Shown here piece after piece: positions 1 to 42,042 of a stretch of 42,042 nucleotides of DNA (the stretch's first letter is position 1; each line of letters begins with the position of its first letter). This DNA comes from Clostridia bacterium (GTDB lineage: Bacteria > Bacillota > Clostridia > Oscillospirales > CAG-272). The notes below the pieces were generated by a model. It ran no database searches and had not been told where the DNA came from. It worked only from the letters and a program-made list of their open reading frames with translations. The stretch lies in the NCBI GenBank assembly GCA_017436885.1, contig JAFSCG010000215.1, positions 1 to 42,042 on the forward strand, read 5' to 3'. Made by a program: the position numbers and the translations under genes.

Positions 1-97
1 ATTTCCTCCTTAATGCAAGTTAAATTTCTTGCTGCCGAAGTTCGGCGGCAGACCGGTGGTTAAAGCTCTTCTCGCTTTCCTTCCGGACGCGGGGAAT

Positions 98-283
98 TTA
101 CCAGCTTGCTTTTCTTACGCCGGGAATCTGACCCTTGTAAGCAAGCTCACGGAAGCAGATACGGCAGATGCCGTACTTGCGAAGGTAAGCGTGAGGACGG
201 CCGCAGATCTTGCAGCGGTTGTGCTCACGGGTGGAGAACTTCTGGGGTCTTGCACCCTTAAGAATCATAGACTTCTTTGCCAT
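98..283 (-). CDS. rpsN: 30S ribosomal protein S14, short zinc-binding type Z form (61 aa)
   Basis: The translation [16 protein letters not shown]...[38 protein letters not shown] is a textbook type-Z S14 with CxxC...CxxC. It follows rplE in spc-operon order. Confidence 0.95.
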
Positions 284-297
284 TTCTTATTTCCCCC

Positions 298-837
298 TTA
301 CTTCGCAAAGGGAGCGCCCATAAGCTTGAGCAGCTCTCTTGCCTCTTCATCGGTATTAGCCGTGGTAACGAACGCAATGTCCATTCCGCGGATCTTGTCT
401 ACCTTGTCGTACTCGATCTCGGGGAACATAAGCTGCTCCTTGAGGCCGAGAGAGTAGTTTCCTCTACCGTCAAATCCGTCGGGATTGATACCCTTGAAGT
501 CACGAACGCGGGGCAGAGCTACGTTGAACAGACGGTCAACGAACTCGTACATACGATCGCCGCGAAGAGTTACCTTAACGCCAACCTTCATACCCTCACG
601 GATCTTGAAGTTAGCAACGGACTTCTTTGCAACGGTAGCAACGGGCTTCTGACCGGTGATCTGAGTGATCTCATCGATCACGTTGTCGATAACCTTTGCG
701 TTATCTTTTGCATCTCCGCAACCGACGTTAACGACGATCTTGGAAAGCTTCGGGATCTGCATCGGGCTCTTGTAAGCGAACTTCTTCATAAGAGCGGGTG
801 CAACGTCGTTGTTATAAATGTCTCTGTATCTAGCCAT
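298..837 (-). CDS. rplE: 50S ribosomal protein L5
   Basis: 179 aa. Conserved L5 motifs are present ([35 protein letters not shown]). Position between rplX and rpsN fits. Confidence 0.95.
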
Positions 838-853
838 TATTCAGCACCCTCCA

Positions 854-1168
854 TTAAAGCTCTGCGCCGCACTTTGCGCAAACGCGAACCTTCTTGTCGC
901 CCTGCATAACGTGCTTTGCTCTAACGCCCTTGCCGCACTTGTTGCAGAAGAGCTGTACCTTACAAGCGTAAATTGCGCCTTCAACCTCGGTAATGCCGCC
1001 GGTCTCGCCCTGTCTGCGGGGCTTAACGTGCTTCTTTACCTTGTTGGCACCCTCAACGATTACCTTACCCTCCTTGGGGGATACGGCAATTACCTTGCCC
1101 TTGGTGCCCTTGCTGTTTCCGGAGATGACGATAACGGTGTCATCGGTTTTTACATGAACGTTTTTCAT
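854..1168 (-). CDS. rplX: 50S ribosomal protein L24 (with Cys4 C-terminus)
   Basis: 104 aa with a KOW-type N-terminus (VKTDDTVIVISGNSKGTKGKV). Position between rplN and rplE fits. Confidence 0.93.
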   Translation of the reverse strand: MKNVHVKTDDTVIVISGNSKGTKGKVIAVSPKEGKVIVEGANKVKKHVKPRRQGETGGITEVEGAIYACKVQLFCNKCGKGVRAKHVMQGDKKVRVCAKCGAEL

Positions 1169-1179
1169 CGTCTTCCTCC

Positions 1180-1548
1180 TTAAAGTACTTCAGGTGCCAG
1201 GGAGAGGATCTTCATGTAGTCTTTCTCACGAAGCTCTCTTGCCACAGGCCCGAAAATTCTGGTTCCTCTGGGGTTGTTGTCATCCTTTATGATAACTGCT
1301 GCGTTCTCATCAAACTTGATGTAAGAGCCATCGGCACGGCGAAGACCCTTAACGCTGCGGACGATAACCGCCTTTACGACGTCGCCCTTCTTAACTACTC
1401 CGCCGGGAGCAGCCTTCTTAACAGCACAGACAACAACATCACCGATGTTTGCATAACGTCTTCCGGTACCACCGAGAACACGGATGCACATCAGCTCTTT
1501 GGCGCCGGTGTTATCGGCGACCTTCATTAAGCTTTGCTGCTGTATCAC
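1180..1548 (-). CDS. rplN: 50S ribosomal protein L14
   Basis: 122 aa. [27 protein letters not shown]... is canonical L14. Confidence 0.96.
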
Positions 1549-1603
1549 TTTGCGTTTCCTCCTTATTCAGCAGATTCTTTGACCTGCCTACTGTATTCGC
1601 TTC

Positions 1604-1870
1604 TTACTTCGCCTTCTCAATGATGGAAACGAGGCGCCAGTGCTTGGTAGCGGAAAGACGACGGGTCTCCATTACGAGAACCTTATCGCCGATGCCACAC
1701 TCGTTGTTCTCATCATGAGCATGCAGCTTTACGGTGCGCTTGATGATCTTGCCGTACTTAGGGTGCTTGATATTATCGCGGATAGCAACGACGATGGTCT
1801 TGTCCATCTTATCGGAAACTACCACGCCTACTCTGGTCTTGCGCAGTGCGCGCTCAGTTGTTTCGGTCAT
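1604..1870 (-). CDS. rpsQ: 30S ribosomal protein S17
   Basis: 88 aa with [19 protein letters not shown] and [17 protein letters not shown] motifs. Last gene of the S10 operon order. Confidence 0.93.
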
Positions 1871-1883
1871 AATATCTCACCTC

Positions 1884-2072
1884 TCAAACATTTTTCTCGC
1901 TCATAACGGTCATAACGCGAGCGATGTCGCGCTTAACGTCTACGAGCTTGTGGGGATTGTCAAGCTGGTTGATCGCATGCTGGAAGCGAAGCGTGAACAG
2001 CTCGCTCTTGAGTTCCTTGAGCTTTGCTTCAAGCTGCTCTGTTGAAAGTTCTCTGAGTTCTGTTGCTTTCAC
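1884..2072 (-). CDS. rpmC: 50S ribosomal protein L29
   Basis: 62 aa. MKATELRELSTEQLEAKLKELKSELFTLRFQ is typical L29. Position between rplP and rpsQ fits. Confidence 0.92.
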   Translation of the reverse strand: MKATELRELSTEQLEAKLKELKSELFTLRFQHAINQLDNPHKLVDVKRDIARVMTVMSEKNV

Positions 2073-2075
2073 GGC

Positions 2076-2507
2076 TTATTCCTCCTCGGCTACGGCAGTG
2101 TCCTGCTTGGTCACAAACTTGCACTTAATGGGAAGCTTGTGAGATGCAAGACGCATTGCCTCTCTTGCTTGCTCCTCGGTAATGCCGTCCATCTCGAACA
2201 TGATTCTGCCCGGCTTAACAACGGCTACCCAGTACTCGGGAGAGCCCTTACCGGAACCCATTCGGGTCTCAGCAGGCTTCTCGGTGATGGGCTTATCGGG
2301 GAAAATTTTGATCCAGACCTGACCGCCACGGCGAACGTAACGGGTCATAGCAATACGGGCTGCTTCGATCTGGTTGCTGGTGATCCAGGCGGGTTCAAGA
2401 GCCATAAGGCCGAAGGAGCCGTTGGACACGGTGTTGCCGCGCATTGCCTTACCCTTGAGGCGGCCGCGCTGAACACGTCTGTATTTAACTCTTTTAGGCA
2501 TCAGCAT
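2076..2507 (-). CDS. rplP: 50S ribosomal protein L16
   Basis: 143 aa. [21 protein letters not shown]... is canonical L16. Confidence 0.96.
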
Positions 2508-2509
2508 GG

Positions 2510-3286
2510 TTATCTCTGACCTCCCTGTCTGTTATTGCGGAAGTTACCGTCTCTGCGCTCACCACGGCGCTCTCCGCGGCGCTCGTCTCTCTTGCCGTCA
2601 AAGTTGCGGCGAGGAGGACGACGGTCGTCGCGACGGCTTCCGTCGGGACGGTTCACTTCATTAAGGACCTCACCCTTGTAGATCCAGCACTTAACGCCGA
2701 TCTTACCGTAGGTGGTATTTGCTTCCCAGAAACCGTAGTCGATGTCAGCACGAAGAGTCTGCATCGGGATGGTTCCCTCGTGATAGTGCTCTGCACGAGC
2801 GATCTCGGCACCGCCAAGACGACCGCTTACGGATACCTTGATACCGCGTGCGCCAAGGCGCATGGTGCGGCCGATAGCCTGCTTCATTGCACGGCGGAAG
2901 CTGGTTCTCTTCTCAAGCTGAGAAGCAATGCTCTCTGCTACGAGCTGAGCGTTGAGATCGGGAGACTTAACCTCCACAACATCAACGGTTACGGGCTTGC
3001 CGAGCATCTCGGTAAGTGTCTTCTTAAGTGCTTCGATGTCTGCACCGCCGCGGCCGATGATGATACCGGGCTTAGCGCAGTGAATGATAACACGAACTCT
3101 TACGTTGTCGCGCTCGATCTCGATCTTGGGAACGCCTGCTTCCTTGTGCTTTTCCTTAAGGAACTTTCTAACCTTATAGTCGGATACAAGGGTATCGCCG
3201 AAGACTTCGTCCTTAGCAAACCATCTCGAATCCCAGTCCTTGATCACGCCAACGCGCAATCCGTGCGGATTAACTTTCTGACCCAT
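2510..3286 (-). CDS. rpsC: 30S ribosomal protein S3 (with ~50-aa Arg/Gly/Asp-rich C-terminal tail)
   Basis: 258 aa. [24 protein letters not shown] plus KH-domain motifs. Operon position fits. Confidence 0.95.
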
Positions 3287-3304
3287 TTAACGTATCCTCC
3301 TTTC

Positions 3305-3640
3305 TCAGTCTCTTTCCTTAACGGAAATGGTAACATGGCTGGTTCTCTTGTTTATTCTGTAGGCTCTGCCCTGTGCTCTCGGCATAATTCTCTTCTGAAT
3401 GGGGCCGGGGCAGCAGAAGCACTCTGCTACGTAAAGCTTGGAAACGTCCATGTTGAAATTGTGATCTGCATTTGCGACCGCGCTGTTGAGAAGCTTAAGG
3501 AGATACTCGGAAGCACTCTTGGGAGTGTTCTTGAGTATTGCTCTTGCTTCAGCGACGTCCTTGCCTCTGATGAGGTCAAGCACGATCCCTACCTTGCGCG
3601 GAGATATTCTTGCATATTTAAGATAAGCTCTTGCTTCCAT
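3305..3640 (-). CDS. rplV: 50S ribosomal protein L22
   Basis: 111 aa. YARISPRKVGIVLDLIRGK and GRAYRINKRTSHVTI motifs. Confidence 0.93.
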   Translation of the reverse strand: MEARAYLKYARISPRKVGIVLDLIRGKDVAEARAILKNTPKSASEYLLKLLNSAVANADHNFNMDVSKLYVAECFCCPGPIQKRIMPRAQGRAYRINKRTSHVTISVKERD

Positions 3641-3684
3641 TATTATGGTTTTCCTCCGTATAGATTTGGGATGCGGCGCGCCGC

Positions 3685-3966
3685 TTATTTACCGTTGTTC
3701 GAGGTCTTCGAACCGGCGTGGCCTTTGAATGTGCGTGTGGGAGCGAACTCTCCGAGTCTGTGTCCTACCATATCCTCGGTGATGTAAACCGGGAAATGCT
3801 TTCTGCCGTCATGCACTGCGATAGTGTGACCAACGAAATCGGGGTAGATTACGGAAGCGCGGGACCAGGTCTTGAGAACCTTCTTCTCGTTCTTCTCGTT
3901 CATAGCGCAAACTCTGGAGTAAAGCTTCTCCTCGACAAAGGGTGCTTTTTTCAAGCTTCTGCTCAT
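3685..3966 (-). CDS. rpsS: 30S ribosomal protein S19
   Basis: 93 aa. [11 protein letters not shown]..., [22 protein letters not shown] motifs. Confidence 0.95.
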
Positions 3967-3983
3967 TTTTTCGTCTCCTCCGT

Positions 3984-4811
3984 TTACCTATCGTTGCGAC
4001 GCTTAACAATGAACTTGTTGGTACGCGCCTTCTTGTTTCTGGTCTTGTATCCGAGTGCGGGCTTGCCCCAAGGAGTTACAGGGGAAGGACGACCGATGGG
4101 GGAACGGCCCTCACCACCACCGTGGGGGTGATCGCAGGGGTTCATTACGGAACCGCGAACTGTAGGACGGATACCTCTGTGGCGGGTCTTACCTGCCTTA
4201 CCGAGCTTAACGGTATCGTGCTCGATGTTTCCTACCTGACCGATAGTTGCCTTGCAGTCAAGACGGATGATGCGAACCTCGCCGGAGGGAAGACGAACCT
4301 GAGCAACGCCGTTCTCCTTAGCCATCAGCTGTGCAGCTGCGCCTGCGGAGCGAACGAGCTGGCCGCCCTTGCCGGGGTAAAGCTCGATGTTGTGGATGAA
4401 GGTACCAACGGGGATATTAGCGATGGGCAGAGTGTTGCCGGGCTTGATATCCGCGTCCGCACCGGAGTACAGTACATCGCCGTTGGTAACACCGGTAGGA
4501 GCGATGATGTAGCTCTTCTCGCCGTTCTCGTTCTGGAGAAGTGCGATGTAAGCGGTACGGTTGGGGTCGTACTCAACGCCGATAACGGTGTTTGCACCTG
4601 CGTTTACACGCTTGAAATCAACGATTCTGTACTTAACCTTGTTTCCGCCGCCCTTGTGACGAACGGTGATTCTTCCGTAGGAGTTGCGTCCTGCGTTCTT
4701 CTTCTTGATCTCGATAAGGCTCTTCTCGGGAGAGAACTTGGTGACCTCAGCAAAGCTGGGCGCACTCATATGTCTTCTCGAGGGAGTCGTAGGCTTATAA
4801 TTGTTTGCCAT
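3984..4811 (-). CDS. rplB: 50S ribosomal protein L2
   Basis: 275 aa. [16 protein letters not shown] and [16 protein letters not shown] motifs. Confidence 0.96.
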
Positions 4812-4827
4812 TTTGTCTTCCTCCCAC

Positions 4828-5124
4828 TCAGTTCATGCTGTCAAAGAACGCAATGCTCTTCGACGAGGGCTTGAGGGTGACGATCGCTTTTTTCCACGCG
4901 GAGGTATAACCTGCGTGAACACCGAGTCTCTTCGGCTTCTTCTTAACGTTGATGGTGTTAACGGATGCAACCTCAACACCGAACATTTCTTCAACAGCCT
5001 TAGCGATCTCAGACTTGGTTGCATTGCTCTGTACACGGAAAGTGTAACGCTTAGCGTCGAGAGTAGCCATGCTCTTTTCGGTAATAACCGGCTTGATGAT
5101 AATATCCTGAATTGCCTTCATCAC
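4828..5124 (-). CDS. rplW: 50S ribosomal protein L23
   Basis: 98 aa. KPVITEKSM...YTFRV... motif. ATGA start/stop overlap with rplD. Confidence 0.92.
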
Positions 5125-5744
5125 GCATAGACCTCCTCAATCTTCTTTACCGCATCCTCGGCAATTACGAGCTTGCCGCAGTTGAGAACGTCGTATACGT
5201 TGAGGGTGTTGAACTGTGTAGTCTTAACACCGGCAATGTTTGCGAAGCTCTTAACGGTCTTTTCGTCGTTGTTTGCAAGAACTACGAGAGCCTTGCCCTC
5301 AGCACCGATAGCAGTAAGCATGCTTACCATGGTCTTGGTGCTGAACTTTTCGGTAGCGATGCTGTCAACCACGATGAACTCACCGCCTGCAACCTTGGAG
5401 GAAAGTGCTCCGAAGAGGGCGCTGCGGCGAACCTTGCGGTTGAGAGTTACGCGATAATCACGGGGCTTCGGGCCGAGAGCCACACCACCGTGTGTCCACT
5501 GGGGAGATCTGGTGGAACCCTGACGGGCACGACCGGAACCCTTCTGCTTCCAGGGCTTCTTTCCGCCGCCGGAAACCTCGGTGCGGGTAAGAGTGGACTG
5601 AGTGCCCTGTCTCTGGTTCATGAGAAATGCTCTGACAGCAGTGTGGAGGACTGCCGCTTTAACCTCGGCGCCGAACACCTTGTCGGAAAGCTCGAGGGAA
5701 CGAACTTCCTTACCTGTCATGTCAACAACTTTTACAACTGGCAT
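5121..5744 (-). CDS. rplD: 50S ribosomal protein L4
   Basis: 207 aa. [25 protein letters not shown] motif. Confidence 0.94.
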
Positions 5745-5761
5745 TCTAGTATCCTCCTTCC

Positions 5762-6394
5762 TTATGCTTTAACAGAGTCGCGGATGAATACGATGCCGCC
5801 CTTGGCACCGGGAACCGCGCCCTTAACGGCAATGAGATTCTTCTCGGCGTCGATCTTAACAACCGCAAGGTTGAGGATCGTTACCTGCTCGTTACCGTAC
5901 TGTCCTGCCATTTTCTTGTTCTTAAATACTCTGGAGGGAGTGGAGTTTGCACCCATAGAGCCGACCTGACGGTGGATAGGACCGGTACCGTGGGTCATTC
6001 TGAGTATGTGATGTCCCCATCTCTTAACAGCACCGGTGTATCCGCGTCCCTTTGTTATACCGGTGATGTCGACCTTCTCGCCTGCAGCGAAGGTGTCGAC
6101 GGATATAACATCGCCAACGTTGAACTTCTCGGTGTCAGCAAGTCTGAATTCCTTCAGATGCTTCTTGGGGGTGATGCCCGCCTTCTTGAGGTGGGTGAGC
6201 TCGGGACGGTTGATGTGCTTCTCCTTAACATCCTCGTATGCGAGCTGAACTGCCGCATAACCGTCGCGATCGACCGTCTTCTTCTGAGAAACGAAGCAGG
6301 GACCTGCCTCGATAACGGTCACGGGGATGACTTCACCGTTCTCGCCGAACAGCTGAGTCATACCAAGCTTTTTGCCGATGATTGCCTTATTCAT
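5762..6394 (-). CDS. rplC: 50S ribosomal protein L3
   Basis: 210 aa. IGKKLGMTQLF...VIPVTVIEAGPC and GITKGRGYTGAVKRWG motifs. Confidence 0.95.
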   Translation of the reverse strand: MNKAIIGKKLGMTQLFGENGEVIPVTVIEAGPCFVSQKKTVDRDGYAAVQLAYEDVKEKHINRPELTHLKKAGITPKKHLKEFRLADTEKFNVGDVISVDTFAAGEKVDITGITKGRGYTGAVKRWGHHILRMTHGTGPIHRQVGSMGANSTPSRVFKNKKMAGQYGNEQVTILNLAVVKIDAEKNLIAVKGAVPGAKGGIVFIRDSVKA

Positions 6395-6491
6395 TGTAAC
6401 CTATTTCCTCCTTTTCGGTTATTGGTTGGCGTTTGGATTTCCGCTTTGCGGTACGCCAACTTGACCAAAAGGTCAATGAATGCGATTTGAC

Positions 6492-6803
6492 TTAGGACTT
6501 GATTTCCATCTCAACGCCCGCAGGGAGCTCGATAGCAAACAGAGCGTCTGCAACCTTGCTGGTGGGGTTGACGATGTCAATCAGTCTCTTGTGAGAGCGG
6601 AGCTCGAACTGCTCGCGGCTGTCCTTGTACTTGTGAACCGCACGAAGGATAGTGGTGATCTCCTTCTCCGTGGGGAGCGGTACGGGACCGGATACAGTTG
6701 CGCCGTTTCTCTTTGCGACCTCAACGATCTTCTGAGCTGCGGCGTCGATGAGCTTGTGGTCGTAGCTCTTCAGACGAACTCTGATCTTCTGGTTGACTGC
6801 CAT
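6492..6803 (-). CDS. rpsJ: 30S ribosomal protein S10
   Basis: 103 aa. [24 protein letters not shown]...[10 protein letters not shown] motif. First gene of the S10 operon. Confidence 0.96.
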
Positions 6804-6877
6804 GCCTTTGCCTCCTTATATTATTTGGTAAAAAGTTGGGCGATCAACCGCTTGCACACCGTTCCGTGTGTTTCATT

Positions 6878-6925
6878 CGCCTTCAACAAAAAACGGTATT
6901 CTTCGCATAGTGGACTGCGAAGAAT
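6878..6925 (-). promoter_or_regulatory. Terminator-like hairpin (possible attenuator) inside the S10 operon leader
   Basis: On the minus strand, ATTCTTCGCA (6925-6916) pairs with TGCGAAGAAT (6907-6898) across an 8-nt loop. It is followed by ACCGTTTTTTGTTG. It lies about 75 nt upstream of the rpsJ ATG and downstream of the predicted promoter. Confidence 0.45.
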
Positions 6926-7039
6926 CCGGGAAAGCGACTTTTTGCGGGTTGCTTGCTGTCGCCCGGTCAACGGACATACTCCACGAAAATTACCCGCTTT
7001 CGCGGCAACCTTTCGCTTCTACGCATATCAAGCGGAACT

Positions 7040-7068
7040 ATTATAGCAAATATATCTTGGCTTTTCAA
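7040..7068 (-). promoter_or_regulatory. Sigma-A/sigma-70-type promoter of the S10 ribosomal operon
   Basis: The minus strand reads TTGAAA (7068-7063), a 17-nt spacer, then TATAAT (7045-7040). An A/T-rich UP-like tract at 7069-7110 precedes it. Confidence 0.6.
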
Positions 7069-7110
7069 GATTTTTTCAAAAAAATACCCAAAAATTTTTA
7101 GTAGAAAAAA

Positions 7111-7160
7111 CGTAGAAAAATCCGCCCTCAAACTGTGCAACTTGCACAATTTGAGGGCGG
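7111..7160 (-). terminator. Rho-independent terminator ending the phage-like operon
   Basis: Arms 7122-7140 and 7142-7160 (CCGCCCTCAAACTGTGCAA / TTGCACAATTTGAGGGCGG) form a stem of about 17 bp with one mismatch. On the minus strand it is followed by ATTTTTCTACGTTTTTT. It lies 41 nt after the stop of the 288-aa ORF. A second small hairpin at 7169-7188 lies in between. Confidence 0.7.
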
Positions 7161-7200
7161 ACCCTATCGTTGCCTCACGGGAGGCGACATAATGCTTTTG

Positions 7201-8067
7201 CTATCCGAGAAAATGGAAGATATCCGTGATCTCCTCGGCAAAATCGGGATAGATGTTGAGCAACGCGTTGTAGTACTTCTCGTATCTGTCCACGTAATAG
7301 TCGTTTGGGTATATTTCGTCCCAAGGACCGCTCATCTCCTTTTCCGCAAGCTCCTTTTGCAGAGCCTCCTTGCGCTTTTCCGTTTCATCCCTCAGCTTTG
7401 CGGAGTATACGTCATAAGCCAGACCCGCAGACGCCTCTGCGCTGTTATCCGCATCGGAGATAAGGCCGGACTGAGATACGTACATTCCGTCAAGGATAGA
7501 AAGCAAGCGTCCCACGCGCTCTCCCTCGGCCTTTTGTGCTGCCTCCTCCCCTGCAGTCAGATAATCGCTCAACTGACGGTGTGCATTTGCAGCCGCATAG
7601 CTGTCCATATTGCCGCCGTTTGACGAAGCAACAGAAGCCACTGCGTTTTCAGCGGCTCTTTCGCCCATATTGCGAAAACGCCCCAGTACCGCCTCACTTC
7701 CCTCGGAAAGCTCTCCATCCTTCGCTTCGTCATACAGCTCGCCGTATTTGGCGCGAAGACTATCGTAAAGCTCGGTGCGTCGCTGATCAAGGGCGCTTTT
7801 TTTCGCCGAGGCCGATGCAAGCTCCTTTGCCTCGTCATATTCGCCTTCGTTTTTTTCCAGAGCATCCAGATATTCAAGCGCCTCTCCGTAATCGGACTGT
7901 TCCAGCTTGTCGGCAATTTCCGAATATCCGTTGTTTCTCAGTTCATCGTAATAGTACAGGGCACGCTCGTGATATTCGTCGCCGCTTTTGCCCGAGGCAA
8001 CCGCCGTGCCCCACTTTCCCTTATTTCGAACGATCTGAGCCGCCGCCTTATAAGGATCGTATGCCAT
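7201..8067 (-). CDS. Hypothetical acidic, helix-rich protein (288 aa), last gene of the phage-like operon
   Basis: Intact ORF with ATG at 8067 preceded by AAGGAAGGAAAAACGT. Rich in D/E/Y/A, with no TM segment or motif I recognise. Terminator follows. Confidence 0.6.
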   Translation of the reverse strand: MAYDPYKAAAQIVRNKGKWGTAVASGKSGDEYHERALYYYDELRNNGYSEIADKLEQSDYGEALEYLDALEKNEGEYDEAKELASASAKKSALDQRRTELYDSLRAKYGELYDEAKDGELSEGSEAVLGRFRNMGERAAENAVASVASSNGGNMDSYAAANAHRQLSDYLTAGEEAAQKAEGERVGRLLSILDGMYVSQSGLISDADNSAEASAGLAYDVYSAKLRDETEKRKEALQKELAEKEMSGPWDEIYPNDYYVDRYEKYYNALLNIYPDFAEEITDIFHFLG

Positions 8068-8094
8068 ACGTTTTTCCTTCCTTTATATAATATA

Positions 8095-8391
8095 TCATTC
8101 TTTTTCAGCCAAACTGTCTGATGATTGCAAGTCAAGCTCAAGCACGCATCCCTCGATCACGGCGTCTACCGCATCGCAAAGATGCACCCCCGCCGACGCA
8201 AGTATCCTGCGCACGTATTCCTTTTTGTCAAGCTTCTCTCGCTCCGACAGCTTTTCTGCTGCCTCCACCGCCTTTTTCACGATGGAGTATAAGCGCTTCT
8301 CCTTCAGCCACGGAACAAGATAATAAGCCACCACCAAGGCAACCGCCCCTACAGCAAGCTCCGCAAGCAAGCTTAATACCTGCTCCATCAT
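8095..8391 (-). CDS. Putative holin, LL-H-family-like (98 aa, single N-terminal TM)
   Basis: N-terminal hydrophobic helix LLAELAVGAVALVVAYYLVPWL followed by a charged region. The C-terminal part KKEYVRRILASAGVHLCDAVDAVIEGCVLEL resembles the LL-H holin family pattern. ATGA overlap with the lysin stop. Confidence 0.55.
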   Translation of the reverse strand: MMEQVLSLLAELAVGAVALVVAYYLVPWLKEKRLYSIVKKAVEAAEKLSEREKLDKKEYVRRILASAGVHLCDAVDAVIEGCVLELDLQSSDSLAEKE

Positions 8392-9077
8392 TTTCCACCT
8401 CCGATAGTCCCGTCCTCAAAAAGTCTCAGCACGCGGTAAAGCACCGCGCAAAGCTCCTCTCTGGTTATGGGGGCCGTCCAACGGTAGTTGCCGTTTCCAT
8501 CGGAGAGAAATATTCCCGCATCCTTTGCCCATTTCACGTAATCCTCTGCCCACGGAGAGCATTCATCGCCCGTGTTTCGGCTCACGTACTGCAAAAACGC
8601 TTCTGCAAATTTTTCTTCATCCATATCATTTGCCTCCTCTGTTGCTTGGTACACACCCTCTTCGTTGGGAATGCCAAGGATCTCTGCCGCGTTTACCGTT
8701 GTGGCGGCGTCACTTTCGCGGACCTCAAAGTGAAGATGCGCGCCGAAGGAATATCCCGTGTTTCCCATCACTCCGATGACCTGACCGGCTTCCACTCTGT
8801 CAAATCTTTTTACCGTCCTGCTTGCAAGATGGAAGTAGAAATATACACGTCCGTCGTCACCGGCGATAATAACGTGCTCTCCCCACATCCAATTGCCGTT
8901 TGACTTATCGTTGACCACAGTGCTTGCGGCCACAGTGCCCGCCGCGACGCTGACCACTTCGTAGCTCTCAAGCCCAACGAGATCGACTCCTCCGTGGAAG
9001 CCGCTCGTTCCCGCAAGTTGACGCTCCCCATAGGGGCTGGTCAGCCTCACTCCGCCTGTTTCAAAGGGAAATCTCAT
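8388..9077 (-). CDS. Peptidase M23 endolysin with C-terminal SLH-like cell-wall-binding segment
   Basis: M23 metal motifs HGGVD and GAHLHFEV. The C-terminus SPWAEDYVKWAKDAGIFLSDGNGNYRWTAPITREELCAVLYRVL fits the S-layer-homology pattern. I prefer the ATG at 9077 (GAGGTG 5 nt upstream) over the TTG at 9092 used by the ORF track. Confidence 0.75.
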   Translation of the reverse strand: MRFPFETGGVRLTSPYGERQLAGTSGFHGGVDLVGLESYEVVSVAAGTVAASTVVNDKSNGNWMWGEHVIIAGDDGRVYFYFHLASRTVKRFDRVEAGQVIGVMGNTGYSFGAHLHFEVRESDAATTVNAAEILGIPNEEGVYQATEEANDMDEEKFAEAFLQYVSRNTGDECSPWAEDYVKWAKDAGIFLSDGNGNYRWTAPITREELCAVLYRVLRLFEDGTIGGGK

Positions 9078-9312
9078 CAAAGCACCTCGCAAATCTCATT
9101 TTTTCCTCCAACGCGGCGATCTCCTTATCCATCCGCGCCAGCTCCTTGTAAAAATAATCGTTTTTACCGCTTTGTCGGGTAATGAAATCCTTCAGTTCCC
9201 TCACGGCTTCTTCAAGAGTGGCAAGTGTGCGCGTAAGCCTTACCAGCACTCCGCCGACCGCCACAAGGAAGGTAACGAGAGTAATAAGCCCGCAAAGAAT
9301 ATCCCAGCTCAT
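9061..9312 (-). CDS. Small membrane protein, N-terminal TM + coiled coil (BhlA/UviB-type holin-like topology)
   Basis: MSWDILCGLITLVTFLVAVGGVLV is followed by the heptad-like LATLEEAVRELKDF...MDKEIAALEEKM. The ATG at 9312 forms an ATGA overlap with the stop of the preceding 71-aa ORF, so it is preferred over the longer ORF-track start at 9342. Confidence 0.45.
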   Translation of the reverse strand: MSWDILCGLITLVTFLVAVGGVLVRLTRTLATLEEAVRELKDFITRQSGKNDYFYKELARMDKEIAALEEKMRFARCFDEISL

Positions 9313-9524
9313 TGCATCGCCGCCTTTACCGCAGCCTTGCATTCCTCCACGTAGGCACTGTATGCGGCAAACTCATCGGGCTTTTCATCCCTCTGTCTGA
9401 GCACCGCCAGCTCATTGCCAATGGTGTACTTTTTCCTTATTGCCGTCTCCACCGCATTTTCATATGCCCGATCATAAGCCGCAGGAGACGCCGCTTTGTT
9501 TTTTCTTGCTAATCTCAGGCTCAT
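9309..9524 (-). CDS. Hypothetical small protein (71 aa) downstream of the tail fibre
   Basis: ATGA overlap with the fibre stop at 9521-9524. No motif recognised. The position is typical of small fibre-accessory ORFs. Confidence 0.5.
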   Translation of the reverse strand: MSLRLARKNKAASPAAYDRAYENAVETAIRKKYTIGNELAVLRQRDEKPDEFAAYSAYVEECKAAVKAAMQ

Positions 9525-11548
9525 ACCTCTGCCTCCTTTATTTGATATATCACCGTGCTTGGCACCGCACTTCCGTGCTCGTTTACCATAGTGACGGTTC
9601 CGCCTGCCTCAACCTCAACAAAGCAGTCGGAAGGCATAAGAGTGGATACGTCGGATCTTTCCGGTACGGCAAGCTCGTAGTAAAGCGTTATGCCGGAAAC
9701 GGCCGATCTCACCGCTTCCCCATCGGCATACGCATCGTTAGGGAACAAAAGCATAATATTGCCCGCGTCATTAAGATAATACTTGCTGACGGCGGAGGGC
9801 ATTTTTGCAAGGCAGCATCCGTCCGCCTTGCCCGCTATCCCCTTTGAATACGCATATCCGTTTGATTTTATCCAGGAAAGTGTACCCATATCGACCTTGC
9901 CAACGCATCTTACGTACTCCCCGCTTTCACAGTTTACGTAATTGAAACAGCTTTGGTTAAGGCCCTCACCGTATCCGTCAAGAGCGCGGACCGTTTCCGG
10001 GATCAACAGCGCGCTTTTTACCTCATCTCCGACGCTTTCCACAGCTGTTACGAAAGCCGAGCGAAGTCCCTCGAAATAGGGTTCGTAAGGAAGGGCCGCG
10101 CCACCCTCGTTCAGCATAGGCTTCAGCACCGTATCAAGGGCAGCACCGGGGCGGATGAGAAACAAAACGTCGCAGGACAATCTCTCACTGATCACAACAG
10201 TTTTTCCCGATCCCGTGTCGCCGCCGTTCACAACACCCAAGCCCTGCAAATACAGCACGTAAGTATTGGAGCTGCCTCCCTCGGGGCAACCGCTGAGGGT
10301 ATAGGTGCCCGGAGCAATATCGACCCTTCCCACCGTGTAGTAATGATTGGCGGTAGCCGTTCCTTTCACCCATATGCTTCCATCCTCGTTCAGGGTATAA
10401 GTGATACCGTCCACGGTCTTTGCCACGGCGGATGCGGGTATCAGATTCGTGCAGGCCCTCGTCATACCGCCGATCCTGCTTATCTCTGCGTAGGGCAATG
10501 CGTTTTCGGGCACTGACTTGGAGTAAGCCACGGTATCGTCGGCAACGAACGGCGAGGGGGTTATGGCAAGTTCAAGGTTTTTCACGCGCTTGTTGATGGC
10601 GTTTACCATACCTCCGTGCTTATCCGCGTATCGCTTGTTCACCGCATCCGTTTCGTATACGGGATCAGCAACGCGCATACCGCCGGTTGCGGTACGCCTT
10701 ACAAGACTACCCGCCTCCGCCGCATCGGAAAACGGCAGATCCGTTTCCTCTCCGTTTTCGCGGGCATACACTGCGTTTTGCGCAATTCTGCGCAAAACGT
10801 ACTTTCCCTCTCTCGCTGTCTCGTTTGCAATTCTTTCCGCCTCCGCAATGCTTCTTTGCTCCTCGGCTGCAGAAGCTTTTCTTTCAAGCTCCGAGAGCGC
10901 CGAACTCAGCTCAGCACGCTTTTCCTCACTCTCGCATCTCTCCAGCTCTGCTTCTCTGCGCAATACCTCCGCGGCAGCAACGTCGTTTTCCAAGGCTGTT
11001 AAGGTCGCGGTGCGCTCAATGCGTGCGGCCTCGTTTTCCAGTCTTTCCTGCTCTGCATTGCGGCGCACGCTCTCCGCCTCCTCGAAGGTCTGTGCCATTT
11101 CGGCACAATGCTTCTCGTGTTCGTCGAGCCTTGCGTTTACCTCCGTATGAAGCAATTCGCCATTGTCGACCGCCCTCGTTACCATATCAAGAATACGTGT
11201 GTAAACGTATGCCTCGGGCGGCTCGGGGATACCGTTATCTGCGGCACCCGCAAAAATATTAACGGAGGTGAAGCCGGTGGTAATTATTTTATCTCCCGAA
11301 CTTCCGAATACTCCCACGTACAACCTGCCGCTTCCCTCAAGGAGCGCACTTGGCACGGGACAGCTGTCATTATCCAAGGGCAGACTGTATTGCTTTCCAA
11401 AGCTTCGGAACATTACGGCGGTTCGGGCGTAGCCGTGCCAGGCAGGATCAAAGGTGAAGCAAACGTTAACCGAATTTTCGGTTCCCGAGGCGATCTCCTC
11501 CGTTTGGCTGTATATTCTGTTGCCTTTAATTGTTATATTAAGATCCAT
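9521..11548 (-). CDS. Tail fibre / receptor-binding protein (675 aa) with central coiled coil
   Basis: The N-terminal ~110 aa (NVCFTFDPAWHGY...SCPVPSALLEGSGRLYVGVFG...TTGFTSVNIFAG) resembles the BppU-type N-terminal domain pattern. Residues ~140-250 are E/A/R-rich heptads. The C-terminal ~330 aa is beta-rich. AGGAG RBS present. Confidence 0.65.
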   Translation of the reverse strand: MDLNITIKGNRIYSQTEEIASGTENSVNVCFTFDPAWHGYARTAVMFRSFGKQYSLPLDNDSCPVPSALLEGSGRLYVGVFGSSGDKIITTGFTSVNIFAGAADNGIPEPPEAYVYTRILDMVTRAVDNGELLHTEVNARLDEHEKHCAEMAQTFEEAESVRRNAEQERLENEAARIERTATLTALENDVAAAEVLRREAELERCESEEKRAELSSALSELERKASAAEEQRSIAEAERIANETAREGKYVLRRIAQNAVYARENGEETDLPFSDAAEAGSLVRRTATGGMRVADPVYETDAVNKRYADKHGGMVNAINKRVKNLELAITPSPFVADDTVAYSKSVPENALPYAEISRIGGMTRACTNLIPASAVAKTVDGITYTLNEDGSIWVKGTATANHYYTVGRVDIAPGTYTLSGCPEGGSSNTYVLYLQGLGVVNGGDTGSGKTVVISERLSCDVLFLIRPGAALDTVLKPMLNEGGAALPYEPYFEGLRSAFVTAVESVGDEVKSALLIPETVRALDGYGEGLNQSCFNYVNCESGEYVRCVGKVDMGTLSWIKSNGYAYSKGIAGKADGCCLAKMPSAVSKYYLNDAGNIMLLFPNDAYADGEAVRSAVSGITLYYELAVPERSDVSTLMPSDCFVEVEAGGTVTMVNEHGSAVPSTVIYQIKEAEV

Positions 11549-11557
11549 TTTCTCTCC

Positions 11558-12769
11558 TTATGCACTGAGATAATAAGTAACGCTTGATTCCTCGCTGTCG
11601 CCGTTATCCGTGCGGCAATAAGCGGAAACGGTTACCGCGTCCTCAACGGAATCATAGATATCAAAGGGGCCGGTATACAGGTAAGTCCCGTCCGCACTGC
11701 CCGCGCCGCTTACGGTGTAATACACCTCACCTGTGGAATTATAATTGGTGATCTCAACCGTAACGGGCATAGCGTAATCGCCGCTCGAAGGAGATATCTT
11801 GGGAGCGTAGATAGTCACGGGAACATCTCCGCCCTCCAGTGCTGCAGATATCATATCCTCAACCTCCGACCTTGTAACAAGCTCGTTGCCCGGTGCAATA
11901 CTGCCAAGATACAGACGCTCGCCTCCGTAGGAATCAAAAAGACCGTTTCCCTCCGAGTGTATGCGCAATATCTTCGCATCCGCGCCGCCCTCAACTCCGA
12001 TAAAGACGTTGTAAAGAGCGGGATCAACGAAAAACAGATACCTTGCCTCCGCATCGTAGTATTTTTCCGCGCCCGCATTGAACATCAGATTATTGCCAAG
12101 GGCGGTACCGGTTTGACCGCGTCCGCCTGTTTTCAGCACCTCGGCATCCACGGTTCCCGTTTTGAGGTTCGCGCCGTTGATAGCCGTCTCGCCTTCGTTT
12201 TCAAGGCTTGCAAATGTTGCGTAACCCGAAAGCTCCAGCTTGTCCGCGCGTATCTTAACCACGGAGCCGTCGTCGTTTATCCTTGCGATTATGTAAGCAC
12301 CGTTGGAGGAGTTCTCCTTGGCATCATTTGCAGTGCTTTGAGCATTGCTTGCCGTCTCCTCCGCCCGCTCCGCAGCAAGAAGTATTTCCGCACTGCGCTC
12401 ATCGACCTTAGCCTCGATCCCCGCAATGCTCTCGCCCAGCTCCGTCTGAAGCGATGCAAGCTGCTTCACTGCGGCACCGTTTTCATCCGCCGTCGCCTCT
12501 ATTGCGGCAATGGCAACGTCGTTTTCCCGCTGATGCTGTACAAGGGCTGAAATGGCCGCGCCGTTTTCGTCAGCCGCTATAGACAGAGAGGCCACCGCCT
12601 CCTTGCTTTCGGTGCGGTATCGCTCAATGATCTCCTTAACTGCAGGCATATTCTCCTCGTCAAGGTTATAAAGAACGTCGTCAAGCATCCTGCGCTGACG
12701 CACCTGCGCATCGTATAGCTCATCCACCCTGCGTCTGAGGGAGGATATAAGCAGATCAACGTCGCTCAT
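11558..12769 (-). CDS. Coiled-coil tail fibre/appendage protein (403 aa)
   Basis: Long helical N-terminal half with an ADENGAA repeat. The C-terminal ~90 aa (PVTIYAPKISPSSGDY...YYTVSG...YTGPFDIYDS...VSAYCRTDNGDSEESSVTY) resembles chitobiase/hexosaminidase-C / Fn3-associated modules. TAATG overlap with the upstream ORF. Confidence 0.6.
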   Translation of the reverse strand: MSDVDLLISSLRRRVDELYDAQVRQRRMLDDVLYNLDEENMPAVKEIIERYRTESKEAVASLSIAADENGAAISALVQHQRENDVAIAAIEATADENGAAVKQLASLQTELGESIAGIEAKVDERSAEILLAAERAEETASNAQSTANDAKENSSNGAYIIARINDDGSVVKIRADKLELSGYATFASLENEGETAINGANLKTGTVDAEVLKTGGRGQTGTALGNNLMFNAGAEKYYDAEARYLFFVDPALYNVFIGVEGGADAKILRIHSEGNGLFDSYGGERLYLGSIAPGNELVTRSEVEDMISAALEGGDVPVTIYAPKISPSSGDYAMPVTVEITNYNSTGEVYYTVSGAGSADGTYLYTGPFDIYDSVEDAVTVSAYCRTDNGDSEESSVTYYLSA

Positions 12770-14175
12770 TACACACCTCCCGCAACGTCCTCGAAGGCAA
12801 AGGAGAGAGATATTCCGAACATATCCACTCTTCCGTGTCCGTGGAGACGGATCTTGGCAAAATCGTCACGCTTTGCCCGTATGGCCGTACGAAGCACCTG
12901 CAATCCCGGAGAGGTACTGCTTACCGCACGCATCTCCCCGTTGCGGTAAACCAAGGAAACGCTCAGCCCGCTGTCCTCCCCAAGCTCCGCCGTTGCGGCA
13001 ACACCCTTCAGCATTTTGGGATTATGGATGCCAAGGGACATAAAATCCGTCTCCACGCTGAATTCTCCGTATTCGCCTCCGTCCATCAGCCACACCGATC
13101 CGTCGTTCTTCACGGCATACACTCGCGTACCGTCACCGGTAAGCAGAGCAATGTCGGAAACGCTTCTCTCGCCCCAGCTGTCGCCCGTGTTTTCGTAAAC
13201 GAACACTCTGTCCTCCGAAGGAATGTAAGCATACAAAAGATCTCCGTTTGCCGCAAGACGCGTACCGCTGAAAGCCTTTACCGCAAGTCTTTCACTGATA
13301 AGCTTGGGATACCCTCCGGAATAAAGCCATATGCCCGTGTCGGAGGCAAAAGCAAGCACGCTGTTCCAGGTGCAGTGAGCGTAATTATCAATGCATCCCC
13401 ACGCACCGATATTCACAAGACGGAATGGATTTTTGTTGTTATACACCTGCTGCATATGATCGCGTCTGAAGCACACCGCATATCCGTCGCAACAGGCAAC
13501 TGCAGTAAATCCACCCGATGCTCGGGTATCTGACTGAGACGTGGTGGCCCATGCGTTTGCGGCGTTTATATCGGTTGCCGTATCAAGCTCCCAATCCGAG
13601 CAATCGTTAAATGCCGAAGCGTACACCCTGTCGCCGTCAACACCGAAAACTCGGGAGTGATGGACGGTGGCGTAGGCAATATCGGGCATAGGCTTATCGC
13701 CGATATCGCGGAAGCTCACCTCGCCATCCTCTGCAGAGCAGCACTTCTTATCGGGAAATACGAGCAGCAGCTTTTCAAACTCGCCGGAAAGCGGGTCAAG
13801 GGGCGTTGTATATCTGTTGAAGGGAACGATACAACGCATACGCTTGTCCTCCGCGTTGTCGCAAAGAACCCCCTCAGTCTCTCCATCCTCGGTAATGCGC
13901 TTTCCCATTATCCTGCCGTTCTTTTCGTATATGACAAACAAATAACCCGCGCCCGCGTAAGCACCGAGGGGCGATCCGCCGCACTCGGCCAAGTGCAGTG
14001 GGTCGGGAGCACTGCGAAGTGCCGGCAAAAAAGATGTTTCTATATTTTTTGCGTCGCTTATTCCTCCGCAATCAAAGGATCGAGTGCGATCCATACCGCC
14101 CCACTGACTTTTTTTAACCTTACTGCGCTGCTCCCCTTCCGGGAGTATGGCCTTCATATAATCTGTAGCTCTCAT
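12769..14175 (-). CDS. Putative tail hub/nozzle structural protein (468 aa, beta-rich repeats)
   Basis: The ATG at 14175 forms an ATGA overlap with the upstream stop and has GGAGGTGG 7 nt upstream. The ORF-track start at 14253 is rejected. Repeated blade-like motifs: GYLFVIYEKNG, RVFGVDGDRVYAS, GIWLYSGG, GDLLYAYIPSEDRVFVYE, GTRVYAVKNDGSVWL. Confidence 0.5.
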   Translation of the reverse strand: MRATDYMKAILPEGEQRSKVKKSQWGGMDRTRSFDCGGISDAKNIETSFLPALRSAPDPLHLAECGGSPLGAYAGAGYLFVIYEKNGRIMGKRITEDGETEGVLCDNAEDKRMRCIVPFNRYTTPLDPLSGEFEKLLLVFPDKKCCSAEDGEVSFRDIGDKPMPDIAYATVHHSRVFGVDGDRVYASAFNDCSDWELDTATDINAANAWATTSQSDTRASGGFTAVACCDGYAVCFRRDHMQQVYNNKNPFRLVNIGAWGCIDNYAHCTWNSVLAFASDTGIWLYSGGYPKLISERLAVKAFSGTRLAANGDLLYAYIPSEDRVFVYENTGDSWGERSVSDIALLTGDGTRVYAVKNDGSVWLMDGGEYGEFSVETDFMSLGIHNPKMLKGVAATAELGEDSGLSVSLVYRNGEMRAVSSTSPGLQVLRTAIRAKRDDFAKIRLHGHGRVDMFGISLSFAFEDVAGGV

Positions 14176-14780
14176 CTGCGGCCACCTCCGGGTCTGCGTC
14201 GGTCGCACCAATTCTGGAAAGCATCCAGCTTTTGATTGTAATCGCCAAGCCATTTTGCCGCCAGAACGTCCTCGTTTGCCGCGCGGTAAGCCTCGCCCCT
14301 GAGGCAGGATGCGGCAAGCTCGATAAATTCGTCGGGCAGAGCGATATTCCCCTCAAGGGTATTGCGTCGCTTGGGACGCGCGTAGTATATGACCGTGGCG
14401 GCGCTTCCCTCCTCCGCACCGTCAACGGTTATCTCCTGCTCTCCGCTTACGTGCCATACGGCAGTTTCGGGAGCAAACAAGTATCCCTCCTCCGCACTGC
14501 CGTGCATTACCTGAAGTCCGTCAAGATATACGTTGCAAACGTCTGATGCAAGAACCCGATCCTCGCCGTCGGGAATATACAGCCCGTCAAGAATAACCTT
14601 GCCTCCGTCCACAAGAACGTGGGCGGCACGGCGCAAACGGATCACCTCGCTCCACGCAAGCTGTTCAAGAGATCCGAGCCATCGGGCAAACGATGCCTCG
14701 GCAGGCAGGGGAATTATCTCCAGCTCGGATCTTACAGCGGCAACCAGCTCCGCAGCCGTAACGGTTGACGAATAGATCAT
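14172..14780 (-). CDS. Putative neck/tail structural protein (202 aa)
   Basis: Intact ORF, translationally coupled at both ends (TAATG at 14780, ATGA at 14172-14175). The function is positional only. Confidence 0.45.
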   Translation of the reverse strand: MIYSSTVTAAELVAAVRSELEIIPLPAEASFARWLGSLEQLAWSEVIRLRRAAHVLVDGGKVILDGLYIPDGEDRVLASDVCNVYLDGLQVMHGSAEEGYLFAPETAVWHVSGEQEITVDGAEEGSAATVIYYARPKRRNTLEGNIALPDEFIELAASCLRGEAYRAANEDVLAAKWLGDYNQKLDAFQNWCDRRRPGGGRR

Positions 14781-15115
14781 TACCAGCTCTCCCCCCTTAC
14801 CCTTTTATTTTTCACCCTGCTTCTCCACAGGGTACGGTAGGCGTATTCACTTTTGGCAATAAAGTCCACACGCCTTGCCTCATCGCCGCTTTTGAGGTAT
14901 ACGATATTGTCGGCAATTCCGTCAAGATACACCTCGTAGATCGGCGAGGGCGAATTTTCATCCGCAATAAGATGAGCATCGGTGCCATCGGCGGTAATGT
15001 ATTCATCACCGTATCTCGCCCGCAGGAAGCATACCGAGCTGTTAAAGTACTCCACGAACTCCCTTTGAGTAACACCGCACCGCTCTCTCACGGATGCAAA
15101 AAGCTGTTTAAGCAT
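14780..15115 (-). CDS. Putative head-completion/adaptor protein (111 aa)
   Basis: First ORF after the capsid gene, with RBS AAGGGGGAA. The function is positional only. Confidence 0.45.
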   Translation of the reverse strand: MLKQLFASVRERCGVTQREFVEYFNSSVCFLRARYGDEYITADGTDAHLIADENSPSPIYEVYLDGIADNIVYLKSGDEARRVDFIAKSEYAYRTLWRSRVKNKRVRGESW

Positions 15116-15131
15116 TTTTATTCCCCCTTAT

Positions 15132-15161
15132 GGGGCTGTAAAAGCAGTGTTTTACAGCCCC
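15132..15161 (-). promoter_or_regulatory. Perfect 12-bp stem-loop directly after the capsid gene
   Basis: GGGGCTGTAAAA (15132-15143) pairs with TTTTACAGCCCC (15150-15161) across a 6-nt loop. On the minus strand no U-tract follows: the sequence runs into ATAAGGGGGAATAAAAATG of the next gene. Confidence 0.6.
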
Positions 15162-15170
15162 GCCGATTAA

Positions 15171-16412
15171 TTAAAGCTCGTTACAGTTGATAAAGCGCAC
15201 GCAGCCGCCGGGGTTAGTGCACACAAGATTACCGTAAGAGGTAAGGAGCGCTCTGTAAACGGAGGTTCCCGCCATAGGAAGGAACACCGCACCGTCCTTG
15301 GCCATAAAGTCCCAAGGAGTCTGCTCCAGATAGAAGGTGGAGGTGTCCACCGCCCAAGCCTCGTTCTCGGGCACGAAGCGCTCGTTGATAATAACGGTCT
15401 CCTGCGCTCCGCAAAGCACCTTGTAGCCCACTGCGCCGCCAACAAAGCGCTGCTTATCAACAACGACCACGTTGTTGGTGCGCATATAATTCTGGTATGC
15501 GGCAAAGGCGTTATCACCCATCATTACGAGATCGATCTTCGTACCCTTGTAATCAGCCGCGCGCTTTACGCCGCTATAGATAACAAGATCGGTGATCTCG
15601 TTTTCCGCATTGACCACGATGGGCTTTATCCAAGGATTCTCCTCCTTGTTTACGCCGTAGATGGCAGACGCCTTCTCGTCATAAATTGCACCGAGGCCGC
15701 AAAGCTCACGCTTATAGCTGTTCTGTACGGTGATAAAGCCGTAAGTGCCGCTCTTGGTAACGGAGTCTGCGGTAAGGGCAAGAGTTACCGCGATGGAGGG
15801 AGAGTCGAAGGTTACGGTGTTGGTCGCTCTGTCGATAGAAATAATGCGCACCGCCTTGTTTGCGTTAACAAGGGTGCCGTCACCGGCAGTTGCGGTCGCG
15901 TAAGTATAGATATCCACGGTAAGTCCCTCAACAAGCTGAGCTGTGGTGCTTACCTTAAGAGTGGACGTAGTGGAGCCGTTGGAATCCACGGAAGTAACTG
16001 CGCAAAGCACACCGTTGCCGTTGCCGAAAAGGGCGCGGCTCAGGTTCCACTCTGCTGAACGATAGCTTCCCTTGATCTCCTGGTCAAGGGCGTTAAGCAT
16101 TGCGGATACGTTGGAGGATGCAAGCTGTACGGTCTTGTTGGATATCTGGATATCTACGTACATATCCACCGCATCAACGGTAAACTCGGCGTAGCGCTGA
16201 GCGCCGGAAACGGGAGTTGCAACTCCCTCGGCGCCAAAGCCGAAGCCGCCGTTAATACCGATGGGCGCTGCACACTTGATGGTGTTGTTGGTAAGGGGCA
16301 CGCGCTTTATCTTCTCAAGGAAGGGGGAAGGGCAGGTGGATATCTGATTCACCAGCGCGGGCTGATATTTGTCCTTAAGTATGGCTTCTACCTGTGTAAG
16401 AATCTGAGACAT
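15171..16412 (-). CDS. Major capsid protein (413 aa)
   Basis: Position after the portal and scaffold genes, appropriate size, strong RBS AAAGGAGAAAAACAAA. The N-terminal pattern ILKDKYQPALVNQI...FTVD...MYVDIQISNKT is like phage coat proteins. No prohead protease gene is nearby, which implies scaffold-dependent assembly. Confidence 0.75.
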   Translation of the reverse strand: MSQILTQVEAILKDKYQPALVNQISTCPSPFLEKIKRVPLTNNTIKCAAPIGINGGFGFGAEGVATPVSGAQRYAEFTVDAVDMYVDIQISNKTVQLASSNVSAMLNALDQEIKGSYRSAEWNLSRALFGNGNGVLCAVTSVDSNGSTTSTLKVSTTAQLVEGLTVDIYTYATATAGDGTLVNANKAVRIISIDRATNTVTFDSPSIAVTLALTADSVTKSGTYGFITVQNSYKRELCGLGAIYDEKASAIYGVNKEENPWIKPIVVNAENEITDLVIYSGVKRAADYKGTKIDLVMMGDNAFAAYQNYMRTNNVVVVDKQRFVGGAVGYKVLCGAQETVIINERFVPENEAWAVDTSTFYLEQTPWDFMAKDGAVFLPMAGTSVYRALLTSYGNLVCTNPGGCVRFINCNEL

Positions 16413-16426
16413 TTTGTTTTTCTCCT

Positions 16427-16990
16427 TTAATTATTAATTCCGAAATATCCGTAGGCCTCTTTTCTGGCCTCGTTAAGATCCTTGGGTGCGTTTTTTACCG
16501 CGGCGGGCATATATGCTGCGCCCTTTGACGCGGAATGAGCGGGATACGCCCCGTTCTTTTCCGCGATCTCTGCGGTGCGAATGCTTTCATAAAGCTTAAT
16601 TGCGGCAGGATCTCCAAGCAAAGCATCCACAAGCTGGCGCGGAGTTGGCTTTTTTTGCTGGGTTGCCGTGGCATCCGCGCCCACGATCATGAAGTATGCC
16701 ATCTGATAACGCTCCTTAATATCAATGGAGGCAAGCTCGGGAAAAGCCGCAAGAAGCTTTTCCATACGTGGAAGAAGCTTTTCCAGATGTGCAAATCTTC
16801 CGTCCTTCTTCAGCTCCTCCAGCACAGCCGTATTGTCGGGCTTTTCCTCCTTGCCGTCATCGGCAGGCTTCTTGCCATCCTCCTCGGCCTTTTTGAAGAT
16901 AGAACGGAAAAAGCTTTTTCTCTCCTTTTCGGAGAGCTTTTCCAGCTCTTTTTTATCGGGAAGCTGTTCCGTGATAAGGTTATCGCTCAT
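16427..16990 (-). CDS. Scaffolding protein (187 aa)
   Basis: Highly charged helical protein between the portal and capsid genes. The ATG at 16990 (AAAGGAAAC upstream) is preferred to the ORF-track start at 17038, which lies inside the portal gene. Confidence 0.65.
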   Translation of the reverse strand: MSDNLITEQLPDKKELEKLSEKERKSFFRSIFKKAEEDGKKPADDGKEEKPDNTAVLEELKKDGRFAHLEKLLPRMEKLLAAFPELASIDIKERYQMAYFMIVGADATATQQKKPTPRQLVDALLGDPAAIKLYESIRTAEIAEKNGAYPAHSASKGAAYMPAAVKNAPKDLNEARKEAYGYFGINN

Positions 16991-18917
16991 TTTTGTTTCC
17001 TTTCTGTTGCTTATGTATATTATCTTCTTCTCCGCCAAGGCGCTTGGCGTGAAGAGCTATGTGGGTATCAAAGGCACGGCAAAGCTCCGGCTCGTGCCTT
17101 CTCAGGGCAATGAACTCCTGCCCCAAAGCAAATCTGCAATGCTCCTCGATGTGGGTGGCGTCGTCATCGTAAGGACCGGGCTCCCCGATACCGCAGGCAG
17201 TAAGCATCGCGTTCTCCTTTTTTGCATTTTTTACGTGCAGTTCTTCGGAGGAAAGAAGCTCCGAGTAACAGCCGAGCCGCATAAGCTCCAAAGCGCGTCT
17301 GCGTGTAGAGCGGGGCACCTTGCCGTTTTCGTCGTTGAAGAGACCGAGCTTGAGCGCGTTGAAAAACTCTTGTTTTTGTGCTTCCTCGCCGTATTTCAAC
17401 TCGTTTTCCGTTTCGAATGCTATATCAAAGGAGTTAATATCCGAGGAGTTCCACACAAAGGCTCCACTGCCGTCGGAAGCGCCAACGCACTCAACCGTGC
17501 GGCTTCCGCTGGCGCAACGCTTGAATATTCCGAGCCAAATTCGTGCAAGCCTTTTCACTGCGTCGCGCAAATTATCTCCCGTAAGTGAAATACGTGTGGA
17601 ATCTATCTGCTGCAGCTTCTCTATCGCGCGCCCGCTGACGATACCGGTAGGCGTGTTGCCGACCACGGTCATCTGCGATACGCCCGCAGTGTACTCCATC
17701 TCCCTTGCGATGCTCTCGCACTCCAGCCGCACCTCGCCCGAAATATCGGGGAAGTTCAGCGGCGAGGGCGCGCCGCGCTCGGGATTGTACTCCACCACCT
17801 TGCCGGGAGTAACGCCGCAGTCCTCAAGGCTTTCCATATCCGCAATGCTTCCCTCGGGCACCAATAGAGGATTGGCCGCGAGAGTGCGTATGTGGTCGTG
17901 GAGCTTGTTTTTCACTCCGTTGTAAGCACGCTGAAGCGGAATCAGCTCCGTAATAACCGAGCGGCCGAAAAACTGCCCCGGCACCGCCTTGCATTTTACT
18001 GCACAGATGGGGATGGTATCGTAGCACAGCTCGCCGTAATGGATGAGCGTATCGTTTGCGGCAATGATCAGCCTGCCCTTGGGGTACACTCTGCCGGGAC
18101 GCTCAAACCACGTAAGCAGGCGCACACTGTTTTCCGCCTTGCGGTAAGTAAGAGCAAAGGCAGAGGATACCGCGCGGCCGTATCCGCCTCCGCTGCCAAC
18201 GGGCGTAAGTGCAAAGGTATCCACGCTTCCGCCCTCCACCCTGATTCCGTAAAGCTCGAAAAGCTCTTCGCTTGTCAGCACCTGCTCGATAAGCACGGTG
18301 CGTTGGTCCTCCACGTCCTGCTTATAGATGCTCTCGGGGTATACCTCGTAGGGAGTAAGAAGTCCGTAGCGAAGCTCCCCCTCGCAGACTTCTTTTCCAT
18401 TCTCAGTGCCAACGCATCTGCCGCCGTCCTTGTCCCACCAGGAAAGCACGAATGCAGTGCCGCAAAGCTCGCACCATTCCAGCAGGGTGTTGCGCTTTCC
18501 TTCAAAATCCGAGGAGGCAATAAAGCTCTTTAACAGCTTTGTTGCAATGCGCGCCTTTTCCTCATCATCAGGGTCATCAGTCTGGGGAAGCACGGCCATA
18601 GTGTACTTAAGCTGCTTGAGATTGGCAATTCGGGACTCCACCAGCGGGGCGATGCGATTATAGGCACCCCGCGGTGCTCCCTCCTCCGTATCATATATCT
18701 CTCCGTTTTGGGGATTGATATCGCAGTACTGATGGCCGGATTGAAAGTTGGCATTCAGTATCCACTGCAGCTCAAGCGGCCTTCGTTCCTCCTTACGGCG
18801 CGAAAGCTCGGAGTGGAGCATTGCAAGAATATCTTCGGCATAAAGCTGACGTCCCTCGCCGTCTCGGTCAAGAGGACGCTCTGTGCTCTTCGCCTTATCC
18901 TGCTCAGGTGTTTTCAT
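16980..18917 (-). CDS. Portal protein (645 aa)
   Basis: Large ORF immediately downstream of TerL, with strong RBS GGAGGGAGGAAAGG. Size and position are typical of podovirus/P22-size portals. The call is positional plus general sequence character. Confidence 0.8.
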   Translation of the reverse strand: MKTPEQDKAKSTERPLDRDGEGRQLYAEDILAMLHSELSRRKEERRPLELQWILNANFQSGHQYCDINPQNGEIYDTEEGAPRGAYNRIAPLVESRIANLKQLKYTMAVLPQTDDPDDEEKARIATKLLKSFIASSDFEGKRNTLLEWCELCGTAFVLSWWDKDGGRCVGTENGKEVCEGELRYGLLTPYEVYPESIYKQDVEDQRTVLIEQVLTSEELFELYGIRVEGGSVDTFALTPVGSGGGYGRAVSSAFALTYRKAENSVRLLTWFERPGRVYPKGRLIIAANDTLIHYGELCYDTIPICAVKCKAVPGQFFGRSVITELIPLQRAYNGVKNKLHDHIRTLAANPLLVPEGSIADMESLEDCGVTPGKVVEYNPERGAPSPLNFPDISGEVRLECESIAREMEYTAGVSQMTVVGNTPTGIVSGRAIEKLQQIDSTRISLTGDNLRDAVKRLARIWLGIFKRCASGSRTVECVGASDGSGAFVWNSSDINSFDIAFETENELKYGEEAQKQEFFNALKLGLFNDENGKVPRSTRRRALELMRLGCYSELLSSEELHVKNAKKENAMLTACGIGEPGPYDDDATHIEEHCRFALGQEFIALRRHEPELCRAFDTHIALHAKRLGGEEDNIHKQQKGNKNER

Positions 18918-19128
18918 TTGCCTTTCCTCCCTCCGGGGCCGTGCGTTTTTTCACTCCCTTGCTCCCATCAAGGGCGGAATTCAGCGCCGCAGCCGCCGCA
19001 ATACATTCCTTGCACAGGAATATACTTCCCGTCATATCCTTGGATCTGGAAAGCAGATAGCTTTCCTTGGCACCGCAGCCGGGAACACTGCAGATGCGCT
19101 TTGTTTTTTTCATAATGTAGCTTTTCAT
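18904..19128 (-). CDS. Small Cys4 zinc-ribbon-like protein (74 aa)
   Basis: CSVPGC...(26 aa)...CKEC arrangement. RBS GGAGGAG. Overlaps the portal start by 14 nt. Confidence 0.5.
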   Translation of the reverse strand: MKSYIMKKTKRICSVPGCGAKESYLLSRSKDMTGSIFLCKECIAAAAALNSALDGSKGVKKRTAPEGGKANENT

Positions 19129-19140
19129 TTTCTCCTCCGG

Positions 19141-20448
19141 CTAACGGCGTACCGCGCCGCGCCTGCATCTTTCAATGGTCTTTTTTCTATGCTCCTCCTC
19201 CCAGCTTACTTCCTTGCGGGTGTTGCTCTTGCGGGTGCGCTCCATGGCAAGGTAGCGGAAGGCGTCGCATATATGGGTAATATCATGGGGCACGGTGGAG
19301 GCGTCGCACGGGTCCTTCGGGTCGCGAAGCAGGGCAGGCAGGCAACGTATCAGCTCCGTGCAGGTGGAGAAGATGCGCACGCCCTTATCCGACGCAAGCA
19401 GCTCCTTTATCTGCATCCAGCCCTGAATACGGTCGTTGTTTGCACGGGACAGTATCAGTCCGTTTTCGCGGAATATCTCCGCCATGGATTTTCCCGTGTC
19501 CTTTTGCCTGTTCCACATATCGGGCGGAGCCGCGGTATCCTCAAACCGCTCTCCGTCGGATAGAGTAACTATTGCCCGCGCCGCCTCGCTTACGATAAGC
19601 TCGGGCTCGCACAGCTCGCGGTAAACGTATATCACGCCCTCCTCGTCCACAGCTGCCCATAAAACGGCAAGCATGTCAAGACCGTAGTCAAAGGCGCGGT
19701 ACCTGCGCCAATGGCTCGGAATAACGAAGGGCTCAACGGTGTGCCTCTCCCTTGAAAATTCGGGGAAATACTGCCCCGCAAACACGTCCCAGTCTCCGTC
19801 AAGCCACGCACGGCGCAGGTCATCCGGCAGGTTTTCAAGAGCACCGAGATATGCGCGGTCGGTGGAAAGCAGGGGCAGATTGTCGTGCACGCCGGCTCTG
19901 ATAAATACGTAGTCCCGCGGGTCCTCGCCATCCTTGTATTTTTTGTCTACAAAAAGGCGTTTGACCCATCCGTGTCCCGGCCCCCCGGGGTTGCAGGTCA
20001 GATAAAATCTTTTCGGAAAATCGTTTGCACCTCTGATAGAGGCTGAAATAAATCGGAATTGGTATTCCGTAAATTGGGTTGCCTCGTCCATGAAGATCAC
20101 GTCGTATTCCACGCCCTGATATTGGGTAAGATCGCTGTCCGATGCGCAGTAGCCGAATTTGATGCGCGAACCGTTCTTAAAGGTAAGACTCTTGTCCGAG
20201 TCGCGGTACACGGCGGCACCGGCTGTCTGCACCGTCAGCTCCTTAATGTGATTTTCATACACCTCGGGGTAGGTGCGACGGATGATAAGCACCCGAATGC
20301 GGGGATAGTTCATGCAAAGGAGTATGGCCTTCATCCTTACGGCAAAGCTCTTTCCGCCTCCGCGCGAGCCTCCGTAGGCAACGTAGCGTGCGTCCGCCTC
20401 AAGGAATTTTTGCTGTGCGCCGAAGGGGCGCGGCAAAGTCAGCTTCAC
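19141..20448 (-). CDS. Terminase large subunit (435 aa)
   Basis: Walker A YGGSRGGGKS, Walker B-like VIFMDEA, and a CNPGGPGHGWVKRLF motif typical of TerL, plus a C-terminal nuclease-like region. GTG start at 20448 in a GTGA overlap with the upstream ORF, with GGAAGGGAG upstream. Confidence 0.9.
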   Translation of the reverse strand: MKLTLPRPFGAQQKFLEADARYVAYGGSRGGGKSFAVRMKAILLCMNYPRIRVLIIRRTYPEVYENHIKELTVQTAGAAVYRDSDKSLTFKNGSRIKFGYCASDSDLTQYQGVEYDVIFMDEATQFTEYQFRFISASIRGANDFPKRFYLTCNPGGPGHGWVKRLFVDKKYKDGEDPRDYVFIRAGVHDNLPLLSTDRAYLGALENLPDDLRRAWLDGDWDVFAGQYFPEFSRERHTVEPFVIPSHWRRYRAFDYGLDMLAVLWAAVDEEGVIYVYRELCEPELIVSEAARAIVTLSDGERFEDTAAPPDMWNRQKDTGKSMAEIFRENGLILSRANNDRIQGWMQIKELLASDKGVRIFSTCTELIRCLPALLRDPKDPCDASTVPHDITHICDAFRYLAMERTRKSNTRKEVSWEEEHRKKTIERCRRGAVRR

Positions 20449-20660
20449 TTTGCAAACTCCCTTCCCTCCTCAAAGCAGATCACTATCTCGCCGTCCTCGT
20501 CCTTTTCCGCAGGCTCGTCGTCGTAGCCGCAAAGCCTGTTTGCCGCCTCGATGGCCTTTGTGGCGGCGTTGGCGGCGCTGGGGTTGAAGCGCACCTCGCT
20601 TACCTCCCCGTCATCCCCCGCGATCTCCTGCCGCGCCGCCTCAATGGAAACGCTGACCAC
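20445..20660 (-). CDS. Terminase small-subunit-like C-terminal fragment (71 aa from a GTG; open frame continues upstream to 20835 with no start codon)
   Basis: VRFNPSAANAATKAIEAANRLCGYDDEP resembles the conserved C-terminal K(A)LE.L.KHLG.. segment of Terminase_2-type small subunits. No helix-turn-helix N-terminal domain is present. There is no SD before the GTG. Confidence 0.45.
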   Translation of the reverse strand: MVSVSIEAARQEIAGDDGEVSEVRFNPSAANAATKAIEAANRLCGYDDEPAEKDEDGEIVICFEEGREFAK

Positions 20661-20920
20661 CTGCTTGAGTCCGCGAAGCGCGTCGGAACGGGTCCATATT
20701 TTTCTGAGCTCATCCCGTTCCTTTTCCTCCTTCGATCTGTGTTTTTTCGCCGTTGCCGCCCCAACCTTCCCCCCGCCGAGGCTGTTTTCTTCCTTTTCGC
20801 TGTTTTTTACCGGTATTCTGATCCCTCATTTCCTTGATCTTTCCGACCGCATCTTAACCATACATCAATTTTTCCGTACAAACCGTACAACTCAAAAATT
20901 TTTTTGAATTTTTTTGCAAC

Positions 20921-20961
20921 AAAAAACGCAACCTCCGAGTTTGTCGGAAATTGCGTTTTTT
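20921..20961 (-). terminator. Rho-independent (bidirectional-looking) terminator of the GH36 gene
   Basis: AACGCAA (20925-20931) pairs with TTGCGTT (20951-20957). An inner stem TCCGA/TCGGA has a 5-nt loop. A-run and T-run flank the hairpin on both sides. It starts 15 nt after the GH36 stop. Confidence 0.65.
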
Positions 20962-20975
20962 CTTATTTATACGGT

Positions 20976-22976
20976 TTAATTATAGAAGTACAGGCGGGAT
21001 TCCCTTCTGTTCTCAATGCGCACGGCAAGACCGTACTTCATCAACGAAGCGCCGTTAAAGTACTCTGTCTTGCCACGCTCCGCCTCGGTGAAGGTGTAAG
21101 ATTTATTCTCGATAAGTCCGCATAGCTTAAAGCTGCATTCGGTATACGGCGCGTCCTTGCGTCTGAAAACAAGCACCATGCCGCGGTCCGTTTCCGGATC
21201 GTGGTATTGCACCGCGCTCCATATATCGCTTACCGCGCTTGCCTTGGTCAGAGGATAGATATCCTTTGTGAGATACGGCCTTACCTTCACGTACTCGGCG
21301 CACATTCCTTCAAGCCAGCGCATAGCCTCGGGATCGTCACCAAAGGTATTTCTTTCCGAGTATGTAAAGTTGGTTGTAAGTGCAGGAGCATACGCGCTTC
21401 TGAAGCGGTAGGTATCAAACCAGATCCTGCCCGTACCCGTGCCCGAATACGGCATCCACGAGCCGTAGGCAAGCGCGTGCGCCTGAGTTGCCTCGGGTGT
21501 GGAATTTGCGGGACACTGCACATCGCTTCTCCAAAGCGGAACGGAACGACGCAGCGTTTCGATATCTATTCGCCTACCGCCCGAAGCGCAGTTATCAATA
21601 AGCAGATAAGGATATTTTTCGCGCAGACAGTCCCAAAGGCGGTAGAGGCCGTTTATGTGCTTTATCTCGGTGATTCCCCTTCTGCCCTCCGTATCGTTTT
21701 TGCGCCACCATTCAAGTGGACCAAAATTGAAGTCCTGACGGTAGACAGAGATATTCAAGCGCCCAATAAGCCCCGAGAGCGTATCAAAGCAGTATTGCCA
21801 AGCGGAGGCATCTCCCAGATTCAAAAGCATGTTGAGATTTTTTTCGTCCGGCGGAGTTATAAAGTATTCGGGATGCTCCGATGCTATCGGAGTTGTTTTT
21901 CTTACGCGCTCGGGCTCCACCCACAAAAGAAAACGCTTGTCGGTTTCCTTTATCGCGGAAACAACGTCTGCAAGTCCGTCGGGATGGCGGAATTTATTGA
22001 CCTCCCAGTTGCCCGTGTGCTGTGCCCAGTCGCCCTCAAACTCGTCGGGCGAGACCTGCTCGCCCGCGCCGTACCAGCCCGCATCCATCCAGTAGCAGTT
22101 AAAGGGAAGCTTTGCGTTTTCCACCTTTTCGATACGTTCAAGACAGCCTGCGGTGCTCATACCGCCCCAAAGTCCCGCGCAGAACGGTAGCTCTGCGCTT
22201 ACCTCTCCCTTGCCTACGGGAGAGTATACGTCCTTTATCAGCCTTCTGAAGCGGTTCTGACCGTCGGCAAACGTGCCGTTATAGCCCAAAACCGTAACGG
22301 ACGAGGTGCGGAAGCTCTCTCCGGGCAAGAGAGAGAACGCGGTGTCCTCGATCTTGCTTTGGAAGAACACACCGTTTTCGTTGCGGGTCAGTACAGCGTT
22401 CCATTGTCCCGTCCAGCCGACGGCAACGATATAACCCTCGTCCCTTCCGCCGTGCTTGACGTTAAAAAACGGTGCATGCGCTCCTTGCGCGGACCGCCCT
22501 GCGGTCGCGGAATATTTTCTGACTGTGCCAACGTATTCCAGCCAGTTGCCGTAGTGGTTTCCGAATATTTTGTCAACGTCGCAGTAAAATTCGTCGCCTG
22601 ACCATTCCGAGCCGCGCGGTACCCAAACCTTGATAACGTTTTCCGACTCGGGCAGATACGCTCTGCCCGTGGTCTTGGGCTCGCAGGGAGAAAAAGCGAG
22701 CTCGAACGCGGAATCCCAAAGCTCGGTGATAATTTCCGTAGGCTCGCTTCCCGTGTTTTCCCAGTAATTCACCCAGTCGCATGCATTATGCTCGGGGTAG
22801 GAAGTGAACACGTTTGTCACCTTCAACCCACCCGCAAGCTCATAAACGGTTGTAACGGTATTTCCGCTCTCGCTTACCGTAACCGCAGGCTCGCCGGCCT
22901 CAAACGGCTTTCCGCCAAAGAGAAACGAGATCCTTTTTTGGTTTTTAAGACTGTTTAGCACAATTTTACCCTCCAT
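20976..22976 (-). CDS. GH36-like (clan GH-D) alpha-galactosidase-family glycoside hydrolase (666 aa)
   Basis: YRQDFN and DNCASGGRRID motifs parallel the KWDMN nucleophile and CSGGGGRFD acid/base motifs of GH36 melibiases. YWMDAGWY and LWVEPE TIM-barrel strands are also present. Confidence 0.65.
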   Translation of the reverse strand: MEGKIVLNSLKNQKRISFLFGGKPFEAGEPAVTVSESGNTVTTVYELAGGLKVTNVFTSYPEHNACDWVNYWENTGSEPTEIITELWDSAFELAFSPCEPKTTGRAYLPESENVIKVWVPRGSEWSGDEFYCDVDKIFGNHYGNWLEYVGTVRKYSATAGRSAQGAHAPFFNVKHGGRDEGYIVAVGWTGQWNAVLTRNENGVFFQSKIEDTAFSLLPGESFRTSSVTVLGYNGTFADGQNRFRRLIKDVYSPVGKGEVSAELPFCAGLWGGMSTAGCLERIEKVENAKLPFNCYWMDAGWYGAGEQVSPDEFEGDWAQHTGNWEVNKFRHPDGLADVVSAIKETDKRFLLWVEPERVRKTTPIASEHPEYFITPPDEKNLNMLLNLGDASAWQYCFDTLSGLIGRLNISVYRQDFNFGPLEWWRKNDTEGRRGITEIKHINGLYRLWDCLREKYPYLLIDNCASGGRRIDIETLRRSVPLWRSDVQCPANSTPEATQAHALAYGSWMPYSGTGTGRIWFDTYRFRSAYAPALTTNFTYSERNTFGDDPEAMRWLEGMCAEYVKVRPYLTKDIYPLTKASAVSDIWSAVQYHDPETDRGMVLVFRRKDAPYTECSFKLCGLIENKSYTFTEAERGKTEYFNGASLMKYGLAVRIENRRESRLYFYN

Positions 22977-23009
22977 TATAGTTGTATAATAATTGTTATT
23001 TACGAAGCT

Positions 23010-23888
23010 TTATACGGGAGTACAAAGCATAAGTACAGCGGCAATGCCGAGCAAAATGCCAATCCATTGCTTTTTCGATAACCGTTCTTTAAAGAACAGT
23101 ACCGCGGCAAGCGTAGAGAGCACAAGTCCTCCTCCGTTTACAACGGGAAAGAAAATTGCGCTGTCGATCACACCCGAAAGATACAGATTGAACTTGTTGT
23201 TGAGCGCCGCACCAACTCCTGCGGCGGTCATGCATAACAGCATAAGCGCAAAGACACGCTTATTTCCGTTATCCGTTTTGTTCCGTCTGCCGAAAAGCAT
23301 TGCAAGAAAAACGGAAAGCAATCCCGAAACAATAAACGCAATAACGAGAAACACGTTCAGCTCGTCACGGTGAGGTGATGACTGATGCACCTTTTGCATA
23401 ATGCCTATACAGCCGATGGATAGAAAATTCACTGTGGCAAGCAGCAGCCAACGAAGCGAGGAGCGCCTTTTGTCCTTATCCTTCTCTGCGGCAAACAAGA
23501 AGCTGCAAAGCATAACCGCAATTCCAACCGCCTGCAATACGGTAATGCTTTCGCCAAAGAAAAGCGCACCAGAAACCGCTGTAACCAAGGTGGAGAATGA
23601 GCCGATAACGGAGGTATAGGACATCGGTCCTATCTGCAACGCCCAAAGAAACGCAAGCGCCTGCAGTGCCGTCACAGCTCCGAACAGAATACCGAACCAA
23701 AGCGTAAATGCGGACGGCACGGACACCCCATAAAGAAGCAACACTCCCGCGGCAACAACGGAGGACACGGCATTAAAGACAAATATCGATGACATATTTC
23801 CGCTTGTGCGGAGAGTATATATTTTTCGGAACACTCCGCCCGCAAGACAGGCAAGAAGCGAAAGGCAAAGCAGAATATAATGATTCAT
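23010..23888 (-). CDS. EamA/DMT-family transporter (about 10 TM helices)
   Basis: Two-fold repeated hydrophobic pattern typical of EamA domains. The start is uncertain: ATG 23888 is preferred, and the ORF-track start 23936 would overlap the araC promoter. Confidence 0.7.
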   Translation of the reverse strand: MNHYILLCLSLLACLAGGVFRKIYTLRTSGNMSSIFVFNAVSSVVAAGVLLLYGVSVPSAFTLWFGILFGAVTALQALAFLWALQIGPMSYTSVIGSFSTLVTAVSGALFFGESITVLQAVGIAVMLCSFLFAAEKDKDKRRSSLRWLLLATVNFLSIGCIGIMQKVHQSSPHRDELNVFLVIAFIVSGLLSVFLAMLFGRRNKTDNGNKRVFALMLLCMTAAGVGAALNNKFNLYLSGVIDSAIFFPVVNGGGLVLSTLAAVLFFKERLSKKQWIGILLGIAAVLMLCTPV

Positions 23889-23899
23889 AAAACACCGTA

Positions 23900-23928
23900 T
23901 TGACATTCTGTTCAGATTACAATATAAT
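23900..23928 (+). promoter_or_regulatory. Perfect consensus sigma-A/sigma-70 promoter for the AraC-family gene
   Basis: TTGACA (23900-23905), an exactly 17-nt spacer, then TATAAT (23923-23928). Confidence 0.7.
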
Positions 23929-24002
23929 TGTACCAAAGCAAAAGCAACATTTCTATGAGTTTTATCTCACAAAATATGATTTTCATGTCAACCGAGGTTA
24001 AA

Positions 24003-24821
24003 ATGTACGAACCGATAAATATACCGGAGCTTCGTTCCGTCACAGATGCCGTTTCGAATATCCGCTTTGCCCTTGTACACTCCCAAAAGGTTTCCTCCCC
24101 CGATGATAAAAGCTATGACCCATTGCATTTGCATCCGTATTGGGAGCTGTATCTGCATCTGTTTGATGAAGCTTCTTTTTTAGCCAACGGTCATCTGTAC
24201 TCCGTAAAGAAGGGCGACGGCATTCTTACCGCACCGGGCAATCCTCATATGCTCGTTTTAAATGCACCTACAGAGACAGAACACTACTGCCTATGGCTGG
24301 ACGTTCCCGAAAATACACCTATCACGGATGCCTTGCGTAGCTTATCATTGCCATTTATACATTTTGATCCAAACCAATTGAACAAGCTGTGCCTTATCTT
24401 TTCCGAAACGGAAAAGGCTACCGAAGCAAATGACAGTCTTTACCTATCGTCTCTCCTATTGCAAACGATATGCACTCTGCGTGATACCGCAAATTCATCC
24501 GAGCTTTATAACACACCGCCGCTTTTGCAACAGATATTGACGGACATCAACGAAAGCTGTGCCGAGATCCGCAACGTGAAGCACCTCTGCGAGAGGCATT
24601 ACACCAGTCCCTCAACTCTCAATCGGCTTTTTCAAAAGCATATTCACGTTTCGCCGCATACGCTTTTGGAGTCCCACAAGCTTGCGCTTGCCGCAAGGCT
24701 CCTTTTAAACGGCGCGTCGGTCATGGACGCTTGCATGCGCTCCGGCTTTTCCGACTGCTCGCACTTCATCGTGCTTTTCAAGCGCAAATTCGGCGTTACG
24801 CCGCATCAGTACAAGTCATAA
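24003..24821 (+). CDS. AraC-family transcriptional regulator (cupin-like N-terminus, HTH C-terminus)
   Basis: The C-terminal SGFSDCSHFIVLFKRKFGVTPHQYK is the AraC HTH signature. ATG 24003 has GAGG 5 nt upstream. The ORF-track start at 23928 lies inside the -10 box. Confidence 0.85.
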   Translation: MYEPINIPELRSVTDAVSNIRFALVHSQKVSSPDDKSYDPLHLHPYWELYLHLFDEASFLANGHLYSVKKGDGILTAPGNPHMLVLNAPTETEHYCLWLDVPENTPITDALRSLSLPFIHFDPNQLNKLCLIFSETEKATEANDSLYLSSLLLQTICTLRDTANSSELYNTPPLLQQILTDINESCAEIRNVKHLCERHYTSPSTLNRLFQKHIHVSPHTLLESHKLALAARLLLNGASVMDACMRSGFSDCSHFIVLFKRKFGVTPHQYKS

Positions 24822-24858
24822 CGCAGGGACAGCATCCCCTGTCCGAAAAAAAAACCGA

Positions 24859-24900
24859 CCCCCGACAGACCTTTAATCTGTCGGGGGCTTACTCTTTTTT
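24859..24900. terminator. Bidirectional rho-independent terminator (araC on +, ABC operon on -)
   Basis: CCCCCGACAGA (24859-24869) pairs with TCTGTCGGGGG (24877-24887) across a 7-nt loop. It is preceded by A9 (24846-24854) and followed by CTTACTCTTTTTT. Confidence 0.7.
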
Positions 24901-25029
24901 CTGCGGTTCAATTCTTATTGTCAGTAGAGGCGTTCTTTGAACGCCCGCGGGCGAACGCAGTTCGCCCATACCGTATAATTGTAAGTATCCTTATGAGAGC
25001 CAACCTTTACTCAGAGATTTTTTATTAAA

Positions 25030-26217
25030 TCAAACCGAGAACATAACCTTCTCGCTATCAAACATTCTTGTAAGCAGGAACACCATAACGCCCATAACGG
25101 CAAGGTTCACACCGCAGGTTACGGCGATGTTCACAGGGTCTGCCGCAAAGGAGAAGATGGCGCTCATGCATTGCGCGCTGTTATACAGAGGAATGCAATA
25201 CATAACGGGGTTGGTGGGTGCGGAGCCGAGCATTGCCGTTACGCCGATAAGCATGTTGATAAGCATAACGGGGGTAAGCGCCGTGCCCGCCTCCTTAACG
25301 CTCTTGGCAAAGGCGGAAATACAGGATATAAGGGCAACCAACAGAAGCACCGTGGAAACGATAACGCAGCCGAGCATCAGATAATCGGTGATGCCATAGA
25401 AGCTTGCGTCCATGTTCAGTCCCGAATCCTCGAAATTCATCAGCTTCGGCAGGGCAAGCACGGTACCGACAGTGCTGGAAACACCCGAAAGCACCGCAAT
25501 AACGCCAAGGCTGAATATCTTGCCGAGAGCAAGATGTGAGCGTCTGATGGGGGTAATGAGCAGGGTTGCAATGGTTCCGCGCTCCTTCTCGCCCGCGATG
25601 GACTCGGGGGCAACTGCCATACAGCCCGAGAACATGAACATCATCAGCAGCATGGGCATCATCATTGCGAATATCTGACCTGCCGCCTCCTCTTCTGTGG
25701 CAAGGTCGTAGCTTTCGTCGCCCATGTTTATATCAAAAAGGTTGGTAACGGAGCTTTCGTAGCCGTCAAGCACAGCCGCAGCCGTTTGATACACGGCAAG
25801 CGACTCGGTATTCGCGGAATTGAAGTAGAGAGCTATCATCGGAGCATCTTCCGCAGGCACTGCCGTGCCGTTAAAGAGCGCCTCCGCGCCCTCGGGGAAC
25901 ACCATCAACAGATCAGCCTCAGAAGCGGTTATCTGCTGCTTGTAGCTCTCTGTCTCTGCGGCATCGATGGTCTGTATATCCGTTCCGAGAGCCGCCTCCA
26001 GCATAGCTTCCGCATTTGCCGGAACGTTAACGGCATAGCAAACGGGAACGTAGCCGTCCTCGTTACCGAACATATCCCCCATGGCACTACCCATAAAGGA
26101 ATACAGAAAATAGATAAGCAGACCGGGCAAAAGAATGGAGGTAAACACAAGTCGCTTGTCGCCGAAGAAGCGGGCAAACTCCTTACGCATTATGGCCCAT
26201 ATCTTGTTGTTTTTCAT
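25030..26217 (-). CDS. ABC-2 type transporter permease (NatB-like, 395 aa)
   Basis: N-terminal TM, a large extracytoplasmic loop and a C-terminal cluster of 5 TM helices. MRKEFARFFGDKRL start is typical of the ABC-2 family. ATGA overlap with the ATPase gene. Confidence 0.8.
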   Translation of the reverse strand: MKNNKIWAIMRKEFARFFGDKRLVFTSILLPGLLIYFLYSFMGSAMGDMFGNEDGYVPVCYAVNVPANAEAMLEAALGTDIQTIDAAETESYKQQITASEADLLMVFPEGAEALFNGTAVPAEDAPMIALYFNSANTESLAVYQTAAAVLDGYESSVTNLFDINMGDESYDLATEEEAAGQIFAMMMPMLLMMFMFSGCMAVAPESIAGEKERGTIATLLITPIRRSHLALGKIFSLGVIAVLSGVSSTVGTVLALPKLMNFEDSGLNMDASFYGITDYLMLGCVIVSTVLLLVALISCISAFAKSVKEAGTALTPVMLINMLIGVTAMLGSAPTNPVMYCIPLYNSAQCMSAIFSFAADPVNIAVTCGVNLAVMGVMVFLLTRMFDSEKVMFSV

Positions 26218-26993
26218 TTTGCCGCCTCCTTTGCATCGTTGTAAAGCTCGAAGAAGCGGTCCTCAAGGGAAATTCCGCCGCAAACGGCGTCAAGGGAATC
26301 GCAGACCGCCATTTTTCCGTCGATTATTATGCCAACGCGGTCGCACAGCTTTTCCACAAGGCTGAATATGTGGGTGGAGATCATAACGGTCTTCTTTTCC
26401 GCCTTCAGATCAAGCAGGAAGTCCGTAACGGTCTTTGCGGTAATTATGTCAAGTCCGTTTGTGGGCTCGTCGAAGATGACCACGTCGGGATCATGTACAA
26501 GGGAAATAACCAGCGATGCCTTCTGCTTCATTCCCGTGGAAAGGTTGGCAACCTTCACCCCTGCAAACTCGTTAATACCGAAGCGGCTGAACATTTCTGC
26601 CTTTCTTGCCTTTGCAACGTCAGCGGGAACGCCGTGAAGATCGGCAAAAAAGTCGAAAAGATAGTCGGGAGTAAAGAACTGCTCAAGCTTCAGCTCGCTT
26701 GTGAGAAAGCCGATGCGTGAGCGCACCCTATCGGGCTCGCGCACGATGCTTGCGCCGTCCACGAATGCCTCGCCCGACGTGGGCTTGATAAGGGTGGAAA
26801 GCATACGAAGCGTGGTGGTCTTTCCCGCACCGTTAGGTCCTAACAGACCGAATACCTCGCCCTCGTAAACGGAAAAATTCAGCTTGTTCGCAGCGATCTT
26901 CACCTTCTCCGAGGTGTTGTTAAGCTTGCGCTGCTTGGTGCTGAGAACGAACTCTTTTGTGAGGTCGTTAACTGTGATAAGCTCTCTTGGCAT
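26214..26993 (-). CDS. ABC transporter ATP-binding protein (NatA-like, 259 aa)
   Basis: Walker A GPNGAGKTT, signature LSTGMKQK, Walker B VVIFDEPTNGLD. Confidence 0.92.
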   Translation of the reverse strand: MPRELITVNDLTKEFVLSTKQRKLNNTSEKVKIAANKLNFSVYEGEVFGLLGPNGAGKTTTLRMLSTLIKPTSGEAFVDGASIVREPDRVRSRIGFLTSELKLEQFFTPDYLFDFFADLHGVPADVAKARKAEMFSRFGINEFAGVKVANLSTGMKQKASLVISLVHDPDVVIFDEPTNGLDIITAKTVTDFLLDLKAEKKTVMISTHIFSLVEKLCDRVGIIIDGKMAVCDSLDAVCGGISLEDRFFELYNDAKEAAK

Positions 26994-27152
26994 TATAAAT
27001 CCTCCTTTTTCTCGTTTTGTAACGGCTTTCGACCGTAGGGGCGGATATCATCCGCCCGTGTTTCCTTGTTATTTTTATAATGGAGGGGCTTTCTCCTCCC
27101 GCCGTTTATAACACAAAACCGCCCTTCTATGCTCCTAACCCTTACGCTGTGT

Positions 27153-27959
27153 TCATTTTGTTGATTGCGTTTCTAACAGCTTCTTTTTCATTATTTCAGC
27201 ATGCTTCTGCGCGAACTTAGCCAACTCTCTGTTTGGATGATCCATATAATCCATAATAATTCTTAAATTGTTTTCAGACGGATAAAATTGCAAACAATTA
27301 ATAGCATTGAATGATGTTTGTTCGACAATATATGTTAGTGGGGGATAATATTCTCCTTCTTCAGTAAGACCCACATCAGCCATTGTTACATTTTTGTTTA
27401 TCAAATGATTTGCCATAATTTGCCCGAGTTCAGCAGGCGCCCATTTTTTCGCTATCATTCTTGCAGTTACGCCGAGAATAAACACATCCCTTCGAGATTT
27501 CATTAAATCAACAAGTTCCGGAACAAGTTTGGGCGATTTCAACCTCTTGAAAGCATTGTCATAGGTTACATAAATATGTGCCGAGCTTTCGGATCCCGGT
27601 GGGGAAATGTAATATGGAGATGCCCGAAAATGATGGTATAAGTCCATAACTATTCTGTCCAGATCCTTGATTTTCACTTTGTCCGCAAGAATACGACTAA
27701 CAAGAACGGCACGGCAAGATTCCGACTCAAATTGATAAATATATTTCAAATAAATGCTACTTGCACCTACAGAAGGACCAAACATCGAAATTTCCGTTAG
27801 ATAACGAAAGTTATATTTATAGTCCGAGAATGTTCGGTTGATCTCATCACACATTTGTTTTAAAATGTTTTTGTCATTGCCGACAAATGTGTATGCAGTA
27901 CCTGCTTCCTCTCTGATAATAGAGTCTAATACTGCCTTTGGAATATAATTACTCTCCAC
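27153..27959 (-). CDS. Hypothetical protein encoded by a markedly AT-rich gene (268 aa from GTG 27959)
   Basis: Long intact ORF. 60-nt lines within it count 25-45% GC versus about 60% in the flanks. GAGGAGG lies 6 nt before GTG 27959 (the ORF track uses TTG 27974). No family recognised. Confidence 0.6.
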   Translation of the reverse strand: MESNYIPKAVLDSIIREEAGTAYTFVGNDKNILKQMCDEINRTFSDYKYNFRYLTEISMFGPSVGASSIYLKYIYQFESESCRAVLVSRILADKVKIKDLDRIVMDLYHHFRASPYYISPPGSESSAHIYVTYDNAFKRLKSPKLVPELVDLMKSRRDVFILGVTARMIAKKWAPAELGQIMANHLINKNVTMADVGLTEEGEYYPPLTYIVEQTSFNAINCLQFYPSENNLRIIMDYMDHPNRELAKFAQKHAEIMKKKLLETQSTK

Positions 27960-27972
27960 AACAAGCCTCCTC

Positions 27973-28004
27973 AAAAAACATGGGCGGTCATTATCCGACC
28001 GCCC
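27973..28004 (-). terminator. Rho-independent terminator after the UPF0210 gene
   Basis: GGGCGGTC (27982-27989) pairs with GACCGCCC (27997-28004) across a 7-nt loop. On the minus strand it is followed by ATGTTTTTTG. It starts 9 nt after the stop at 28013. Confidence 0.65.
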
Positions 28005-28012
28005 CTTTTCTG

Positions 28013-29371
28013 TCAGTTCTTCAAGCTATGTATAGGAGCAGGAATACGTCCGCCGCGGGCAATAAACGCCGCGGAGGAGGGGGTACGCAAGGGCATTATG
28101 GGTGCGTAGCCGAGAAGTCCGCCGAACTCGACGGAATCGCCCACCTTCTTGCCGGGCGCGGGAATAACGCGAACGGCGGTGGTCTTGTTGTTTACAACGC
28201 CGATGGCGATCTCGTCGGCAATAAGTGCGGAAATGGTATCCGCGCTCGTATCTCCGGGAATGGCTATCATATCAAGGCCAACGGAGCAAACGGCGGTCAT
28301 TGCCTCCAGCTTCTCGATGGACAGCTCGCCTATCTCCGCCGCGTGTATCATACCCGCATCCTCGGAAACGGGAATGAATGCACCGGAAAGTCCGCCAACG
28401 TGGGAGCTTGCCATAACTCCGCCCTTCTTTACGGCGTCGTTGAGCATTGCAAGAGCGGCGGTGGTGCCGTGGGTACCGCATACCTCAAGACCCATGGCCT
28501 CAAGAATGTGGGCAACGCTGTCGCCGATAGCGGGAGTGGGAGCAAGGGAAAGGTCAACTATTCCGTAAGGAATACCAAGTCGTCTTGATGCCTCGTAAGC
28601 AACAAGCTGACCGACACGGGTAATCTTGAACGCGGTCTTCTTTATAACGTCGCTGAGCTCGCCGAAGCTGACGTTACCTGCGCGCTCAATAGCCTTTGCC
28701 ACAACTCCGGGACCGGAAACGCCAACGTTGATGGCGCAGTCGCTTTCGCCGATACCGTGGAATGCACCCGCCATAAAGGGGTTATCCTCGGGCACGTTTG
28801 CAAACACAACCAGCTTTGCACAGCCAATGGCATCTCTGTCGGCGGTCTTTGCAGCTGTTTCCTTTATAATGCGGCCCATCTTTGCCACCGCATCCATATT
28901 GATGCCCGCCTTGGTGGAGGCAACGTTAACGGAGGAGCAAACGATATTGGTCTCGCTGAGGGCATCGGGAATAGAGTCGATAAGCGCCTCGCTTCCCTTG
29001 GTCATTCCCTTCTGCACCAATGCGCCGTAGCCGCCGATGAAGTTAACGCCGACCGTTGCGGCGGCGCGATCCAGCGCGCGTGCAATGGCAACGCAATCGT
29101 CGGGTGTGGCATTGCCGCAAACAAGTGATATTGGGGTAACGGAAATGCGCTTGTTCACTATCGGGATACCGATCTCCTTCTCAATGGAGGAAGCAACGGG
29201 AACAAGATTTTCCGCCGTCTTTGTGATCTTGTCGTATATCTTATCGCACAGCCTCTTGTTATCGTCGGCCACGCAGTCAAAGAGGGATATTCCCGCCGTA
29301 ACGGTTCTCACGTCGAGGTTTTCCTCTCTTATCATATTTATCGTTTCAAGTATATCTCTGGTGTTAAGCAT
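28013..29371 (-). CDS. UPF0210 / DUF711 (PFL-like) family protein (452 aa)
   Basis: The N-terminus [27 protein letters not shown] is characteristic of the UPF0210 family. It is paired with a small ACT protein, as is usual. Confidence 0.85.
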
Positions 29372-29380
29372 TCCGCGACC

Positions 29381-29653
29381 TCATATTCTGTGCATAGCGT
29401 TGAAGATGTCCTCGTGCATTGCACGGATCTCAAGACCGCTGTTTTTGCCCATCTCCGCCATTGCATCCACAAACTCGGAGAAGGGGCGATTGATCTTGGA
29501 AATATCCACAAGCATTATCATTGCAAAATATTCGTCAAGCACGCTTTGGGTGATCTCGACTATATTAACGCCAAAATCCGCACATCCGCCGCTGACCGCC
29601 GCGATAATACCGATGCTGTCCTTACCGATAACCGAAATAACTGCTTTTTTCAT
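29381..29653 (-). CDS. ACT-domain protein (UPF0237 family, 90 aa)
   Basis: MKKAVISVIGKDSIGIIAAVSGGCADFGVNIVEITQSVL... ATG 29653 has GGGAG upstream and is preferred to the ORF-track start at 29692. Confidence 0.8.
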   Translation of the reverse strand: MKKAVISVIGKDSIGIIAAVSGGCADFGVNIVEITQSVLDEYFAMIMLVDISKINRPFSEFVDAMAEMGKNSGLEIRAMHEDIFNAMHRI

Positions 29654-29669
29654 TTTTTCTCCCATCTGA

Positions 29670-30482
29670 TCATTCATCAAGAACGGAGCCAAGCTCCGTA
29701 TTTTCTATATCATAAGAAATTTTCGTGGTCTGCATACGGGAAACCAGTATACTTTCCACATACGTCTCGCAGGAATAAAGGGCGCTTCTGTCAATATCCA
29801 GCATATATACGTCCATGTGATCATCGTATTCCATGGTAATACGGGCCATATTCACACTTTCCTCGCGCACCGTTTCTACGGTGCAGTTAAGCACGTTGCC
29901 CATCTTCCACGTTACGGGATCCCCTGCGTGATAATTGATAACGAAATTAATTATATCGATAGCGCTGATGCTGCCCGTGGTCTGCTCAAAATATCCCTCC
30001 GGCACGCTATCAAGGCTCGCGTTTATTCCAACTCTGCTGTCAAACACCTTGGCTTTTCCGCCGATCAGCTTGACCTCGCGTACTATCTTGCTGTCCACAA
30101 ACTCCAGCAGGTGAAAATCGCTGTTTTTGCGAACGACGCTGCAATGAATTGCCGCCGAACCGCTGTCCCCATAGGTGATCGTGTACTCGTGCAGATATTG
30201 ATTACCCGCCTTGCCCGTAGCAAGCACGTCCTTAATTACCGAGGAATCCAACATAACGAACACCGTTTCGCCGTTTTTTTCTCTGTTTGCAATGCTGTTG
30301 AGCAGCGCGGTGATCTCCTGCCCGTCATCTCCATCGGGATCTGTGCCGTCGGAGGTGAAAGAAAGGTCAACCAATCCCACCTTGTGCAAACCGAAAAGAG
30401 CAAGACTCAGCAGTATTGCAAGCACCGCAAACAACAAAAGCACCGAAAATGTGTTGCCGTGGCTAAGTTTTTTCTGCTTCAT
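29670..30482 (-). CDS. Membrane-anchored hypothetical protein (270 aa, single N-terminal TM)
   Basis: N-terminal FSVLLLFAVLAILLSLALFGL helix, with the remainder predicted extracytoplasmic. No motif recognised. Confidence 0.6.
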   Translation of the reverse strand: MKQKKLSHGNTFSVLLLFAVLAILLSLALFGLHKVGLVDLSFTSDGTDPDGDDGQEITALLNSIANREKNGETVFVMLDSSVIKDVLATGKAGNQYLHEYTITYGDSGSAAIHCSVVRKNSDFHLLEFVDSKIVREVKLIGGKAKVFDSRVGINASLDSVPEGYFEQTTGSISAIDIINFVINYHAGDPVTWKMGNVLNCTVETVREESVNMARITMEYDDHMDVYMLDIDRSALYSCETYVESILVSRMQTTKISYDIENTELGSVLDE

Positions 30483-30513
30483 TTCTTCCTCCTTTAGATA
30501 GTTTTACGGGAAA

Positions 30514-31608
30514 TTACTTTCCATCGTCAACGCTTTGTATATCGTCCGGATGAGGATCGATATTTTCAAGGCCTGTCAGTGCTCGCAGATCCTTATTCTT
30601 CATTATAAAATAAAGTGCGATATAAAGCCCGAGGGTTGCCGCCACAAGGCAGATGGCGGGGACGAAGGACGACTCCATAAGGAGTATCGCCGAAATTCCG
30701 AGAGTGCCGCTGATGGAATAAAGGATGCGAACGCTCATTTTGTGTCCGAAGCCCATGTCCACCAATCTATGATGGAGATGACCTCTGTCTGCCGCAAAGG
30801 GGCTCTTGCCGTGGGCAACGCGGCGCACGATGGCAAAGGCGGTATCAAAGAGCGGCAGTCCGAATATGGTAAGAGGAATGAGGAACGCAAGCACCGCATC
30901 CATCTTGAAAACGCCGCCAACGGAAAGCACAGACAGGGTGTAACCGAGGAACAGCGCACCCGTATCGCCCATGAATATCTTTGCGGGATTGGAATTGAAG
31001 GGCAAAAAGCCGGCACAGCTTCCTGCGAGAATGGCGGTAATAAGAGCGTAATATACGTTGCCGCCCAGGAGCATTACCACCGCAAGAGATATTGCGCAAA
31101 TGGTGGAAACGCCGCAGGCAAGTCCGTCAAGACCGTCGATAAGATTTACCGCATTGGTAATGACCACTATCCACAGCACGGTAACGACTATGCTCCAATT
31201 ACCGAGGACCACCGTTTTTCCGAAAAGGTGCAAAAAGGTTATCTGCATGCCTTGGGAAACGGGAATAAAGGCCACCGCAGCCTGAACTATCGCCTTCATC
31301 CAGGGCTTAAGGGAATAAATATCGTCCACTATTCCCAAAAGAACAAGGATAAAGCCGCCGCTCCAAACGGCAACGAGGTCTCTTGTCATATCGCAAAAGA
31401 CCAAAGTGGAAACGAAAAAGCCGAAAAACATTGCAAGTCCGCCTATACGCGGTATAGGCTGCTTATGCATTCTTCTGCCGTCCTTTGCGCGGTCTATGGC
31501 ATTTATCTTAAATGCCAGCACACGCACGGCAGGGGTGGAGGAAAATGCAAGCAGTGCCGCGCACAGCACGGACACTATGGCATATATCCAATCGGTGCTT
31601 ATCATCAC
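30514..31608 (-). CDS. MraY/WecA-family (glycosyltransferase family 4) undecaprenyl-phosphate sugar-1-phosphate transferase
   Basis: Polytopic protein with HKQPIPRIGGL, NLIDGLDGL and FMGDTGALFLG motifs typical of WecA/TagO. Confidence 0.85.
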   Translation of the reverse strand: MMISTDWIYAIVSVLCAALLAFSSTPAVRVLAFKINAIDRAKDGRRMHKQPIPRIGGLAMFFGFFVSTLVFCDMTRDLVAVWSGGFILVLLGIVDDIYSLKPWMKAIVQAAVAFIPVSQGMQITFLHLFGKTVVLGNWSIVVTVLWIVVITNAVNLIDGLDGLACGVSTICAISLAVVMLLGGNVYYALITAILAGSCAGFLPFNSNPAKIFMGDTGALFLGYTLSVLSVGGVFKMDAVLAFLIPLTIFGLPLFDTAFAIVRRVAHGKSPFAADRGHLHHRLVDMGFGHKMSVRILYSISGTLGISAILLMESSFVPAICLVAATLGLYIALYFIMKNKDLRALTGLENIDPHPDDIQSVDDGK

Positions 31609-31616
31609 AGCCTCCG

Positions 31617-32636
31617 TTATCTGGGAATATCGGTAAAGCCCATCTTGCGCTTTACCTTGGAAAGGGTACGGCGGGCAGCGTAGGATGCTCTCTCCGCGCC
31701 CTGCTTCATTACCTCTTCAAGATACTTTTTGTCCGCTATCAGGCGGTTATACTCTTCATGAACGGGTCTTAAGGTATCGGCACAAAGCTCACCGACGGCT
31801 GTTTTGAAGTCGCCGTATCCCTTACCCGCAAATTCAGCCTCCACCTCCGCGCAGGTCTTGCCGGAGAGAACGCCGTATATGGTGATAAGATTGTTGATTC
31901 CGTCCTTACCCTCGCCCATTACTATCTCGTTGCCGCTGTCGGTAACCGCGCGGCGGAACTTGCGGATGATATCGTCCTTGCTGTCAAGGATGTATACCAC
32001 CGCGTTGGGATTGGGGTCGGACTTGGACATCTTCTGAGTAGGCTCTGCCAACGACATTATTCTCGCGCCGCTCTTTGGCATATAAGGCTCCGGCACCGTA
32101 AAGGTGGGACTGTACAGAGTGTTAAAGCGGACTGCAATGTCGCGCGCAAGCTCAAGATGCTGCTTCTGGTCGCTGCCGATGGGCACTATATCCGTCTGAT
32201 AAAGAAGAATATCCGCCGCCATCAGCACGGGGTAGGTAAACAGACCTGCGTTGATATTTTCCGCATGCTTGCGGCTCTTGTCCTTGAACTGGGTCATACG
32301 GGAAAGCTCGCCGAACATGGTGTTGCAGCCAAGGAGCCACGAAAGCTCTGCGTGCTCGTGCACGTGGCTTTGCACGTACAGGGTGTTCTTTTGAGGGTCA
32401 AGTCCGCAGGCCATGTAAATGGCAAGTCCTTCGTAGGTGCGGCGGCGTAGCTCTGCGGGAACCTGATGCACCGTTACGGAGTGCAGGTCGACCACGCAGT
32501 AATAGCACTCGTGATCGTCGGAAAAGGCGGAAAAATTCTTGATAGCGCCAAGGTAATTTCCGATGGAAAGATTACCCGAGGGCTGCACGCCCGAATATAC
32601 TATCTTCTTTTTAACTTCGTTTTTTACTTCGCTCAT
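31617..32636 (-). CDS. trpS: Tryptophan--tRNA ligase
   Basis: 339 aa. VYSGVQPSGNLSIGNYLGA (HIGH-region equivalent) and KMSKSD motifs. Typical TrpRS length. Confidence 0.95.
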   Translation of the reverse strand: MSEVKNEVKKKIVYSGVQPSGNLSIGNYLGAIKNFSAFSDDHECYYCVVDLHSVTVHQVPAELRRRTYEGLAIYMACGLDPQKNTLYVQSHVHEHAELSWLLGCNTMFGELSRMTQFKDKSRKHAENINAGLFTYPVLMAADILLYQTDIVPIGSDQKQHLELARDIAVRFNTLYSPTFTVPEPYMPKSGARIMSLAEPTQKMSKSDPNPNAVVYILDSKDDIIRKFRRAVTDSGNEIVMGEGKDGINNLITIYGVLSGKTCAEVEAEFAGKGYGDFKTAVGELCADTLRPVHEEYNRLIADKKYLEEVMKQGAERASYAARRTLSKVKRKMGFTDIPR

Positions 32637-32650
32637 AATACTGTCCTTTC

Positions 32651-33847
32651 TCAGCGGCAGAACATATCTCTTGCCGCCTTGGATATACGCTCAACACCCG
32701 TAACGATCTGCTCGTCGGAGGGGGTGGAGTAATTAAGTCTGAAGCCGTTTGAGGGCTTTGTGGGATCGCAATTGAAGGTGGAACCGGGAACCACGGCCAC
32801 CTTATTTGCCATACACGCCTTTATGTAATCCGAGCAATCGGTAACGCCCTCGGGCAGACGGCACCAGATAAACAGACCGCCCTGGGGCCGGGTGTAGGTA
32901 ATGCAATCGGGCATATTTTTATCAAGGCAGGACAGCATAAGGCTTGTCTTATGCTTGTAGATGCCGCGGATCTTCTCGATGTGCGCATCAAGATCGCACT
33001 CAGCCATATACTTGTAGCAAAGCATCTGGAAGAAGATATTGGTGTGCACGTCCTCGCTCTGCTTTGCCACCGTCATCTTTGCTATTATCTCCTTATCCGC
33101 AATAACGAACCCAACGCGCATACCTGCGGAAAGTATCTTGGAAAACGAGGAGCAGTAGATAACTATTCCGTCCTCGTCAAGGGATTTCAAAGTGGGAATG
33201 TCCTCGCCCTCAAAGCGAAGCTCACCGTAGGGGTTGTCCTCGAAAATAACAACGCCGTGCTTCTTTGCCACGGCAAGGATAGCCTTTCTCTTTTCAAGAG
33301 AGGTGGAGGTGCCGCAGGGATTATGGAACGTTGGAATAAGATATATCATCTTTGCATTGGGAGTTGCCGCAAGGGTGCGGTCAAGCTCCTCGGGGTCGAT
33401 GCCGTCGTCGTGAAGCTTAACGCCAACGGTGTTTGCGCCGCAGGAGCGGAATGCATTGAGCGCACCGATAAAGGTAGGCTCCTCGCAGACCACAACGTCG
33501 CCCTCGTTTGTAAATATCTTTGCGGCAAGCTCGATGCCCTGATTACCGCCGCTGACGATAAGGGTGTCGTCGTTATCGCGAACAACGCCGAACTTTGCGC
33601 GCTGGCGGTCGGTAACTGCTGCACGAAGGGGCGCATAGCCCTCCGTCATGCTGTACTGCAGGGCGCTTACCGCGCTGTTTGCGTAAATGTCCGCGGAAAG
33701 GCGGGCAAGCTCCTCCACGGGAAAGGACTCGGGGGCCGGATTGCCGGCGGCAAAGGAAATTACCTCGGGGTCAACCAAGGACTTGAACATCTCTCTGATG
33801 GCCGAGGGCTTAAGACTTTTGATCTTATCGGAAAAATTGTAATTCAT
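32651..33847 (-). CDS. PLP-dependent aminotransferase, class I/II (398 aa)
   Basis: SFSKILSAGMRVGF PLP-lysine motif and YLIPTFHNPCG motif, as in the 2-aminoadipate/aromatic aminotransferase-like subgroup. Confidence 0.88.
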   Translation of the reverse strand: MNYNFSDKIKSLKPSAIREMFKSLVDPEVISFAAGNPAPESFPVEELARLSADIYANSAVSALQYSMTEGYAPLRAAVTDRQRAKFGVVRDNDDTLIVSGGNQGIELAAKIFTNEGDVVVCEEPTFIGALNAFRSCGANTVGVKLHDDGIDPEELDRTLAATPNAKMIYLIPTFHNPCGTSTSLEKRKAILAVAKKHGVVIFEDNPYGELRFEGEDIPTLKSLDEDGIVIYCSSFSKILSAGMRVGFVIADKEIIAKMTVAKQSEDVHTNIFFQMLCYKYMAECDLDAHIEKIRGIYKHKTSLMLSCLDKNMPDCITYTRPQGGLFIWCRLPEGVTDCSDYIKACMANKVAVVPGSTFNCDPTKPSNGFRLNYSTPSDEQIVTGVERISKAARDMFCR

Positions 33848-33865
33848 GATATCCTCGTTTCAGCT

Positions 33866-34465
33866 TCACTTGATCTTGGGAAGCGCATAATTTTTTACGG
33901 CCTTTTCGGGAACGTAAACAAGCATACTGCCGTAGGGCGGGTCCTTCTCCGGATCGCATTCTCCGAAATAAACGTCCAGATATATCATACCCGTGGTGCT
34001 TGTATCCACGTTGTCAAACACCAATCGGCGGTAGTTGTAAATAAGGAAAGTGCAGTAATTTGCATCGGAAAGGGGGTACAGCTTGCCGTTTGCGTCGCGC
34101 AGATAGTAGGAAAATCTCTCGTCGTCCCCTGCGGGAAGCGCGTCAAGCCCCTTATCGTTTTTTATATCCTCAAGCGTACTGTTGTTGTACCTTAAGGTTA
34201 ACTGTATCTGACCCGCATCGGGAATGAGCACGAAATGATTGAAAAAGAAATGCGCTCTTTCCTTGTTATCATACGGTGTTACGGGGTCCTGCAAAAATGC
34301 ATCGGGGGGTGTGCCGTCCTCGCCGTAAGCGGCGGAAAGCACCGTGTTTTCAAGTATCCCCTTTGCCTCGGCAGGATAATAATCCGACAGCATTATCCGC
34401 AGTATGAACATCCCGCAGAAAAGGAATATTCCCGTTACGAGAACGGTCTTTAATATTTTACCCAT
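33866..34465 (-). CDS. Membrane-anchored hypothetical protein (199 aa)
   Basis: N-terminal TM TVLVTGIFLFCGMFILRI. No recognised motif. Tightly packed between polA and the aminotransferase gene. Confidence 0.6.
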   Translation of the reverse strand: MGKILKTVLVTGIFLFCGMFILRIMLSDYYPAEAKGILENTVLSAAYGEDGTPPDAFLQDPVTPYDNKERAHFFFNHFVLIPDAGQIQLTLRYNNSTLEDIKNDKGLDALPAGDDERFSYYLRDANGKLYPLSDANYCTFLIYNYRRLVFDNVDTSTTGMIYLDVYFGECDPEKDPPYGSMLVYVPEKAVKNYALPKIK

Positions 34466-34473
34466 ATTTCACC

Positions 34474-36966
34474 TCAATGGCAGATAAACCAGTTATCACC
34501 CGTGCCGCATTCGGCGGGCAGGGGTACGGCAAGGCTTACAGCCTTTGACATTTCCTCCTCCAGGATACGGGCGGCATCGCCGATAAGGCCCTCGGGTGCC
34601 TCGACGAGAAGCTCGTCGTGGACCTGTAAAAGAAGCCTTGCCTCGGGCAGCTCGCTCTTAAGTCGGCGGGAAACGTTTATCATCGCTATTTTAATTATAT
34701 CCGCGGCACTTCCCTGTATGGGGCTGTTCATAGCCACGCGCTCACCGAAGGCCTGCAGGTTCTTGTTGCTTGAGCTAAGCTCCGGTATCCTTCTGCGGCG
34801 GCCGAATACCGTGCTTACGTAACCCGTCTCACGAGCCGCGGCAACAGTATCGCGCAAGTAATCGCGCACACCGGGGTATCTTTCCAGATAGCTGTCGATA
34901 TAAGCCCTTGCCTCCTTGCGGGATATGTGCAGGTCCTCCGCAAGGGAAAAATCGCCGATGCCGTATACGATACCAAAGTTAACGGCCTTGGCTCTCTTAC
35001 GCAGCTCACCTGTGACCATCTCCTCGGGAACACCGAAAACGGCGGAGGCGGTGGAGGTGTGTATATCCTCACCTCGCACGAATGCCCCACGCATATTCTC
35101 GTCGCCGCTGACGTGGGCAAGCACGCGCAGCTCTATCTGAGAGTAATCCGCATCCGCAAGCAAATAGCCCTTGCGGGGGATAAAGAATTTTCTCATCTCC
35201 CTGCCAAGCTCCGTCCTTATGGGAATGTTCTGGAGATTGGGGTCGGTGGAGGAAAGCCTTCCCGTGGCGGTAACGCTCTGGTGGAAGGTGGAGTGTACTC
35301 TGCCCTCGCTGTCGGCGGCGTTGATAAGTCCAACAACGAAAGTAGAATTAAGCTTTGTAACGTGTCTGTATTCAAGAACGAGGGAAACGATCTCGTGATG
35401 GGAAAGCTTATCCAGCACGTCGGAGGCGGTGGAATAACCGCTCTTGGTCTTTTTCGGTGCCTTCAGACCCATCTCCTCGAAAAGCACGGTTCCCAGTTGC
35501 TTTGGGGAGTTGATATTGAATTCCCTGCCCGCAAGGAAGAATATGCGGTTTTCAAGCTCCTTTGCAAGGGTCGCAAGCATCTGTCCAAAGCGCTCAAGCC
35601 CCTCGGTATCCACAAGGAAGCCCTGCTTTTCCATACCGTAAAGTATTACGGCAACGGGGATCTCCATATCAATCAGCAGCTTATATGCGCCGCTCTCCTC
35701 AAGAAGTGCCTTTTGCTTTATCCAAAGCTGCTCAGTATACTTAAGCGCGCAGGCTGTACCGGTCGGATGCTTGGCGGCAATTGCGTCAAGGCTATGGTCG
35801 GAGGTCTCGGGCTCCAGCAGGTAGTCGGCAAGCATAGTATCGAACACGCAGCCGCTTATTTCCCTTCCGGCCCAATGGCAGGCCTTTTTCAGATCGTGAC
35901 AAACAAGACTAACCTCACCGCCAAAGAAATTCTCGGCGTTTGCGGCCTCCTTCGGCTCAAGGATGTAATAGCTTTCATCGCATCCTACGTACAGGCTGCC
36001 GTCCTCTCCGAAGGAGAAAGTCGCGGTCCTTCCCTTGGTATGCAGGAATAGCTCCTCGGCACCGATCGTTTTCGCATCTGCGGGAGGATCGAAGCTGAGC
36101 TTGTCCGCCTTAAGGGAAAGCCTTTCCGTCAGCTTAGCGAAGCCAAGCTCGGAAAACAGGGCGGCAAGGCGCATATCGTCGCGCTTGACCTGTGCCGCAT
36201 CCGCGATTCCAAATCCAAGCTCCGCATCTCTTTTTATGGTGGCAAGATCGAGGGAAAGGTATGCAAGCTCCCTTCCCGTCTCCAGCTTATTTTTTTGCCC
36301 TGCGGGAATTGCGGCCTCGGGTAACGCGGCGTAAAGCGCGTCCAGATCGCCGTACTCGCCGATAAGCTTAAAGGCCGTTTTTTCGCCTATGCCGGGCACA
36401 CCGGGAATATTATCCGACGGATCTCCCATCAGCGCCTTGCAGTAAACGTAATTTTCTGCAGGTATACCGTATTTTTCCTTGAATGCCGCAGGATCCATAA
36501 CTGCGGTCTCCTTATTACCTGCAAGAAGCACCGTTGTGCTGTCGGTTATAAGCTGAAGGCTGTCTCTGTCTCCGGTGAGGAGATATACCCTCATTCCCTC
36601 CCTTTCCGCTTCTGCGGCAAAGGTACCGAGGATGTCATCGGCCTCATACCCTGCCTTTTCCGCTACGTAAACGCCCATTGCGCCGAGGCAGTCCTTAGCA
36701 ACGGGAATTTGTGCAAGCAGCTCGGGCGGAGTGGGCTTTCTGCCGGCCTTGTATTCGCCGAACATATTGTGGCGGAAGGTTGGTGCCTTTACGTCGAAAG
36801 CGGCGGCACACACGTCGGGAGCCAGAGCATCAAGCTGGGACATTACAGTATTTATCATTCCGTACACCGCATTTGTGGGGATACCGGACGGTGACGTAAG
36901 TGGCGCAATACCGTAAAAAGCACGGTTCAGTATGCTGTTTGCGTCTATTACCAGCAGTTTTTTCAT
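34474..36966 (-). CDS. polA: DNA polymerase I (5' nuclease + polymerase domains, 830 aa)
   Basis: N-terminal LLVIDANSILNRAFY 5'-3' exonuclease pattern. Polymerase motifs DYSQIELRVLAH, RRRAKAVNFGIVYG and LQVHDELLVE. ATG 36966 has GGGGAGG upstream. Confidence 0.95.
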   Translation of the reverse strand: MKKLLVIDANSILNRAFYGIAPLTSPSGIPTNAVYGMINTVMSQLDALAPDVCAAAFDVKAPTFRHNMFGEYKAGRKPTPPELLAQIPVAKDCLGAMGVYVAEKAGYEADDILGTFAAEAEREGMRVYLLTGDRDSLQLITDSTTVLLAGNKETAVMDPAAFKEKYGIPAENYVYCKALMGDPSDNIPGVPGIGEKTAFKLIGEYGDLDALYAALPEAAIPAGQKNKLETGRELAYLSLDLATIKRDAELGFGIADAAQVKRDDMRLAALFSELGFAKLTERLSLKADKLSFDPPADAKTIGAEELFLHTKGRTATFSFGEDGSLYVGCDESYYILEPKEAANAENFFGGEVSLVCHDLKKACHWAGREISGCVFDTMLADYLLEPETSDHSLDAIAAKHPTGTACALKYTEQLWIKQKALLEESGAYKLLIDMEIPVAVILYGMEKQGFLVDTEGLERFGQMLATLAKELENRIFFLAGREFNINSPKQLGTVLFEEMGLKAPKKTKSGYSTASDVLDKLSHHEIVSLVLEYRHVTKLNSTFVVGLINAADSEGRVHSTFHQSVTATGRLSSTDPNLQNIPIRTELGREMRKFFIPRKGYLLADADYSQIELRVLAHVSGDENMRGAFVRGEDIHTSTASAVFGVPEEMVTGELRKRAKAVNFGIVYGIGDFSLAEDLHISRKEARAYIDSYLERYPGVRDYLRDTVAAARETGYVSTVFGRRRRIPELSSSNKNLQAFGERVAMNSPIQGSAADIIKIAMINVSRRLKSELPEARLLLQVHDELLVEAPEGLIGDAARILEEEMSKAVSLAVPLPAECGTGDNWFICH

Positions 36967-37022
36967 TATTACCTCCCCTCGGGGCATCGGAACGCTCTTT
37001 GGCAGATCCTCCCCATAGGGCT

Positions 37023-37826
37023 TTATTGATCTATTTTATGGTGCAAGGAGCACAGCTGCGCCATGGCAAAAACGGCAAATCCGAGAATTGCGAAATCCGG
37101 GCCGAAGCCGCTGAGAAGCGGCACGCGGTTAACCGCGAAATATACGATGTTCGGTATACCGCAGAACATTCCGGTCACGACCGTTGCGCAGCAGGATGCG
37201 GTAAACAGCGCCGTCGATGGCTTGGGGCAGTTAAAGCGGCACTCGGTTATTATCATCACCGAAGCAAAGCAAGCGGCAATGATATAAACGCTCTTGTTGG
37301 GGCAGTTCATTATAAGGCCCGCATCAAAATAGGACCTGTATCCCGGCATAACGATAAAAATCGCGGGAACCAGGGAAACAGATGCACGAATAAGATTTAC
37401 CTTGTTTGAAGGTATAAAAGCATTACCGAGGATGGTGGCGCAGCTCATACCGCCGACGACGGCGATTATCATATTAAGTGAGCTTTCCACGGTGCCGGGG
37501 ATCCTTTCCTCGGACAGGGACTCAAAAATGGTAAGCAGGATCGTGAATATCAATGCGGTGGCACCCACTATATACGAGGTACGGGGAACACGCTCAAAGC
37601 CGCCAAGCCTATTACGAAACAAAAAGCACGCCACGCCGCAGGCGGCACACACCAAAAGCGCCACGGCCCAGGACCAATCCACAAGATGAATCGACTCACC
37701 AAGGTCGAAATGACCGCTTTCAACGTTGTAATTATTCAGCAGCGCTATGGTTCTCAGCAGCGCGCTTAACAGCCCTCCGCCAATGGAAGCAAGCAAGCAG
37801 AGTCTGATGACATTTTTAGTTCTCAT
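37023..37826 (-). CDS. Polytopic membrane protein, function unknown (267 aa)
   Basis: About 8 hydrophobic helices. ATG 37826 has GAGGA 7-8 nt upstream. The ORF-track start at 37853 is a TTG. Confidence 0.65.
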   Translation of the reverse strand: MRTKNVIRLCLLASIGGGLLSALLRTIALLNNYNVESGHFDLGESIHLVDWSWAVALLVCAACGVACFLFRNRLGGFERVPRTSYIVGATALIFTILLTIFESLSEERIPGTVESSLNMIIAVVGGMSCATILGNAFIPSNKVNLIRASVSLVPAIFIVMPGYRSYFDAGLIMNCPNKSVYIIAACFASVMIITECRFNCPKPSTALFTASCCATVVTGMFCGIPNIVYFAVNRVPLLSGFGPDFAILGFAVFAMAQLCSLHHKIDQ

Positions 37827-38313
37827 TTTCAATTCCTCTGAGTTTTTTGGCAAGATTAACTATCTCCAGCCCATTCTGTCGGGCATATTTAACGGTATAA
37901 AAGGTGCCTCCCGAGCCGTGATCGAGGAAGGCGATACAAACGGACGAAGCATCGCACAAACGGCGGTTACGAGTAAACATACAGCCCTGCACGTATTCGT
38001 CGCAGGCGTAGCTTACGCCGTCCGCGGCCTCGAGTATCTCGTTATACACTTTGCGGTCGCTCTCGCGCCAGCCGTTTGCCTGCCCCTTGTGAGGCAGAAA
38101 CAGTAAAAGCTTCACTTCTCCGTTATTCGTACGCGCTTCCAGAACGGCGCGCGCCGCAAGGGTATCAAATCCGAGAGCACCGCCACAGCAAAAAACTGTT
38201 CTTCCAAGAGATATCTGACGCGCCACCTCATCACGCAGCAGCGTCTTAAGTGAAAAAACATCCTCGGAAGCAATGGCGCGATGCCCCGTAAAGCAACAGG
38301 TGTTTTCTCTCAT
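37816..38313 (-). CDS. SLOG-fold / DUF1273 (YpsA-like) protein
   Basis: The N-terminal CCFTGHR motif and GGALGFD motif are typical of DUF1273. Confidence 0.75.
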   Translation of the reverse strand: MRENTCCFTGHRAIASEDVFSLKTLLRDEVARQISLGRTVFCCGGALGFDTLAARAVLEARTNNGEVKLLLFLPHKGQANGWRESDRKVYNEILEAADGVSYACDEYVQGCMFTRNRRLCDASSVCIAFLDHGSGGTFYTVKYARQNGLEIVNLAKKLRGIENEN

Positions 38314-38314
38314 T

Positions 38315-39118
38315 TCACATACCTATCACAGACATCATAGTGCCGCGCAGACCGCGACTTGCGCGGTGGGAGTAGAATAGCTCTGCCTCGCAATGGGTGC
38401 AAAGCTCGCAAACGTCAATATGCTCCTCCGCAAGACCTGCCTCCGCAAGAATGATGCGATTTGCCGTCTTGAGGTCGCAGAGGTATTTGCCCTCCGCTTT
38501 TCCCACAGTGCAAAGCAGATCTGCCTTTTTCCCAAGGGCGGCACGGGCAGCCTCGGCTACGTCCTCGCCAACCTCGTAGCATCCGCCGTTTATGGCAGGG
38601 CCGATGGCGGCGCGAATGCTTGACGGCTCACAACCGAGGTCCGTCATTTTCTCCACAGCCTTTTCCGCAATGCGGGAAAAGGTTCCGCGCCAGCCGGCAT
38701 GGACGGCGGCGCATACCTCTTTTTCGGGGTCATAGAGCAAAACGGGCACGCAATCCGCGGTCTTTATCGCCGCAAAAAGTCCTTTTTGGGAGATAACGTA
38801 GCCGTCGCCCTCCCGCAGGGCTTTTTTTACAACGCCCTCTCCGCACATATCTTCCGTAACCGTAAAGATGCGGTCGGAATGTATCTGCGGAACGGAAACG
38901 AGCCTGTCAGCATCGAAGCCCACGGCATCGGCAAGCAGCTCTACGTTTTGCAGTACCGTCTCCTCACCGTCACCACGCCCGAAAGCAAGGTTTAGGGAAG
39001 CGGTGTGCGGAAGCACGGAAACGCCGCCGATACGGGTGGCAAAGCCGTGCTTTACGCCAAGCAACACGTCACTGACGTAGTATACCACTCCGTTTTTTGC
39101 CCGTATCTGTCTGAACAT
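38315..39118 (-). CDS. pgeF: Peptidoglycan editing factor PgeF / YfiH (DUF152 laccase-domain protein)
   Basis: HGFATRIGGVS, QIHSD, ADCVPVLL and VHAGWRG motifs. Confidence 0.85.
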   Translation of the reverse strand: MFRQIRAKNGVVYYVSDVLLGVKHGFATRIGGVSVLPHTASLNLAFGRGDGEETVLQNVELLADAVGFDADRLVSVPQIHSDRIFTVTEDMCGEGVVKKALREGDGYVISQKGLFAAIKTADCVPVLLYDPEKEVCAAVHAGWRGTFSRIAEKAVEKMTDLGCEPSSIRAAIGPAINGGCYEVGEDVAEAARAALGKKADLLCTVGKAEGKYLCDLKTANRIILAEAGLAEEHIDVCELCTHCEAELFYSHRASRGLRGTMMSVIGM

Positions 39119-39125
39119 ACCCGCC

Positions 39126-40028
39126 TCACTGCTCTATCTTTATCTGCTTAATAGGCTTTATAGCGCTTCCCTCGGGGAATTTTCTTACCTCTCCAAAGGC
39201 AAAAAAGCCGTCCTTATCAAACAACAGTACTCTGCTGCCATCGGGCAAATGAGTACCTATTTTTTTCTGGTATACCTGATTTCCGCGCTTTGCAAGTCCG
39301 GCAAAAAAATCCGCAAGGAACACACGTTCAAGCTGAGGAAACGCAGTTTCCACCGGAAGCAAAAGCCCGTACCTTTCCTCAAGGCTCATCTCTTCCAACG
39401 CTTCGAAGGTATGCGCTTGAGAGAGTGTGAAGCCGCAGGCCTCGGTGCGCCTCAGTCCGCTCATAACCGCACCGCAGCCGAGAGCTTCTCCGATATCCGC
39501 GCACAAGGTGCGGATATACGTCCCCTTTGAGCAGGAAACGTCAAGCACGTAATCCTCTCCGTCAGCGGTGACGGTCAGTGAATTTATCCTAACGGGTCTT
39601 GCTTCCCTCTCCACGGTCTTTCCGCTTCTTGCAATGTCCACAAGCTTTTGCCCGTCGCGCTTCAGTGCGCTGTACATAGGCGGCACCTGCATAATATCGC
39701 CCATAAAGCCGTTTGAGCAGGATATTACCGCATCACCGTCGGGGATAGGGGCATCGGTGCTTTCCACCTTGCCCCATATATCCTCCGTATCGCTGACAAG
39801 GCCGAGACGCATCCTTGCGGTATAGCGCTTGTCACCGTCGCAAAAATATTCAGAAGCCTTTACCGCCCTGCCGATAAGCAATATCAGCAGACCGGTCGCC
39901 ATTGGATCAAGAGTGCCCGTGTGCCCGACCTCGCGGGTATCAAACAGCCTGCGCACCCTGCCAACGGCGTTGTGGCTGGTCATATTCTGAGGTTTGTCAA
40001 TAAGCAATACGCCGTACCCGAAGCTCAT
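39126..40028 (-). CDS. truB: tRNA pseudouridine(55) synthase
   Basis: GVLLIDKPQNMTSHNAV..., VGHTGTLDPMATGLLILLIG catalytic Asp motif, and QVPPMYSALK. ATG 40028 lies 7 nt after the aspS stop. The ORF-track TTG at 40079 lies inside aspS. Confidence 0.92.
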   Translation of the reverse strand: MSFGYGVLLIDKPQNMTSHNAVGRVRRLFDTREVGHTGTLDPMATGLLILLIGRAVKASEYFCDGDKRYTARMRLGLVSDTEDIWGKVESTDAPIPDGDAVISCSNGFMGDIMQVPPMYSALKRDGQKLVDIARSGKTVEREARPVRINSLTVTADGEDYVLDVSCSKGTYIRTLCADIGEALGCGAVMSGLRRTEACGFTLSQAHTFEALEEMSLEERYGLLLPVETAFPQLERVFLADFFAGLAKRGNQVYQKKIGTHLPDGSRVLLFDKDGFFAFGEVRKFPEGSAIKPIKQIKIEQ

Positions 40029-40035
40029 AGGGATA

Positions 40036-41829
40036 TTACTCTTCCTCGGTGCGGGTAATGGCGATGGAAAGCTCCTCAAGCGCCTTTGCGTCTGCCGCGG
40101 CAGGGCACTTGGTCATAAGCTCGGATGCGTTCTGCGCCTTGGGGAACGCGATAACGTCGCGGATGTCCTCAAGACCAAGCAGGAGAGTTACGAGACGGTC
40201 GAAGCCGAAGGCAAGACCGCCGTGAGGGGGAACGCCGTACTTGAACGCGTCAAGCAGGAAGCCGAACTTGGCCTGTGCCTCCTCGGAGGTAAAGCCGAGA
40301 GCCGCAAACATTCTCTGCTGGATCTCGGGATCGTGAATTCTGATGGAGCCGCCGCCGATCTCGGTACCGTTCATAACGATATCGTACGCAATGGCGCGAA
40401 CGTTTCCGCGGTCGGTATCAAGCTTGTCGATATCCTCGGGATTGGGCATTGTGAAGGGGTGGTGCTTTGCGTAGTATCTGCCGTCCTCCTCGGAGTACTC
40501 GAAGAGGGGGAAATCAGTTACCCAAAGCAGCTTGGTTTCCATGGGGTCAAGCAGACCAAGGCGCTTTGCACACTCGCAACGGAGGGCGCCGAGAGCCGCA
40601 AACACGGTGTCGTCCTTGTCGGCAACGATGCAGATAAGGTCGCCGTCCTCAAATTCCATTCTTTCAAGTATTGCCTTGTTCTCCTCCTCGGTAAGGAACT
40701 TGGCGTAAGAGGAGGACACCTCGCCCTTGTTCATCTTGTACCAAGCCATTCCCTTTGCCTTGTAGGTCTTTGCCATCTCACCGAGGCCGTCGATCTCCTT
40801 GCGGGGCATGGAGCCGCCGCCCTTAACGTTAATGGCGCGAACGCTTCCGCCGTTTTCAACACAGCCGGCAAACACCTTGAAGGAGGTCTTTCCTGCAATA
40901 TCGGATATATTCTTCAGTTCAAAGCCGAAGCGTACGTCGGGCTTATCGGAGCCGTAACGCTCCATTGCCTCAGCATAGGTAAGGCGGGGCAGGGGAAGCT
41001 GGATATCCTCGCCTCTGAACTCCTTCCATACCTTTTTGAGGAAGCCCTCGGTGGTGGCAATAACGTCCTCCTGAGTAACGAAGGAGTACTCGGTATCTAT
41101 CTGGGTGAACTCGGGCTGGCGGTCAACGCGCAGGTCCTCGTCGCGGAAACAGCGGGCAAGCTGGAAGTAACGGTCAAAGCCCGATACCATCAGAAGCTGC
41201 TTATAAAGCTGGGGAGACTGGGGCAGAGCGTAGAACTTGCCGGGATGTACGCGGCTGGGAACGAGGTAGTCGCGTGCGCCCTCGGGGGTAGGTCCTATAA
41301 GGTTAGGGGTCTCTATCTCAAGGAAGCCCTCTCCCATATAATACTCTCTGGTGATCTGAGCGATCTTGCTTCTTGCAATAATGTTTCTCGCAAGGTCGGG
41401 ACGGCGGAGGTCAAGGTAGCGGTAGCGCATACGCAGCTCGGGACGCACCTGACTGTTCTCCACGATCTCGAAGGGAGGAGTTTCGGAGCGGGAAAGCACC
41501 GTAAGCTCCTTAACGGCGATCTCAATAGCGCCCGTGGGGATCTTGTGATTGATAGCGTTCTCTCCTCTGCTGCGGACAACGCCCTTTGCCATAAGAACGG
41601 TCTCGGATCTTACGCCGTATGCGGTCTCGAAGCTTGCGGCGTCGGTCTCCTTATCGAAGGAGAGCTGAATGATGCCGCTGCGGTCGCGCAGGTCGATAAA
41701 GATAAGCTGACCAAGGTCGCGCTGACGCTGGGTCCAACCCATAACCGTAACGTTTTTGCCGATGTCCTTTTCGCTGAGCTCGCCGCATCGGCAAGTTCTC
41801 TTGTCGTTTTCCGTAAGTAAATTAGCCAT
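40036..41829 (-). CDS. aspS: Aspartate--tRNA ligase (bacterial type, 597 aa)
   Basis: OB-fold N-terminus, class II motifs FRDEDLRVDRQPEFTQID and GGGSIRIH, and PPHGGLAFGFDRL. Confidence 0.96.
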   Translation of the reverse strand: MANLLTENDKRTCRCGELSEKDIGKNVTVMGWTQRQRDLGQLIFIDLRDRSGIIQLSFDKETDAASFETAYGVRSETVLMAKGVVRSRGENAINHKIPTGAIEIAVKELTVLSRSETPPFEIVENSQVRPELRMRYRYLDLRRPDLARNIIARSKIAQITREYYMGEGFLEIETPNLIGPTPEGARDYLVPSRVHPGKFYALPQSPQLYKQLLMVSGFDRYFQLARCFRDEDLRVDRQPEFTQIDTEYSFVTQEDVIATTEGFLKKVWKEFRGEDIQLPLPRLTYAEAMERYGSDKPDVRFGFELKNISDIAGKTSFKVFAGCVENGGSVRAINVKGGGSMPRKEIDGLGEMAKTYKAKGMAWYKMNKGEVSSSYAKFLTEEENKAILERMEFEDGDLICIVADKDDTVFAALGALRCECAKRLGLLDPMETKLLWVTDFPLFEYSEEDGRYYAKHHPFTMPNPEDIDKLDTDRGNVRAIAYDIVMNGTEIGGGSIRIHDPEIQQRMFAALGFTSEEAQAKFGFLLDAFKYGVPPHGGLAFGFDRLVTLLLGLEDIRDVIAFPKAQNASELMTKCPAAADAKALEELSIAITRTEEE

Positions 41830-41865
41830 TTTTATATTCCTTTCCGGGCATAGCCCATCACATGA

Positions 41866-42042
41866 TTAAACTTCTTCATCTTCGCTTGGTCTGTATTTTT
41901 CCGTCGCCTGCATTATGTCGTCCACGATAGTATCAAGAACGTATTGCAGGAAGTAGCTTCTCTGCTTCAGAAAAGCCGCCGGATCGTTATTCTTCTCCAT
42001 AATCAGCGTTTCGCAGGCGTCCTCGAGAGCGTCGGGATACCC
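41866..42042 (-). CDS. 3' end (58 codons) of an unidentified upstream gene, truncated by the window edge
   Basis: Hand translation of the minus strand gives an open frame from the window edge to TAA at 41866-41868: GYPDALEDACETLIMEKNNDPAAFLKQRSYFLQYVLDTIVDDIMQATEKYRPSEDEEV*. No family recognised. Confidence 0.4.
   Translation of the reverse strand, partial: GYPDALEDACETLIMEKNNDPAAFLKQRSYFLQYVLDTIVDDIMQATEKYRPSEDEEV

Follow-up and report, generated by a model that had tools for sequence, protein, structure and literature searches.

The operon and its genes

The window, the whole 42,042-nucleotide stretch of DNA analysed here, carries on its minus strand between positions 7201 and 20822 a block of 16 ORFs that run in one direction, mostly overlap and are nowhere separated by more than 55 nt, as the first-pass annotation of this DNA had described (Table 1). 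The identities given there to the large terminase (TerL), portal, capsid protein, M23 lysin and holin are confirmed by matches in Pfam, PHROG and NCBIfam. The remaining ORFs of the window are host genes, including the S10 operon, GH36, EamA, AraC, an ABC transporter, DUF711, TruB and PolA. The base composition of the block is fully ameliorated, its GC and GC3 being 0.538 and 0.604 vs 0.528 and 0.617 for the host genes, in agreement with the earlier estimate by eye that its GC lies within the range of the flanking chromosome. Neither the block nor the rest of the 42-kb window holds an integrase, repressor or replication gene; no tRNA and no match to tape-measure, tube, sheath or protease families was found in the window, and no att repeat was detected, the longest repeat common to both block ends being a 12-mer, near chance level. 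These family searches and the repeat check thus bear out the absences listed in the first-pass annotation, and by itself the operon has no means of replication, excision or integration.

Table 1. Features of the block and its control signals, in the order of transcription.
Feature	Position	Strand	Evidence
Regulatory region upstream of terS	20823..20915	-	conserved across species
Small terminase-like ORF (TerS-like), ~125 codons	20445..20822	-	overlaps TerL start
Large terminase TerL, 435 aa	19141..20448	-	Terminase_3 5e-17, Terminase_6N 4e-09, phrog_979 1.7e-47
Cys4 (CxxC...CxxC) mini-protein, 74 aa	18904..19128	-	no family match
Portal, 645 aa, P22/SU10-type	16980..18917	-	P22_portal 1e-24, SU10_portal 1.3e-11, phrog_156 1.4e-32
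Putative scaffold, 187 aa	16427..16990	-	charged helical, between portal and capsid
Major capsid protein, 413 aa, HK97 fold	15171..16412	-	NCBIfam capsid_maj_Podo, phrog_14242
111-aa ORF, head completion or decoration?	14780..15115	-	position conserved across relatives; no family match
Head-to-tail adaptor, 202 aa	14172..14780	-	Pfam SU10_adaptor 3.7e-07, 31.2 bits vs cutoff 27
Predicted tail nozzle/hub, 468 aa, beta-propeller	12769..14175	-	AF2 + Foldseek
Fibre-like protein, 403 aa	11558..12769	-	C-terminal CHB_HEX_C domain, CHB_HEX_C_1 8.8e-05
Coiled-coil protein, 675 aa	9521..11548	-	weak PHROG matches
71-aa ORF	9309..9524	-	no family matches; no tblastn match in relatives
93-aa membrane/coiled-coil ORF, lysis accessory?	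9061..9342	-	phrog_1009 1.6e-05, weak Rz-like spanin match
Endolysin, M23 peptidase + SLH cell-wall-binding domain	8388..9092	-	Peptidase_M23 2.9e-20, SLH 2.4e-06
Holin, 98 aa	8095..8391	-	phrog_6918 holin 3.4e-11
Acidic helical protein, 288 aa, last gene of the operon	7201..8067	-	no family match
Intrinsic terminator closing the operon	7120..7162	-	20-bp stem (10 GC pairs), then T run

The TerS-like ORF, previously taken for a fragment, is a full-length small ORF conserved in other species (L001, L002, L003, L006, L053 and L069); its N-terminus is rich in K, R and E and has no recognisable DNA-binding domain, its C-terminal core is conserved, and both halves are under purifying selection. The window protein has no Pfam match, and its counterpart by position in L050 has a Terminase_2 match limited to positions 56-136 of 141, the C-terminal part. 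At the start position the window has ATC where its relatives have ATG, no canonical start codon being present, so that this copy might make little TerS. TerL weakly resembles the PBSX terminase family TIGR01547 (62.9 bits, under the cutoff of 105), and the Cys4 mini-protein is kept at the same position in relatives, including viral contigs L060-L066. The ORF that follows the portal is open to 17038 and probably starts at the ATG at 16990, the corresponding call in L049 also having 187 aa; its position and charged helical sequence suggest a scaffold, and it has no family match and no match to Prp. The capsid protein matches capsid_maj_Podo with 120.8 bits (cutoff 80) and phrog_14242 at 8.8e-33, with no match to N4-gp56; the best structural matches of its AF2 model (pLDDT 72) are the SU10 and Pa223 capsids, and its best match among isolated phages has 23-24% identity.

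The AF2 model of the 468-aa ORF (pLDDT 84.5, pTM 0.85) has as its top Foldseek matches the Pa223 tail (8e-16), P22 gp10 (1.1e-15), Sf6 gp8 and T7 gp12, at TM 0.60-0.66, with the SU10 nozzle also among the matches, and by this predicted structure the protein is a podovirus tail nozzle of the P22 gp10 type. Weak PHROG matches and the CHB_HEX_C domain suggest that both coiled-coil proteins are fibres. They belong to the parts of the block that vary most: the 403-aa protein has 35-52% identity between species vs 86-91% for the capsid protein, and the 675-aa protein, probably a distal fibre or receptor-binding protein, is partly replaced in L001 and L003. No ejection or pilot protein, tail needle or tailspike was recognised in the block. 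Among the lysis genes, the M23-SLH lysin also matches the endolysin family phrog_3578 (1.9e-23), and the 93-aa ORF adjoins it in relatives too. The holin had been called LL-H-like; its assignment as a holin stands, whereas the Holin_LLH match is weak (0.005). Homologues of the 288-aa protein occupy the same terminal position in L001, L006, L053, L069 and other loci.

The control region

Upstream of terS, the regulatory region comprises a stretch rich in A, TTGCAAAAAAATTCAAAAAAATTTT, a tandem repeat, TTGTACGGTTTGTACGG, at 20874-20890, a -10-like TAAGAT at 20851-20856 and an SD-like AAGGA at 20831-20835. The tandem-repeat motif occurs once in the window vs 0.04 expected; L006 likewise carries it before terS, L048 before a solitary capsid gene, and viral contig L061 contains it too. 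Approximately 110 bp upstream of terS hardly vary between the window, L001, L002 and L003, while the genes further upstream differ; a recent deletion with its endpoint in terS, as had been suggested, is at odds with this conservation of both the short terS and the DNA before it. The terminator of the GH36 gene (20921-20961), said to bracket the block on this side, is visible in the sequence, and on the other side the terminator previously placed at 7111-7160 was found as the hairpin listed in Table 1.

Distribution, chromosomal sites and divergence

The capsid family is present in 48 species-level genomes of gut Clostridia/Oscillospiraceae, every annotated case being the same compact block of 10.5-14.6 kb with housekeeping or host genes on its flanks, and dozens of species retain an intact gene set. 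The block lies beside rpsJ and the S10 operon in the window and at least six other species (L001, L005, L006, L007, L044 and L053), between Tex-CNNM and 5'-nucleotidase-DAGK in L069/L070, L015, L040 and L041, and between ACPS and an RND efflux gene in L050/L051, L011 and L014. The 129 flanking ORFs of 22 loci match 123 Pfam families, the 25 commonest of which include no integrase, recombinase or replication family. In six taxa (15 pairs), the pairwise identity of TerL, portal and capsid protein follows that of ribosomal proteins L3, L4 and L23 with a Pearson r of 0.97. Between the window and L001, the dS of the block (0.9-2.0) matches that of neighbouring host genes (GH36 0.92, EamA 0.79, ABC2 1.28), and its dN/dS is 0.05-0.17, TerS, TerL and portal being at 0.05-0.10. 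The first-pass annotation had proposed to ask whether the block recurs near rpsJ across species with dN/dS below 1; it recurs there at six other loci, and dN/dS against L001 lies in the range just given.

These values refute the description of the block as a fresh prophage remnant, and it is very improbable that the block arose by recent deletion from a podovirus-like prophage and is decaying neutrally. The absence of lysogeny and replication genes would fit such decay, as would the altered start of terS in the window, but an identical gene set is intact across dozens of species, dS to the nearest orthologous copy is about 1 at low dN/dS, the 5' end of terS and the promoter region are conserved, and the block has fully taken on the base composition of its host.

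Also quite unlikely is a defective but mobile element, akin to satellites or cryptic phages, that relies on a helper phage or host recombination for its movement and replication and has spread horizontally to different chromosomal sites. The block is patchy at the rpsJ locus, being missing there in some relatives whose L3 is 82-84% identical, and within the L050-type clade at least four different host contexts are seen for blocks whose capsids are 79-88% identical, so that inheritance has not been purely vertical or genomes rearrange around the block; related capsids, moreover, occur on viral contigs of 33-52 kb that resemble true phages. Against mobility, no integrase, excisionase, primase/replicase or att repeat was found in or beside any block examined, known satellites lack tail and lysis genes of their own while the block carries both, and flanks and block co-diverge within each context.

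Comparison with known particle-producing systems

Among known systems, FpGTA of Faecalibacterium prausnitzii comes nearest; it has been experimentally shown to be a podovirus-like gene transfer agent (GTA) in a related family (Borodovich et al., Nat Commun 2026, PMC12946183), which makes the earlier remark that no short-tailed type had been described in Clostridia outdated. FpGTA has been characterised as ~40-nm particles with 8.4-8.9 kb of DNA and by proteomics, whereas the block is described here from sequence; GTA-type packaging has also been seen in several uncultured Oscillospirales, where the gene cluster was not identified (PMC12946183). Compared by annotation and architecture, both are chromosomal phage-like clusters of gut Oscillospirales without replication or integration genes, in which a TerS without an obvious DNA-binding domain is followed by TerL, portal, scaffold and capsid protein, and both encode short-tailed-phage proteins, a holin and an endolysin; near-ubiquity within its host lineage is a further likeness of FpGTA. 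The FpGTA capsid, however, is annotated as N4-gp56 family and that of the block is capsid_maj_Podo, a gene for a Prp-like protease separates portal and capsid in FpGTA I where the block has the 187-aa scaffold, and the FpGTA genes are divided between operons of 10.5 and 5.5 kb that lie 125 kb from each other, against a single operon of 13.6 kb here. By capsid type and architecture, the block is not of the same family as FpGTA.

The same logic is seen in the RcGTA-type GTAs of Alphaproteobacteria. The RcGTA head-tail cluster is passed on vertically and is subject to purifying selection; it has no replication or integration genes, its TerS lacks a DNA-binding domain, and its regulators are encoded outside the cluster. 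RcGTA is, however, siphovirus-like, with tube, tape-measure and prohead protease and several loci, while the block is podovirus-like, scaffold-dependent and confined to a single locus, and no sequence relationship between the two was found. The virion modules of SU10/Pa223/P22-like podoviruses resemble the block in portal, adaptor, an HK97-fold capsid nearest SU10/Pa223 and, by predicted structure, a gp10-like nozzle, but no isolated phage has more than very low sequence identity to it, and no phage genome surrounds its module.

PBSX of Bacillus subtilis, like the block a defective phage-like element on the chromosome of a Gram-positive host, has regulators of its own, Xre and the sigma factor Xpf. 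It is a killing particle with a contractile tail, whereas genes for a sheath, a tube or a regulator are lacking from the block. PBSX packages host fragments of ~13 kb and lyses its producer (PMC12946183). A comparable role for the block, in which particles kill or lyse competitors and package DNA incidentally, or in which programmed lysis releases cell contents, in either case with no delivery of DNA, cannot be separated from gene transfer by sequence, and is considered unlikely. It would accord with the lysis genes in the operon, with fibre genes that evolve fastest, as expected in receptor arms races, and with the lack of recognised ejection proteins, and the authors of the FpGTA study leave the same option open for that system (PMC12946183). 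Known phage-derived killing particles nevertheless use contractile or rigid tails, while here only a short nozzle-type tail is found, and the strong purifying selection on TerS, TerL and portal indicates that DNA packaging matters.

Proposed function

The reading favoured here, with a probability of about 0.68 as judged from sequence, is that an SU10/P22-like podovirus gave rise to the block, which was domesticated and is now inherited with the chromosome as an operon, a GTA-type viriform. Its genes make up a full set for head, packaging, short tail and lysis. The shared rpsJ site, the co-divergence with ribosomal proteins and the low dN/dS likewise favour the second of the two explanations offered earlier, a host-retained particle module. 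The conserved promoter/operator upstream of terS would be activated, probably in only some of the cells, by a regulator whose gene lies outside the block. By homology, a procapsid would be built from the scaffold, the HK97-fold capsid protein and the P22-type portal. The analogy with RcGTA and FpGTA suggests that TerL and the small TerS may package host DNA into these heads irrespective of its sequence. The adaptor, the gp10-like nozzle and the two fibre proteins would complete a short tail, as homology and predicted structure suggest, and the holin and M23-SLH lysin, again by homology, would lyse the producer cell. The fast-evolving fibres could then bind related cells, to which the DNA would be delivered. 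Since it has been passed on with the chromosome and maintained by selection in many gut Clostridia, the block is most likely a GTA-like device and not a dying prophage.

Gene content and boundaries

The phage-particle operon beside rpsJ, referred to here as the block, consists of 16 ORFs on the minus strand that overlap or lie at most 55 nt apart, and is closed by a strong hairpin terminator, the opposite, terS-side boundary being the terminator of the GH36 gene. Family searches assigned most of the central virion and lysis functions; the 468-aa ORF after the adaptor gene has no sequence-family match. The structure predicted for this ORF from an alignment of 27 homologues (pLDDT 84.5, pTM 0.85) matches podovirus tail nozzles, namely the Pa223 tail, P22 gp10, Sf6 gp8, T7 gp12 and the SU10 nozzle, with E-values down to 8e-16 and TM scores of 0.60-0.66. 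PDB sequence searches with the capsid and portal proteins returned nothing significant; the capsid protein is modelled with an HK97 fold (pLDDT 72), its nearest structures being the SU10 and Pa223 capsids. All features of a P22/SU10-like podovirus virion module are present, from the P22-type portal and gp4-like adaptor to the gp10-like nozzle and HK97-fold capsid protein, and the family matches and the two models together identify the block as a complete short-tailed virion kit with lysis genes.

Family searches detected no integrase, repressor or phage replication gene in the block or the rest of the 42-kb window, which also contains no tRNA. The longest repeat common to the block ends is a 12-mer, near chance level, and there is no att pair. 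Of the hallmarks of a complete temperate prophage (integrase or recombinase, att repeats, repressor, replication module) the block thus has none, and the first-pass annotation, which had described a compact capsid, short-tail and lysis operon devoid of lysogeny and replication genes and had seen neither tRNA nor convincing att repeats, is borne out. Its by-eye impression that the block resembles its flanks in GC content also holds (GC/GC3 of 0.538/0.604 in the block vs 0.528/0.617 in host genes), as does the AT-rich gene that it had placed at 27.2-28.0 kb (GC 0.39 vs ~0.52 around it). The 273-aa product of that gene has no Pfam match, and the gene may represent a small piece of inserted foreign DNA that has no connection with the block.

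Features of the window and of compared loci
Source	Feature	Position	Strand	Match or remark
Window	Block, 16 ORFs	7201-20822	-	
Window	terS	20445-20822	-	No Pfam match; N-terminus low-complexity
Window	Large terminase (TerL)	19141-20448	-	Terminase_3, phrog_979
Window	Portal		-	P22/SU10-type
Window	Major capsid protein		-	phrog_14242; NCBIfam capsid_maj_Podo, 120.8 bits (cutoff 80)
Window	Adaptor		-	SU10-type
Window	Lysin		-	M23 peptidase with SLH wall-binding domain
Window	Holin		-	phrog_6918
Window	Hairpin terminator	7120-7162	-	Closes block
Window	Near-consensus promoter	7068-7040		TTGAAA-17-TATAAT
Window	S10-Clostridia ribosomal protein leader	6956-7030	-	RF03136, 41.6 bits; between block terminator and rpsJ
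Window	Short ORF in another frame than terS	20800-20830 region	-	MRD.N.GKK...; ATG 20829
Window	AT-rich gene	27153-27974	-	273 aa
Window	polA	34474-36987		Same strand as S10 operon
L005	207-aa ORF	4850-5473		Cro/C1-type HTH_26
L007	207-aa ORF	3557-4180		
L044	207-aa ORF	4841-5464		
L018	REP-like repeat	3732, 4890, 11291, 11321, 17367		Core CCTGTAAGGTGTTTCCAAGGCGG
L048	Lone capsid-gene homologue	9700-11150		389 aa, 39% identity
L050	Barstar gene	5068-5373		Immediately upstream of terS, in unrelated chromosomal context
L050	Palindrome beside promoter, two copies	5430-5520		Upstream of terS
L053	Barnase/barstar genes	17974-18581		Between block and rpsJ
L061	TTGTACG tandem motif	5722-5737		Between TerL and Cys gene
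L068	Block with rearranged gene order	5829-16296		Still compact, host genes on both flanks

Distribution and genomic contexts

Among 50,697 phage records, megablast found no match to the block, tblastn against phage records matched the capsid protein at no more than 22-24% identity, in phages of Arthrobacter and Microbacterium, and an exact-sequence look-up of the window capsid protein returned solely a 2.7-kb fragment. Public data contain more than 1000 relatives of this protein, many of them on long chromosomal contigs, and a capsid scan with one genome per species yielded 48 carrier species. All of these are uncultured Clostridia, Eubacteriales or Oscillospiraceae of the gut, their hosts including ruminants, rabbits and humans; no Faecalibacterium genome is among the 48 loci from this capsid-pattern scan. 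Loci were annotated from tblastn synteny and the gene calls supplied with the contigs, a greedy ORF caller having produced spurious antisense ORFs. The carrier genomes contain the whole block and not the capsid gene alone, and at every locus with annotated flanks it spans a compact 10.5-14.6 kb and is bordered by ordinary host genes. The 129 flanking ORFs from 22 loci match 123 Pfam families, the 25 commonest of which are all housekeeping; the census covers these 25, so that a rare integrase among the singleton families could escape it. In the rearranged L068 locus the order is TerL, a 523-aa ORF, a Phage_holin_4_1 holin, scaffold, capsid, a 111-aa ORF and adaptor, then portal and nozzle.

Neighbours of the block at compared loci
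Locus	Upstream	Downstream
L006	MurC	rpsJ, adjoining
L050/L051	Barstar, ACPS, fumarase	RND/ABC efflux
L053	DUF4153 and 197-aa gene without Pfam match	Barnase/barstar, then rpsJ
L068	Two genes without Pfam match, S30AE, RNase R	cobW
L069/L070	Tex, CNNM	5'-nucleotidase, DAGK
L012, L018, L020, L023	On either side: GS-III, P-type ATPase, TrmO, YjeF, AI-2E, M29 peptidase	

Within IMG/VR, close relatives are confined to contigs of up to 14 kb, and capsids at 37-41% identity are carried by contigs of 33-52 kb (L060-L062 and L065) that keep the order TerL-Cys-portal-capsid-adaptor-nozzle. These longer contigs additionally encode a protein exceeding 1256 aa (phrog_14770), located upstream of TerL in L060, and a 973-aa tail fibre, and probably represent genuine phages from the ancestral group.

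Vertical inheritance and its limits

The S10 operon directly follows the block in the window and in six further species (L001, L005, L006, L007, L044 and L053), the rpsJ-adjacent copies having capsid identities of 67-91%. Across six taxa, pairwise identities of TerL, portal and capsid correlate with those of ribosomal proteins L3, L4 and L23 at r = 0.97 and those of adaptor and nozzle with ribosomal-protein identities at r = 0.95, block and ribosomal proteins implying the same groupings. Between the window and L001, dS amounts to 0.9-2.0 for block genes and 0.79-1.28 for adjacent non-ribosomal host genes, with dN/dS of 0.05-0.17 and 0.09-0.14, respectively, and dN/dS stays at or below 0.33 for all block genes when more distant orthologues are compared. 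Two other sites, one between Tex-CNNM and 5'-nucleotidase-DAGK and one between ACPS and RND efflux, are each kept by several species, in which the flanks diverge in parallel with the block, and no att-like repeats flank the blocks examined. A 27-bp repeat that looked att-like around the L018 block was rejected as a dispersed, GC-rich REP-like element of which 21 kb contain five copies, one of them within the block in the interval that separates the capsid gene from the next.

Conserved sites, co-divergence, purifying selection and the lack of att-like repeats together exclude a recent remnant. The first-pass annotation had left two readings side by side, a host-retained particle module and a very recent deletion derivative of a prophage, and had proposed looking for the same block near rpsJ across species with dN/dS well below 1. 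The block is found near rpsJ at the six further loci, and retention by the host is well supported by the conservation of the rpsJ locus, the co-divergence and the purifying selection; a fresh deletion is refuted by the dS and dN/dS values against L001 and by sites shared across species. That the block might be a decaying prophage remnant, stripped of integrase, repressor and replication genes as it is, is scarcely credible for genes under such selection.

The vertical picture has its limits. Three relatives whose L3 is 82-84% identical to that of the window have no block directly upstream of rpsJ, where they carry polA and a gene of 314-339 aa instead, whereas L053, equally distant in L3, does carry the block. 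Blocks of the L050-type clade, with 79-88% identical capsids, occupy at least four contexts. Either the block was occasionally moved or lost, or genomes rearrange around it. In relatives without the block (L071-L074), polA adjoins rpsJ on its upstream side and is oppositely oriented; in the window it is 27 kb from rpsJ and co-directional with the S10 operon, and this differing placement indicates that the region upstream of rpsJ was rearranged in the window lineage.

Varied contexts and patchy presence are what a helper-dependent mobile element might also display. Satellites of the cf-PICI type have an integrase, a replication initiator and their own capsid genes and are devoid of tail and lysis genes, whereas the block has neither integrase nor replication gene but possesses adaptor, nozzle, fibres, holin and lysin; a helper-dependent element is considered quite improbable.

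The small terminase and its 5' end

The terS ORF overlaps the TerL start and comprises 125 open codons after an in-frame TGA. This short ORF recurs in L001, L002, L003, L006, L053 and L069, with a K/R/E-rich N-terminus and the strongly conserved core LRKIW.R..AL.GLK..V...FNPSAANAATKAIEAAN, and the ~110 bp upstream of it are almost invariant in four species with differing upstream neighbour genes, so that the deletion endpoint formerly placed inside terS has to be abandoned. Both halves of the ORF exhibit an excess of synonymous change, indicating that the whole frame is translated. At the start position, directly after the TGA, L001 and L002 have ATG, L003 has ATA and the window has ATC. All four species share a conserved short ORF in a different frame, which overlaps an A AAA AAC run. 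The non-ATG start and the upstream ORF may reflect inefficient initiation at a non-canonical codon, a regulatory role of the upstream ORF or incipient decay of the window copy; programmed frameshifting, suggested by the run and the conserved upstream ORF, was dropped since the shift direction misses the terS frame.

The TerS counterpart of the L050-type clade matches Terminase_2 at positions 56-136 only of the 141-position model, and its N-terminal DNA-binding part would accordingly be missing; hhalign of window-type against L050-type TerS was not significant (probability 0.2). The TerS of FpGTA, the podovirus-like gene transfer agent of Faecalibacterium prausnitzii, is reported to have no DNA-binding part, for which its authors cite Sherlock et al. 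2019, the study that identified the RcGTA small terminase (PMC12946183).

Regulatory elements

The near-invariant stretch upstream of terS holds an A-rich segment, the tandem repeat TTGTACG-NN-TTGTACG, a -10-like box and a Shine-Dalgarno sequence. A tandem TTGYACG motif occurs eight times in ~1.2 Mb of compared sequence together with the window, an estimated ~0.01 being expected by chance; outside the orthologous promoters it is present in the viral contig L061 and in L048. In L048, a lone but intact capsid-gene homologue is surrounded by host genes only (DUF1275, GFO/IDH oxidoreductase, MatE, Met-tRNA ligase) and preceded by two such motifs, each followed 11 nt later by TATAAT; this arrangement suggests a dispersed part of an element that is spread over several loci and regulated jointly. 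In the L050-type clade another element is conserved upstream, namely a palindrome ATACAGAAATTTCTGTA beside a sigma-A-like promoter. Upstream of terS in L050, L011, L012 and L018 the palindrome takes the form ATACAGAAAT(A/T)TCTGTA next to a CTTGCC...CATAAT promoter, and L020 retains the promoter part CTGCCGAAAAATCCC, with no palindrome evident. This palindrome looks like an operator for a dimeric regulator.

No regulator gene is found within the block, and its expression would appear, from gene content, to be controlled in trans. A co-directional 207-aa ORF stands just upstream of the rpsJ-adjacent block in L005, L007 and L044, the family match applying to the L005 copy, which is itself preceded by a SpoIID/PG_binding protein gene, and the other two being of the same size; it could be a local regulator of the L005 subclade that is absent from the window. 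An Rfam search for riboswitches or leaders upstream of terS recovered the S10 leader only.

Relation to gene transfer agents

A gene transfer agent, or viriform, is understood to fill its particles with nearly random fragments of host DNA that are too short to include the whole gene cluster, and to transfer them, with a TerS lacking the DNA-binding domain and with expression under host regulators. The window and its relatives carry a chromosomal, phage-derived structural cluster without replication, integration/excision or lysogeny genes, which is inherited with the host, if missing at rpsJ in some relatives and varied in context in one clade, and whose structural genes are under purifying selection. 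As read from its genes, the block is a GTA-like viriform with a probability of about two in three. A particle employed without DNA transfer, as in PBSX-like killing, would agree with retention by the host as well, and is regarded as unlikely; particles might also combine transfer and killing.

The closest known system is FpGTA, described as the first podovirus-like GTA (Borodovich et al., Nat Commun 2026, PMC12946183). The FpGTA I and II proteins are encoded in CP030777 at 2536737-2546346 and 2672270-2677176. Its first operon (10.5 kb) encodes TerS, TerL, portal, scaffold, capsid and short-tail proteins, and its second (5.5 kb), 125 kb away, fibre and lysis genes; its capsids of ~40 nm carry 8.4-8.9 kb of DNA and are confirmed by proteomics (PMC12946183). 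The block resembles FpGTA in how it would work on paper, but differs in the features that define membership. The FpGTA capsid is annotated as N4-gp56 family (RCH50849.1), whereas capsid_maj_Podo is the sole NCBIfam match of the block capsid at E <= 0.1; FpGTA has a Prp-like protease gene between portal and capsid genes, where the block ORF has no Prp match; and FpGTA divides head and neck (I) from fibres and lysis (II), whereas the block unites all functions in one operon. Set apart by FpGTA's published annotation and architecture, the block is probably an independent domestication.

Characterised gene transfer agents come mostly from Alphaproteobacteria. A podovirus-like GTA in a gut Firmicute was first shown in 2026, by a study that also reported GTA-type packaging of 4-10 kb, with the genes not found and the cluster unnamed, in many uncultured Oscillospirales, among them Onthomonas, CAG-115, UBA11524, UBA1829, HGM11616, QANA01 and UMGS856 (PMC12946183). 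It is tentatively proposed, at somewhat less than even odds, that the block represents a second, independently domesticated podovirus-like GTA family of gut Clostridia, organised as a single operon; that it is the missing cluster behind some of these packaging signals; and that it is driven by a conserved TTGTACG tandem-repeat promoter element from its phage ancestors, which in some genomes such as L048 also controls scattered capsid genes. A conserved, compact single-operon family in at least 48 gut species provides concrete candidate loci, together with a recognisable cis-regulatory motif and clear predictions as to fragment size, even genome coverage and transfer. If active, the family would be a widespread means by which animal gut microbiomes exchange genes or undergo programmed lysis, and a second example for studying the domestication of a short-tailed phage.
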